Shown: positions 1 to 64,000 of the stretch, in pieces | Layout: every line of letters begins with the position of its first letter | How positions within the stretch are numbered: the stretch's first letter is position 1 | Source of the DNA: Escherichia coli | Lineage (GTDB): Bacteria; Pseudomonadota; Gammaproteobacteria; Enterobacterales; Enterobacteriaceae | Length of the DNA: 64,000 nt | Direction: 5' to 3' (one strand) | NCBI RefSeq assembly: GCF_044324785.1 | Contig: NZ_CP172127.1 | Made by a program: the position numbers and the translations under genes | Notes under the pieces: model-generated | Databases searched by the model: none | What the model was told of the DNA's origin: nothing | The model's input: only the letters and a program-made list of their open reading frames with translations

Positions 1-323
1 CACCTCTTCCCCGGCAAATCACCACGCTTTACCCGTCTGAACCCCTGACGGTATCCCCGGTGGCGGCATGGTCCGCCGGCGGACGAACCGTGGTGGCCCT
101 GAAACTCACCAGTACGGTGAGCCGGCGTATTGTGCTTGATCCGCGAGCCCTGCAGGGCCGTTTTGTGGCGGCCACCTTCCAGCACCGCTGGCTGGGTGCT
201 GCCGGGACACCGGAAGACACCACAATGCTGTATGTGGTGACGGCAGGCCGCCCGGAGAAGGCCTTTGTGGCAGAGCCTGTGGCACCGAGCAGGACGGGCG
301 GGGAGGTGAAACATGCAGATTAA
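1..323 (+). CDS. ICE conjugation protein, C-terminal part (5' end lies left of window); stop overlaps start of next gene
   Basis: Frame open from position 3 to stop at 321-323; operon context with downstream T4SS genes. Confidence 0.4.
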   Translation, partial: PLPRQITTLYPSEPLTVSPVAAWSAGGRTVVALKLTSTVSRRIVLDPRALQGRFVAATFQHRWLGAAGTPEDTTMLYVVTAGRPEKAFVAEPVAPSRTGGEVKHAD

Positions 324-1791
324 GTCCAATACCCTGGTGAAATTTGTGGTACCTGCTGTGGTACTGGCGGGGCTGGTGATCACGATGAAAAGCTGCAGCA
401 CACCGGAGAGCGGGAGTGAGAGTACAGCACAGAGCGGTGCGCTGGCCGGATTATCGTCAGAAGAGCTGCGTGCGCTGGGCGTGGAAGGGGACACGCCGGA
501 GGATACCCTGCGGACCCTGGTTGCCCGCCTGAACCAGGTCAGGGATAACCAGAAAACGCTGGAGAGCCAGAATGCGCAGTTGCTGAAGGACAACGAACAG
601 CTGCGTCGCCGGGGGACGGATGTGTCCGGCCAGGTCAGTGAAGCCGTGGCGGGAATGCAGAAAACCTACGATCAGAAGCAGCGTGAACTGCAGGAGCAGC
701 AGCGCTCCCTGATGTCGCAGATTGATGTGCTGCGGGGGCAACTGAGTGACCAGCTGACGGGAAGTCACACGAAGCTCAGCGATATTCCTGACGGGCTGGG
801 ACTGGATTCAGGCAGTGGTGCCGGGTCGTTGATCTCGCAGGGGGCGGACGGGCTGATGTGGGTGAGTCCGGCCGATCAGTCACAGGATGATCCGCTGAGC
901 AGCGGCGGAAAGAGCGGTCCGCGTTTTCCGACCTCCTTCCTTGAAGATAACCCCCTGACCCGGCAGAAAGCAGCCTATGAGCAGCAGGTGAAGGGGTACA
1001 GCAATGAGCAGCAGGCGGCCACCACGCAGGCCGTGTACACCCTGCCGGAGAACTCAACCCTGACGGGCAGCCGTGCCATGACGGCCCTGCTGGGCAGGGT
1101 GCCGGTAAACGGCACGGTGACCGATCCGTATCCGTTCAAGATCCTCGTGGGGCGCGATAACCTCACGGCAAACGGCATTGAACTGCCGGATGTGGAGGGG
1201 GCTGTGGTGTCAGGGACGGCCAGCGGTGACTGGACGCTTTCCTGTGTGCGCGGACAGGTGAACAGCATCACCTTTGTGTTTGCTGACGGCACGGTACGCA
1301 CGCTGCCACAGGCGGATGTGAACGGTACCACCAACAGCAATCAGCAGGCGAAAAACGGGAATAACGCAGGCGGGATTGGCTGGATTTCGGATGAGGATGG
1401 GATCCCGTGTATCAGCGGCACCCGTAAATCCAATGCGTCAACCTACCTGCCGACGATATTCGGGCTGGCCGCAGCCGGCGCGGCCGGGGATGCCCTGAGT
1501 GAGGGGCAGTACACCTCGCAGAACAATGTCAACGGTATCACCTCGACGCTGACCGGCAGTGCCGGTGAAGCGGCGCTGGGTAAGGCCCTTTCCGGCGGGA
1601 TGAATGAGACCGCGGACTGGGTAAGACAGCGTTACGGGCAGACCTTTGATGCCATTTATGTGCCGCCGGGAAAAACGCTGGCCGTTCACATTACCCGTCA
1701 GCTGGCGATTGATTATGAAGAGCGTGGACGTCGTGTGCGTTATGACTTCACCCTGCCGGGAGAAGCGGGCGACCGGGGCGGCCTTGACTGA
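313..1791 (+). CDS. integrating conjugative element protein, PFL_4705-like (signal peptide/TM, coiled-coil, C-terminal globular domain)
   Basis: 492 aa; N-terminal hydrophobic segment, long coiled-coil (LNQVRDNQKTLESQNAQLLKDNEQLRRR), position directly upstream of VirB4-like ATPase as in GI-type T4SS; family call from memory. Confidence 0.7.
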   Translation: MQIKSNTLVKFVVPAVVLAGLVITMKSCSTPESGSESTAQSGALAGLSSEELRALGVEGDTPEDTLRTLVARLNQVRDNQKTLESQNAQLLKDNEQLRRRGTDVSGQVSEAVAGMQKTYDQKQRELQEQQRSLMSQIDVLRGQLSDQLTGSHTKLSDIPDGLGLDSGSGAGSLISQGADGLMWVSPADQSQDDPLSSGGKSGPRFPTSFLEDNPLTRQKAAYEQQVKGYSNEQQAATTQAVYTLPENSTLTGSRAMTALLGRVPVNGTVTDPYPFKILVGRDNLTANGIELPDVEGAVVSGTASGDWTLSCVRGQVNSITFVFADGTVRTLPQADVNGTTNSNQQAKNGNNAGGIGWISDEDGIPCISGTRKSNASTYLPTIFGLAAAGAAGDALSEGQYTSQNNVNGITSTLTGSAGEAALGKALSGGMNETADWVRQRYGQTFDAIYVPPGKTLAVHITRQLAIDYEERGRRVRYDFTLPGEAGDRGGLD

Positions 1792-1808
1792 ACAGGGAGA
1801 ATGAGTCC

Positions 1809-2213
1809 GTGAAACGATTACTGTTCGTGATGAGTGTGGCACTGGTGCTGTCGGGCTGTGCCACCTCTAAAGAAGAGCTGCTGCCTGCCGGAGAGCAGAC
1901 GATGCTGGAGCTCTGGCAGGGTAAAACCGCAGGTGGCGGTCAGCGGCATGCGCTGGCCGCCCGGGAAACGTTGCGCCGTCCCCTTACGGTAACGGAGCAG
2001 CAGGGGATGAACGCGGAGGCGTACAGCTACAGCCGGACGCAGGAAAGCGAAATCAGCCAGCAGTTTCCGCGTCTGCCGAATCCCGACATGGTGATGTATG
2101 TGTTTCCGCATCTGGCCGGCGGTACGTCGCCGGTTCCGGGCTACAGCACGGTATTTCCTTTTTACAGCAGGACGCAGTATGCGCTGCCAGGTGAGCGTAC
2201 GGAGGCTCTGTAA
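1809..2213 (+). CDS. conjugative transfer region lipoprotein
   Basis: 134 aa; signal peptide with lipobox LSGC; stop overlaps ATPase start. Confidence 0.6.
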   Translation: MKRLLFVMSVALVLSGCATSKEELLPAGEQTMLELWQGKTAGGGQRHALAARETLRRPLTVTEQQGMNAEAYSYSRTQESEISQQFPRLPNPDMVMYVFPHLAGGTSPVPGYSTVFPFYSRTQYALPGERTEAL

Positions 2214-5062
2214 TGACATTCTCGCTTTTCAGACGCCGTGAGGAAAAAGGTACAGCAGAGACCAGGGAACGACCGGAAGCAGAAGCGGGGGCATCTTCAT
2301 CGGCCTTTGTTCCGCCCTGTCCTCCGGGGGCACAGCCCCTGCGACGTCCGGGACAGATGACCCGTGATGCTGAGGCGGCGGTTTATCATGCCGGTCCGTC
2401 GGTTATTGATTTTCTGCCATGGGTGGAATATCTGGATGAGGAGCAGTGTCTGCTGCTTGACGACGGGGTGTCGGTGGGAGCGGTCTATTCGGTGACGCCG
2501 GCCGCAACGGAAGGGCGTACGGAAGAGCGCCTGGCGCAAATCAGGGACATGGTGGAGGATGCCCTCCAGGACAGTTTTGATGAGTACGACACGCATCCCT
2601 GGGTGGTGCAGTTCTACTGTCAGGATGAAAATGATGTGGATGCGTACCTGGACTATCTGAAGGGGTATGTGAAACCCCACGCGCAGGGAACGGCATTCAC
2701 GGAGGCCTGGCTGGGTGAAATGGCCCGCCATCTCAGGGGGATTGCCCGTCCTGAGGGACTGTTTACGGACACCCTGGTCACCGGTCAGCCCTGGCGGGGA
2801 CAGCAGCGACGAACCCGGATGGTGGTTTACCGTCGTATCGGGAAGAACAATAACGATCCGATGTCGCCGGTGGCGATGCTGAACCAGGTCTGCGACCGCG
2901 TGGTGTCCGCACTGGGTGGAGCCGGTATCCGCTGTACCCGGATGAACGGTCAGCAGGTGCACAGCTGGCTGCTGCGGTTATTTAATCCGGCACCGGACTG
3001 GATTGCCCGTGAAGAGCTGTACCGGATGGCCTCACGGGTTGATCCGCGTGAGCGTGGTGATGATGTGATGCCGGTGATGACGGATTTTGCCGAGAGCCTG
3101 TGGTTTAACCCGCCGTATTCCGATCCGGAGAACGGGGTGTGGTGGCTGGACGCCATGCCGCACTGTGCCGTGGTGGTGGAAAAGCTGCGTACGCCGCCGG
3201 AGCCGGGGACCATCACCGGAGAGATGCCCCGTGGGGAAAAAACGGTGAATGCGCTGATGGACACCTTTCCGGAGGGAACGGTGATGTGCATGACCATCGT
3301 GGTGCAGCCCCAGGACACCCTGGAGGACCGTTTCACCCGGCTGTCGAAAAATGCGGTGGGTGAGAACACGGAATCCATCCGGGCGCGTCAGGACGTGAAG
3401 GTGGTGAAGGAGCTGCTGGGGAACCGGCACAAGCTGTACCGGGCAGGGCTCACCTTTCTTCTGCGGGCAGAGGATATGGACAGCCTGAAACGCCGGCGTG
3501 TGGAGCTGACCACGGTGCTTCTGGGGGCTGGTCTGCAGCCGGTGCGGCCTGAGTTTGACGTGGGGCCGCTGAACAGCTGGCTGCGGGCGCTGCCGATGTG
3601 TTTTGATCCGGATACGGACAAAAAGCAGTGGTACACGCGTCTGATGTGGGTACAGCACATGGCAGGATTGTTGCCGGTGACCGGCCGGGATACGGGGACC
3701 GGACATCCGGGGTTCAGTTTTTTTAACCGGGGTGGTGATGTGCTGACTTTCGATCCGCTGAACAAGCTGGACCGTACCCAGAACGCGCATCTGCTGCTGT
3801 TCGGACCAACGGGGGCCGGTAAATCGGCCACGCTGTGTGCTTCACTGTCGCAGGTGATGGCAGTACACCGTCCCCGCCTGTTCATTGCCGAAGCGGGGAA
3901 CTCGTTTGGTCTGCTGGCCGATTATTTTGAGAGTCTCGGGCTGTCGGTGAACAAAATCAGCGTCAGACCGGGAACCGGTGTGACCCTGCCGCCGTTTGCA
4001 GATGCGCATAAACTGGTTGAGGAAGGGCAGGATCTGCAGTGCGTGGATGAGCACTCACTGCCTGATATTGAGGATGAAGCCGGGGATGAAGGGGAGGATA
4101 AACGAGACATTCTGGGCGAGATGGAAATCTCAGCCAGGATGATGATCACCGGGGGGGACCCGAAAGAAGAGGCCGCGCTGAAGCGTGCGGACAGGGCGAT
4201 GATCCGCGAGGCGCTGCTGATGGCCACACACCGGACATACCGTGAGGGGCGGCAGATGCTGCCGGAGGATTTGCAGTCCGCCCTGTGGGAGATCTCCCGT
4301 GACAGCAGCCGTAACGATGTGCGCAATGCAAAGGCGGCGGAGATGGCGGAGTCTCTGGGGATGTTCACCCAGAAGGGGAGTTTTGAGGCGGAGTTGTTCA
4401 ACCGCGAGGGCGAACTGTGGCCGGAAGCGGATGTGACGCTGATTGACCTGGGGCATCTGGCCCGTGAGGGGTATGAGGCACAGATGGCGCTGACCATGGT
4501 GTCGATGACCAACATGATCAATAACATTGCCGAACGTGATCAGTATCTGGGGCGTGACATCGTGTTTGCGGTGGATGAGGCGCATATCGTGACGGTCAAT
4601 CCGCTGCTTTCGCCGTACATGACGAAGGTTGTGAAGATGTGGCGTAAGCTGGGAGCGTGGCTGTGGCTGGCGACACAGAACCTGAAGGATTATCCGGATG
4701 TGTCGGAGAAGATGCTGAATATGGCGGAATGGTGGGTGTGTCTGACGATGCCACCGGAGGAAGTGAACAACATTGCACGCTTTAAATCACTGACGGAGGA
4801 GCAGAAAGCGGTGCTGATGTCGGCGAGTAAGCTGTCCGGCTGTTATACCGAAGGCGTGGTGCTGGCGAAGCAGATTGAGGCGCTGTTCCGTGCGGTGCCG
4901 CCAAGTCTCTATCTGGCGCTGGGCATGACGGAGAAGGAGGAGAAGGCTGAGCGGCGTATGCTGATGAAGGAACACCAGTGCAGCGAACTGGAGGCTGCGT
5001 TCCATGTGGCGCGTAAGCTGGACAGGCTGCGTGGTCTGTCGTCCATGGAGGCGGAGGTATGA
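2213..5062 (+). CDS. conjugative transfer ATPase, VirB4/TraC-like (PFL_4706-like)
   Basis: 949 aa; Walker A GPTGAGKS, Walker B-like FAVDEAH; size and context typical of T4SS VirB4. Confidence 0.9.
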   Translation: MTFSLFRRREEKGTAETRERPEAEAGASSSAFVPPCPPGAQPLRRPGQMTRDAEAAVYHAGPSVIDFLPWVEYLDEEQCLLLDDGVSVGAVYSVTPAATEGRTEERLAQIRDMVEDALQDSFDEYDTHPWVVQFYCQDENDVDAYLDYLKGYVKPHAQGTAFTEAWLGEMARHLRGIARPEGLFTDTLVTGQPWRGQQRRTRMVVYRRIGKNNNDPMSPVAMLNQVCDRVVSALGGAGIRCTRMNGQQVHSWLLRLFNPAPDWIAREELYRMASRVDPRERGDDVMPVMTDFAESLWFNPPYSDPENGVWWLDAMPHCAVVVEKLRTPPEPGTITGEMPRGEKTVNALMDTFPEGTVMCMTIVVQPQDTLEDRFTRLSKNAVGENTESIRARQDVKVVKELLGNRHKLYRAGLTFLLRAEDMDSLKRRRVELTTVLLGAGLQPVRPEFDVGPLNSWLRALPMCFDPDTDKKQWYTRLMWVQHMAGLLPVTGRDTGTGHPGFSFFNRGGDVLTFDPLNKLDRTQNAHLLLFGPTGAGKSATLCASLSQVMAVHRPRLFIAEAGNSFGLLADYFESLGLSVNKISVRPGTGVTLPPFADAHKLVEEGQDLQCVDEHSLPDIEDEAGDEGEDKRDILGEMEISARMMITGGDPKEEAALKRADRAMIREALLMATHRTYREGRQMLPEDLQSALWEISRDSSRNDVRNAKAAEMAESLGMFTQKGSFEAELFNREGELWPEADVTLIDLGHLAREGYEAQMALTMVSMTNMINNIAERDQYLGRDIVFAVDEAHIVTVNPLLSPYMTKVVKMWRKLGAWLWLATQNLKDYPDVSEKMLNMAEWWVCLTMPPEEVNNIARFKSLTEEQKAVLMSASKLSGCYTEGVVLAKQIEALFRAVPPSLYLALGMTEKEEKAERRMLMKEHQCSELEAAFHVARKLDRLRGLSSMEAEV

Positions 5063-5445
5063 TGTGTCTGAAATACCCGAAACCGGAGGTGATGACAGAG
5101 GTCATGCCCGGGGGCAGCGTGTTTTTTCTGCCGCCGCAGGGAAAACCGGGTGTTGCGGATCTGGCGCAACCGCATCTGCAGCGCCTGCGGTCACAGCTTG
5201 AACGCAGGCTGGGTACGCTGCATCGTGTGGTGTGTCAGCCCCAGCGGGTGGGGCAGAGCAGCAGTGTGGCCGTGACAGCAGAAGGGGCGTGTGGCGAGGT
5301 GCATCTTCTGCTGACAGTAGGGGGGCATGAGAGCTGGCCCTCTGAAGAGGAATACCGGCATCCGCGCTGGTATATCCAGGTGGTGGATGCGGCCGATCTG
5401 TTCTACCTGCTGCTCTGGCTGTGTGATGGCGGGCAGGAAGCCTGA
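5059..5445 (+). CDS. hypothetical ICE protein (start overlaps ATPase stop, ATGA)
   Basis: 128 aa ORF translationally coupled to upstream gene. Confidence 0.45.
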   Translation: MMCLKYPKPEVMTEVMPGGSVFFLPPQGKPGVADLAQPHLQRLRSQLERRLGTLHRVVCQPQRVGQSSSVAVTAEGACGEVHLLLTVGGHESWPSEEEYRHPRWYIQVVDAADLFYLLLWLCDGGQEA

Positions 5446-5818
5446 AAAAACTGCCGCTACTGGCAACTGTGTCGTGGTGGCATGTTACTGGCAGGTGGTT
5501 TACGGAGTATGGGCCCAATTCTGGCCTGCCGGAACATGCCCTTATAACCTTTAACACAGCGGTTACATAAAAAACAATGTCTTTTATGCACAGCAGTATT
5601 ATGGCTGAAAGTGAAATAAAAGCGCGATATTATACTGCTTCGCGTCCGGTTGTCATTATCATGGATAGTGCGTTATGTTTATAAAGGCGTGACGGACGCT
5701 TAATTCTCACGCAACGCACCCCTCTTAAATTTTCAGTTTCCGGTTTTGAATTTATTGCTGCTATTGGTGCTGCTTATGCGCACGCTGTAAGTCGGATATT
5801 GTCTGACGGAGGCGTACA

Positions 5819-6214
5819 ATGTACCGGATTTTCTGTTCCCTGTTTTTCCTGCCGCTGGCAGCGTCTGCTGGCACAACAATTTATACCGATTCTCAGCACC
5901 TCCCCGTTAATACTCCCGATGGTGTCAGGGTGGTTCTGCTGGATGCACCGGAGCAGCTTCAGAACCGCTTTTTTGGCTCGTTGCCTGCTGATGCGGATAA
6001 GGCTGAAGCGCTGGTCAGGGCACGTATGCAGTCTCCCGAATGGCAGATGATGCAGGCGGAACTGGCTGCTCATTACCGCGATGTGGCACATGCCTGGTCG
6101 CTGGGCGTGAAGAAATATCCTGCCGTGGTGTTTGATGACAGTGAGGTGGTTTACGGCACCACTGATGTGGTGGTGGCCGGGAAACTCCGTACTGAGGGAG
6201 GAGTGCAGCCATGA
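5819..6214 (+). CDS. integrating conjugative element protein, PFL_4709-like (secreted)
   Basis: 131 aa with signal peptide; stop overlaps next gene. Confidence 0.55.
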   Translation: MYRIFCSLFFLPLAASAGTTIYTDSQHLPVNTPDGVRVVLLDAPEQLQNRFFGSLPADADKAEALVRARMQSPEWQMMQAELAAHYRDVAHAWSLGVKKYPAVVFDDSEVVYGTTDVVVAGKLRTEGGVQP

Positions 6215-7185
6215 TATCCCTGAAAGGTCGTCTGCGTGCCGGCGCGCTGTTACTGAGTGTGGCATCACTGCCTCTGGCGTCTGCGTCACTGAATACTGCC
6301 AGCATTATCGCCAGCGCGGCGGCACCGGACTGTATCAGCTGGCGTGTCAGCGGGATTTGTTACTGGCTTTACTGCAGCACGTTTGGCTGCAAGGTCCGAA
6401 CCTCCGTGAAGGTGACGCATTTCATCCCGGAAGTGGTTGTTTCCACCTATACGGCACCGGGTGGTAATCCCTGGAAAGAGATGTCGCTGGTCAGCCGGAC
6501 GGCAGGTGGCCCGGAGAATGCCATCACTGACGGTCTGTCGGGGCTGAGTGCAGGCGGGGGAAATCCGGCGGATATGAAAGCACAGGGGGAGCGGCGTTCA
6601 GCCATTCGCTTCAAATACGCAGATGCGCTGGGGCATCCGGCAACGAAGCTTATCGGCGGGATGGTGCCCGGATTCAGCTGTGATTCACCGGTGACGCCGG
6701 CCATGCCCTATTTCCTGAGTACCCTGGACAGCATCGTCTGGCGAACGGGATTACCTGAATCCCTGTATCCCGAAGCACTGGTTCCCGGCAAACGCGAGAT
6801 TGGCAGCCAGGCCGATAAAAACATGTGGGGGAGTGTTTATCCAAGAAGCGGTTTTGTGATGCAGACCGATGATGACCGGGCCGCGGCGGTGGTGGCCCAG
6901 CGGGTGGCCGACATTATCACGCGGACGGGGGAGCCGCATGTCTACAGGGAGGTGAAGGGCGTGAAACGTGACGGCTACTGGCCCCCGGAGGCGGTGGAGG
7001 AAAACACCGGCACCCGCAATCACAAATGGCAGCGACTGACGCCGTCAGTGTCGCGTTCCTGTGCCGTTTTCCCGGATGGTGAACACCAGGCAGCGGAGAA
7101 CGGTAATGCCGCCTTTGCACTGTGGCAGCCCTACAGTTGCTGCAAAAAGCGCGGGCAGCGATTCCTTGGCAGTACGAATTTTTAA
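6211..7185 (+). CDS. TraU-like / PFL_4710-like conjugal transfer protein
   Basis: 324 aa, signal peptide, cysteine-rich motif CISWRVSGICYWLYCSTFGC reminiscent of TraU. Confidence 0.6.
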   Translation: MISLKGRLRAGALLLSVASLPLASASLNTASIIASAAAPDCISWRVSGICYWLYCSTFGCKVRTSVKVTHFIPEVVVSTYTAPGGNPWKEMSLVSRTAGGPENAITDGLSGLSAGGGNPADMKAQGERRSAIRFKYADALGHPATKLIGGMVPGFSCDSPVTPAMPYFLSTLDSIVWRTGLPESLYPEALVPGKREIGSQADKNMWGSVYPRSGFVMQTDDDRAAAVVAQRVADIITRTGEPHVYREVKGVKRDGYWPPEAVEENTGTRNHKWQRLTPSVSRSCAVFPDGEHQAAENGNAAFALWQPYSCCKKRGQRFLGSTNF

Positions 7186-7191
7186 GGAACC

Positions 7192-8613
7192 ATGATGATG
7201 AAGATGAAAACAGGTGTGGTGGCACTGAGTGTGATGCTGTGCTGCAGTACTCCGGTGATGGCTGATCTTCTTTCCCTGCCGAAACTGAATGACAGCACGT
7301 TCGGTTACGGGAAATCCGTGGATGGCGCCGTATCTGACAAACTGTTCTATACGCTGGGTGGCGGCTCGGTGATCTCCCAGCCAGCCACGCGCAGCAACAT
7401 GCAGAAGCTGGGTATGGACCTGGGCTGGAGCAGCGATCTGATGTGCGGCAACTTTGACCTGAAGACCACGGTGGGTAATCAGCTTAACGGCGTGACCGAA
7501 GGTTTTAAAAATCTGATGGGGGATGTGATTCAGGGGGCGACCGGCGCCGTTGCCAGTCTGCCGGCGATGGTGATACAGCGTGCCAATCCCGGCCTGTACG
7601 ACATGATCACCAACGGTGTGCTGCAGGCGAATGTGGCTTTCGACAAGGCGCAACTGAACTGCCAGAACATGGCAAAACGGATGATGGACTTTTCTGATCG
7701 CAGCAAATGGACGCAGGCTGCGATGCTGGAAGAGTACAAGAAGGTGGTGAACAGCGGTGACGGCGATGCGGTGAAAGGGGATGAGGCCGGGCGTCAGGCC
7801 ACCGGGAAGGAGGGTAAGAAATGGATTGGCGGACAGCAGCGTGGCGGGGCAGGTCAGCCCGCCATCCGGCCGGTGCATGATCTGACAGCGGCCGGGTTTA
7901 ACATGATGAACGGTCTGCCCGTGACCAGTACGGCCAGCGTCAGTGCCGGCAACTGTAACGGCAGCGCCTGTGAGATGTTCCGGAATGCAGAAGAGGCCGC
8001 GAAGGCGGTGGTGAAGGTGCTGGGTGATCGTACCATGCGCACCTGTACGGATGCGAAGGCCTGTACCAGCGGGGATAATGAACAGCAGCAGGGAACCGTT
8101 GCAGGAACGGGGTTTGCGCCGGTGCTGGAAGAGGCGACCCGGGTGAACACGGAACAACTGGTCCGTCTGGTGAATGGTCAGGAGAAACCCACAGCGGAGA
8201 ATCTGGCAAAACTGAAAACCGGCAGTCTGGCTGTCTCTGCAGGGGTGATCAATGCCCTGCGTCGTGACCCGGACAATATGTCCCTGACATCGCGGCTGGC
8301 GGGAGAACTGGCGATGGCGCATACCGTGGAAACGGCTCTGGTGATGCGCAGAATGCTGCTCACCGGGATGTCTGAGCCGTATGCGGCCGCAGAAGATGCC
8401 GCGATTCAGGAAGGCGACCGGCGTATCGCTTCACTGGACAGGGAAATCATGGCGCTGAAGAACGAGATGGAGCTGAAACGCGATCTGGCACGTAACAGCG
8501 TGCTGACCATCATTGAACGCGACAATGAGCGCGTGGGCAGCAACCCGATGATCCAGCCTGCAGACAATACTGACAGTCGTGTCCGGGCACTGGAAACTCC
8601 GGACGGGGAGTAA
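7192..8613 (+). CDS. integrating conjugative element protein, PFL_4711-like
   Basis: 473 aa, signal peptide, C-terminal coiled coil; conserved position before TraG-N gene. Confidence 0.6.
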   Translation: MMMKMKTGVVALSVMLCCSTPVMADLLSLPKLNDSTFGYGKSVDGAVSDKLFYTLGGGSVISQPATRSNMQKLGMDLGWSSDLMCGNFDLKTTVGNQLNGVTEGFKNLMGDVIQGATGAVASLPAMVIQRANPGLYDMITNGVLQANVAFDKAQLNCQNMAKRMMDFSDRSKWTQAAMLEEYKKVVNSGDGDAVKGDEAGRQATGKEGKKWIGGQQRGGAGQPAIRPVHDLTAAGFNMMNGLPVTSTASVSAGNCNGSACEMFRNAEEAAKAVVKVLGDRTMRTCTDAKACTSGDNEQQQGTVAGTGFAPVLEEATRVNTEQLVRLVNGQEKPTAENLAKLKTGSLAVSAGVINALRRDPDNMSLTSRLAGELAMAHTVETALVMRRMLLTGMSEPYAAAEDAAIQEGDRRIASLDREIMALKNEMELKRDLARNSVLTIIERDNERVGSNPMIQPADNTDSRVRALETPDGE

Positions 8614-8617
8614 GCGT

Positions 8618-8977
8618 ATGGCGATGACTCAGGGGACAAAAGCGGGGCTGGTCCTGAAGGGCGTTAAGGTGGCCGGCATGTGGCTGTCGGGCCTTATTGC
8701 CATGATGATTCTGGCCCTCCTGGTGGCTGATACGGGCATGCGGCATACGCAGGAAGTGGAAGCATTACGGCTCTGGCTCCACGAGACACGTTTCGGATGG
8801 CTGGGGTGGCGGGTGTGCCTCTACGGTGCGCTGGCATGGGGATGCCGGAAAATCTGGCGTGCGCCGGGGTTCAGACCGGAATACCGCCGTCCCTTTGCGC
8901 GGATTTGTCTGGTCAGTGCTCTGTTTGCGTTACTTTGCGAGTACAGCATTTTTTTCGGACCGGGGGCTGAACTGTGA
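8618..8977 (+). CDS. small inner-membrane protein of T4SS operon
   Basis: about 120 aa, two hydrophobic helices; stop overlaps traG-like start. Confidence 0.4.
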   Translation: MAMTQGTKAGLVLKGVKVAGMWLSGLIAMMILALLVADTGMRHTQEVEALRLWLHETRFGWLGWRVCLYGALAWGCRKIWRAPGFRPEYRRPFARICLVSALFALLCEYSIFFGPGAEL

Positions 8978-10476
8978 CCACGAATAACTATCTGGAACAC
9001 TTTCTGACCCTGCTGGGCTGGCTGGTGAATAACGGCCTGTGGGATCTGCTGACGGGGACGGGGCTGTTTGCCCTGCCACTGGCCTTCAGGGTTATCGGGA
9101 TCTGGCTGAAAGTGCGGGAAGAGGGGGCGGATGAGGGAAATAAAGGGATGCTCTCACTGCCCCGCATTGAGCATGCCCTGTATGGTGCATTTTTTGTGAT
9201 GGTGGCCTGCTGTGTGCCGCTGGTACAGGTGACGCTGGACACGCTGAAATTTGATCGCAGCCGTGCCCAGACCTGCGGTGTGTGGACACCGAAAGCACCC
9301 GGTGATACCGGGTACAGCGGGGTGATCAGCAGCCTGGGTGACAGGACAGCGGCCGCCCCGGTGTGGTGGGTGGTGGTGCATAAACTCTCCAAAGGTGTGA
9401 CGCAGGCTGCTGTGGCGTCCATTCCCTGCCGGCCGGATATACGGCAACTGCGTTTTGAGGTGCAGCGGACATTCATTGCGAACCGGGCGCTGGCCGACGA
9501 GCTGCAGGACTTCACCAACGACTGTTACTCGCTGGCGCTGTATCAGTGGAAGCAGCGTGACCAGGGGATGACGAAGGACAGGAAGCTGCTTTCGGATATC
9601 AGCTGGATTGGCAGCAGTACGTTCATGCAGGGTGACTACGGGACACTGCAGTCGAAAATGCCACGTGCGGCATTCCCGTGGAATAGCGCCCGTGACAGCG
9701 GCCGTCCGGATACGGGACGGGGGGGTTATCCCACATGCCGTGAATGGTGGAGTGACAGTAGTGTCGGGCTGAAGAAGCGGGTGACAGAGGAAGTTGATGA
9801 AGGACTGTGGTTACGTATTTCGGCGGCAATGAAAATGCTGGGGAACGCGCAGGCGAACTACCAGGAGGAAATCATCAAACGTCTGGTGAGTCCGGCGAAC
9901 CTGACCCTGTCACAGGGGGGGGAGGTGTACCGTGGCTATGGCGGTAATGCAGATATGACGGCGGCGAATGCGGTCACGCGTGCAGCAGGCACGGCGGGTT
10001 CTGCCGTTGCTAGTCTGGCAGCGTTTCCGGCGTTTGATGCGATGCGGCAGGCGCTGCCGATGGTGCAGAGTATTCTGCTGATGGCGGTGTATATCATGCT
10101 CCCGTTGATTCTGGCGTTTGCGGCGTATGAATTCAGCACGCTGATCACACTGACGTTTGTGGTGTTTGCACTGAATTTCCTGACGTTCTGGTGGGAGCTG
10201 GCGCGGTGGCTTGACAGCTGGATGCTGACGGCCTTGTACAGTTCGGACACGCATTCCCGAGTGAACATGATGGGGCTGCAGAACACGTCGGATGATATCA
10301 TCATGAATTTTGTGATGGGCACGATGTTTCTCGTATTACCGGCGGTGTGGCTGGGAGCATTATCCTGGGCTGGAGTTAATATCGGACAGGCTATTTCTGA
10401 GGGATTCAATCGAGCAGGGCATGTTACACAACAAGCAGGCCAGCATGCTGGAAGTTTTGTTAAAAGAATAAAATAA
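8974..10476 (+). CDS. TraG N-terminal domain family protein (mating pair stabilisation-like)
   Basis: 500 aa polytopic membrane protein; organisation matches TraG_N proteins of GI-type T4SS. Confidence 0.7.
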   Translation: MTTNNYLEHFLTLLGWLVNNGLWDLLTGTGLFALPLAFRVIGIWLKVREEGADEGNKGMLSLPRIEHALYGAFFVMVACCVPLVQVTLDTLKFDRSRAQTCGVWTPKAPGDTGYSGVISSLGDRTAAAPVWWVVVHKLSKGVTQAAVASIPCRPDIRQLRFEVQRTFIANRALADELQDFTNDCYSLALYQWKQRDQGMTKDRKLLSDISWIGSSTFMQGDYGTLQSKMPRAAFPWNSARDSGRPDTGRGGYPTCREWWSDSSVGLKKRVTEEVDEGLWLRISAAMKMLGNAQANYQEEIIKRLVSPANLTLSQGGEVYRGYGGNADMTAANAVTRAAGTAGSAVASLAAFPAFDAMRQALPMVQSILLMAVYIMLPLILAFAAYEFSTLITLTFVVFALNFLTFWWELARWLDSWMLTALYSSDTHSRVNMMGLQNTSDDIIMNFVMGTMFLVLPAVWLGALSWAGVNIGQAISEGFNRAGHVTQQAGQHAGSFVKRIK

Positions 10477-10489
10477 CTACCTGTTTTTT

Positions 10490-10527
10490 ATGGCGATATT
10501 TGTCATGAATATCGCCATATTTTTATT
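10490..10527 (+). terminator. rho-independent terminator after traG-like gene
   Basis: perfect 11-bp stem ATGGCGATATT/AATATCGCCAT followed by T-run. Confidence 0.55.
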
Positions 10528-10822
10528 CTGGCGTTTTGTAAGGGCTACCACTCCATTCTCTACTATCAATAGGATGATGATCTCGATAAAGAGGATGAAA
10601 GGGATTGAACATCGCTTCATTCGAATCTTTTTCATTTGAATCGCATATATCAGATAAAACAGATGTTAAATAATTGTTTTCTTTCTTATTGACACGATGA
10701 ACCGTGTGTGGACCAGAATCCGGTAAAACCGCACAGATAGCCTTTTTCAGCAGGCGGCTGAAAGTCCATGGTGTGTCAGAGGTTTTGCAACTCCACATTG
10801 CTTTTTCTGTTTCATTGGTCAT
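10523..10822 (-). CDS. hypothetical protein (AT-rich cargo)
   Basis: 99 aa from ATG at 10822 preceded by strong SD AGGAGG; no recognisable family. Confidence 0.35.
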   Translation of the reverse strand: MTNETEKAMWSCKTSDTPWTFSRLLKKAICAVLPDSGPHTVHRVNKKENNYLTSVLSDICDSNEKDSNEAMFNPFHPLYRDHHPIDSREWSGSPYKTPE

Positions 10823-11118
10823 CGCGGCCTCCTGTAAGTGGATAATCATCCTGGTACTATCATACGTGTTGTATGATAAATGTTCAATGCTTGCGAATCC
10901 AGGTATAATTGTCCGATTTTGCACCTCCTGCTGTACAGCTTGTGATGTGGGCCAGGATGTGACTCTGCATGTCACAATAGCTCCAGGAACTTCAGTCTCA
11001 GCCCTGCTGAACATTGTGTGATTAATTTTTAAAAATGAGAAAAGAATAATCTCTCTTTTTAGTCGTCCGGCTATGCCTTAATTCTCCCTGAGTCAAAACC
11101 TGTATCAGGAGAAGCTGA

Positions 11119-11691
11119 ATGAAAATATCAAAACTGGTTGTTGTGGCTACAGTATGTTCCACGCTTAGTGCATGTTCCGTGGAAGAGATGGCTGCTGTGA
11201 ACAAGAAAATCAGTGACGGTGCATTTGCTGTGACGAAAGCGCTCAATGGGGGAACGGGCTACGCGGATAATGGTATGCCGATCCTTAACAAGCAATTGCC
11301 GCCGGCGCAGGATAAACGCGAAAATGTTATTGATGTCCCTGTTGATGTGGATACCGCAGCAGGCCGACTGAAACGCTATTACAAGTTTTACTCGAATGAT
11401 GAGGTAAATGCGATCCGCAATAACGGCACAACTGACGGAAAATGGCAGGCAAGTGCGATTATTGACAATGGGCATATCTGGGATGCGATGCCGGGCAGTT
11501 ACTACAAAATGGGAGGAAACTGGCGTAAAGGCAGCTTTGATGATCACCTGACGATTGAGGTGGAAAAGAACGGTAAGGGAAGCCGGGTCTATATCACCTA
11601 TGCTTCAGCTTCTCAGGCGCATTTGCAGGCAAGTTCTCTTGAGCCTCTGTTTAAGCGAGTGAAGGATGTGGCTGAAGGAAAGGTTCGTTGA
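11119..11691 (+). CDS. lipoprotein, unknown function
   Basis: 190 aa; signal peptide with lipobox LSAC; SD AGGAG upstream. Confidence 0.6.
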   Translation: MKISKLVVVATVCSTLSACSVEEMAAVNKKISDGAFAVTKALNGGTGYADNGMPILNKQLPPAQDKRENVIDVPVDVDTAAGRLKRYYKFYSNDEVNAIRNNGTTDGKWQASAIIDNGHIWDAMPGSYYKMGGNWRKGSFDDHLTIEVEKNGKGSRVYITYASASQAHLQASSLEPLFKRVKDVAEGKVR

Positions 11692-11697
11692 TGAGCA

Positions 11698-11760
11698 CGC
11701 CACGGGCAAGCCCTTATGGCTAAAGGAGAGGGAGATTGCCCGTGGCGGCCCACTTTTTTT
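11698..11760 (+). terminator. putative terminator after lipoprotein gene
   Basis: 12-bp stem CGCCACGGGCAA/TTGCCCGTGGCG then T7 run; long loop lowers confidence. Confidence 0.4.
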
Positions 11761-11915
11761 AATCATTTTTTTACCATGTTGTCCAGTATTTTTACATAAG
11801 TGAAACATCTGGTGTTGTTTTCTGTTCATCGTGCTGGAAGTTACAGGGCTTGTAATTGAACGGGGAGAGATGTAATTTACGTGCGCAAAAATTTTACTCA
11901 AGGGGGAGAAAACCG

Positions 11916-12179
11916 ATGAAACCGAATATCCATCCTGAATACCGTACTGTGGTGTTCCACGATACCAGTATCGATGAGTACTATAAAATTGGTTCGACCA
12001 TCAAGACTGAACGTGTGATTGAGCTTGATGGTGTCACCTATCCGTACGTAACAATTGATGTTTCCTCTAAGTCGCATCCTTTCTACACTGGCAAACTGAG
12101 AACTGTTGCTTCAGAAGGTAACGTGGCGCGCTTTAACCAGCGTTTCGGTCGTTTTGTTGACACCAAAAAAGGCGCATGA
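11916..12179 (+). CDS. rpmE2: 50S ribosomal protein L31 type B (zinc-independent paralogue)
   Basis: [80 protein letters not shown] is near-identical to YkgM/RpmE2 as recalled; true start at 11916 inside the longer track ORF. Confidence 0.85.
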
Positions 12180-12299
12180 GCAGAAATCGATCACAGGCGC
12201 TATTGATATGCAAAAGTATTGCTTGAGTGTCTGAGGTCGGTTATTTTACGTTTCACAAGAAAGAAGCACTTAAACAGAAACTCACAGTCCATATTCCTT

Positions 12300-12326
12300 C
12301 ATCCCCGGTTACGGGGATTTTTTTTA
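12300..12326 (+). terminator. rho-independent terminator
   Basis: TCCCCG-GTTA-CGGGGA hairpin followed by T8. Confidence 0.5.
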
Positions 12327-12896
12327 GCTGTTGTCTGGGGAGGGAAGGGGGCTGTGTCGGGCTGGGAGCTGTAAGGCTGCGATTGTCCGGGTGATGTCTG
12401 AACATGCGGTATGTTTGCGTTAAACAAGGGGGGAGTATGTGGATACTGATTTTCTGGCTTTCAACACCATATTCAGTGTCATCCAGTGTTGCCAGACAAC
12501 CAACGCTTGCTGTTCATTCTCAGGAGTTCGCTGGCTGAGATGAAGAAGGTGAATGTCGGAGAACTGACCCTGAGGGGGATCTGTGTCTCAAAAGAATAGT
12601 GGGGTAGAGGGAGCGAACCAGGCTGTTTTATCAGGATGTGATTCTGGAGAGTCCGCTCGCCGCAGTCCGGCGACCGAACGGTAGTGAGCGAGCGGACGAG
12701 GAAGCGGAACGTCACAGTTCTTTCATAATGCACCTACGCTGTGTGGTTACATGGGTAAAGGATGAATATCACCATTCTATATCTGTTTCTGAAAAACAGT
12801 TTCGCTTGTTGCCTGTCATTGCCGGCTGGCGTTAGCATACAGAGGCGGTATTATCCCCTGTGATATTACGGGTTATTTTGTTTTGCTCTGTAAGAC

Positions 12897-12924
12897 CTGG
12901 CCAGCTATTATGCTGGCCTTTTTT
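12897..12924 (+). terminator. rho-independent terminator
   Basis: GGCCAGC/GCTGGCC stem followed by T6. Confidence 0.45.
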
Positions 12925-12929
12925 GTGGT

Positions 12930-13247
12930 TTATTGTTCGCAGTCCAGCATTGCAAATAATTTTCGTTTCTGTTCCTTCACATACTCAACATCAACAGTAC
13001 AATCCAGATAACTTAACTCATCTTCTGTCCAGGCATTGATGGATTCTTTTATTCGGTGTGTCACATCCGGTGTGAGTATGTCGCGCATTTTCTCAATGGT
13101 ATCCCGGCTTATTTCTCCTCGTGGAGATTCAAGCAGAGGAATTACTGCCTGATGTCCCGGAGGGAGTATAAGACGTAATTCATATTTAAGTGTTTCGTTG
13201 AGTAAACGACAGAAAGCACTGTATTTCTCTTTCCGGGTACTGTTCAT
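12930..13247 (-). CDS. hypothetical protein (AT-rich two-gene module, distal gene)
   Basis: about 105 aa from second ATG with SD GAAGGA; no family recognised. Confidence 0.4.
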   Translation of the reverse strand: MNSTRKEKYSAFCRLLNETLKYELRLILPPGHQAVIPLLESPRGEISRDTIEKMRDILTPDVTHRIKESINAWTEDELSYLDCTVDVEYVKEQKRKLFAMLDCEQ

Positions 13248-13342
13248 CGTTTTATTCCTTCTCATTACTGTGCATGGTGTAAGATTAAAGCGTTTTGCAA
13301 AAGATGTACAAGTTGTTTTTATCCGGATTTAATATCATGGAC

Positions 13343-13996
13343 TCACTTTTCTTTTGTGTCAGTGGGTACTGCATTGTTTATTAGCCACGGCAATTGTTGA
13401 TTACCCTGTATTTTTCGGATGTAGTTATCAATAATATCTTTTGTTTCATCACTATTATTATAAAAAGATTCAAGTGTGCATATAAAATCATCATTTAATG
13501 CAGGTAGCAGGATTATGTTTTTTACTGTGAACCGGATATGACGATTACTCAGTGTTTTTAAATAAAGTTTCTTTCCAATAACAGGATTTACATTGAAAAT
13601 ATTGTAACAGATTTCCACTGTGTTTTCTGAAGGTGCGTATAATACGTATACCGGATATTTTTTATGAAGTTTTATCAGGCAATTTATAAAGTCTAAGGAA
13701 TTTGTTTGTTTTGCTTTTTCTCGCATCTTATTTACGTGTTGCGAAAAGAAATATGCTTTTGTAAATATAAAAAGAAAAATAAGCGCAGTGTTTAACAGAA
13801 ATGTGATGGCAATTGTTATAAATAACCATTTACCTGAACCTGTATTAAAGATATGGGATGAAAGATACCCACCTGTCAGCAACAAAAATATAAATAATAA
13901 TGACTGCATTTTTTCCTGGTTGTTTATTGATGATTTCAGACACAGAAATATAACAACACATGCAAAGCTCCAGAAAAATATAACAGCAAAATCCAT
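13343..13996 (-). CDS. hypothetical membrane protein (N-terminal 3 TM helices plus C-terminal soluble domain)
   Basis: about 217 aa from ATG with SD AAAGGTGA; very AT-rich codon usage unlike flanking DNA. Confidence 0.45.
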   Translation of the reverse strand: MDFAVIFFWSFACVVIFLCLKSSINNQEKMQSLLFIFLLLTGGYLSSHIFNTGSGKWLFITIAITFLLNTALIFLFIFTKAYFFSQHVNKMREKAKQTNSLDFINCLIKLHKKYPVYVLYAPSENTVEICYNIFNVNPVIGKKLYLKTLSNRHIRFTVKNIILLPALNDDFICTLESFYNNSDETKDIIDNYIRKIQGNQQLPWLINNAVPTDTKEK

Positions 13997-14160
13997 ATTA
14001 TCACCTTTTGTCTGACAGTTCATTTGTTGATGCTATCACGATATTCGCGATGCGGTAAATATATCAATATGTTGGTTTATTTGTGTAATACATTATTTCC
14101 CATATGCCATAAATCAGTCTGTTGACGATAGCTTTTTTCTTTTGTTATTCTGTTCCCGCA

Positions 14161-14470
14161 TTAACTGTCGCTTCGGCGACCACCAATGTTCCATGAGGCC
14201 TGTGAGGAACGCCTTCGGGTGGCCCATGTCGCTCCGGCGACCACCAATGTTCCATGTGGCCTGTGAGGAACGCCTTCGGGTGGCCCACGTCGCTCCGGCG
14301 ACCACCAATGCTCCATCTGACCAGTGAGGAGCGCCTTCGGGTGGTCAGTTTTACACCTCCGTAGCCTGAAAGGAGCTGTGCGTGCTGATGGGATATGTTT
14401 CCGGAAGTACGGGTAAATCTGCACACCTTTGCGAGCAGATGTCACCACGGTTTACGTGATGATGAAGGCA
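14161..14470. repeat. composite repeat copy 1: three tandem ~61-bp units (14166-14226, 14227-14287, 14288-14347) plus ~120-bp unique tail
   Basis: Directly visible; about 95 percent identical to copy at 16463-16773; each unit has GTCGC-TCCG-GCGAC hairpin and conserved GAGGAACGCCTTCGGGTGG core. Confidence 0.9.
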
Positions 14471-15074
14471 TTCCGGATTTCGTCCGGTACTTTTACTTTT
14501 TCTCAGCAGACTTTCATAAAAAATGCTTTATGGATCTGCGTCTTAACATATTTTCTGACTTTCCGCATAAGCTTCTTATGACTGTGCGCACGGCATAAGG
14601 CCATTTGAAATTTGGCCGCTTGCGTGTGTACGTGGAGTTTGAAGCAGTGCATGCGTCACTTTTGTCGGCGTTCACGCTGACAAAGTGACGCATGAACGTC
14701 GACTCAACGAACCCGCATAAACAGGCTCTTCACGGGATGTTTTTTAACATTTGAAGAAGTGACCTGACGTGATCGTTTTTTTTCAACTTCATTCTGTTTC
14801 GTAGTGACGTCTCTCCGGTAAAACTTCCGGAAAAACGTCAGTCAACAGAATATCATTGTTTTTTAAGGAGTTTAATGTAGTGAGATGCCGAATCGGCGAT
14901 ATATCTGACAGGCAGATATGTCGGGGGCGACCTTCAGAGGTACAGTTAATTCTGCGGCCGGTTAAACTAACCGGCTTGACACCCCGCAAAACCTGAACAC
15001 TTTGCGTTACCCTGACGCACAGGCACTCACTCACCGAAGGAACGTAACGAAGAACCGTGTCGTCAGGTGAAATG

Positions 15075-15123
15075 CAGATGAATTCTTCTGTTGTGTTCAC
15101 GGCACAACAGAAGAATTCATCTG
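15075..15123. promoter_or_regulatory. perfect 21-bp inverted repeat with 7-bp spacer, 52 bp upstream of recombinase start
   Basis: CAGATGAATTCTTCTGTTGTG - TTCACGG - CACAACAGAAGAATTCATCTG read directly. Confidence 0.5.
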
Positions 15124-15175
15124 TGTTGTGTGCTGCTGTTTTGTTTAGGTCATAGGTCATAAGGAGAATGTACAG

Positions 15176-16081
15176 ATGTCCAGACGTGAGAAATTGCTTA
15201 AAAAGGATCTGGTTGCTCATGTCCGAAAAGAAAAGGGGAGTTTTAAAAAGTTAAGTGACTATACAAGGATTATGCATCGATTCGCTGAAACGCTTGCTCG
15301 TCTGAATGTACAGATTAGTTCTGCTGCACAGTTAAAAGTTCGTCACATTGAATTATATATGAACAGCAGGACGGATGTATCAAAACGAACGAGAGAAAAT
15401 GAAATGTCAGCAATACGCGCGGTTTTACGTCAGGTTGGTAAGAATAAACTTGCCGATCCCAGCCATCCACGGCTGAGTAATAAAGCATTAGGTATTTCAG
15501 GTGAGAGTCGTAAAGGTACGAAAAGTCTGATTACAGACGATCGTTTTCGTGAAATTCTTCAGCGCATTGAACAAAAAGATAAAGGACTCGCTGCAACGGT
15601 TAAATTGTCGCGTTATCTTGGTCTGAGAAATGAGGAGGCCATTCAGTCCGCCAAATCGCTCAAAACATGGAAACAGGCATTAGAACGGGGAGATGAAAAA
15701 TTACGTGTTATTTTTGGTACGAAAGGCGGTCGTGAGAGAATGACCACGATTGTTGACAGAAATAATGTTATTGAGGCTGTTAATTATGCTATTAAATATG
15801 CCGGTGAGCATGACGGGCGATTAATCGACAGAGGTAATCTTAAGTCTGCAATGAATTATTATCTTAACTCATTGCGTCGTTATGGTGAAATGAAAGGCGG
15901 TGATGAGACACCACATAGTTTTCGTTACAGTTATGCCGCAAGTGCAATGAAATACCATATTATGAATGGTTACAGTTATCATGAAGCGCTTGCATTAACA
16001 TCTATGGATCTTGGTCACGGTGACGGCAGAGGACGTTATATCGAGCAGGTATATTGCCAGTTGTTAGGACATGAAGAATAG
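15176..16081 (+). CDS. tyrosine recombinase / phage-integrase-family protein
   Basis: 301 aa; SD AAGGAG; catalytic-type motifs R (LGLRNEE), HxxR (PHSFRYSYA), H...Y (LGHGDGRGRYIEQVY). Confidence 0.65.
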   Translation: MSRREKLLKKDLVAHVRKEKGSFKKLSDYTRIMHRFAETLARLNVQISSAAQLKVRHIELYMNSRTDVSKRTRENEMSAIRAVLRQVGKNKLADPSHPRLSNKALGISGESRKGTKSLITDDRFREILQRIEQKDKGLAATVKLSRYLGLRNEEAIQSAKSLKTWKQALERGDEKLRVIFGTKGGRERMTTIVDRNNVIEAVNYAIKYAGEHDGRLIDRGNLKSAMNYYLNSLRRYGEMKGGDETPHSFRYSYAASAMKYHIMNGYSYHEALALTSMDLGHGDGRGRYIEQVYCQLLGHEE

Positions 16082-16121
16082 CTGTTATTATATTGTAGCC
16101 ATTTTCTTAAAAGGGACCGTT

Positions 16122-16415
16122 ATGAGTGATTATATTTATATGACTATTACTTCTGTTAAAAGTATCACTGACAACTCTCCTTTCTGGTCTTATGATTTAG
16201 GTTATTATCTTTATTCAGGAAAACTTGTGTCTTTTTATTGTGAGGGCATGTCCAACGAATGGGATATGTGTTCTGCTATCGCGGATCATTTTGACGTTGT
16301 CGGAGATTTTTCTTTTGATGTTATTCGTAAGAAAAAAAGAACGCTGATACGTGGGAACTGCGTTTTTCTTTTTGAACAACCCTTTCCGGGAGCGTATAAA
16401 ATACCGCTTTACTGA
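16122..16415 (+). CDS. hypothetical protein co-transcribed with recombinase
   Basis: 97 aa from ATG with SD AAAGGGA; AT-rich. Confidence 0.4.
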   Translation: MSDYIYMTITSVKSITDNSPFWSYDLGYYLYSGKLVSFYCEGMSNEWDMCSAIADHFDVVGDFSFDVIRKKKRTLIRGNCVFLFEQPFPGAYKIPLY

Positions 16416-16462
16416 ATTTTTTTGTTGTTCTTCCACGTAGTTTGTGCTTACAATTTAAACGC

Positions 16463-16773
16463 TAACTTGTCGCTTCGGCGACCACCAATGTTCCATGTGG
16501 CCTGTGAGGAACGCCTTCGGGTGGCCCATGTCGCTCCGGCGACCACCAATGTTCCATGTGGCCTGTGAGGAACGCCTTCGGGTGGCCCACGTCGCTCCGG
16601 CGACCACCAATGCTTCATCTGACCTGTGAGGAGCGCCTTCGGGTGGTCAGTTTTACACCTCCTGAGCCTGAAAGGAGCTGTGCGTACTGAAGGGATATGT
16701 TTCCGGAAGTACGGGCAAATCTGCACACCTTTGAGAGCAGATGTCACTGCGGTTTTCCGTGATGATGAAGGCT
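16463..16773. repeat. composite repeat copy 2 (same orientation as copy 1)
   Basis: Same three-unit tandem structure and tail as 14161-14470. Confidence 0.9.
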
Positions 16774-16901
16774 TTTTTATCACTGTATGACCTGAGTTAT
16801 CTCTGGTCCTTAAGCACATCGTGTTATCGCATTGATGTGTTCACCTGACGGATTTTCCAGTCCGTCAGGGCGGAACGTCCGTCTTTTATCCGGAGGTTCC
16901 A

Positions 16902-17303
16902 ATGTTTATTCCACTTCTGTTTCGCGCAGAGATGCGCCTGACACCTTTCTTTCAGCGACTCAGACAACGTCTGTGTTATCCGGTGAGTCGTGTTCATACA
17001 CAACATCCCTGGTCTTCTCCACAGTTGCGGCACCTTTACTGCACGCCGTGGTTTGTTAACGCCACCGGCAATCTTGCACTCCGTGCCTGCATTGTTTCCA
17101 TTGACGGTTCTTTGCGACACTGCTTTGAGTTCCGTGAAGGCTCTCACAGCCGTGAATACCGTTTCTGGTTTGAGGCGCTTCCTTTGTCGGTACTGCGTTT
17201 TAACACTTTTACCGGTCGAATATCCGATCGCCGTACACTCTCTGCTGCCTCCCGTATGGCCGCGCAGCTTACTTCCTTTCGCTATCGCTTCGGTTTGCGC
17301 TGA
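16902..17303 (+). CDS. hypothetical protein (leading-region-like array)
   Basis: 133 aa, SD GGAGG upstream. Confidence 0.4.
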   Translation: MFIPLLFRAEMRLTPFFQRLRQRLCYPVSRVHTQHPWSSPQLRHLYCTPWFVNATGNLALRACIVSIDGSLRHCFEFREGSHSREYRFWFEALPLSVLRFNTFTGRISDRRTLSAASRMAAQLTSFRYRFGLR

Positions 17304-17455
17304 AGCTGTTTGAGGTCGTTATGACAGTCATTTTCTCTACGAGCAGCGTTGTCTGATCGCGCCATTCAGAACGCGATGACAAAGCTGATTTTTCCTTAAC
17401 CCGTCCGGGACCGCTTCCGTTCGGGGAACGGTCTCTCTGTTTCTGGAGATTGTTT

Positions 17456-17842
17456 ATGGGACTCGATATTTTTTTCCTTGGGCGTGATCGTGTTTGTGTT
17501 ACCGACGCAGTGGTATCGGTACCGGAAACGCGGGAAGTGGGGTACTTTCGCAAGGTTAACCCACTGATTGCCTGGTTTGAGAAGCATTGTGGACCGCTTG
17601 AAAATGCCGTGGAGCGTCCGGTTTCCAGAACGGAACTGGAGGCACTACTGAGCGATCTTGAATGCCTTACGCCGGAGAACTGCCGGGAATTCTTCCCCAC
17701 AACAGAAGGATTCTTTTTTGGCTCTCAGGAGTATGACCAGTATTACTGGAAGGATGTTGAGGACGTGAAGTCGTGGGTCAGAAGCACGCTTGATTCGTTT
17801 GATTTTGAACGAAAAATACTGTTGCTCTGGGCATGGTGGTAA
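17456..17842 (+). CDS. hypothetical protein (leading-region-like array)
   Basis: about 128 aa, SD GGAGA upstream. Confidence 0.4.
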   Translation: MGLDIFFLGRDRVCVTDAVVSVPETREVGYFRKVNPLIAWFEKHCGPLENAVERPVSRTELEALLSDLECLTPENCREFFPTTEGFFFGSQEYDQYYWKDVEDVKSWVRSTLDSFDFERKILLLWAWW

Positions 17843-17928
17843 CTATTTCTCAGTCCTTGTTTTTAACCATGTGATTATTCGCAGAAGCCCGACTTCTCTG
17901 GCCTGCTTTTATTCCGGAGAATGAGATT

Positions 17929-18177
17929 ATGCAAATAAGTGCAGAAACTCGCGCTGTTTTACGTCACTACAGACAGATCATTAACGCCAGACGGCGTGAA
18001 GATGGCATGAAAGCTCTCAGCACGCCGCAAATCGTTGATGAGATCTGTGAGTTTATGCTCAGCCAGCCAGCAGTGTATCTGGGGGGGGCAGTTCATCATG
18101 CAGAAGGCCAGAACAAGATAGCTGTCTTTGTTCATGGCTTTTCAACAGACCGTTATGCTTTCGCCACCACATGGTAA
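17929..18177 (+). CDS. hypothetical small protein
   Basis: 82 aa with SD GGAGAA. Confidence 0.35.
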   Translation: MQISAETRAVLRHYRQIINARRREDGMKALSTPQIVDEICEFMLSQPAVYLGGAVHHAEGQNKIAVFVHGFSTDRYAFATTW

Positions 18178-18261
18178 GGCGGGTCTGATTTTACTGTTAA
18201 CCGTACGGTTCACTCTCATACCGTACGGTGGGAGTGAACCCTTTTCATTAAGGACACTCTC

Positions 18262-18771
18262 ATGAAAACGAAAACTTCTGCACCTGCTGTATATGTTGGT
18301 ACCTGGGCTAAATACAACAATGGCAGCATAGAAGGATGCTGGTTTAATGATTTAACCGTTTTTGAAACTGAAAGCGATTTTTTATCTGCGGCCCGTAAGT
18401 TTCATCAGGATGAAAAAGATCCTGAATTTATGTACCAGGATTATGAAAACTTTCCTTCGGGAATGGCTTCAGAATATGGTTTCAACTGGGCTTATGTTGA
18501 AGGTTATCGTCTTGCCCGTGAAGAAGGCTGTGAAGATGCATGGTATGCATGGGTTTCTAATACCGGTGATACCTGTTTCGAACAGTTCAGGGAGGCGTGG
18601 CTTGGTGGTCCTTATGACAGTGAACTCGAGTTCGCCGCGCAGTACGTGGATGAATGCGGTTTTCTGTCAGAGGTACCTGATACTGTTGCACGCTATTTTG
18701 ATTATGAGGCTTTTGCGCGCGATTTGTTCATGGAACTGGATTTTGTCGACGGACACGTTTTCCATCGGTAA
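18262..18771 (+). CDS. ardA: antirestriction protein ArdA (DNA-mimic inhibitor of type I restriction)
   Basis: 169 aa, very acidic; N-terminal AVYVGTWAKYNNGSIEGCWF and C-terminal YFDYEAFARDL motifs match ArdA family as recalled (e.g. Tn916 Orf18, ColIb ArdA). Confidence 0.8.
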   Translation: MKTKTSAPAVYVGTWAKYNNGSIEGCWFNDLTVFETESDFLSAARKFHQDEKDPEFMYQDYENFPSGMASEYGFNWAYVEGYRLAREEGCEDAWYAWVSNTGDTCFEQFREAWLGGPYDSELEFAAQYVDECGFLSEVPDTVARYFDYEAFARDLFMELDFVDGHVFHR

Positions 18772-18967
18772 CTCACAGCCATGAGGGCGCATATAAGCCG
18801 TGTACTGGCGGATGTGATTTCAGCATACATTCTGCTGGTTTTTTTACCGTTGTTGACAATTTTAATCATCGCGGATGAACAACCTGAACTCTGTTGTTCA
18901 CCGCCCGGAGGCATCGTTCCTTCGGACGGTGTGCTCTTTCATCAGAAAGAATCAGACAGGGGGTTTT

Positions 18968-19327
18968 ATGTATTCGCGTTTTATTACTGGTTACTGGCAT
19001 CTTCAGACGCAGTCCGCTTTGCTGGCACATCTCTGTCAGCTTGAAGGTGAACTGACGATACTTCGCGCCTGGCAACGTCTCGGAATTACCCCGGTGCCGG
19101 AGGATGAAGATGAGCCTTCACCACTTTACTCAATTTTGTGGGATGTTGGTGAGGCTCTGGGCTGGTTGCTGTATGACCTGGAGATGGAAAATGTTCCTGC
19201 ACCGGGAACGATTTTCCACGAGGTATTCGACAGGGTTATATCTCTGGGGTATGAGACTGAGCCCGGTATCTGGGCTGAAAGTATCAGTACCGGAAAGCGC
19301 TACGCTGCAATGCCTGACGAATTTTAA
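18968..19327 (+). CDS. hypothetical protein
   Basis: about 119 aa from ATG with SD AGGGGG; followed by hairpin terminator 19343-19385. Confidence 0.4.
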   Translation: MYSRFITGYWHLQTQSALLAHLCQLEGELTILRAWQRLGITPVPEDEDEPSPLYSILWDVGEALGWLLYDLEMENVPAPGTIFHEVFDRVISLGYETEPGIWAESISTGKRYAAMPDEF

Positions 19328-19394
19328 TGTTTTCCACATTCCCACAGGGACTCATCCCTGTGGGACGGGTCCCGGCTTTTTCAGGAGAAATTTC

Positions 19395-19733
19395 ATGAGA
19401 CCCGATTTGAATACTTTACCCGGAGATTCCGGCTGCAGCGTCTGGTTCTATGACGGAATGTCTCAACCGCGTCTGCTGGCGGGCAGTATTGCCGGGTTAC
19501 TGACGGATGTTACGATCACATCGAATTACCGTGGTGACGTCACATCTGAAATTCATGACGTGGTGCAGGAGTGGCTTGCGACCGGCAGGGGTAACCTGGC
19601 GGATTTAAAGGAAGAACTCTGGTACTACAACCTCTACATAAATCCGTCGGCAGACGAACTTATGAATGCCAACAGGCGGTATGGCCTCGGACATACCACC
19701 AGGCTGAAAGGCTTTATCAATAACGCGGCGTGA
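19395..19733 (+). CDS. hypothetical protein
   Basis: 112 aa with SD AGGAGA. Confidence 0.4.
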   Translation: MRPDLNTLPGDSGCSVWFYDGMSQPRLLAGSIAGLLTDVTITSNYRGDVTSEIHDVVQEWLATGRGNLADLKEELWYYNLYINPSADELMNANRRYGLGHTTRLKGFINNAA

Positions 19734-19808
19734 CACACCGCCATCCCGTGAGGGCTCAGCTCCTCACGGGGCTGTTCCCTCGGTGATTTTCATACAGAGA
19801 GGAGCAGA

Positions 19809-20246
19809 ATGATGAACGTTAAGTCTGTGACTGAGGTTGACGACGCTGTGGTTGCCCGTGTCAGTGAAGTTCTGGAATTCGCATTTCCGGGGCAGAAATT
19901 TGAAGTGCTGAAGGTATGCGATTCCGGCGTTTACAACATGATTAATGTGTACTGGCTGGACGGCCCGACACAGGCTGAAGTGCGGTTTATCACCCGTGCG
20001 TTTGAAGGCAAAAACGGGCTGAGGTTTGTGCACGAATCCCGCGAATTCAGTAATGAATTTGTGCAGGAGTGCATTGACCGGCTTCGCCAGAAGTACGGGC
20101 ATCGCAACGTTCCGCCAGAGGTGACCGTGGAGCGTTACTGGAAAAACGATCTGTGGAAGATTAAAACAGATCGTTTCCCGGGCACTATTGAGGTTGCCAT
20201 CAACGAAATGGGGATGGAAACCAGTAAATACCGGAAGGTTGTATAA
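19809..20246 (+). CDS. hypothetical protein
   Basis: 145 aa with SD GAGAGGAG. Confidence 0.45.
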   Translation: MMNVKSVTEVDDAVVARVSEVLEFAFPGQKFEVLKVCDSGVYNMINVYWLDGPTQAEVRFITRAFEGKNGLRFVHESREFSNEFVQECIDRLRQKYGHRNVPPEVTVERYWKNDLWKIKTDRFPGTIEVAINEMGMETSKYRKVV

Positions 20247-20332
20247 CCGGCTGGACTTTTGACGATGGCGGAATGTGACAATTCCGCTTTTCCCGTGAGG
20301 GCATTGTTCCTCACGGGACAATGCCCTCTTCA

Positions 20333-21331
20333 TTTACCAGAGGAGCATTGATTATGGCTGAATGGTGCAGAAATCGTTTTGAAATCACCGGTAAGTCAGT
20401 CTGTCTTGACGTACTGATTCAGTGGATTGAAGGGAATGATGCCCCCCGGTACCGTCATGCGATCCAGCAGAGCATACTGCTGTTTCTTGCAGGCTGTGCG
20501 GGGATACTGAAACCGGTAAGAACGGTGTCATATCCGCCTTATCCCGGGCTGGTCAGTCACGGTGCCGGCTCAACAACTGTAGCCAGTCAGGCGTTTGAAC
20601 AATGGCTGGGATTACTGACCAGGGATGCCTTCCTTGATCACGAGACGGTGAAGACAATAGATCGTCTTTATCATCAGACAGGGACAGGCGCTATCCGGTG
20701 GAGTAATCTGCCTGATACGGCGAAGGAGATAATCGGTGGTGTGCTTGCACAACAATATGCTGACTGGTTTGGCGTGGCGGATGTGTATGAACGCCCTGAT
20801 AACGCCTTTCTCTGGGAGTCGTTGTTAACATTTGCGGAGTATTCGCAACCCTGTGATATGCTGCAGGTGATGCCAACACGACTGGCCACGGAGCTGAACG
20901 GAAGTGGTGGTTTGCTGAAAGGCACCGGAACGACCCGCAGTTTTTACTGCCGCCAGTTTGGTATGGAGTACCCACTGGGGCAGAATGTCCGGTGGAAACG
21001 AACCGGGCTGAGTACGTTGATACTGGAGTTTGATACCATCTGGTGTCCGCCTTCAGGTGTACTGGTGGGGGAGATTTCGGCAGTGTTTGACTGTGAGGTC
21101 CGTCACTGGTACAGCGAGCCGAAGAACGGAATCAGAGGCTATGACTGTTATGATGGTGGTGAACATACGGACAGCAATATGGAAGCCGAATGGCCACACT
21201 CTGACGATGAGGGGGAGGTCGCGGAGCATGAGCAGCCACAACTCTGTCTGATCAGGGACACGCAGCCAGGTGAACGCGTCATGGCATTAGCATCAGTCGA
21301 GTCCCCGGGGCCAGTAGTAAAAATAGTGTAA
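20333..21331 (+). CDS. hypothetical protein
   Basis: 332 aa with SD AGAGGAG; acidic C-terminus. Confidence 0.45.
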   Translation, partial: FTRGALIMAEWCRNRFEITGKSVCLDVLIQWIEGNDAPRYRHAIQQSILLFLAGCAGILKPVRTVSYPPYPGLVSHGAGSTTVASQAFEQWLGLLTRDAFLDHETVKTIDRLYHQTGTGAIRWSNLPDTAKEIIGGVLAQQYADWFGVADVYERPDNAFLWESLLTFAEYSQPCDMLQVMPTRLATELNGSGGLLKGTGTTRSFYCRQFGMEYPLGQNVRWKRTGLSTLILEFDTIWCPPSGVLVGEISAVFDCEVRHWYSEPKNGIRGYDCYDGGEHTDSNMEAEWPHSDDEGEVAEHEQPQLCLIRDTQPGERVMALASVESPGPVVKIV

Positions 21332-21340
21332 TGAAACAAT

Positions 21341-21366
21341 GCGCCACATTTTGTGGCGCTTTTTTA
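21341..21366. terminator. hairpin terminator between convergent genes
   Basis: GCGCCAC-ATTTT-GTGGCGC then T-run. Confidence 0.5.
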
Positions 21367-21412
21367 ATAAATCAGTGATGGCAGAGTTGTTATTGTAAAT
21401 AACTCTCCGTGT

Positions 21413-24328
21413 TTACTGAGTCAGTTTTTTTATCAGGTCGTGAATTTTATCACCTGAAAACTGGGTCATGAAAGTTATCTTTATGGATTTACTGATTTGT
21501 TCGAAGAGTTTCTGTGCATGTTTTATTTTATCGCGTTCTTCATGTCTGAGTTCACGTTTGCCATCAACATTTTTGGTTTCAATAATAAGGTTCAGATAAT
21601 CACCCTTTGACGTGTTTACAACATAAGCGAAGTCAGGGGAGTAAGTGTATCCTCCCGCTACAGGAATTTTTATTGAATTTTTGGGGATCTTTGTGAAGAC
21701 AATGACTGACCTGACCTCACCCTCTGTCATATTGAGTTTTTCAAGTTCTGAATCATAAAATACTTCTTCAAAAAGATAAGAGTCCAGTGGAGGGCTTGTA
21801 TTATCCTGTAAAACGCCAAGATCACTTGACAATACATCAGCAAGATAACCGCCGTCTGCATTGGTGAATTTCGTGGGATGGACAGTTCCTGATATTACAT
21901 TATACCCAAGGCTGAATTTACTGAACGAGTTATTAAGCAAATACTTGCTGAAACCAGATTTAATTTTTCTGATTGTCTGAATGTTAAGGTATTCAGTTAT
22001 ATTTATGATGTCTTTTATATCACAAAAAACCTTATGCATGGTGTCATGTTTGACAAAAATAGTCTGTGATAATTTATCAAGGAATTCACGATAGCTCATT
22101 GTGTTTATTTTGTGAAAATTATCCTCATCAACACTGAGAATGCTTTTCGACATTGCCGTATCATTATGGATATAAATTCTTTCAATACGAGTATGAGCAC
22201 CGGATTTGGTAAATCTGTCTGCTTCTTCCAGCATAAACGCTCTGAAAAGGGATAAAAACTCACGTTCACTTTTTATTTTATACTCAATCACGACCTTTTG
22301 ATTGATCAAGTCCCATAGTTCTTTCAGCTCACTGAACTTACCAACACGCATTTTAGTGCGTCTTTTTCCATCAGAGGCTTTTTTTATTTTGCCTGGTTTC
22401 ACTCCTGCAGGAAATGCTGCCGGATATCTGGCTTTTAAGCGGCTATAGGCATCTGAATCTTTGAAGTTATCATTATCATCAATGATCTCATCACCAAAAA
22501 TTTCATTCAAGAGTGTTCTGGAGGAAAGCTCCGGATATTGAGACAGGATTTTATCCTTAAGCTCCTGAGTAAACTTACCTGGAACAGTCTCTTTGAAAGA
22601 ACTATCGTTGATCTCTTTGACAAGAGAATCGACAAAATCTTTTTCTGTAAAATCAACATAATAGTTGAGGGTAAAATTGCGGTCTTTCACACGACACATG
22701 TATTCATTCACCGGAAGACGTAAACCACGCCCTACTTCCTGAAGTTTAGATGTGGTGCTACCGCTCGAACGGAGCTTACAAATCTGAAAGACATTTGGGT
22801 TATCCCATCCCTCACGCAACGTCCATTTAGAGAAAATGAAACGGCGAGGATTTTCTAAAGACAATAGAAGCTCTTTATCATGAAGGATTTCGTTGATTTC
22901 CTGCTCAATTTTATCATCTTTATCACTATTATCTTTTGAAAAATAACCACCATGAACAGAAGATATATCCTTAACAGTTTTTTCAAGGTAGTTTCTGTAA
23001 AACTCATCTTTTTCTGTTTTTAACAGTTCATTTGCTTCTGCCAAAACGTATTCTTCGAACTTAGTTTTCAGGCTTCCTGCAATATCATTACCATCACGAT
23101 AGCCTTCAATGTCATCAATGAAGAAAAGAGTAAGAGGTTTTATGCGTGGCCTTTGTGTCAGATACTCTTTTTCTAACTTAAAGTGTTCTTTGACAGCTTT
23201 ACGTATCATGTTATCAGCAAGTGTCTGATCGTAAGAATAGGGGTTTATCGAACTACCAATTTTTAGCTCAATACCATTACTCAACACTGCTGTATTCTTA
23301 TTTAAAGCATCAAGAGTTAAATCATGGATCGCACTATGCGTCTTAGATAGTGATTCACCTTTGGCTAACTTAAAAATTTTTTTATTATTATTTTCGTTCA
23401 GTTCAAATGTAGCTTCTTTTCCGTCAGATTTGACCAACTTGAGGTTGGCATTACCATCACCAACTATATCCTCAATGTATGCATCAATACCTTTAACAAG
23501 ATCTTCATTGAAGGCATCTACGGCTGTAAGACGATAAACTAAGTTCTTATAGCCTTCACTAAAGGTTGCACCATAGCGGATGATATATTGGGCATTAAAT
23601 TTTTGAATATGTTCCCATGTCTTTTTACCAGTAGGAAATTTATGAGGCTCATCAATGATAATGAATGGTTTTATCGCACTAAGTGCAGAAAATGGGGTAT
23701 CAAACTGATTATTAAGCAAGCCAACATCATAAGTGTCAGTTAAAGACTTAGAGTTAATCATCCCTGAATTGATCACAAGAATGTGTATATATTTCTTATT
23801 GAAATTACTTGCTTCAACAAAATCATGGATAGCTTGAGGTATATACGATTTTGTATTTTTACCCGAACGTTTCTGACTTTCAACAACGTAAGTCTTTAGT
23901 TCACGCTCGTAATCATCTCGAAAGTGTTCTTTTATAGCATCGCTTTTTAAAAAGTTAACGGTTCCGGCTTTGATCGATAGGGTAGGAACAATGATGATAA
24001 ACTTGTTAATACCAAATGATTTGTTCAGGTCAAAAATTGTTTTGGTGTAAGTATAAGTTTTACCTGTACCTGTCTCCATAGAAACATCAATTACGTTGCT
24101 TTTAGCATCGTAATTATCTTTTGAGTGCTCAATACCATTGAACTCCTGAACATTTTTTATGTTGTTGTAGTATTGTTGTTCAGATAGATTCAGTTCTGGA
24201 TTAGCTAACAGGCGAATTGCAACATGATCCGTCTGATGAGGTATGGCGGATACAAAGACATTCATTACCGAATCAACGCCAGCCTTTTGATGAGGTAAAT
24301 TTTTTTCGAATGTGAACCCTTTAGACAT
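21413..24328 (-). CDS. res: Type III restriction endonuclease, Res subunit
   Basis: 971 aa; helicase motifs METGTGKTYT and IIIDEPH; C-terminal PD-(D/E)xK-like region; size typical of EcoP15I-like Res; AT-rich. Confidence 0.85.
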   Translation of the reverse strand: MSKGFTFEKNLPHQKAGVDSVMNVFVSAIPHQTDHVAIRLLANPELNLSEQQYYNNIKNVQEFNGIEHSKDNYDAKSNVIDVSMETGTGKTYTYTKTIFDLNKSFGINKFIIIVPTLSIKAGTVNFLKSDAIKEHFRDDYERELKTYVVESQKRSGKNTKSYIPQAIHDFVEASNFNKKYIHILVINSGMINSKSLTDTYDVGLLNNQFDTPFSALSAIKPFIIIDEPHKFPTGKKTWEHIQKFNAQYIIRYGATFSEGYKNLVYRLTAVDAFNEDLVKGIDAYIEDIVGDGNANLKLVKSDGKEATFELNENNNKKIFKLAKGESLSKTHSAIHDLTLDALNKNTAVLSNGIELKIGSSINPYSYDQTLADNMIRKAVKEHFKLEKEYLTQRPRIKPLTLFFIDDIEGYRDGNDIAGSLKTKFEEYVLAEANELLKTEKDEFYRNYLEKTVKDISSVHGGYFSKDNSDKDDKIEQEINEILHDKELLLSLENPRRFIFSKWTLREGWDNPNVFQICKLRSSGSTTSKLQEVGRGLRLPVNEYMCRVKDRNFTLNYYVDFTEKDFVDSLVKEINDSSFKETVPGKFTQELKDKILSQYPELSSRTLLNEIFGDEIIDDNDNFKDSDAYSRLKARYPAAFPAGVKPGKIKKASDGKRRTKMRVGKFSELKELWDLINQKVVIEYKIKSEREFLSLFRAFMLEEADRFTKSGAHTRIERIYIHNDTAMSKSILSVDEDNFHKINTMSYREFLDKLSQTIFVKHDTMHKVFCDIKDIINITEYLNIQTIRKIKSGFSKYLLNNSFSKFSLGYNVISGTVHPTKFTNADGGYLADVLSSDLGVLQDNTSPPLDSYLFEEVFYDSELEKLNMTEGEVRSVIVFTKIPKNSIKIPVAGGYTYSPDFAYVVNTSKGDYLNLIIETKNVDGKRELRHEERDKIKHAQKLFEQISKSIKITFMTQFSGDKIHDLIKKLTQ

Positions 24329-24330
24329 GA

Positions 24331-26367
24331 TTAGTTCCTTACCACCAAATCTAAATCAATAGATTTTTTATTAGCATAACTTTTTAGTGCTTCATTGAGT
24401 TCCATCTGTTTCGCACTTTCGAAGTTGCTGCCATAAAATACAACTTTGTTAGGGGCAAAGTCTTTGTCTGCATCCAGCTTTTGAAGTAAAGCTTTCAAAG
24501 CCTCACTTGTGAAATTAGGCGCAATTAGATATAGCCGACCATCGCACAAGTGTGCTTTGTAGCCATTAAGGTCAATATCTTCAATTGGTGTTGTTAGCAA
24601 GCTGCCATCATACACGCACCATGTCGTCAATAGAGTGTCATACTGCTCTGGTGTCAATACAGCATCGTCAAAGAAACTAAGATTAGAAAGCGTAAGTTCA
24701 GACTCATCTTTCACTCGAAAATCATGAACTGTTTCAAATATTTTAAATCCCAAATCTCCATTATAATTAGGATTATCTTTTTTCAGCTTTTTTCCTGCCT
24801 TAATAATTCTGTCTTTTGTTATATTGAAGATGGATTTATACCCTTCTTTATAGGCTTGTTTCTTTTTATCTGTTTCTTCATCTAATTGAACACAGATGAA
24901 GTTTCTTTTCCTGCCGTCTTCAATATTTAACTCCAGAATACCATGAGCTGTAGTTCCAGAGCCAGCAAAAAAGTCAAGATAAATGTCTTTATCTTCGGTT
25001 TTTACTGAACCAAATAGTGTTTTTATTAAACTTGTTGGCTTCGGGTAGGAGAAATATCCTTTCCCACCAAAAAGATTTTCAACCTCAACACCACCATCAC
25101 TTTTAGTTGAAATAATTGATCTTAGTAAAAACTCTTCAACTTCATCTAAAAATTTAACCGAACTGGGTTGGGTGTTTTCTGTACTGGCAAACCAAATTCC
25201 ACCACAAATAACGCTACCATCATGTAGTTTTTTGATATCTGCATACTTTCCATCTATTCTTTTTGCAATATGATTAAAAGTGCCTTCTTTCCAACGCCAG
25301 CCTCTGTCTGGGATTTTGACAGGGTTATTAGTCAAAGGGTGCAATACTTCATACGTGGGTCCAAATGAATCTGCATTAGGCCAGCTCATATTAATTTTAC
25401 CCCATGGCCTATAATCTTCGTTCAAACAGTTGTAAAGAGTAATTCCACGATCATATCCGTTGGAGCTGTAGAATTTTTTGAGTTGCTGCTCTGCTTTATC
25501 TAATGGCACCTTCTCCTTTTTTAACTTTTCAATAAACTGATATACATCATCAATACCATCTTTCCGCATTAAAAATTCTTTACTTATTTCGTTATTCTTC
25601 GCATAAGCAAGGATGTACTCATGGATATTACCAATACCCTTATCATTTTTAGGGATACGTTTATTCCATACAATATTTTCTATGAAATTTGCTTCGCCAA
25701 AAATTTCATCACAAATAGTTTTAAGTTGATTTAATTCATTTTCGTCAATCGAAATAAATATCACACCATCTTCACGTAGAAGCTCACGAGCAATATATAA
25801 ACGAGGATAAATGAACGTTAACCATGCGCTATGGCTGCTTGAACCATTCGTGGTAAATTCAAGTATACGTTTAGCCTCATCAAGATCGATACCTGCCAGA
25901 TCAGAAAGCTGTTCAGGTGTAAACTTGCGATCATCGTTATAGGCGAATCCATCCTTACCTGTATTGTATGGTGGATCAATGTAAATCATCTTCACCTTTT
26001 CAGAGTAAGCATTAACCATATGCTTCAATACTTCGAGGTTATCCCCTTTGATTAACAGATTCTGACTGTTTTTGTTCTCTTCACGTTGGTTATGGTCTTT
26101 ATCTTCGGAGAGTAATGTCTTCGGCGGCAAGTTAGCTAACAGACGGGCATAGGATTTACCAAGCCAGTTCAGGCTGTATGATTCTTTGGAGAGTTCAACA
26201 TCCGATGATTTGACGATTTCAAGCAATTTTTCCTGAATGAACGCTCCATTTTTATCAAAACACTGTGGAAAGTTAGCCTTTAAAATCGCAAGCTGTTTAC
26301 TGTTTGTGGTTTCAGTTTCAGAGAAAAGAGTTTCTTTTTTCAGTTGAAATTGGGGTTGTGTATTCAT
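24331..26367 (-). CDS. mod: Type III DNA methyltransferase, Mod subunit (N6-adenine, beta-class)
   Basis: 678 aa; motif IV IYIDPPYN precedes motif I FFAGSGTT; own SD GGAGG 6 nt before ATG; immediately upstream of res. Confidence 0.85.
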   Translation of the reverse strand: MNTQPQFQLKKETLFSETETTNSKQLAILKANFPQCFDKNGAFIQEKLLEIVKSSDVELSKESYSLNWLGKSYARLLANLPPKTLLSEDKDHNQREENKNSQNLLIKGDNLEVLKHMVNAYSEKVKMIYIDPPYNTGKDGFAYNDDRKFTPEQLSDLAGIDLDEAKRILEFTTNGSSSHSAWLTFIYPRLYIARELLREDGVIFISIDENELNQLKTICDEIFGEANFIENIVWNKRIPKNDKGIGNIHEYILAYAKNNEISKEFLMRKDGIDDVYQFIEKLKKEKVPLDKAEQQLKKFYSSNGYDRGITLYNCLNEDYRPWGKINMSWPNADSFGPTYEVLHPLTNNPVKIPDRGWRWKEGTFNHIAKRIDGKYADIKKLHDGSVICGGIWFASTENTQPSSVKFLDEVEEFLLRSIISTKSDGGVEVENLFGGKGYFSYPKPTSLIKTLFGSVKTEDKDIYLDFFAGSGTTAHGILELNIEDGRKRNFICVQLDEETDKKKQAYKEGYKSIFNITKDRIIKAGKKLKKDNPNYNGDLGFKIFETVHDFRVKDESELTLSNLSFFDDAVLTPEQYDTLLTTWCVYDGSLLTTPIEDIDLNGYKAHLCDGRLYLIAPNFTSEALKALLQKLDADKDFAPNKVVFYGSNFESAKQMELNEALKSYANKKSIDLDLVVRN

Positions 26368-26581
26368 AACGCACCTCCAGAATGCACGGAGGTACTTGAC
26401 GCGGAATTTTTATACAGGCATATTGTTGCGTTGCGTTGCGTTGCGTTGCGTTGCGTTGCGTTGCGTTGCGTTGCGTTGCGTTGCGTTGCGTTGCGTTGCG
26501 TTGCGTTGCGTTGCGTTGCGTTGCGTTGCGTTGCGTTGCGTTGCGTTGCGTTGCGTTGCGTTGCGTTGCGTTGCGTTTCAT
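26318..26581 (-). CDS. leader ORF containing the pentanucleotide tract; encodes (RNATQ)x10; overlaps mod start by 49 nt in current frame
   Basis: ATG at 26581 with SD GAGG; ORF reads through repeat and ends at 26318 inside mod. Confidence 0.4.
   Translation of the reverse strand: MKRNATQRNATQRNATQRNATQRNATQRNATQRNATQRNATQRNATQRNATQQYACIKIPRQVPPCILEVRYEYTTPISTEKRNSFL
26426..26575. repeat. pentanucleotide simple-sequence repeat (TTGCG)x30 on + strand (CGCAA on mod strand)
   Basis: 30 perfect tandem units counted directly. Confidence 0.95.
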
Positions 26582-26614
26582 TAAATAGCCTCGAGTTTCG
26601 TTTTACAGGTTTTT

Positions 26615-26643
26615 ATTCTAACCTGAATTGTTGATTTTCTGAA
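26615..26643 (-). promoter_or_regulatory. candidate sigma70 promoter for leader-mod-res
   Basis: -35 TTCAGA and -10 TAGAAT with 17-bp spacing on minus strand, about 30 nt upstream of leader ATG. Confidence 0.35.
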
Positions 26644-26661
26644 TAAGTCTGACGTCAGTTG

Positions 26662-26830
26662 TTACGGGAAGGTATCAGAGTGGCTAGATGCACTGTGGCA
26701 CGTCTCATGGCGGTTATGGGGCTTGCCGGCGTTCTCCGGGGGGTAAAGCTCCGTGCTACTGTCACCTGGAACGCCGTTGCCGCAGGCGACCGCGTAAACC
26801 GTCTGTACCGCCCGGGCCCAATATTAAGAA
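26662..26830 (+). pseudogene. short remnant resembling IS3-family transposase OrfB N-terminal region
   Basis: translation VARCTVARLMAVMGLAGVLRGVKLRATV...DRVNRLY resembles the RxxVARLMRxxGL pattern of IS3-family OrfB; GC-rich patch in AT-rich context. Confidence 0.3.
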
Positions 26831-26858
26831 CTAACGTCATACCAGGGACGTTGTCTGA

Positions 26859-27872
26859 ATGGATGAGAAGCTAAAACATGCGGATTTATCGTCTTTGCCA
26901 GAGCAGGTGAGGGTTGCCGCTAGGGAGCTTGTTGACCTGAAGTTTCGTATCGATATGGCAGCAAGAGGCGGTACGTCAGGGATACCACTTGACCTGCATG
27001 GGAGGATGACAGGAGGAGAATGGGGGCCGCATTGCGGGCTGGAATTTTTCTGCAGCATCATTCCTTTTTTCCCGCGAGATTTTGAAACCTGTTCAGTAAC
27101 TGAAATGTTGGTTCCTACCTTACATACCTTCGGCTGCAACTGGCGTTGGTGGCCCGATCGTTATTGTAGCGACAAAGATGAACACTATATACGGCGTCAC
27201 ATTTTTTCTGATTACGGGCTGAAAAGTACGAGCTATACCTTCATTCCTCAGTTGGGATTGTTCTGCCCGAGTGAAGGTAAAAATCGTGTTAACTTCTGCC
27301 GCCATCACGGTATCGAATATATCCCCGCACAGGTTTATTCCCATGATTACCCAGAAGCAAATCGAATCTCTGTGTACGTTCAGGATACTGCCGGAGGGCT
27401 GGATGTGTGGGCCGTTCTTGATAATCGCTATGTTCAGAAGGTTACTCACTATGCCTTTGCGCTCCCACTTTTGTGCGCTTATGGGGTAGAGTTCCCAGGT
27501 AAGTGGCCAGCAGGATGGCCATCGATATCGGACCTCCTGGCTAATCAACTGTGTTGCACTGATGACACAACCTTTCATAAACCCGTGATCGATATGCAAG
27601 CTGTCAGGGATACGCTGGATCGTGATGAGAACAGCAGAGAGGATGGGGAGATGTATGTCAAAACCAATGTGGTTGAGCTGCCGCTGGCCGGGCTGGTTCG
27701 CTTCATTCTGATCGCAATGTTACTGAGTTTAGGTGCGTTGTTCATCCACGAGGTACTGGATGAGGGAAGCCTGTCCAGGATTGCACTGGGAATAAGCACT
27801 TTCACGGCTGGCGTGGTTGCTTCGTTTTTTATCCCAGCGTTCCGTATCAAGAAAAAATATCTTCGCAAATAG
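26859..27872 (+). CDS. hypothetical protein with C-terminal double TM anchor
   Basis: 337 aa; Cys/Trp-rich soluble domain then two hydrophobic helices; no family recognised. Confidence 0.45.
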   Translation: MDEKLKHADLSSLPEQVRVAARELVDLKFRIDMAARGGTSGIPLDLHGRMTGGEWGPHCGLEFFCSIIPFFPRDFETCSVTEMLVPTLHTFGCNWRWWPDRYCSDKDEHYIRRHIFSDYGLKSTSYTFIPQLGLFCPSEGKNRVNFCRHHGIEYIPAQVYSHDYPEANRISVYVQDTAGGLDVWAVLDNRYVQKVTHYAFALPLLCAYGVEFPGKWPAGWPSISDLLANQLCCTDDTTFHKPVIDMQAVRDTLDRDENSREDGEMYVKTNVVELPLAGLVRFILIAMLLSLGALFIHEVLDEGSLSRIALGISTFTAGVVASFFIPAFRIKKKYLRK

Positions 27873-28012
27873 TTGTGGCATTTCTTGAACACTTTTTCGA
27901 GACAGGTTCAACCGCAGGCATTCAGGCCAAACATGCGGTTAAACTACGTATTCAATTAACTGCCCTAAATATGGCTAAGCGCCCGGACGATATGTCTGTC
28001 TGCACCTAGGTG

Positions 28013-28142
28013 GAAATTACACCCTCTAAAGGGAGCTGATCTTAGAGGTCATTGGGAAATATCAGTAAACTCTAACTGGCGAATTACCTTTCGATTTGAA
28101 GGCGAAGACGCAATTCTGGTTGACTATCAGGATTATCATTGA
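28013..28142 (+). pseudogene. higB/RelE-like toxin, C-terminal fragment only
   Basis: KGADLRGHWEISVNSNWRITFRFEGEDAILVDYQDYH matches HigB C-terminal consensus; N-terminus absent (in-frame stop upstream). Confidence 0.5.
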
Positions 28143-28204
28143 GGGATAACTGAACCGCCCCGGGAATCCTGGAGACTAAACTCCCTGATAAAGAGGTAAA
28201 CAGA

Positions 28205-28546
28205 ATGACTAAAAATACTCGTTTTTCCCCCGAAGTCCGTCAGAGGGCGATTCGTATGGTTCTGGAAAGTCAGGGCGAATATGACTCACAGTGGGCGGCA
28301 ATTTGTTCCATTGCCCCAAAGATTGGCTGTACACCGGAGACTCTGCGTGTCTGGGTACGCCAGCATGAGCGGGATACCGGAGGCGGTGATGGCGGGCTCA
28401 CCACCGCTGAACGTCAGCGTCTGAAAGAGCTGGAACGTGAAAATCGTGAACTGCGCCGCATCGTCTATGGAAACGACATTCGTGCTGGATGCTCTGGAGC
28501 AGGCGTTATGGGCCCGTCGACCGTCCGGCACAGTCCATCACAGTGA
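28205..28546 (+). pseudogene. IS629-like transposase OrfA, 3'-disrupted
   Basis: [85 protein letters not shown] then divergent tail. Confidence 0.6.
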
Positions 28547-28853
28547 TAAAGGTTCTCAGTATGTATCGCTGGCCTACACACAGCGGCTTAAGGAAGCCGG
28601 ATTACTGGCATCAACAGGAAGTACTGGTGACTCGTATGACAACGCGATGGCGGAGAGCATCAATGGCCTTTACAAAGCGGAGGTAATACACCGTAAGAGC
28701 TGGAAAAACCGGACAGAAGTGGAGCTGGCCACACTCACGTGGGTGGACTGGTATAACAATCGACGATTGCTGGAAAGGCTGGGCCATATCCCACCGGCAG
28801 AAGCAGAAAAAGCTTATTATGCTTCCATCGGAAACGATGATCTGGCAGCCTGA
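28437..28853 (+). pseudogene. IS629-like transposase OrfB, C-terminal part only
   Basis: [49 protein letters not shown]... DDE-domain C-terminus. Confidence 0.6.
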
Positions 28854-28899
28854 GTTCACAGATAAAACACTCTCCAGGAAACCCGGGGCGGTTCAAACT

Positions 28900-38416: not shown

Positions 38417-39937
38417 TCAGTGCAGCAGCGTATAGCTGTCCTCGTCGATGGGAGAGATGTAATGGGCCGCCAGCGGATCAACCTGCCCGCTGTTGATTTT
38501 TCCCAGCAGATGCTGATTTCGTGTCATGCCGCCCAGCTCCCGGTGCCAGTATGTTCTGGCCTCAATACGCCCCTTTTCCCGGTACAACTGGAAAAAACGC
38601 GCATCCGGGGAGATGACTTCTGCGATCACCGTTCGTCCTGTCACGCCACGCCAGCAGTGCGGGCAGCCTTCATGATTTCGCAGATATACCTGGTCCGGGT
38701 TGCAGACGCTTTCCACCAGGCGCCGTTCATCATCCGTGCGCTCGGTAGCCACCTCATGCCAGGGGCGACGGCAGTGCGGACATATCAGCTGAACCAGACG
38801 CTGGCTCAGCAGGCCAATGAACAGTTGCGGGTCGGCAATCATCCTGGCCTGTACCCCCTCCATCTCAAGACGTTCGAGGATGTTAATCGGGTCGTTCGCA
38901 TGGATGGTGGTCAGCATCAGATGCCCGGTCATGGCGGCTTTTATTGCCGTAATGGCGGAATCGTGGTCACGGATTTCGCCGTTCAGGATCCCGTCAGGGT
39001 CAAGACGCAGTGCTGATTTAATGGAGTCCACCCAGCCCTGTGCGGAATCCATGACGGCGGTCTGAATGGCACCGGGTATACGGCCCTCTGGCGGGGATTC
39101 AATGGTGAACAGCCTGCGACGGGGCAGAAGAATACCGCCGGTATTGTTGAAGCCGTACTGTTCAAGGTACGCCGCAGAGGCGGTTCTCAGCGTGGTGGAT
39201 TTTCCTGAACCTGTTGGTCCTGAGAGCGTGATAATACCTTCAGGGCGCTGCAGAATACGGCGCAGGGTGCGCTCCTGCTCAGGGTGGTAGCCCAGCATGC
39301 TGAAGGTCGGGATTTGCTGACTGTCATCCTTGATCAGACGGAGCACAGCATAGAGGCCGCCCACGCAGGGATAGTGGGAGTAGCGTGCACCAAACAGACC
39401 GGCCAGTTTCAGGTACTGCTCTGAAAGACGCGCATCCTGAGGCACCCCGGGATCAAACTGTGTGCCCTTGATGACGTCGGTCATGCCGGAATAGGTGGCC
39501 CCCAGTAATTCGAGGCCTTCTTCTTTCCGGAGGATATCGAGCACTTCCAGTTCGCCGTGAACCCGGGCTTCCACATAGGTGAAGTCCGTGTTGTCTCGTC
39601 CCGGGGTCATATGAAGGTCTGAGGCATCCAGTTGAGCGGCTTTTCTGATGTAATCAAGAACTTTTCTTTGTACTGTGTTGATCCCTCCGTCGGATAAAAC
39701 GCCCGGTGCACGTTCCGTATTATTGCTGTTCAGGGTTGCGATAACGTCAAGAGTGGTAAAATCGAATTTGCTGATTTTTCCCGGATAGCGGGAGCGTAAG
39801 AGCGTCAGGTAACGTTGTACAGAGGTGATGTGCTTCTTCGCCTCGACGACTTTCACCCTGATTTTTCCGTCAGCGTCATGCTGAATTGCGACGAAATCAC
39901 GAATATCTTCAGGAGGCAGTTCGATAGTCTCTGGCAT
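38417..39937 (-). CDS. pilQ: type IV pilus assembly ATPase PilQ (GspE-like)
   Basis: 506 aa; Walker A GPTGSGKST; tetracysteine motif CPHC...CPHC. Confidence 0.85.
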   Translation of the reverse strand: MPETIELPPEDIRDFVAIQHDADGKIRVKVVEAKKHITSVQRYLTLLRSRYPGKISKFDFTTLDVIATLNSNNTERAPGVLSDGGINTVQRKVLDYIRKAAQLDASDLHMTPGRDNTDFTYVEARVHGELEVLDILRKEEGLELLGATYSGMTDVIKGTQFDPGVPQDARLSEQYLKLAGLFGARYSHYPCVGGLYAVLRLIKDDSQQIPTFSMLGYHPEQERTLRRILQRPEGIITLSGPTGSGKSTTLRTASAAYLEQYGFNNTGGILLPRRRLFTIESPPEGRIPGAIQTAVMDSAQGWVDSIKSALRLDPDGILNGEIRDHDSAITAIKAAMTGHLMLTTIHANDPINILERLEMEGVQARMIADPQLFIGLLSQRLVQLICPHCRRPWHEVATERTDDERRLVESVCNPDQVYLRNHEGCPHCWRGVTGRTVIAEVISPDARFFQLYREKGRIEARTYWHRELGGMTRNQHLLGKINSGQVDPLAAHYISPIDEDSYTLLH

Positions 39938-39946
39938 GATGGCACC

Positions 39947-40408
39947 TCACGGGAGTAGCGTCTGCCTGTTGCCGTTGTATTCCAGAATCACACTGTCCGG
40001 TGTGATTTGTTCCACCATGAACAGTGTACCGGGTAATGCCTGTCCGGCCCTGACATCAGTTTCAGTTCCTCCGGGGAGTATGACGCGTGCTGAAAGCTGT
40101 GGCTGAATACCAAAGATTTCTTTCAGACGGGGGGATGAAAATGCCTGTGAACCGGAGGAGGTGCCAGCCGCATTTTCCGGCTGATGTCCCGTGACAGAAC
40201 CGGAAACCGGGGAGATACCCTGTTCCAGTGTCCGCAATTCATGACGAATTTTTTCTCTTGCCAGCATCGCTTCATACAGGGCGGTTTCTTCCTGAATCTG
40301 CTCAATCTGCAGTTGTTTGTTCTGTGACGCGTCATTTTCGTTGCCGGCCACTGCCATTGCCGGTAACAGCAGGGCTGCAATCAGCAGCGCTTTTGTTTTA
40401 TCGTGCAT
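39947..40408 (-). CDS. pilP: PilP-like pilus biogenesis protein
   Basis: about 154 aa with signal peptide; position in operon. Confidence 0.55.
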   Translation of the reverse strand: MHDKTKALLIAALLLPAMAVAGNENDASQNKQLQIEQIQEETALYEAMLAREKIRHELRTLEQGISPVSGSVTGHQPENAAGTSSGSQAFSSPRLKEIFGIQPQLSARVILPGGTETDVRAGQALPGTLFMVEQITPDSVILEYNGNRQTLLP

Positions 40409-41705
40409 AATATTTACCTGTGAACTGATAACGGAAACGACCATTTTCCAGTTGTCTTGTGACAGAGAGAAAACGGACAGATGGCTCGCTGAAGCGCTCT
40501 GCCAGCTGGTTAGCCGGGAGTAGCGTCTGTATCTGCAGGTCATACTCTTTCCACGGTGGCTGGATGATGTTTCCGTTTTCATCAGTGAAGCTGTTATTGA
40601 CTTCCTGCCAGTCAATCTGCAGTTGAACTGACTGTGCGAGCGTGGTCAGTCGTTCCTGCAGGTCTCGGGTTTCCGGAAGGGAATCAACCGGGACAGGATT
40701 ATCCGGGAGCCGGAATGTGACCGGCAGTGCAACGCCGCCAGAGTTCCCTTCAGGCATAACAATAAACGGCCGGGTGTCTGTGAGTTCAGTGATGCGCCGG
40801 ATGAAGGCTGTCACTGTCGTGCCTGCTGTATTGGTGTATGAAGACCGCAGATTACCGCTGTTACCGTCAGAAGAACATTCAGCCAGGGTATAACGCCATC
40901 CGGCAGCAGACAGTGGCGTCTGGTTCCATGTTGTGCTGCATTGCCGGATAAATTCTCCGCTCTCAGGCTGCCTCGTCCATGGTGGCGTTATACGTGCTTC
41001 AGCTGCTTTCCGGGCGCTTTCTTCCCGTTCCGCTTTTTCCGCCTGCCAGATTTCATAACGTTGCCAGCCGTACCACGATGCGCCAAGCAGCGTGATGATG
41101 AGTAAGGCTGTCATTAACTGTGGGCCTCTGGACACGGGGAGCAGACGCGCTTCTGCCGGATGCTTTCTGGTGCTGATCAGGTTTGACAGCGGTAGCGGGA
41201 TACACCGACTGTCTGGTGAAAAACCGTCAGGTTCGTAGCGTACCCAGCCGTTTTCCGGTTCCGCATTGAGCATCAGGAACGTGTTGCGGGCTTCCGTGAT
41301 TTCAGTCGGGGTACCGGTAACGTCGTTAACCAGAATGCCATTAATCACCGATACAAACGCACAGGTGAGTTCAGCGTCGTCGTTCTCGTCGTTCCCGATG
41401 ATGAAAATGGCATACCCACCTGATTTGAGTAGCGGGCGTATTAACATTGCCAGTGACAGGCACTGGCGAATGTTACGGGGGATATCTGCATCCTGACGAC
41501 TGAGCAGGGCAATCATCATTTCATCACCGTTTTCACCGTCGTGGTTGTGGCAGGAAAGATACAGTTCTGCGCCCTGTGACCGGGCAAACCGCCGGGCATT
41601 CCGGTAACCGGGAGGTATGCTCTTCCAGTCAAGGCCCGCAAGGAATGCCTGTTTACCCGATATCAGTGAAACCGGACGAATTTTTTTCTGCATTGACCCG
41701 TTCAA
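40398..41705 (-). CDS. pilO: PilO-like pilus biogenesis protein
   Basis: 435 aa, one TM segment; position in operon. Confidence 0.6.
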   Translation of the reverse strand: MNGSMQKKIRPVSLISGKQAFLAGLDWKSIPPGYRNARRFARSQGAELYLSCHNHDGENGDEMMIALLSRQDADIPRNIRQCLSLAMLIRPLLKSGGYAIFIIGNDENDDAELTCAFVSVINGILVNDVTGTPTEITEARNTFLMLNAEPENGWVRYEPDGFSPDSRCIPLPLSNLISTRKHPAEARLLPVSRGPQLMTALLIITLLGASWYGWQRYEIWQAEKAEREESARKAAEARITPPWTRQPESGEFIRQCSTTWNQTPLSAAGWRYTLAECSSDGNSGNLRSSYTNTAGTTVTAFIRRITELTDTRPFIVMPEGNSGGVALPVTFRLPDNPVPVDSLPETRDLQERLTTLAQSVQLQIDWQEVNNSFTDENGNIIQPPWKEYDLQIQTLLPANQLAERFSEPSVRFLSVTRQLENGRFRYQFTGKYYAR

Positions 41706-41716
41706 GGGAACCTCCG

Positions 41717-43342
41717 TCAGATTACGTGCGGTGTGATCAGCACAACCAGAATGGTGTCATCGTCACCGCTGTCAGTGCCGCCACCCAGCCCGAAGAATGC
41801 CGGGCTGCCGACGCCCTGGCGCACGGATTTGCTGCCGGACTGCCGGAATCCGCTGAGAATGACGGTCTGACCTGATTTCAGGTCGATGGTCTGGTTGATG
41901 GTTTTCAGGTCCACCGTGGGTACCTGTGCCCGGCTGCCGCCGCTCTCGAACACCTCAAAGGTGGGTTTGTCGGAGAGGTTCATGCTGAAGAGCAGCTGCA
42001 GGCTGCGCGCATCCGGCTGAATGAACGGCAGCAGGGTCATGTTGAAGCCGGTGGTGATGGTGGCGGCGTTCAGGGAGGTGCTGGTCCCGACGTTGGCCGT
42101 GGTGTCGGTGGTGACACCTTCGATATAGCCCTGCTGGCTGGCCACCTGCATGGGCACCGGCGTCATGTTTTTGGTGACGGCGGAGTTCTGTGTGACCACG
42201 CTGACGGTGCCCTGACTGGAGAGCGCCTTCAGGAAGGCCTTCGAGCCGGTGAGCTTACCGTCCACAATGGAGACGCCACTGGTGATGATGTCATCGGCGG
42301 CACTGCTGAATGCCCCTCCCAGCGTGAGGCCGAGACGTCCGTCGCTGAAGACGGCATTCCAGTCAATGCCGGCCTGGTCACGGCGGGTTTTTCTGACGCT
42401 GAGGACTTCCACGTTCAGCACCACCTGACGTCGCATCTCGCGGTTACGTGCCTCCACAAAACGGCTGACGGTGTCGAGGACCCGAGGGGTGTCGGTGACG
42501 GTGAGAAAGCCGGTGGCAAGCACCATCCGGCCGGTCCCGGGGGTCAGCATGGCACCGACGGCATTTTTCAGGTCCTCATAGAGGGTGGACTTCATGTCGA
42601 CCGTGGTGGTCTGGGTGTTGCTGGCCTCCCCGCTGAGGGTGCCGGCGTTACTGCCGGTACTGCTGCCGGATGAGGAGGAGGCGGTGCCACTGACCACCCG
42701 GGCGTTGTAGGTCACCTGAGAGTCCATGTAGGTGACCGGGAAGGTGCGTGTCTCCAGCCAGTAAAAGGTGATGGCGCGCCGGTCACTGTCGTAACGGTAC
42801 GAGATACCGAGCCGGGAGGCGACGGTATCCAGCAGCTGCCGCAGCCCGGTGGCGCTGAGTTCCGGCAGGACGGCACCGCCGCCCGGGGGGATGACCTGTG
42901 CGCCACTGCCGACGGCGGCCAGCGGCACCATGCCGTTCGGGTCCGGTGCGGGGATTGCGCCTGTCAGCTGCTGTGTGGGGCCGGTGGTGGCCAGCGCCTG
43001 CCAGACGTCGGCGGTGATGGTCACGGGGATACCGCAGCTTCCGGTGATGCGCTGGGCTATCTGCCGCAGGCTGATATCCCGGCGGGTGTTGATGATGATG
43101 GGGCAGCCCGGCAGGCTCTGGTGTGCGGGGCTGACGCTGACAGGGGAGGGGTTGATCCACTGTCGCGTGGTCTCCGTGACCACCGGCCGGGATTTACGGA
43201 GTTCGCCTGCGTGCCGGCGCGCTTTCTCCAGTGTGGCGGTGGCGTCTTTTTCCGTGTTGCTGATACGTTCGGCCGTACCGCAGCCTGACAGCAGCAGGGC
43301 GACGGCAGTCAGTGGCAGGAGCATGTGTTGTCTTTTTTTCAT
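41717..43342 (-). CDS. pilN: PilN-like secretin-type outer-membrane lipoprotein
   Basis: about 541 aa from MKKRQHMLLPLTAVALLLSGC (lipobox); C-terminal secretin-like domain. Confidence 0.65.
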   Translation of the reverse strand: MKKRQHMLLPLTAVALLLSGCGTAERISNTEKDATATLEKARRHAGELRKSRPVVTETTRQWINPSPVSVSPAHQSLPGCPIIINTRRDISLRQIAQRITGSCGIPVTITADVWQALATTGPTQQLTGAIPAPDPNGMVPLAAVGSGAQVIPPGGGAVLPELSATGLRQLLDTVASRLGISYRYDSDRRAITFYWLETRTFPVTYMDSQVTYNARVVSGTASSSSGSSTGSNAGTLSGEASNTQTTTVDMKSTLYEDLKNAVGAMLTPGTGRMVLATGFLTVTDTPRVLDTVSRFVEARNREMRRQVVLNVEVLSVRKTRRDQAGIDWNAVFSDGRLGLTLGGAFSSAADDIITSGVSIVDGKLTGSKAFLKALSSQGTVSVVTQNSAVTKNMTPVPMQVASQQGYIEGVTTDTTANVGTSTSLNAATITTGFNMTLLPFIQPDARSLQLLFSMNLSDKPTFEVFESGGSRAQVPTVDLKTINQTIDLKSGQTVILSGFRQSGSKSVRQGVGSPAFFGLGGGTDSGDDDTILVVLITPHVI

Positions 43343-43531
43343 GCAGAAATCCTTGTGTGAAACGTGAAAACAGTGAGCAGAGCAGGGAGGGCAGAAGCGC
43401 TTCGGGACTGAAGTCTGCGCGTGATGGCGATATATCCGCGGGACATGACCGCGGCCGGATATGCAGACTTCAGTCCACAGGCTCCTCACACTGTGCGGGA
43501 CAGCGAAGGTTAACGGTGCAGTGATGTCCCG

Positions 43532-43969
43532 CTAGTTGAAATAAACAAATGCGCTGTCAGGAATGACGGACGGCACGCTGATACCGGTGTCCTGACCTGT
43601 GGTGTTCAGCAGTCGCCGCCCCTTCACCCGGCCTGCCAGCGCGGTTTTGTGGGTGATGTCTGCCAGCGCACCTGCAAGCCCCGGGCGGTCATCCTGCCAG
43701 ACAAAGACCCGCTGTCCGGCGATGATATGGCGGGTACCGTATACCGGGCGGAAACCCGTGGCGGTGACGGGGAGCGTGCCACCCCCCGTGCGCTCAGCCG
43801 GATGGGTGTACAGCCGGTCGTTAATGCCGTTCATGAGGCGGACCATCTCCCACGCACGTTCACGCATCTCCGCCTGCTCGCTGTACACGGTGACCCGGTG
43901 GGTACTGCTGTTGTGAAACCAGGTCAGCGCCACGGTCAGGGCCATGACCAGGGAGAGCGACCAGCCCAT
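43532..43969 (-). CDS. pilM: PilM-like protein
   Basis: about 145 aa with N-terminal TM; start adjacent to pilL stop. Confidence 0.5.
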   Translation of the reverse strand: MGWSLSLVMALTVALTWFHNSSTHRVTVYSEQAEMRERAWEMVRLMNGINDRLYTHPAERTGGGTLPVTATGFRPVYGTRHIIAGQRVFVWQDDRPGLAGALADITHKTALAGRVKGRRLLNTTGQDTGISVPSVIPDSAFVYFN

Positions 43970-43971
43970 GG

Positions 43972-44697
43972 TCAGTCTCCCGGTCTGTCGCTGACGTGCA
44001 CCACACACTGCGTGCTGTTGATGGCTGCATACAGCGGCGTCTGTGCGTCCTGATAGAGACGGAAGAGTTCACTGAGCGCGTGGCGGAACTCGCCGGTGAA
44101 ATGCAGCGGCGCATCGATGCTGTAATTGAGTCCGGGGTTCTGCCAGGCCAGCTGCCAGGTGCCACCGGCCTGACAGGGAACGGCGGCCACCCACTGCTCA
44201 AGACCGGCACGCAGCAGGGTTCCGCGGGCAAGAGTCCAGGTGGTCCGTGCATGCGCCGGTTGCGGCATGTTTGCTGATTTTTCCGCGGTTTTTTCCTGCA
44301 GACTGGTGGTGCCCGGGGTGGCCTGAGACGGACTGAACAGGGTGTTCCGCTCAATACGTACATGCTTCTTCTCCGTGTCGGTGATGGCGCGGAGCTGATA
44401 TTTTTTCAGCATGCGTTCCGTAACGTAATTCCACTGGTCATTTCCCTTCCATGACACCGTGCGGGGCGGCCTGACATCCGGTGCAATGTCAAATGTCCAT
44501 CCCGGCGGTATCAGTTGCTGCATGGCTTTTTTCAGTGATAACCCTTTACCGTCCCGGGGAATAAATTTCAGTGCTCCCGGAGCGCTGCTGACCGTGGACG
44601 ATGAGGGTGCACTGACCTGAGAAGGTGACGGTGCAGCAAAAAGTGGAACAGAAAATGCCAGCAGCGGCACAATAAGAAGTGGTTTCAGTGGTGTCAT
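43972..44697 (-). CDS. pilL: PilL-like conjugative-transfer-region lipoprotein/secreted protein
   Basis: 241 aa with signal peptide; first large gene of pil operon. Confidence 0.55.
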   Translation of the reverse strand: MTPLKPLLIVPLLAFSVPLFAAPSPSQVSAPSSSTVSSAPGALKFIPRDGKGLSLKKAMQQLIPPGWTFDIAPDVRPPRTVSWKGNDQWNYVTERMLKKYQLRAITDTEKKHVRIERNTLFSPSQATPGTTSLQEKTAEKSANMPQPAHARTTWTLARGTLLRAGLEQWVAAVPCQAGGTWQLAWQNPGLNYSIDAPLHFTGEFRHALSELFRLYQDAQTPLYAAINSTQCVVHVSDRPGD

Positions 44698-44749
44698 ATT
44701 ATGGTCCTGTATCGCACATTTTTTGTGTTTCCTGAGCCTGTATCCGGTT

Positions 44750-44968
44750 TTATTCCGGCTGAACTCTGCTGCATGAGAATGCGGTGACGTTCACTTTCAC
44801 ACTGAACGATTTACCGGCCTCTTTTTCTTTTGAAAACAGCCTGACGCATTCAGGCTCAGTCATCGGTGTGTTCTGAAAACGCACCCAGGATACCGGTGCA
44901 CCACCAGGCTTCAGGATGGTGGCTTCAATCCGGTATTTATGCGGTGTGGTGTCTGTTGTTGCTGTCAT
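44750..44968 (-). CDS. small hypothetical protein at head of pil operon
   Basis: 72 aa ORF. Confidence 0.3.
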   Translation of the reverse strand: MTATTDTTPHKYRIEATILKPGGAPVSWVRFQNTPMTEPECVRLFSKEKEAGKSFSVKVNVTAFSCSRVQPE

Positions 44969-45494
44969 TCATGGCTCCTGTTGCCGGTTTCCGGTCCCGG
45001 AAAAACAGGCGACATCAGCAACAAGGGGAAAAACGCGATGTCGCCTGAAAGGTACTGGTGCAGCGGTGCGTTGTACGGACGCAGGTCCGCACAACCGGAA
45101 ATACACGGGATGATTCGGTCAGTGTATTTTCGTGTTGTGCGCCTGTACTGATACGGCAGGGTGTGATGAGTGTTACCTGTGGCTGCAGGCGCGGCACGTC
45201 ACTCATAACGTAGCATTCTGTTTCCTCCTCAGCCCGGCTTCAGGGCGTTGCCGCAATACCCGATTGTTAAAGAGCCTTACCGGCATGGTGTCCGGTGTCA
45301 CCGCGCGGATAACGATACGGCGGTGTCTGAAGGGATGATGCTGCGGCGCTCTGCACATGGCGACGATTAATTCTTTTTGTGTTTCTGAAAATTTATTGCC
45401 GGGAAATTTCTGGTGTGACAGGGTGAATTAATTCTGGTCAGCGACGCTCCTGAGAAGGCAGAGTGCGCTGACATTTCGTGAACGGAGGAATGCC

Positions 45495-47003
45495 ATGTCC
45501 CTGAATCCCACCGATGAACAGTCAGCCATCATTCACTGGCAGGGGGAAAAACTGGTGGTGAATGCCTTTGCCGGTACAGGCAAAACCAGCACACTGGTGC
45601 AGTTCGCCGCAGCCTGCCCTGAGAGCCGGATGCTGTATCTGGCCTATAACCGCGCGATTCGTGATGAGGCGGAGCGCCGGTTTCCCTTTAATGTGGAGTG
45701 CAAAACCTCCCATCAGCTGGCGTATTCGCGGTTCGGAAAGCATTTCCGGCATCGTCTGGTGCCGGGGCTGTCAGTGACGGATGTAGCGAGAAAACTGAAC
45801 ACCCGCTACTGGACGCTTGCCCGTGTTGCCATGACCGCGCTGAATCAGTTCATCTGTTCGGCGGACGTGGCGCCCGGAATGCAGCATATGCCGCCTCCCG
45901 ACGAGATGAAGGGCATGTCGCCACAGGATGCGCTGCGTGCCGTGCAGATCCTCTGGCATGAAATGAGCAATCCGGATGGCAATTTTCCGGTCACTCACGA
46001 CACCTATCTGAAGCTCTATCAGCTTTCCTCACCGGATCTGTCACGCAGGTGGGATACGATCCTTTTTGATGAGGCCCAGGATGCGAATCCGGTGACGTCC
46101 GCACTGGTGCTGGGGCAGCGGTGCAGGGTGGTACTGGTTGGCGACCGTTACCAGCAGATTTATCGTTTTCGTGGTGCCAGCAATGCACTGTCGCATCCGG
46201 CACTGAACGGGGCGGACCGTCTCTGGCTGACGCAAAGTTTTCGTTTTGGTCCTGCCGTGGCCGGGGTGGCCAGCCAGTTACTGAAGCGTGCCGGCGAGAG
46301 CCGTGAGGTGACCGGCAGGGGCGGGGATGATGAAGTGCTGACGGCAGGTGAAATGCGTGCGCGCGTGAAGGCAGGGAAGATGACCGGTCACAGGGCGATA
46401 CTGAGCCGGACGGTGGCCGGTGTGATTGGCACCGCACTGATGGCGGCAATGCGTGGCAGGAAGGTTTACTGGGTGGGGGGCATTGAAGGCTACAGAACGG
46501 AGGCACTGGAAGATCTTTACTGGTTTCAGATGGATATGCCGGAGCGGATGCACAGTGACAGACTGCGGAAGGACTACCGGGGTTTTGACGAGTACCGTCA
46601 TATTGCGAAGGTGACGAAGGATGTGGAAATGAATCAGTCCATTCGTCTGCTGGAGCTGTGCTTTCCGCTGCCGAAGAAACTCGAACTTCTCAGAAAGCAC
46701 ACCGTCACGAATGAACAGGAGGCGGATATCACGGTCTCAACGGCACACCGCAGTAAGGGACTGGAGTGGTCACTGGTGGTACTCGATGATGATTTTCAGG
46801 ATATCACCGACCCGCTGATAAGCGAGCAGGAGCGGCGGGATGAAACCAATCTGCTCTATGTGGCGGTCACCCGGGCGCGCAGAACGCTGGTTCTCAATGA
46901 ACTCATGCAGCAGCTGACGGAAGCTGCCGGCGATGGTGGTGCACCCGGAAACGCGCCGGTGCAGGGGAAGGAAGACGATGGTGTGGAGGGAGAGGATGTT
47001 TAA
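45495..47003 (+). CDS. UvrD/PcrA-like superfamily I DNA helicase
   Basis: 502 aa; Walker A FAGTGKT, Walker B ILFDEAQD; SD GGAGGA. Confidence 0.75.
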   Translation: MSLNPTDEQSAIIHWQGEKLVVNAFAGTGKTSTLVQFAAACPESRMLYLAYNRAIRDEAERRFPFNVECKTSHQLAYSRFGKHFRHRLVPGLSVTDVARKLNTRYWTLARVAMTALNQFICSADVAPGMQHMPPPDEMKGMSPQDALRAVQILWHEMSNPDGNFPVTHDTYLKLYQLSSPDLSRRWDTILFDEAQDANPVTSALVLGQRCRVVLVGDRYQQIYRFRGASNALSHPALNGADRLWLTQSFRFGPAVAGVASQLLKRAGESREVTGRGGDDEVLTAGEMRARVKAGKMTGHRAILSRTVAGVIGTALMAAMRGRKVYWVGGIEGYRTEALEDLYWFQMDMPERMHSDRLRKDYRGFDEYRHIAKVTKDVEMNQSIRLLELCFPLPKKLELLRKHTVTNEQEADITVSTAHRSKGLEWSLVVLDDDFQDITDPLISEQERRDETNLLYVAVTRARRTLVLNELMQQLTEAAGDGGAPGNAPVQGKEDDGVEGEDV

Positions 47004-48525
47004 GCGGTTCAGACGTATGCTGCCCGGCACAAAGGGCACGGAGCCTGGCGTGGTCGCGCCGGTGATACCGGCAGGGTTTTATGCGCCGCTCACGGCAGAG
47101 GCACTGTTATCACCAGAGCACAGGGAGCTGAGGCTCAGGCAGGTCTGGGATAACAATCCGATGCCCCGTGATGTATACGACAGGATGTGCCTTGAACCAC
47201 TCAGCCGGCTGCTGCTGAACACCCAGAACGTCCCGGCAACACGGGAAGGACGGTGGTCCCGTGCCGGTGGATTTGGTGATCTGACGGTACTGTACACCAC
47301 GTATGCCGTTCGTCTGGCAAGAGGGTACATGTTTCCACCGGATGCGACCCCGGAAGACCAGGCGGCTCAGGCCGCAGTCTGGCATGCGGTGATTTTCTGG
47401 TCAGCGCTGTTTTACCACCTGCCCCTGCTGGCGCACCTTGAGGGGGAACTGCTGAGTGGGCGGGGCTGGCAGCCAGGAATTTCTGTGCCTGACGAACCTT
47501 TCCGTTTCCGGTTCAGGAAGACGGCGCCGCAGGGTACGGAAGCGCAACAACTTGCGGCCCTGACTGCCGGCACGCTGTTACCGGACGGCGCAACGGCCTG
47601 GCTTGTGACGGCGCCGGGCGCACTGCAGAATCTGGCCGGGGCGCTCTGGCATCAGCATCCCGGGATGGCGCTGATTCGTGATGTGCTGCAGGAAGCGGCA
47701 AGGCAGACAGAGAGTCCGCTGAATACCTGCGCTGTCACTGCGCCGGTTACTGCGGAGGCTTCAGCAGACATTCGTCCTGCTGACCCGGTGGTGACCGGCA
47801 GCACGGACAGTGTGGTGGCAGTCACTGAGGTGCAGCCGGCAGAGGAGGTGAAGACTGAGAGCGTGCAGACAGAGACTGAAGGTGGTGGTGAGTCCGCCGG
47901 GGCGTCAGAGGTGCCGTCCGCACAGCAGGAACTGACGGTTCAGACAGCGCCAGTGGTGACGGCAGATGATGAAGCGGTCAGTGCTGCTCCTGCGGATCAG
48001 GACACAGCAATGCTGCTGAGTCTTTTTTCAGCAGATGAGTCCGAAACTGCTGAACCTGAAAACAGTATTAAATCGTCAGCCGATCGGGACGGCCAAAGTG
48101 ACGTACCGGCAGTACAGGGAGAACAAACCAGCGTTATTTATCCGGAGGGCGAAGCAGATACGGAAGAGGTGGATTTTATTACTTGGCTGAAATCGGGGTT
48201 GTCATCGGGGATGATTGAAATAAATACACCTTCCGCGAGAGTGCATTGTATTGCGGGGTATGTTTTTTTGTGTGTCCCGGATATTTTTTATCTGTATCAG
48301 AAAATGACGGGAAGCCGTCGTGACCGCAGGAGTGTTCAGGCGTTGTTTGAACGTTCCCGTATTCACAAAATCCGGGAAGGTGAGCGTTTTTTCAGCCTGC
48401 ATCTGTATAGTGTACCTGACAGAACAGGGAGTTATAAAGCTGTAAGCGGATATCTGGTTAAAAGCCGTTATCTGTGTGGTTATAACGCAGTGCCCGGGGA
48501 CAGTGAATACATTGCTTTTCCATAA
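46996..48525 (+). CDS. hypothetical protein with acidic low-complexity linker (helicase-associated)
   Basis: about 509 aa from ATG at 46996 with SD; overlaps helicase stop by 8 nt. Confidence 0.45.
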   Translation: MFKRFRRMLPGTKGTEPGVVAPVIPAGFYAPLTAEALLSPEHRELRLRQVWDNNPMPRDVYDRMCLEPLSRLLLNTQNVPATREGRWSRAGGFGDLTVLYTTYAVRLARGYMFPPDATPEDQAAQAAVWHAVIFWSALFYHLPLLAHLEGELLSGRGWQPGISVPDEPFRFRFRKTAPQGTEAQQLAALTAGTLLPDGATAWLVTAPGALQNLAGALWHQHPGMALIRDVLQEAARQTESPLNTCAVTAPVTAEASADIRPADPVVTGSTDSVVAVTEVQPAEEVKTESVQTETEGGGESAGASEVPSAQQELTVQTAPVVTADDEAVSAAPADQDTAMLLSLFSADESETAEPENSIKSSADRDGQSDVPAVQGEQTSVIYPEGEADTEEVDFITWLKSGLSSGMIEINTPSARVHCIAGYVFLCVPDIFYLYQKMTGSRRDRRSVQALFERSRIHKIREGERFFSLHLYSVPDRTGSYKAVSGYLVKSRYLCGYNAVPGDSEYIAFP

Positions 48526-48555
48526 CAGCACCGGGTCATTCATCCGTTCAGGGAG

Positions 48556-49668
48556 ATGTATTCCCCTATGAAGAAAGATGTCGAAAAAATAACGTGGGAG
48601 GAATTACTCTTTGAGTACTTCCTTGAGAAAAATCTTAAACCTGATACTGAACACAGCTACCGCAAAGTTGTCCGTCTGTTTGATAAGTTCCTGGGCGGTG
48701 ATTCCTGGCCCGGCGATGTCACACCGAGAGACATTCAGCGATGGCGACGTCATATGCTTAAAGATCAGGGGCGTTCAGTAAACACCTGGAATAACAGAGT
48801 GTCACATCTCCGACCGCTCCTGGCGCTTGGGATCAAGAAAAAGTGGTTACCACAGACGGAAAATCCGCTTGATGGCACTTCAGTGCCCGGGGCATCAAAA
48901 CAGAAAAAAACGCTCACTGATAAAGAGATGGTCAGGATTTACCGTACAGTTCAGGCTTTTGCTGAAGCTGAGGCCAATAAGATGGTGATCTGTGACAGGC
49001 GGCGCAATGCGATGTACCCTGCATGGTACTGGCTGATCGTGCTGGATACGCTGCGCTTCACGGGGATGCGTTTTAACCAGCTGAAACATATCAGGCTGAA
49101 GGATATTCATGAGGATGAGGCGGTGATTACCCTTCAGCTGGAAGGGAGTAAAACCCGACGTGAATGGCGTGTGCCGATTGTGGAATCGTTACGACTTTCA
49201 CTGAAACATCTTATTGAGTGCGCCCGTGTCAATGGTGCGTCGGATAATGACTATCTCTTTGATGTCTGCCTGTACAGCGAGCATTACAGTCCCGGGAAAT
49301 ACCAGTACTGTGCCAAAAGAGCGCATCAGTCGGTCAAATCTTTTTTCCGCAGACTGAGCCGTGAATGTGGTTTTTTTGTCTCGTCACACAGATTCAGACA
49401 CACACTGGCAACAAAGCTGATGGCGGCACCGGAGCGTAATCTGCACATGGTCAAATCCATTCTGGGGCACAGGAGTGTTGCCACCACCATGGAGTATATT
49501 GATTTTTCGGTGGAAGTTGCTGCTGAGGCACTGGAGGCTGAACTCGGTTTATCCACGGATGAGGCGACAAAAAGACGGATTAAAGAGGCGAAAAAACGCC
49601 GTGAGGCCAGTACCGGGAAAAAGGAAAAACAGGAAAGTTCTGGAGGGGAACTTTCTGACAAGGAATAA
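48556..49668 (+). CDS. int: tyrosine integrase of the island (alternative start at 48568)
   Basis: 370 aa; HxxR (SHRFRHT) and C-terminal GHRSVATTMEYIDF catalytic-Tyr region; adjacent to tRNA-Phe. Confidence 0.8.
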   Translation: MYSPMKKDVEKITWEELLFEYFLEKNLKPDTEHSYRKVVRLFDKFLGGDSWPGDVTPRDIQRWRRHMLKDQGRSVNTWNNRVSHLRPLLALGIKKKWLPQTENPLDGTSVPGASKQKKTLTDKEMVRIYRTVQAFAEAEANKMVICDRRRNAMYPAWYWLIVLDTLRFTGMRFNQLKHIRLKDIHEDEAVITLQLEGSKTRREWRVPIVESLRLSLKHLIECARVNGASDNDYLFDVCLYSEHYSPGKYQYCAKRAHQSVKSFFRRLSRECGFFVSSHRFRHTLATKLMAAPERNLHMVKSILGHRSVATTMEYIDFSVEVAAEALEAELGLSTDEATKRRIKEAKKRREASTGKKEKQESSGGELSDKE

Positions 49669-49872
49669 ACATGCTTGACATCGGACCAGAATGGTGTAAG
49701 CATTTTTGCGTATGCGAGAGCGTGACACCTGTTACCAGCAGGTGCCACGCTTGAGGATACGATACTGAAACCACAGTGTAACCAGACTTACACGGAGATT
49801 TCGTTATGACCGGATCCTGTATTAGACGCCCGTTAAGGATCTCATCCCTTAACCAGCGTACTTTGATGCGTT

Positions 49873-49948
49873 TGGTGCCCGGAGGCGGAATCGAACCACC
49901 GACACGGGGATTTTCAATCCCCTGCTCTACCGACTGAGCTATCCGGGC
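49873..49948 (-). tRNA. pheV: tRNA-Phe (anticodon GAA), variant T-stem
   Basis: 76 nt ending CCA; matches E. coli tRNA-Phe as recalled except T-stem GGTGG/CCGCC instead of CTTGG/CCGAG (compensatory). Confidence 0.9.
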
Positions 49949-50053
49949 AACGGGGCGCATTAAACCTGATTCGCCTCGTCTCGTCAATCAAATTTCTTCA
50001 ATTTAGTGCAGACTGCACAATCTATCATCACTTTGCCGCTATTGCACACATTG

Positions 50054-50761
50054 TCAGGCAAACCAGGCGGTCCAGGCGGCGGAAAGCGGCATTGCCAGAA
50101 GGAGTGCTGGAAGCATGTTGACCACCGGGAACATTTTAATACCACAGATGCGTAATCCGGTTGCCAGCAGCAATAAACCGCCTACGGCGCTGAAGTCTGC
50201 CATCATCGACGGTGTGGTCAGCGGTAATATCAGCGCGGCAGCCCACGCCAGTGTTAACTGGATGATCAGTAATGGAATGCTAATCACCGACACCGCAATA
50301 CCCAGCGAGCAGGCGAAGATCATCGCCGTAAAGAAATCAAGAAATGACTTGGCGATTAAAATACTCGGATCGCCGGTCATCCCTTCGTTCATCGCCCCGA
50401 AGATTCCGGTGCCGCTGGCGCAAAACAGAACAATAATCGCGACAAAATTCTGAATAAAAGATTCATGCGCTGGCTTCTTACGCGAGTGGTGAAACAGATT
50501 ATGCGCTTTGACGACCACTGTATTGACGCCTTTTTCCAGCAGACAAATTTCGCCGATTAATGCTCCGAGTAAGGTTGCTAAAACCATCGCCGGAAGGTTG
50601 GCGCATTTCACCACCAGTAAAATACCAATCCCCAGCGATGCCAGACCAAAAATTGATGTCATGGAGACGCGGATACGTTCCGGTAAGCGTTGGCTAAGGA
50701 GTGCGCCGAAAACGCCACCCAGTAAGACTGCACTTGCGTTGATAAAAGGGCCGATGACCAC
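50054..50761 (-). CDS. yqgA: DUF554 inner-membrane protein YqgA
   Basis: 235 aa, near-identical to E. coli YqgA as recalled; synteny. Confidence 0.85.
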
Positions 50762-51159
50762 AAGAGTTCCTGTTAGCTGTATTGTTTGATTTTCTTATTA
50801 TGAACTTTTGGCGCCGTCGATGGCTTGTTTGTTCGCAAAGTCCTGGCTTGCACGCTTTAGCGAAAGGTGCCATGATTGCGCGAATTTTCTCCTCTCTGTA
50901 CGGAGTTTGCCCGATGCACGCCACCTCCTTACATTCTCTCGCTTATCGCCGTTTTGCGCGAAACTCTTCTCTTTTTATGCTACTGCTCATGCGGTGAAGT
51001 TAACGCACGCTCACTGCAGGACAACAGTAAAATCAGAGCGTTTCTGCTTTTACTGATGTCTGGTGGTCGGAGCTGGTGACCAGTTTGACCCATATCTCAT
51101 GGGGCAGGGTTTTCCACCTTGTCCGGTATTCTTACTTCCCCTAAACGGGTTTTGCGCTT

Positions 51160-53295
51160 ATGAAATCAATGAATATTGCCGCCAGTAGTGAACTGGTATC
51201 CCGACTTTCTACTCATCGCCGCGTGGTGGCGTTGGGAGATACTGATTTTACGGACGTCGCGGCAGTCGTCATTACCGCTGCGGATAGTCGCAGTGGCATT
51301 CTTGCGTTGCTTAAGCGCACCGGTTTTCATCTACCGGTGTTTTTGTATTCCGAACATGCTGTTGAATTACCTGCGGGCGTTACGGCGGTAATCAACGGCA
51401 ACGAGCAGCAGTGGCTGGAGCTGGAATCCGCAGCCTGTCAGTATGAAGAGAATTTGCTGCCACCGTTTTATGACACGCTGACGCAGTACGTTGAGATGGG
51501 TAATAGCACCTTTGCTTGCCCTGGACATCAACATGGTGCGTTCTTTAAAAAGCATCCTGCCGGACGCCATTTTTACGATTTCTTTGGCGAGAACATCTTT
51601 CGCGCCGATATGTGTAACGCTGACGTAAAATTGGGCGATCTGCTTATTCATGAAGGATCGGCGAAAGATGCGCAGAAATTTGCAGCCAAAGTCTTTCATG
51701 CCGATAAAACCTATTTTGTGCTGAACGGCACATCGGCAGCGAATAAAGTGGTGACGAATGCGCTGTTAACGCGTGGCGATCTGGTGCTCTTCGACCGTAA
51801 CAACCGTAAGTCGAATCATCATGGCGCGTTGATTCAGGCGGGGGCGACGCCGGTCTATCTGCAAGCTTCACGTAACCCGTTTGGTTTCATTGGCGGTATT
51901 GATGCGCACTGTTTTAATGAAGAGTATCTGCGCCAGCAAATTCGCGACGTTGCGCCAGAAAAAGCCGACCTGCCGCGCCCGTTTCGCCTGGCGATTATTC
52001 AGCTGGGAACCTATGACGGCACTGTCTATAACGCCCGTCAGGTGATCGATACCGTTGGGCATCTGTGTGATTACATTCTGTTTGATTCCGCGTGGGTCGG
52101 TTACGAACAGTTTATCCCGATGATGGCGGATAGCTCGCCGCTGCTGTTAGAACTTAACGAAAACGATCCGGGGATCTTTGTGACTCAGTCGGTGCACAAA
52201 CAGCAGGCGGGATTCTCACAGACGTCGCAGATCCATAAAAAAGATAACCATATCCGTGGACAGGCGCGTTTTTGCCCACATAAGCGGTTGAATAATGCCT
52301 TTATGCTCCATGCTTCTACCAGCCCGTTCTATCCGCTGTTCGCCGCCCTGGACGTTAACGCCAAAATTCATGAAGGGGAGAGTGGGCGTCGGCTGTGGGC
52401 TGAGTGCGTTGAGTTGGGTATTGAGTCGCGCAAGGCTATTCTTACGCGCTGTAAGCTGTTCCGCCCGTTTATCCCGCCCGTTGTTGATGGCAAATTGTGG
52501 CAGGATTATCCGACGTCAGTGTTAGCCAGCGACCGCCGTTTTTTCAGTTTTGAGCCGGGGGCGAATTGGCACGGCTTTGAAGGATATGCCGCGGATCAGT
52601 ATTTTGTTGATCCGTGCAAGCTGTTACTCACCACGCCGGGTATCGATGCCGAAACCGGCGAATATAGCGACTTTGGCGTTCCGGCGACGATTCTGGCGCA
52701 CTACCTGCGTGAGAACGGCATTGTGCCGGAGAAGTGCGATCTCAACTCCATTCTGTTCTTATTAACTCCGGCGGAAAGCCACGAGAAGCTGGCACAACTG
52801 GTGGCGATGCTGGCGCAGTTTGAACAGCATATTGAGGATGATTCGCCGCTGGCTGAGGTGTTGCCGAGCGTTTATAACAAATATCCGGTGCGCTATCGCG
52901 ACTACACCCTGCGCCAGTTGTGTCAGGAGATGCACGATTTGTATGTCAGTTTCGACGTCAAAGACCTACAAAAAGCGATGTTCCGCCAGCAGAGTTTCCC
53001 GTCAGTGGTGATGAATCCCCAGGATGCGCATAGCGCTTATATTCGCGGTGAAGTGGAGTTGGTGCGGATTCGTGATGCCGAAGGGCGAATTGCGGCAGAA
53101 GGGGCGTTGCCTTATCCACCTGGCGTGCTTTGCGTGGTACCCGGGGAAGTCTGGGGTGGGGCGGTTCAACGTTATTTCCTTGCGCTGGAAGAAGGCGTGA
53201 ATTTGTTGCCGGGATTTTCGCCGGAGTTGCAAGGTGTCTATAGCGAAACCGATGCGGATGGCATGAAACGGTTGTACGGTTATGTGTTGAAGTAA
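51160..53295 (+). CDS. speC: ornithine decarboxylase, constitutive
   Basis: 711 aa, near-identical to E. coli SpeC as recalled. Confidence 0.95.
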   Translation: MKSMNIAASSELVSRLSTHRRVVALGDTDFTDVAAVVITAADSRSGILALLKRTGFHLPVFLYSEHAVELPAGVTAVINGNEQQWLELESAACQYEENLLPPFYDTLTQYVEMGNSTFACPGHQHGAFFKKHPAGRHFYDFFGENIFRADMCNADVKLGDLLIHEGSAKDAQKFAAKVFHADKTYFVLNGTSAANKVVTNALLTRGDLVLFDRNNRKSNHHGALIQAGATPVYLQASRNPFGFIGGIDAHCFNEEYLRQQIRDVAPEKADLPRPFRLAIIQLGTYDGTVYNARQVIDTVGHLCDYILFDSAWVGYEQFIPMMADSSPLLLELNENDPGIFVTQSVHKQQAGFSQTSQIHKKDNHIRGQARFCPHKRLNNAFMLHASTSPFYPLFAALDVNAKIHEGESGRRLWAECVELGIESRKAILTRCKLFRPFIPPVVDGKLWQDYPTSVLASDRRFFSFEPGANWHGFEGYAADQYFVDPCKLLLTTPGIDAETGEYSDFGVPATILAHYLRENGIVPEKCDLNSILFLLTPAESHEKLAQLVAMLAQFEQHIEDDSPLAEVLPSVYNKYPVRYRDYTLRQLCQEMHDLYVSFDVKDLQKAMFRQQSFPSVVMNPQDAHSAYIRGEVELVRIRDAEGRIAAEGALPYPPGVLCVVPGEVWGGAVQRYFLALEEGVNLLPGFSPELQGVYSETDADGMKRLYGYVLK

Positions 53296-53306
53296 GAATA
53301 AAAAAA

Positions 53307-53333
53307 CGGGTCACCTTCTGGCGACCCGTTTTT
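53307..53333. terminator. bidirectional rho-independent terminator between speC and nupG
   Basis: A6-CGGGTC...GACCCG-T5. Confidence 0.6.
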
Positions 53334-53343
53334 CTTTGCGTAA

Positions 53344-54600
53344 TTAGTGGCTAACCGTCTGTGTACCTGTCGGGACACGAACGTGTTTATATTTGAACAT
53401 CGCCATGAACGCGAAGGCCAGAACCACGGAGTAACCTGCGAAAATCAGCCATACGGTCTGCCAGTCGGTAATGCCGTTTTGGGTGTACATCTCAACCACT
53501 TTACCGCTCACGATGCCGCCGAGGATACAGCCGAAGCCGTTGGTCATCATCAGGAACATCCCCTGCGCGCTGGCGCGAATTGCCGGGCTAACTTCTTTTT
53601 CGACAAACACCGAACCAGAGATGTTGAAGAAGTCGAATGCGCAACCGTAAACGATCATCGACAGTACCAGCAGTACAGTACCGAACGGAGTCGGGTCGCC
53701 GTAAGCAAACAGAGCAAAACGCAGGATCCACGCCACAATACTGATCATCATTACGTTCTTAATACCGTAGCGGCTTAAGAAGAACGGGATGGTCAGAATG
53801 AACAGGGTTTCAGAGATCTGCGAAATCGACATGATGATTGACGCATGCTGCACGATGAAGCTGCTGGCAAACATCGGATCTTTGTCGAAGCTGTGCAGGA
53901 AGGTATTACCGAACATGTTGGTAATCTGCAGTTCCGCGCCCAGCAGCATTGAGAAGATGAAGAAGATTGCCATGCGCTTGTTTTTAAACAGAGCGAATGC
54001 ATCGAGGCCCAGCAGGGTTGTCCAGCTCTGATTCGCTTGCTGTTTAGCAACCGGAATATGCGGCAGAGTCAGGGTAAACAGAACCAGAATGGCGGAAAGC
54101 GCTGCGCCAATATACAGCTGCATGTGGCTTAATTCGAAGCCGGACAGGCTCACCACCCACATTGCCATGATAAAGCCGATGGTGCCCCAGATACGGATTG
54201 GCGGGAAGTCAGTAACGATATCCATCCCGGCATTTTGCAGGCGATAGTAAGAGATGGTGTTGATTAACCCAAGCGTTGGCATATAAGCAAACGAGTTAAT
54301 CAATATCACAAGGAACATCGCCTCCGGCGTAGTGACCTCTGCCGCCATGAACAGCGTGATAGCGCCAATGGTGTGGCAAATGGCATAGACCCATTTCGCA
54401 CTTAACCATTTGTCGGCCACAATCCCCAGCAGCGCAGGCATAAAGACCGCGGCGATACCCAGTGAGCTATAAACTGCGCCGATAGAAGCACCGTCAAACT
54501 TCAGGGTAACAAACATATAGGAGCCGAGGGTCGTCAGCCAACTTCCCCACAGACAGAACTGCAGAAAAGAGAGGATTTTCAGCTGCAGCTTAAGATTCAT
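53344..54600 (-). CDS. nupG: nucleoside:H+ symporter NupG
   Basis: 418 aa from MNLKLQLKILSFLQF; MFS transporter. Confidence 0.9.
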   Translation of the reverse strand: MNLKLQLKILSFLQFCLWGSWLTTLGSYMFVTLKFDGASIGAVYSSLGIAAVFMPALLGIVADKWLSAKWVYAICHTIGAITLFMAAEVTTPEAMFLVILINSFAYMPTLGLINTISYYRLQNAGMDIVTDFPPIRIWGTIGFIMAMWVVSLSGFELSHMQLYIGAALSAILVLFTLTLPHIPVAKQQANQSWTTLLGLDAFALFKNKRMAIFFIFSMLLGAELQITNMFGNTFLHSFDKDPMFASSFIVQHASIIMSISQISETLFILTIPFFLSRYGIKNVMMISIVAWILRFALFAYGDPTPFGTVLLVLSMIVYGCAFDFFNISGSVFVEKEVSPAIRASAQGMFLMMTNGFGCILGGIVSGKVVEMYTQNGITDWQTVWLIFAGYSVVLAFAFMAMFKYKHVRVPTGTQTVSH

Positions 54601-54801
54601 GTTAATTTCCTCACATCGTGATGCGGATGAGTGTTTGAAAAAGCACATTTGACCGTGCGAGATGATGCGATTCTATCAACTTCGCGGACTGGTTTTTTGT
54701 TACCTGTGGCAAATAATTGCAAACATTCCCAATTTGCAAAACGAAATTGTGATGTGGATAACATTTTTACCCCTGGGCATCGTCAGGGGCGGTTAGTGGA
54801 A

Positions 54802-55908
<1,107 letters not shown>

Positions 55909-55945
55909 TTATGCAAGTTGCCGGAGGCGTGCTCCGGCACTGTTT

Positions 55946-56224
<279 letters not shown>

Positions 56225-56248
56225 TCATCCTCTTTATCGACTCACGCG

Positions 56249-57301
56249 CTAAACCGGCGCGCCAGTGCGTAACTGCTGTAACAAACGCTCCACGGGAGCC
56301 GCCAGGCCAACTGACGGCGGTTGCGCTAAGTTATACCAGAGCGCATTGTCTTCATCCATGCAGCCGATGAATGACGACACGGGAAGCCACATAGGCACAA
56401 TATCTAAGTGGAAATGGCTGAAGGTATGCCGAAACGCTGTCAGCTGTGTCAGGTTATCGGCAGCAATCTGCCGTTGCGCCAGCCACTGCCGCAAACTTTC
56501 TTCATCGGCAAACTGCGGGAAACAGTATAAACCGCCCCACAATCCGCTCGGCGGACGCTGCGCCAGCAATACTTCATCTTCGTGCTGTAACAGCAAAAAG
56601 TAGCCGGTGCGCTCTGGCAGCGTCTGTTTCGGTTTTTTGCCCGGATAAAGCGACCAGCTATTGTTGGCGGCGGCAATACATCCGTTTTGTAGCGGACAGA
56701 GCGAGCATTTCGGCTTAGAGCGCGTACAAATCATCGCGCCCAAATCCATCATCGCCTGATTAAACCGCTCCACGCCGACCGCGGGCGTCACCTGCTCGCT
56801 CAAACTCCACAGTTTATTCTCGACCTCTTTTTTCCCAGGCCAGCCGCTTACAGCATAGCAGCGCGCCAGCACCCGTTTGACGTTACCGTCGAGAATCGGA
56901 AAGTGCTTACCTAGAGAAAGCGAGAGAATCGCGCCTGCGGTGGAACGCCCGACGCCCGGTAACGCCGCGACTTCTTCAAAGGTTTCCGGGAATTTACCGC
57001 CGTGTAAGGTCGCCACTTGTTGTGCCGCTTTATGCAGATTGCGCGCGCGGGCGTAATAGCCAAGCCCGGTCCACAAGTGGAGAACTTCGTCGAGCGGCGC
57101 ATTGGCGAGATCGGTCACCGTTGGGAAGCGCGCCATAAAGCGTTCAAAATAGGGGATAACGGTCGCAACCTGAGTTTGTTGCAACATCACTTCTGAGAGC
57201 CATACTTTGTAGGGCGTCTTGTCAATTTGCCAGGGCAGCGTTTTCCGCCCGTATTTATCGTACCAGTCCAGAACCTGGGCTGAAAATTGCGACGCTTGCA
57301 T
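56249..57301 (-). CDS. mutY: adenine DNA glycosylase MutY
   Basis: 350 aa from [20 protein letters not shown]; HhH-GPD and C-terminal 4Cys cluster. Confidence 0.9.
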
Positions 57302-57461
57302 GGTCACCGAATTCACTGTTGTTGGGGGCAAGATTGCAGCACAGCGACGGCAGGGTGTAAACCGGAACTTTCCGCAGCCACGGCCTTATCATGCTTGCAT
57401 CCGGCAACTAACTTTGGATAATGCCCGTTTTCAGAACACTTTCACAAGCGACTAAATCTTT

Positions 57462-58181
57462 ATGAAAAACGACGTCATCTCACCGGAATTTGATGAAAAC
57501 GGCCGCCCGCTGCGCCGTATCCGTAGTTTTGTGCGCCGCCAGGGGCGACTGACCAAAGGCCAGGAACATGCGCTGGAAAACTACTGGCCGGTGATGGGCG
57601 TTGAGTTCAGCGAAGATATGCTGGATTTCCCTGCGCTTTTTGGCCGTGAAGCGCCGGTGACGCTTGAGATTGGTTTTGGCATGGGCGCGTCGCTGGTGGC
57701 AATGGCTAAAGATCGCCCCGAGCAGGACTTCCTCGGCATTGAAGTGCATTCACCGGGCGTTGGTGCGTGCCTGTCTTCTGCGCATGAAGAGGGCTTAAGC
57801 AACCTGCGCGTGATGTGTCACGATGCGGTTGAAGTGCTGCATAAAATGATTCCTGACAATTCATTGCGCATGGTGCAGCTCTTTTTCCCTGACCCGTGGC
57901 ACAAAGCGCGCCATAATAAACGCCGTATCGTTCAGGTGCCGTTTGCCGAGCTGGTAAAAAGCAAACTGCAGCTGGGGGGCATATTCCATATGGCGACCGA
58001 CTGGGAACCTTATGCGGAACATATGCTTGAAGTGATGTCTTCTATTGACGGTTATAAAAACCTGTCAGAGAGCAATGATTACGTACCGCGTCCGGCATCA
58101 CGTCCGGTGACGAAATTTGAACAACGTGGTCATCGTCTTGGTCACGGAGTATGGGACTTAATGTTCGAGAGGGTGAAATAA
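57462..58181 (+). CDS. trmB: tRNA (guanine46-N7)-methyltransferase
   Basis: 239 aa; divergent from mutY. Confidence 0.9.
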
Positions 58182-58507
58182 TGGCAAAGAACCGTAGCCG
58201 TCGTCTGCGTAAAAAAATGCACATCGACGAATTCCAGGAATTAGGATTTTCGGTGGCATGGCGATTCCCGGAAGGTACATCGGAAGAACAGATTGATAAA
58301 ACCGTTGATGACTTTATTAACGAGGTTATCGAACCGAACAAACTGGCCTTTGACGGCAGCGGTTATCTGGCCTGGGAAGGTCTGATCTGCATGCAGGAAA
58401 TCGGCAAATGCACCGAAGAACATCAGGCGATTGTGCGTAAGTGGCTGGAAGAACGCAAACTGGAAGAGGTACGCACCAGCGAACTTTTCGACGTTTGGTG
58501 GGACTAA
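58181..58507 (+). CDS. yggL: DUF469 protein YggL
   Basis: 108 aa from [18 protein letters not shown]; start overlaps trmB stop. Confidence 0.85.
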   Translation: MAKNRSRRLRKKMHIDEFQELGFSVAWRFPEGTSEEQIDKTVDDFINEVIEPNKLAFDGSGYLAWEGLICMQEIGKCTEEHQAIVRKWLEERKLEEVRTSELFDVWWD

Positions 58508-58690
58508 GAAAGCATACGGGCGATGACAAATGCAAAACTGCCTGATGTGCTACGCTTATCAGGCCTATAAAGATGCACGATCGAGTAGGCTGGATAAGGC
58601 GTTTACGCCGCATCCGGCATGGAAAACGCGCACTTTGTTATCAATCTGGGGCCAGCAAATGCTGGCCTGATTTGTTCTTGAGGGAAGACT

Positions 58691-59410
58691 ATGATGCGCA
58701 AAATGCTGCTGGCGGCAGCACTTTCAGTGACGGCAATGACCGCTCACGCCGACTACCAGTGCAGCGTCACGCCGCGTGACGATGTGATTGTCAGCCCGCA
58801 AACCGTGCAGGTGAAGGGCGAAAACGGCAATCTGGTGATCACGCCAGACGGCAACGTGATGTATAACGGTAAGCAATATTCCCTGAATGCCGCCCAGCGC
58901 GAGCAGGCGAAGGATTATCAGGCTGAACTACGTAGCACCCTGCCGTGGATTGATGAAGGCGCGAAAAGCCGCGTCGAGAAAGCCCGTATTGCGCTGGATA
59001 AAATTATCGTTCAGGAGATGGGCGAAAGCAGCAAAATGCGCAGCCGTCTGACCAAACTTGATGCGCAGCTGAAAGAGCAGATGAACCGCATTATCGAAAC
59101 GCGCAGCGATGGCCTGACGTTTCACTATAAAGCCATTGATCAGGTTCGTGCCGAAGGCCAGCAATTAGTGAATCAGGCAATGGGCGGAATTTTACAGGAC
59201 AGCATTAATGAAATGGGCGCGAAAGCGGTGCTGAAAAGCGGCGGTAACCCATTACAGAACGTGCTGGGAAGCCTGGGCGGTCTGCAATCCTCAATCCAAA
59301 CAGAGTGGAAAAAGCAGGAAAAAGATTTCCAGCAGTTTGGCAAAGATGTTTGTAGCCGCGTTGTGACTCTGGAAGATAGCCGCAAAGCCCTGGTCGGGAA
59401 TTTAAAATAA
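58691..59410 (+). CDS. yggN: DUF2884 periplasmic protein YggN
   Basis: 239 aa with signal peptide; synteny. Confidence 0.8.
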   Translation: MMRKMLLAAALSVTAMTAHADYQCSVTPRDDVIVSPQTVQVKGENGNLVITPDGNVMYNGKQYSLNAAQREQAKDYQAELRSTLPWIDEGAKSRVEKARIALDKIIVQEMGESSKMRSRLTKLDAQLKEQMNRIIETRSDGLTFHYKAIDQVRAEGQQLVNQAMGGILQDSINEMGAKAVLKSGGNPLQNVLGSLGGLQSSIQTEWKKQEKDFQQFGKDVCSRVVTLEDSRKALVGNLK

Positions 59411-59585
59411 TCCTCTATTTTAAGACGGCATAATACTTTTTTATGCCGTTTAATTCTTCGTTTTGTTACCTGCCTCTAACTTTGTAGATCTCCAAAATAT
59501 ATTCACGTTGTAAATTGTTTAACGTCAAATTTCCCATACAAAGCTAAGGGATAATGCGTAGCGTTCACGTAACTGGAGGAATGAA

Positions 59586-60632
59586 ATGGAGTTTTTCAAA
59601 AAGACGGCACTTGCCGCACTGGTTATGGGTTTTAGTGGTGCAGCATTGGCATTACCCAATATCACCATTTTAGCAACCGGCGGGACCATTGCCGGTGGTG
59701 GTGACTCCGCAACCAAATCTAACTACACAGCGGGTAAAGTTGGCGTAGAAAATCTGGTTAATGCGGTGCCGCAACTGAAGGACATTGCGAACGTTAAAGG
59801 CGAGCAGGTAGTGAATATTGGCTCCCAGGACATGAACGATGATGTCTGGCTGACACTGGCGAAAAAAATTAACACCGACTGCGATAAAACTGACGGCTTC
59901 GTCATTACCCACGGTACCGACACGATGGAAGAAACCGCTTACTTCCTCGACCTGACGGTGAAATGCGACAAACCGGTGGTGATGGTCGGTGCAATGCGCC
60001 CGTCCACGTCTATGAGCGCAGACGGTCCATTCAACCTGTATAACGCGGTAGTGACCGCAGCTGATAAAGCCTCCGCTAATCGTGGCGTACTGGTAGTGAT
60101 GAACGACACCGTGCTTGATGGCCGTGATGTCACCAAAACCAACACCACCGACGTAGCGACCTTCAAGTCTGTTAACTACGGTCCTCTGGGTTACATTCAC
60201 AACGGTAAGATTGACTACCAACGTACCCCGGTACGTAAGCACACCAGCGACACGCCGTTCGATGTCTCTAAGCTGAATGAACTGCCGAAAGTCGGCATTG
60301 TTTATAACTACGCTAACGCATCCGATCTTCCGGCTAAAGCACTGGTAGATGCGGGCTATGATGGCATCGTTAGCGCTGGCGTGGGTAACGGCAACCTGTA
60401 TAAAACCGTATTTGACACCCTTGCAACCGCTGCGAAAAACGGCACTGCAGTAGTGCGTTCTTCCCGCGTACCGACGGGCGCTACCACTCAGGATGCCGAA
60501 GTGGATGATGCGAAATACGGCTTCGTCGCCTCTGGCACGTTGAACCCGCAAAAAGCGCGCGTTCTGCTGCAACTGGCTCTGACGCAAACTAAAGATCCGC
60601 AGCAGATCCAGCAGATCTTCAATCAGTACTAA
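59586..60632 (+). CDS. ansB: L-asparaginase 2 (periplasmic)
   Basis: 348 aa; signal peptide; TGGTIAG and HGTDTMEETA motifs. Confidence 0.95.
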   Translation: MEFFKKTALAALVMGFSGAALALPNITILATGGTIAGGGDSATKSNYTAGKVGVENLVNAVPQLKDIANVKGEQVVNIGSQDMNDDVWLTLAKKINTDCDKTDGFVITHGTDTMEETAYFLDLTVKCDKPVVMVGAMRPSTSMSADGPFNLYNAVVTAADKASANRGVLVVMNDTVLDGRDVTKTNTTDVATFKSVNYGPLGYIHNGKIDYQRTPVRKHTSDTPFDVSKLNELPKVGIVYNYANASDLPAKALVDAGYDGIVSAGVGNGNLYKTVFDTLATAAKNGTAVVRSSRVPTGATTQDAEVDDAKYGFVASGTLNPQKARVLLQLALTQTKDPQQIQQIFNQY

Positions 60633-60648
60633 TCACTTCGCCCCGGTA

Positions 60649-60669
60649 TCGTGCCGGGGCTTATTCACT
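60649..60669 (+). terminator. hairpin terminator after ansB
   Basis: GCCCCGG-TATCGT-GCCGGGGC. Confidence 0.45.
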
Positions 60670-60748
60670 TCAGACTCACGTCCATTGCCAATTTTTATTA
60701 CCCTAATGATAATCACCGGAATAAATTATTCCGCGCGAGGGTTTTCGG

Positions 60749-64000: not shown

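Follow-up and report, generated by a model that had tools for sequence, protein, structure and literature searches.

Our analysis indicates that two overlapping genes, lying between the type IVb pil operon and the tyrosine integrase at the tRNA-Phe (pheV) end of an E. coli ICE, form the DNA-processing (relaxosome) module of an SPI-7-family ICE integrated at pheV, a reading to which we give a probability of roughly three in four. The first gene encodes a UvrD-like helicase and the second, judged by homology, a MOBH-superfamily TraI, to which the label "relaxase" is given on that same ground only. The module itself is ordinary and already known, and because both genes are what an earlier note on this DNA had guessed, this part of the work is routine annotation; what is unusual is a TraI without any of the metal-binding residues that its relatives need for cleavage.

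Locus and host element

The features of the locus are listed in Table 1, with positions counted in the window, the whole 64,000-nucleotide stretch of E. coli DNA that was analyzed.

Table 1. Features of the helicase-traI locus and its flanks (strand left empty where none applies)
Feature	Position	Strand	Remarks
pil genes	end at 44697	-	side of the pair opposite to int
DUF1187 gene	44750-44968	-	followed by the 526-bp gap before the helicase gene
Intergenic region	44969-45494		526 bp, between the divergent DUF1187/pil and helicase-traI-int genes
Inverted repeat CAGGCGACATC / GATGTCGCCTG	45006-45047		11-nt perfect arms, 20-nt loop
Inverted repeat CGCACAACCGGAAA / TTTCGTGTTGTGCG	45088-45141		14-nt arms, 86% complementary
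Nearly invariant non-coding block	45166-45282		between lineages otherwise ~71% identical
UvrD-like helicase gene	45495-47003	+	502 aa
Start/stop overlap ATGTTTAA	46996-47003	+	8 nt; TraI start codon inside the end of the helicase gene
traI	46996-48525	+	509 aa from ATG 46996; longest ORF starts at 46933
TraI N-terminal domain, HD-superfamily fold	47056-47730	+	residues 21-245; metal-ligand positions substituted
Acidic disordered linker of TraI	47731-48171	+	residues 246-392, 147 aa
Linker short linear motif DQDTAMLLSLFSA	47995-48033	+	residues 334-346; consensus D-D-T-x-x-L-L-S-L-F-G/S
Recombination (mosaic) junction	48055		inside the linker
TraI_2_C winged-helix domain	48172-48522	+	residues 393-509
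XerC/D-like tyrosine integrase (int) of the ICE	48568-49668	+	PF00589, PGAP annotation
tRNA-Phe (pheV)	49873-49948	-	ARAGORN and Rfam; ICE attachment site

The 8-nt overlap, the 509-aa length of the second protein, and the placement of the pair between the pil operon and int, all given in the earlier note, were read directly from the ORFs, and the PGAP starts agree: where other E. coli genomes have this DNA unchanged, RefSeq/PGAP annotates both CDSs with these starts. The int gene starts ~40 nt past the end of traI and probably shares one operon with it. An adjacent or overlapping arrangement of TraI and int is seen throughout the family. The 3' end of the tRNA-Phe gene adjoins the island, with yqgA and speC on its far side.

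The host element is a complete SPI-7-family ICE integrated at pheV. It carries parA, dnaB-PI, parB, topoisomerase III (topB), ssb, traD (T4CP), a VirB4-like ATPase, and a pil operon comprising pilL to pilV together with rci, and genes of the TIGR03745 to TIGR03759 families lie with traD and the conjugative ATPase on the same island as TraI. The hallmarks of the SPI-7 family are all present, namely the tRNA-Phe site, type IVb pil genes with a shufflon, a replication module, a GI-type T4SS, and traI-int on the side of the tRNA gene. The PGAP annotation of GF60, a near-identical element, includes the names "SPI-7-type island replicative DNA helicase," "STY4528 family," and "STY4534 family." A complete ICE of this family with its T4CP, VirB4-like ATPase, and TIGR037xx set supports the earlier suggestion of a processing module for island transfer or maintenance. 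Cargo genes of such ICEs include iha in this E. coli element, those for the Vi capsule in SPI-7 of S. Typhi, and those for coronafacic acid in HAI2 of Pectobacterium.

Domain architecture of TraI and its mosaic linker

TraI passes TIGR03760 (ICE relaxase, PFGI-1 class) with 193 bits against a cutoff of 161.4, and its N-terminus matches PF07514 (TraI_2) over model positions 4-216 of 324. The conserved-looking C-terminal domain, for which the earlier note had proposed a domain search, is PF07515 (TraI_2_C; 58 bits versus a cutoff of 27.3). The protein thus combines an N-terminal TraI_2 domain, a disordered middle, and a C-terminal TraI_2_C (DUF1528), which is the described MOBH architecture (PMC6736028), and because this three-part arrangement had already been described for MOBH relaxases, the guess that the protein was "possibly relaxase-related" was right on the basis of homology. 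The C-terminal domain superposes on PDB 2IPQ (1.7 Å, 37% identity) and is similar to TcpK, which binds oriT as the partner of a relaxase of the tyrosine-recombinase type. Compared with an E. coli lineage ~71% identical, dN/dS was 0.15 for both the N- and the C-terminal domain.

The low-complexity segment reported between these domains is real, but its length had been put too low, at ~120 aa, and it runs for 147. Its composition (A 16%, E 14%, V 13%, S 11%, T 10%, D 8%) gives a net charge of -28; residues 246-392 contain no tandem repeat, AlphaFold pLDDT stays below 50 across residues 253-386, and the linker has a dN of 0.73 with saturated dS. Within it, a recognizable DDTxxLLSLF motif, predicted by AlphaFold as a short helix, occurs in all 36 family representatives that lack the HD and 3H motifs (the motif-less relatives) and in most related loci. 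We take it to resemble the beta-clamp-binding motif QL[SD]LF. The motif is also found in TraIs without a helicase within 6 kb (L045, L047, L059, L069, and L076), and therefore no link between motif and helicase by co-occurrence was seen. When AF2 was used to model helicase and TraI as one chain joined by (GGGGS)8, on the basis of 14 paired sequences, the pTM was 0.47 and the pLDDT of the motif ~34; because the alignment was shallow and PAE was lacking, this co-folding is a weak test of motif docking.

The linker also contains a junction at which identity to E. coli AR_0089, 99.7% up to that point, ends abruptly. Past it, the C-terminal parts of TraI are strongly diverged from those of AR_0089 (overall TraI identity, 76%), Int is 47% identical, and the GC content drops from about 0.6 to 0.45. 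The traI gene is a recombinant of two E. coli lineages: the N-domain and half of the linker derive from one, and the remaining linker half, TraI_2_C, and int from the other. TraI_2_C thus passes on together with int as a single exchangeable unit.

Loss of the catalytic residues

In this TraI, substitutions affect all the positions that serve as metal ligands in HD-bearing MOBH relatives and in characterized MOBH relaxases. The HHH triplet is replaced by G85-R86-W87, H96 and E99 by L, H140-D141 by Y-H, K143 by P, and D235 by A, and the widely conserved Tyr of "PYRFR" is Phe169. The HHH columns read H/H/H in 24-25 of 25 HD-bearing relatives and G/x/aromatic in the 36 motif-less relatives. The alternative 3H motif (HHH), a feature of MOBH1 and MOBH2, is thereby absent, and so is the HD phosphohydrolase motif (H...HD...D metal ligands), D95 being the only ligand retained. 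TraI also falls short of the NCBIfam equivalog NF041494 ("MobH family relaxase"), scoring 74.5 bits against a cutoff of 200 with a match confined to profile positions 3-218 of 340 (the first two thirds), whereas the HD-bearing relatives score 309-363. The loss of the alternative-3H and HD residues is a feature of this Enterobacterales TraI clade.

The reference point for these substitutions is the TraI of the N. gonorrhoeae GGI (MOBH2), with which our TraI has in common the TraI_2 HD fold, the disordered middle, TraI_2_C, and a relaxase devoid of a helicase domain. GGI TraI is monomeric and elongated, and its Mn2+-dependent cleavage of oriT in vitro requires the HD and alternative-3H motifs, metal binding by D162/D267, and Y212 (PMC6736028). 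The ICE TraI has no equivalents of these catalytic residues; its N-domain is also shorter (~245 aa versus 300-400 aa), and the N-terminal amphipathic helix of GGI TraI is a further difference. Among MOBH relaxases, GGI TraI alone has been characterized at the biochemical level, and no catalytic mechanism is known for the motif-less clade that includes our TraI (PMC6736028; PMC12857230).

These losses are an argument for an alternative in which the Enterobacterales TraI would have no nuclease activity and would serve as an adaptor, binding oriT and coupling to the T4CP through its winged helix and linker motif, while the nick would be made by another enzyme of the ICE, where the helicase would load. 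The nicking enzyme could be the adjacent tyrosine recombinase, as with TcpM on pCW3; an ICE-encoded topoisomerase or endonuclease is another candidate. In addition to the substitution of all HD and alternative-3H ligand positions and of the conserved Tyr, the resemblance of the C-domain to TcpK, the exchange of TraI_2_C and int as one block, and the family-wide neighborhood of TraI and int point in this direction; we nevertheless regard this alternative as unlikely.

A broader proposal, which we consider doubtful, is that SPI-7-type TraI is an HD-fold "relaxase" without canonical metal ligands, kept under strong purifying selection, that initiates transfer either through a remodeled site (Q77, D95, E120) or as a non-nuclease adaptor, in both cases by a mechanism unlike that of every characterized relaxase family. 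In the adaptor version, the winged helix and the DDTxxLLSLF docking motif would recruit the co-translated FBH1-like helicase and another nicking enzyme. The relaxosome module remains our preferred reading.

Helicase and its proposed coupling to traI

The first gene product was confirmed as the UvrD-like helicase it had been taken for: it matches UvrD-helicase, UvrD_C, UvrD_C_2, and AAA_19 of Pfam, all above their cutoffs, and retains intact motifs Q, I, Ia, and II to VI, those from I to VI reading AGTGKT, FDEAQD, GDRYQQIYRFRGA, QSFRFG, TAHRSKGLEW, and VAVTRAR, which together with the UvrD-helicase and UvrD_C domains places it in SF1A. Orthology to UvrD, Rep, PcrA, helicase IV, HelD, or RecB was not found, the scores of 31-44 bits lying below the cutoffs (419-1168). 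Along its whole length (query residues 5-480, E = 1.9e-57) the protein aligns with the helicase domain of human FBH1 (9xzj residues 370-873), a match ~50 orders of magnitude better than that to UvrD, Rep, or PcrA, and it matches phrog_1967 at 5e-90. Judged from such alignments, it is a distinct SF1A subfamily with FBH1 as its closest solved relative, and its polarity is presumably 3'->5', as family membership suggests. The whole helicase core can be aligned with FBH1 (human and fission-yeast; PDB 9xzj); unlike FBH1, the ICE helicase has no F-box and stands in a bacterial, ICE-borne context, and a shared function in recombinase displacement is hypothetical. Homologs of the helicase and of TraI number hundreds to thousands each. 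The searchable literature yielded no experiment on this helicase, and nothing relevant was found there on whether FBH1-like helicases come from bacteria or ICEs.

The overlap of the two genes is conserved. In the context ...GAGGATGTTTAAGCGG..., the TraI ATG lies at 46996 and the helicase TAA at 47001-47003. In a search for related loci built on an alignment of 25 closer sequences, 22 of 36 loci from other genera (at least 8 genera) had helicase-traI overlaps of 7-11 nt. From this arrangement we infer translational coupling of helicase and traI, as the earlier note had, and the recurrence of the overlap strengthens the case. The helicase-TraI-Int trio is kept in ~34 Enterobacterales loci, in which the helicase is 57-67% identical and TraI only 30-40%; almost every related locus has TraI next to Int, and full-length TraI relatives of other clades occur without an adjacent helicase. 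The dN/dS of the helicase core was 0.10 against the ~71%-identical E. coli lineage, which, with the values for TraI, shows purifying selection on every folded part of the pair.

That the helicase is not a conjugation factor, and instead serves as cargo or in maintenance, either as an anti-recombinase of the FBH1/Srs2/UvrD type stripping RecA from ICE ssDNA or in GajB-like defense, could be argued from the Rad51-displacing activity of FBH1, its closest solved relative, from a PADLOC match to GajB at 1e-19, from the many TraI relatives that function without an adjacent helicase, and from the DnaB-type helicase that the ICE already has. We consider this very improbable, as the start/stop overlap with traI recurs across genera and the helicase is better conserved than TraI. 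A Gabija assignment fails in particular, since the GajB match spans only short stretches of generic SF1 motifs and no GajA (OLD-family nuclease) is adjacent, the neighbors of the helicase being DUF1187 and TraI. The two intact ORFs, the dN/dS values of 0.10-0.15, and the completeness of the ICE rule out a pseudogene or remnant.

Upstream intergenic region

The region upstream of the helicase gene, in which no long ORF is annotated, is a candidate oriT or regulatory region and presumably holds promoters; it is present in 54 of 5426 E. coli genomes. Its + strand contains no sigma-70 consensus, and the region has no Rfam match. In the ~71%-identical lineage, both inverted repeats keep their arms, while the loop of the first differs by a 6-nt indel and that of the second has diverged. 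The invariant block may be an operator, oriT, or leader. Conservation of the two repeats and the block is limited to E. coli lineages: the second repeat was not detected ahead of the helicase genes of other genera, an exact 22-mer of the block occurs in E. coli lineages only, and nhmmer with the block found nothing in other genera. In other genera, the sequence preceding the helicase gave no match with blastn, nhmmer, or sequence patterns, and no oriT was identified in this way; the traI-int and int-tRNA spacers contain weak repeats only.

Relation to known systems and proposed mechanism

The closest systems are STY4665, Sb0117 of ICESb1, and ECA0613 of HAI2, the SPI-7-family TraIs of the "MOBH3" clade (Heilers 2019; PDB 2IPQ is a C-domain structure from this group), which have the same three-part architecture and occupy the same place, after a UvrD-like helicase and before a XerC-like int at the tRNA-Phe end of a type IVb pil ICE. 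The loss of HHH and HD is common to our TraI, to sequences of S. Typhi, Y. pestis, Pectobacterium, and Edwardsiella, and to an STY4665-type sequence of Citrobacter, although identity to STY4665/Sb0117/ECA0613-type proteins is only 30-53%. To our knowledge, none of these TraIs has been biochemically characterized. The HD-bearing relaxases of ICEHin1056, ICEclc, and PAPI-1 type ("MobH family relaxase," NF041494), found in Xanthomonas, Pseudomonas, and Pasteurella, share with our TraI the TIGR03760 match, Q77, D95, E120, PPGAxPE(E/D)Q, TraI_2_C, and traI-int adjacency. They differ in length (590-740 aa), in keeping all HD and 3H residues, and in passing NF041494. No adjacent UvrD-like helicase was found in the two contexts examined, Xanthomonas L086 (with only ~0.5 kb of upstream sequence) and Pasteurella L087. 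The comparative table of PMC3864950 places traI and int of ICEHin1056, ICESb1, and PAPI-1 in an "integration" module and marks traI/int of ICESb1 and PAPI-1 with a conjugation-phenotype symbol, citing Seth-Smith 2012 and Carter 2010. Once excised, ICEclc depends on its traI gene to replicate (PMC6561031).

A relaxase that requires an SF1 helicase to unwind DNA from the nick, for transfer and rolling-circle replication, is the same logic as in ICEBs1, where NicK works with host PcrA (or UvrD) and HelP, and in F TraI and R388 TrwC. The relaxase families differ (MOBT for NicK, MOBF for F TraI and TrwC, MOBH here), and in F TraI and TrwC the helicase is a domain of the relaxase, whereas here it is a separate, element-encoded polypeptide joined to TraI only by the gene overlap. 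The helicase domain of F TraI and TrwC is a RecD-like SF1B 5'->3' motor. PcrA-like helicases have been noted as discrete proteins on many ICEs, and UvrD can serve ICEBs1 (PMC3542172).

In the relaxosome module that we favor, the N-terminal HD-fold domain of TraI would act at oriT, with TraI itself possibly making the nick, and the acidic disordered tether of ~150 aa would join it to the C-terminal winged-helix domain, which may bind DNA (oriT) or the coupling protein. MOBH relaxases lack a helicase, and here the upstream gene would provide it as a discrete SF1A motor of UvrD/PcrA/FBH1 type. Following excision and nicking, this helicase would unwind the circular ICE, releasing the transferred strand and supporting rolling-circle replacement synthesis, in a role analogous to that of host PcrA/UvrD with NicK in ICEBs1. 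Through the overlap of stop and start codons, both proteins would be kept at a fixed ratio, with one transcript continuing into int.

Significance

What this analysis adds is a residue-level tabulation of lost versus kept positions in TraI, the conserved coupling of the helicase, and the conserved linker motif. ICEs of the SPI-7 family disseminate cargo for virulence and fitness in the Enterobacterales, and knowing their DNA-processing genes provides targets to delete or inhibit against transfer.

Gene pair and neighbourhood

We propose, with a probability of about 0.75, that the UvrD-like helicase and TraI constitute the relaxosome module of the ICE in which their genes lie. The window is part of an E. 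coli chromosome; the segment 44700-49950 matches eight complete E. coli genomes, mostly of avian isolates, at 99.6-100% identity, and strain GF60 is collinear with the window from ~18.5 kb to 50 kb at about 99.8% identity. The traI reading frame is counted from the ATG chosen in the earlier note and by PGAP, and it overlaps the helicase gene by 8 nt (ATGTTTAA). On the 5' side, a 526-bp gap separates the helicase gene from a DUF1187 gene in divergent orientation, beyond which comes a type IVb pilus operon (TcpQ-like, PilM, PilN, PilO2, PilP and onwards). The ORF calls and the neighbouring annotation thus bear out the two genes, their overlap and their place between the pil operon and int, as first read from the sequence. 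The attachment site is pheV, since yqgA and speC come after the tRNA-Phe gene.

In the intergenic region upstream of the helicase gene are two inverted repeats whose arms are conserved. The region also contains a non-coding block, about 117 nt long, that hardly varies between ICE lineages, compared with only ~71% identity in the intergenic DNA around it; this block matches no Rfam family, lacks homologues in other genera and is a candidate operator, leader or oriT. Conservation searches did not locate oriT, the upstream intergenic features being without counterpart in other genera.

Features of the helicase-traI region and of the surrounding element, in window coordinates
Feature	Position	Strand	Remark
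Left third	1-18466		
Low-GC stretch	~21400-26400		GC about 35%
Shufflon-type inverted repeats	33313-34089		between rci-like recombinase gene and pilV
Shufflon segment compared with GF60	33313-34596		
Nearly invariant non-coding block	45166-45282		
Helicase ORF	45495-47003	+	502 aa, intact
traI ORF	46996-48525	+	509 aa, intact
Linker motif	47995-48033		TraI residues 334-346
Recombination junction	~48055		TraI residue ~353
Tyrosine integrase gene (int)	48568-49668		3' of traI
tRNA-Phe	49873-49948	minus	yqgA and speC beyond

TraI architecture and missing catalytic residues

TraI carries PF07514 (TraI_2) at its N-terminus and PF07515 (TraI_2_C) at its C-terminus, and its score of 193 bits for TIGR03760 ('integrating conjugative element relaxase, PFGI-1 class') exceeds the cutoff of 161.4. 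The conserved-looking C-terminal domain of the earlier note is therefore real, being TraI_2_C, and its guess of a possibly relaxase-related DNA-processing module proves right given these domains and the ICE context. In an AlphaFold model made with 61 family sequences, the N-domain (residues 21-245, pLDDT about 97) and the C-domain (residues 391-509) are predicted with confidence, and the part between them (residues 253-386, pLDDT <50) is disordered. This three-part architecture matches exactly the description by Heilers et al. (PMC6736028), so the acidic linker and the C-terminal domain are family traits of MOBH proteins rather than oddities. The low-complexity linker exists as claimed but spans 147 aa (residues 246-392) instead of ~120 aa; A, E, V, S, T and D account for 72% of its residues, and its net charge is -28.

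When 1.84 billion representatives were searched all against all, 492 family clusters emerged, and an alignment of 61 of them split the family cleanly into 25 longer HD-bearing proteins (537-736 aa), among them 'MobH family relaxases' of Xanthomonas, Pseudomonas and Pasteurella, and 36 shorter motif-less ones, namely the window TraI and 35 relatives (476-590 aa). The alternative-3H and HD metal-ligand residues sit in three conserved segments of the HD-bearing clade, PASE(S/N)HHH..GG(M/L)LDH.LE, ALLHD(I/V)GK and (K/Q)AD(Q/R), and every listed ligand position differs in the motif-less group. The window TraI has G85-R86-W87 for HHH (85-87), L96 for H96, L99 for E99, Y140-H141 for HD (140-141), P143 for K143 and A235 for D235, and Phe169 replaces the widely conserved Tyr of 'PYRFR'; only Q77, D95 and E120 are invariant or nearly so in both clades. 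The same losses occur in the TraIs of S. Typhi, Y. pestis, Pectobacterium and Edwardsiella. Motif-less proteins pass TIGR03760 and fail the NCBIfam MobH equivalog (74-121 bits, cutoff 200), which is why PGAP names the protein merely 'TraI domain-containing protein'. Because both motifs are essential to cleavage by the TraI of the Neisseria gonorrhoeae genetic island (Heilers et al., PMC6736028), nicking of DNA by the window TraI is only putative. The main rival to the relaxosome reading is that this TraI is a catalytically dead adaptor, the nick being made by another enzyme, which we consider unlikely.

The acidic linker is unconserved except for one motif, DDTxxLLSLF(G/S), which is recognisable in 36/36 motif-less representatives and predicted by AlphaFold to form a short helix. 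We take it to resemble the beta-clamp-binding motif QL[SD]LF. Across the related loci the motif did not track helicase adjacency, and in an AF2 model of a helicase-TraI fusion (pTM 0.47) its pLDDT was about 34, with confidence not raised.

The helicase and its proposed coupling to traI

The helicase has the full set of SF1 motifs, and UvrD-helicase, UvrD_C, UvrD_C_2 and AAA_19 all score over their Pfam cutoffs. Orthology to UvrD, Rep, PcrA, helicase IV, HelD or RecB was rejected (~40 bits against cutoffs of 419-1168). The closest solved relative is the human FBH1 helicase domain, which aligns end to end (E = 1.9e-57), UvrD, Rep and PcrA matching at only ~1e-5; the phage helicase family phrog_1967 matches at 5e-90. 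No paper connecting FBH1 with mobile elements turned up in a literature search.

Scanning one genome per species gave 80 Enterobacterales loci bearing TraI relatives, in almost all of which a XerC-like int comes after TraI; an HD-bearing Pasteurella relative shows this order too, the two genes overlapping by 32 nt. A UvrD-like helicase gene lies directly upstream of TraI in about 34 loci, including those of Pantoea, Erwinia, Klebsiella, Edwardsiella, Pectobacterium, Brenneria, Serratia, Citrobacter, Cedecea and Morganella, with identities of 57-67% for the helicase and only 30-40% for TraI. The TraI ATG and the helicase stop overlap by 7-11 nt (ATGYTGA, ATGTTAA, ATGTTCAGTAA) in 22/36 loci with an upstream helicase; in the remainder, the two genes are separated by 7-150 nt (mostly 59-150) or by insertions. 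No helicase adjoins the other full-length TraI relatives or any Xenorhabdus TraI. The Xenorhabdus proteins are short (about 290-340 aa), consisting of the N-domain without TraI_2_C or the linker motif; each genome holds several copies, a XerC-like integrase gene still coming after them. As judged from these loci, the start/stop overlap is a conserved feature of one sub-lineage, and no other result speaks as strongly for co-translation of helicase and TraI. The conserved overlap also argues, together with the absence of a GajA partner, against a minor rival reading, that the helicase is an anti-recombinase or defence cargo, which seems very improbable.

Measured against an E. coli lineage ~71% identical, dN/dS was 0.10 for the helicase core, 0.12 for Int and 0.15 for each of the TraI N- and C-domains; in the TraI linker, dN was 0.73 and dS was saturated.

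Recombination and the host element

An abrupt recombination junction falls in the disordered linker. To its left, the sequence matches the commoner E. coli allele (AR_0089) at 99.7% identity; to its right, the linker remainder and TraI_2_C are strongly diverged from that allele (76% identity over TraI as a whole) and Int shares only 47% aa identity with it, all three resembling a third lineage instead, G6/7 (dN 0.14). GC drops from about 0.6 to 0.45 across the junction, and the right-hand block is present in only 8/5426 complete E. coli genomes. TraI_2_C and int move as a single block, since both switch allele at one junction.

Between parA and tRNA-Phe, the near-identical GF60 island spans about 87 kb, with replication genes (SPI-7-type DnaB helicase, ParB, STY4528- and STY4534-family proteins, topoisomerase III, Ssb), transfer genes (T4CP TraD, VirB4-like ATPase, the TIGR037xx ICE gene set) and iha as cargo. 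By gene content, the element is a complete SPI-7-family ICE. This E. coli element is uncharacterised; its module, family and architecture are already known. A comparative table in PMC3864950 assigns traI and int of ICEHin1056, ICESb1 and PAPI-1 to an 'integration' module and gives the ICESb1 and PAPI-1 genes its conjugation-phenotype symbol, second-hand from Seth-Smith 2012 and Carter 2010. Replication of excised ICEclc requires traI (PMC6561031).

An identical helicase-traI-int-attR module lies at pheU in APEC E19035 (beside dicD and dsbD) and at pheV in the window, so the element uses both tRNA-Phe genes. Directly left of the parA end, GF60 has another integrase, of P4 type, and an island with leoA (10089-11282 of that locus, outside the window), suggesting that islands at pheV are arrayed in tandem. 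Collinearity with GF60 is lost in the left third of the window, where blocks of 94-99% identity are shifted, with indels, so the variable cargo region differs among otherwise near-identical ICEs; ardA is split by an IS21-family ISSso4 insertion in GF60, absent from the window. The low-GC stretch coincides with a type III restriction-modification pair (res, mod) annotated in GF60 and, by its base composition, is ICE cargo of different origin. Two segments around the shufflon-type repeats (GTGCCAATCCGGTNTGTGG) are inverted or rearranged relative to GF60, suggesting that the shufflon is active.

A working model of the module

If helicase and TraI form the relaxosome module, helicase, traI and int would be read on a single transcript and TraI would act at oriT, its winged-helix domain, on the long acidic tether, binding DNA or the coupling protein. 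The SF1A helicase, made as a protein of its own, would unwind the DNA, a task beyond MOBH relaxases themselves, much as NicK of ICEBs1 relies on host PcrA or UvrD (PMC3542172). With the motif-less clade defined at residue level, the helicase coupling conserved and a linker motif in hand, the mechanism of the MOBH3-type 'relaxase' becomes testable.

Follow-up and report, generated by a model that had tools for sequence, protein, structure and literature searches.

The tRNA-Phe gene at the pheV locus of the Escherichia coli DNA analysed here is a true hybrid, with a front half from E. coli pheV and a back half from an ICEEc2-type element. Within the 64,000 nucleotides of contig NZ_CP172127.1 that were analysed (hereafter the window), tRNA positions 1–26 of this gene are chromosomal, positions 49–76 are element-derived and positions 27–48 are identical in both partners. 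An element of the ICEEc2 family very probably inserted in pheV by site-specific recombination, its own tRNA-Phe fragment rebuilding the gene in this hybrid form.

A hybrid tRNA-Phe gene at pheV

The window has one tRNA gene, a tRNA-Phe(GAA) on the minus strand (ARAGORN), which scores 69 bits against the Rfam tRNA model and has the sequence GCCCGGATAGCTCAGTCGGTAGAGCAGGGGATTGAAAATCCCCGTGTCGGTGGTTCGATTCCGCCTCCGGGCACCA. Compared with canonical E. coli tRNA-Phe, it contains exactly four differences, at tRNA positions 49, 50, 64 and 65 (window 49900, 49899, 49885 and 49884): C49–G65 has become G49–C65 and U50–A64 has become G50–C64, while the T-stem pairs U51–G63, G52–C62 and G53–C61 are the same in both genes. 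The T-stem reads GGTGG/CCGCC in the window and CTTGG/CCGAG in the canonical gene. The presence of yqgA and speC to the right of the tRNA identifies the locus as pheV. The features concerned are:

49873..49948, minus strand: hybrid tRNA-Phe(GAA) at the pheV locus, the tRNA-side junction (attL); called by ARAGORN, identical to the ICE-adjacent tRNA in 72 E. coli genomes
49884..49900, minus strand: T-arm with the four substitutions, from comparison with canonical tRNA-Phe
49949..53295: chromosomal flank marking pheV, with yqgA (50054–50761, minus strand) and speC (51160–53295, plus strand)

An initial annotation, made from the letters of the sequence, had described this tRNA-Phe as intact, with which ARAGORN and the 69-bit Rfam score agree, and had read its T-stem as GGTGG/CCGCC with four changes that preserve pairing, which are the four located above. 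It had given the canonical form as CTTGG/CCGAG; this was right, as 5,357 of 5,429 E. coli records mismatch the window tRNA at four positions.

ARAGORN, Rfam and fold energy all point to a foldable, intact tRNA gene at this border of the element. The calculated cloverleaf energy is −35.1 kcal/mol for the variant and −32.1 kcal/mol for the canonical form. In half-exchanges, with one T-stem strand of each kind, the cloverleaf has an energy of only about −25, and the minimum-energy fold is no longer the cloverleaf.

The element and its genes

Window positions 1–49872 are colinear, at 95–100% identity, with elements of strain CM2 and of other, mostly avian or human, E. coli isolates; the CM2 element and its flank are 99.7–99.9% identical to the window. 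In this right-hand part lie the ICE transfer genes, a type III restriction-modification system and a type IVb pilus cluster that includes a shufflon. Judged by its sequence, the element is a member of the ICEEc2/pKLC102/PAPI-1/SPI-7 family. The relevant features are:

1..49872, no strand assigned: right-hand ~50 kb of an element assigned to the ICEEc2 family (pKLC102/PAPI-1/SPI-7), colinear with CM2 (L002 and L003)
45495..47003, plus strand: UvrD-like helicase, third gene of the DNA-mobility trio; weak UvrD/Rep/PcrA matches
46933..48525, plus strand: TraI relaxase of the PFGI-1 ICE class (MobH-type); TIGR03760 at 193 bits, above the curated cut-off of 161.4
48556..49668, plus strand: tyrosine recombinase (integrase) of 370 aa, convergent with the tRNA; Pfam PF00589 at 2.6e-18, SAM-like N-terminal domains
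49669..49872, minus strand: element-derived spacer (P' arm) from the tRNA 3' end to the integrase stop codon; alignment A1

The integrase resembles XerC/XerD, scoring below their cut-offs, and is annotated in CM2 as a tyrosine-type recombinase (WP_000711123.1). Its alignment shows the motifs HxxR and GHxxxxTTxxY, and the enzyme is probably active. Between its end and the tRNA 3' end there are 204 bp, close to the ~200 bp estimated initially. A reading of the open reading frames at 45495–49668 as three tyrosine recombinases was rejected, as only one of them encodes a recombinase, beside a helicase and a TraI relaxase. Relatives annotate the counterpart of 45495..47003 as a UvrD-helicase domain protein.

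In related elements, annotated genes include (i) 'integrating conjugative element' proteins of the TIGR037xx series, TraD, TraG and a conjugative transfer ATPase; (ii) topoisomerase III, Ssb and replication proteins of the STY4528/STY4534 type; and (iii) at the far end, an SPI-7-type DnaB with ParB and ParA. For the window, pilM/N/O2/P/V, TraG, the transfer ATPase and TIGR03749–03759 are transferred annotations, assigned by 97–100% colinearity to the CM2 annotation. The ParA(Soj)/ParB/DnaB module opposite the integrase was seen in CM2 and in 110 E. coli genomes; this region lies outside the window.

The spacer at 49669–49872 replaces the native pheV terminator, and the native downstream sequence is found after the far-border repeats and in strain DSM 103246 (L139). 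Two hairpins in the spacer are kept across diverged element lineages, apparently with compensating changes (alignment A1): one, GGTTAAGGGATGAGATCCTTAACGGG, lies just past the CCA end and the other, which is longer, lies around 49709–49751 (by eye). Neither is followed by a T-run, and a promoter and terminator scan of the junction gave nothing informative. These hairpins could be binding sites for the recombinase or an excisionase, or they could take the place of the pheV terminator as a processing or termination signal.

Some differences from related elements were also observed. A segment of ~1.3 kb (window 33313–34596), bounded by ~20-bp overlaps, has the opposite orientation to that in CM2 and ECCNB12-2 and lies in the pilV region beside a 'site-specific integrase' (Rci-like); it is the shufflon caught in the other orientation. 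CM2 carries the siderophore receptor/adhesin gene iha, while the window element is without that ~2.3 kb (window ~5375–5469 versus L003 3492–5802), and window 14283–16529 has no counterpart in CM2. Cargo therefore varies between near-identical elements, as members of the ICEEc2 family differ in this respect.

Distribution of the variant among E. coli genomes

A tRNA-Phe identical to that of the window is present in 72 of 5,426 complete E. coli genomes (1.3%). The T-stem is canonical only in 5,354 of the 5,426, i.e. GGTGG/CCGCC is absent from them, which is the outcome of the comparison with island-free E. coli that had been proposed at the outset. Only two identity classes relative to the window tRNA-Phe are found among E. 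coli records: 94.7% in 5,357 of 5,429 and 100% in 72.

Sixty of the 72 variant genomes were listed, and in 59 of these an ICEEc2-family integrase and relaxase directly follow the variant tRNA. Fifty-four of the 60 are also among the genomes found to bear the element, with the tRNA at most 2 kb from the element in those that have coordinates. The other six were inspected, and an ICE-type integrase and TraI lie beside the tRNA in five. The variant tRNA-Phe is present at pheV and at pheU, in phylogenetically scattered strains, and integrases that are only 47% identical to each other adjoin the same variant T-arm. The variant therefore travels with the element family and not with a chromosome lineage.

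The displaced canonical half at the far border

The part of the hybrid gene that corresponds to the attachment repeat is:

49873..49922, minus strand: 50-nt attachment repeat, tRNA 27–76, in the variant GGTGG/CCGCC form; its canonical twin is at the far border, outside the window

Within the window, searches with up to three mismatches and with short-word BLAST turned up no further copy of the tRNA 3' end, variant or canonical, of 12 nt or more, because the far border lies ~29 kb to the left of position 1. The CM2 element is ~86 kb long, and window position 1 maps ~29 kb short of the CM2 far border. The initial annotation had placed the displaced 3' end beyond the left end of the window, and in the colinear CM2 element a 50-nt canonical copy does lie there. 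This direct repeat (L003 40009–40058) directly follows ParA, the sequence after which is ...ttatggcacGGGGATTGAAAATCCCCGTGTCCTTGGTTCGATTCCGAGTCCGGGCACCA. It is 100% identical to canonical tRNA-Phe 27–76 (CTTGG/CCGAG) and 92% identical to the variant, and its differences from the 3' half in the window are the same four T-stem positions. All six far borders that were read directly (CM2 and five diverged relatives) are canonical, and the identity of the far-border copies to the tRNA starts at position 27 or 28.

The far border was read in relatives of the window element that are 99.7–100% identical over shared element DNA, and we infer from them that a canonical fragment also lies at the far border of the window's own element. 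The source genome, ~25–40 kb to the left of the window, is predicted to contain the ParA gene followed by ...GGGGATTGAAAATCCCCGTGTCCTTGGTTCGATTCCGAGTCCGGGCACCA.

Immediately beyond the displaced canonical fragment, CM2 has a P4-type integrase and an island with leoA (L003 40059–41428); the ICE has inserted in front of an existing pheV island to give a tandem array. In RefSeq, the far-border junction, made up of element DNA and the 50-nt tRNA-Phe fragment, is labelled 'tRNA-Ser' or 'tRNA-OTHER' in strains YZLc1-3 (L011 624–701) and MS1494 (L010 620–698); these calls look like annotation artefacts that stem from the displaced half-tRNA.

Position of the crossover

Identity between the far border and the tRNA is lost upstream of position 27/28, and the first element-specific base is tRNA position 49. 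The shared stretch between them is 22 bp long and covers the anticodon stem-loop and the variable loop:

49901..49922, minus strand: interval holding the strand-exchange site, GGGGATTGAAAATCCCCGTGTC, tRNA 27–48, in which element and chromosome are the same

To compare the two ends of individual elements, we used a synthetic far-border query that carries the variant T-arm, which located 20 far borders, all from the two closest element lineages. Every one of them has at least four mismatches to this query, and the closest exactly four, which implies a canonical fragment at all 20. The allele combinations in the 20 elements are:

tRNA end variant, far end canonical: 17 of 20
tRNA end canonical, far end canonical: 3 of 20
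tRNA end canonical, far end variant: 0 of 20
tRNA end variant, far end variant: 0 of 20

With 17 variant/canonical elements and none reversed, the crossover lies in tRNA 27–48, i.e. 5' of the T-arm, and the whole T-arm comes from the element. A crossover 3' of the T-arm is rejected, as there are no variant far borders among the 20 and the allele pattern is not what it would yield. The most likely place of exchange is the 7-nt anticodon loop, on whose two sides lie the inverted repeats of the anticodon stem. Of the initial proposal that the element supplies the 3' ~28 nt of the gene, the element origin of the T-arm is thus retained, while the extent has to be revised: the repeat comprises the last 50 nt (27–76), with the crossover in 27–48.

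Source of the foreign T-arm

We scanned public genomes, one per species, for the GGTGG/CCGCC T-arm. Among the matches listed, it is the native tRNA-Phe T-arm of Vibrio (in tandem multi-copy arrays), Photorhabdus, Haemophilus and Rodentibacter (Pasteurellaceae), and also of Marinobacter, Idiomarinaceae, many Burkholderiales and Rhodobacterales. The whole 76-nt gene is identical in Alcanivorax (L064) and Marinobacterium (L090), again among the matches listed. The scan shows that this T-arm is widespread in Proteobacteria and points to no specific donor. Because GGTGG/CCGCC is a common native T-arm elsewhere, the compensation reflects the swap of a block and not four mutations in place in E. coli.

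The scan also returned tRNA-Phe 3' fragments that start in the anticodon stem (L014, L018, L022, L025, L028, L032, L046, L054, L073, L079, L096, L108, L118, L127 and L132). Their occurrence in many unrelated Proteobacteria shows that the same sublocation of tRNA-Phe is widely used for integration.

Polymorphism of the T-arm and an element-free strain

A fully canonical tRNA lies beside closely related elements in strains TUM9803 (L133), JE86-ST05 (L135), NGF1 (L006), ECOR29 (L136) and FDAARGOS_1077 (L137). The same annotated integrase protein (WP_000711123.1 or WP_001682069.1) is found with either T-arm. For example, elements with the same integrase and a spacer identical over its first 70 nt have the variant in the window and CM2 versus the canonical form in TUM9803, and the variant in SW070917 and UCPROB-002 versus the canonical form in JE86-ST05; C5 (variant) and NGF1 (canonical) are one base apart over 70 nt, with different integrase accessions. 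A link between the variant and one particular integrase allele is therefore rejected, since 47%-identical integrases share the variant and the same integrase has either T-arm. The element-borne T-arm is polymorphic between closely related elements and is not a fixed signature. No half-chimeric or intermediate allele was present in the 12 tRNA-side junctions and six far borders read directly.

In strain DSM 103246 (NZ_CP019944.1, L139 2990–3290), a variant pheV runs directly into the native terminator hairpin, after which comes a P4-type integrase; an ICEEc2-type element is missing beside the gene, which makes the strain unique among the 60 variant genomes. Its pheV may be the footprint of a lost element. 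This strain needs an extra event, such as element loss after conversion or an off-site exchange. Both the polymorphism and DSM 103246 can be explained, hypothetically, by gene conversion (between the repeats or tRNA-Phe copies) followed by normal excision. A broader reading, in which the T-arm is a switchable heritable allele, always exchanged as a whole block through recurrent gene conversion or off-site exchange with host tRNA-Phe genes, is rather unlikely. If it were true, host tRNA genes would gradually be rewritten by such elements, with footprints left where they once resided. The two replaced pairs, 49–65 and 50–64, reportedly belong, from work of the Uhlenbeck laboratory, to those T-stem pairs on which the affinity for EF-Tu depends, and the hybrid tRNA might therefore be functionally non-neutral.

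Origin of the hybrid gene and alternative explanations

The very probable course of insertion by site-specific recombination is as follows. The attachment site of the element carries a tRNA-Phe fragment that corresponds to the last ~50 nt of the gene, with a GGTGG/CCGCC T-arm, and the tyrosine recombinase exchanged strands in the 22-bp stretch (tRNA 27–48) shared with pheV. The product beside yqgA is a complete, foldable hybrid gene, in which position 1 to ~30–48 is that of E. coli and the T-arm and 3' acceptor strand are those of the element. The original CTTGG/CCGAG half was moved ~86 kb away to the ParA-side border and kept as a 50-nt direct repeat. The four changes look compensated because the two T-stem strands had co-evolved in another lineage and arrived from it together, as a block. 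In an excised circle, the junction would consist of the ParA side, GGGGATTGAAAATCCCCGTGTC, the GGTGG...CCGCC T-arm and the spacer (49872–49669).

The converse arrangement, with a chromosomal origin of the variant T-arm and a canonical copy on the element, would place the crossover 3' of the T-arm, in the acceptor 3' strand or at the junction of T-loop and acceptor; the tRNA would then be native throughout and the far-border fragment derived from the element. P4-type pheV islands behave in this way, with repeats of 19–23 bp at the extreme 3' end (PMC11537424), and DSM 103246 has a variant pheV without the element. However, the variant is without an adjacent ICE in only one of the 60 variant genomes and is absent from 5,354 genomes, and the same variant occurs beside the element at both pheV and pheU of unrelated strains. 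The far-border repeats are 50 nt long and reach back to position 27, rather than being 19–23 nt, and 17 variant/canonical elements with none reversed are hard to reconcile with a chromosome-native T-arm. We consider this arrangement very improbable.

In a further reading, the four changes arose in situ, by point and compensatory mutations or by gene conversion from imported DNA, unrelated to site-specific recombination. Over long periods tRNA stems often evolve by compensatory change, and gene conversion occurs between tRNA copies. An origin in place is nevertheless extremely improbable, given that (i) the 12 tRNA-side junctions and six far borders contain no half-compensated alleles and only two identity classes exist; (ii) the allele is identical in scattered strains and at two loci, together with the element; and (iii) it exactly matches a widespread foreign T-arm, with the canonical half kept at the far border. 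Islands flanked by tRNA genes and direct repeats can be misassembled in draft genomes. The probability that the variant is an artefact of sequencing or assembly at such a repeat junction is negligible: the same allele and junction recur in 72 independently sequenced complete genomes, and the substitutions preserve base pairing and reproduce a T-arm known from nature. Recombination between pheV and an element-borne tRNA-Phe fragment remains the best explanation of the hybrid gene.

Relation to known elements and significance

ICEEc2 of E. coli BEN374, reportedly described by Roche et al. 2010 in J Bacteriol 192:5026, is said to belong to the pKLC102/PAGI-2/PAPI-1/SPI-7 family. ICEEc2-type elements are documented in the tRNA-Phe genes (pheU and pheV) of E. 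coli and Klebsiella (PMC6761156, PMC13127887); excision has been reported for ICEEc2 and ICEKp2 (PMC6761156) and transfer for related elements at pheV and pheU (PMC13127887). Like the window element, ICEEc2 inserts downstream of a tRNA-Phe gene, pheU or pheV, and has a trio of helicase, TraI relaxase and XerC/D-like tyrosine recombinase beside the tRNA. It also shares with the window and CM2 elements a type IVb pilus cluster and TIGR037xx transfer genes, and with CM2 a ParA/ParB/DnaB module at the end away from the tRNA.

Many tRNA-targeting integrases use the symmetric anticodon stem-loop as their site, and the sublocation classes reportedly go back to Williams 2002 and Hudson et al. 2015. 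In the principle behind Islander, the tRNA fragment of the attachment site restores the split gene and a displaced fragment is left at the other end; the anticodon loop is named among the usual crossover sublocations, as the anticodon-centred 'A' class (PMC4383910). The present case matches this principle in its regenerated tRNA, its displaced 3' fragment at the other end, the adjacent tyrosine integrase and a repeat that reaches to the anticodon stem. The element-borne fragment is not identical to that of the host, and the regenerated gene is therefore visibly hybrid, which is a corollary of the Islander principle and no departure from it.

Islands with P4-type integrases at pheV (GI-pheV) target the same tRNA hot spot, form a direct repeat out of its 3' end and often occur in tandem. 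However, their repeats are 19–23 bp at the extreme 3' end (PMC11537424), compared with 50 nt here. With such short repeats the 5' strand of the T-stem stays chromosomal, so both T-stem strands cannot be replaced. Their integrase also belongs to a different subfamily and is transcribed away from the tRNA, whereas that of the window is convergent with it, and unlike the window element they have no conjugation genes.

The mechanism is thus already known, being the standard preservation of tRNA genes by tRNA-targeting elements, for a known family at a known site. An inference from raw sequence, from four compensated changes to a gene rebuilt by an element and a predicted displaced fragment, is validated here, and the positions of the differences place the crossover 5' of tRNA position 49 without experiment. 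The hybrid T-arm serves as a sequence marker for present, and rarely past, occupancy of pheV or pheU by ICEEc2-family elements.
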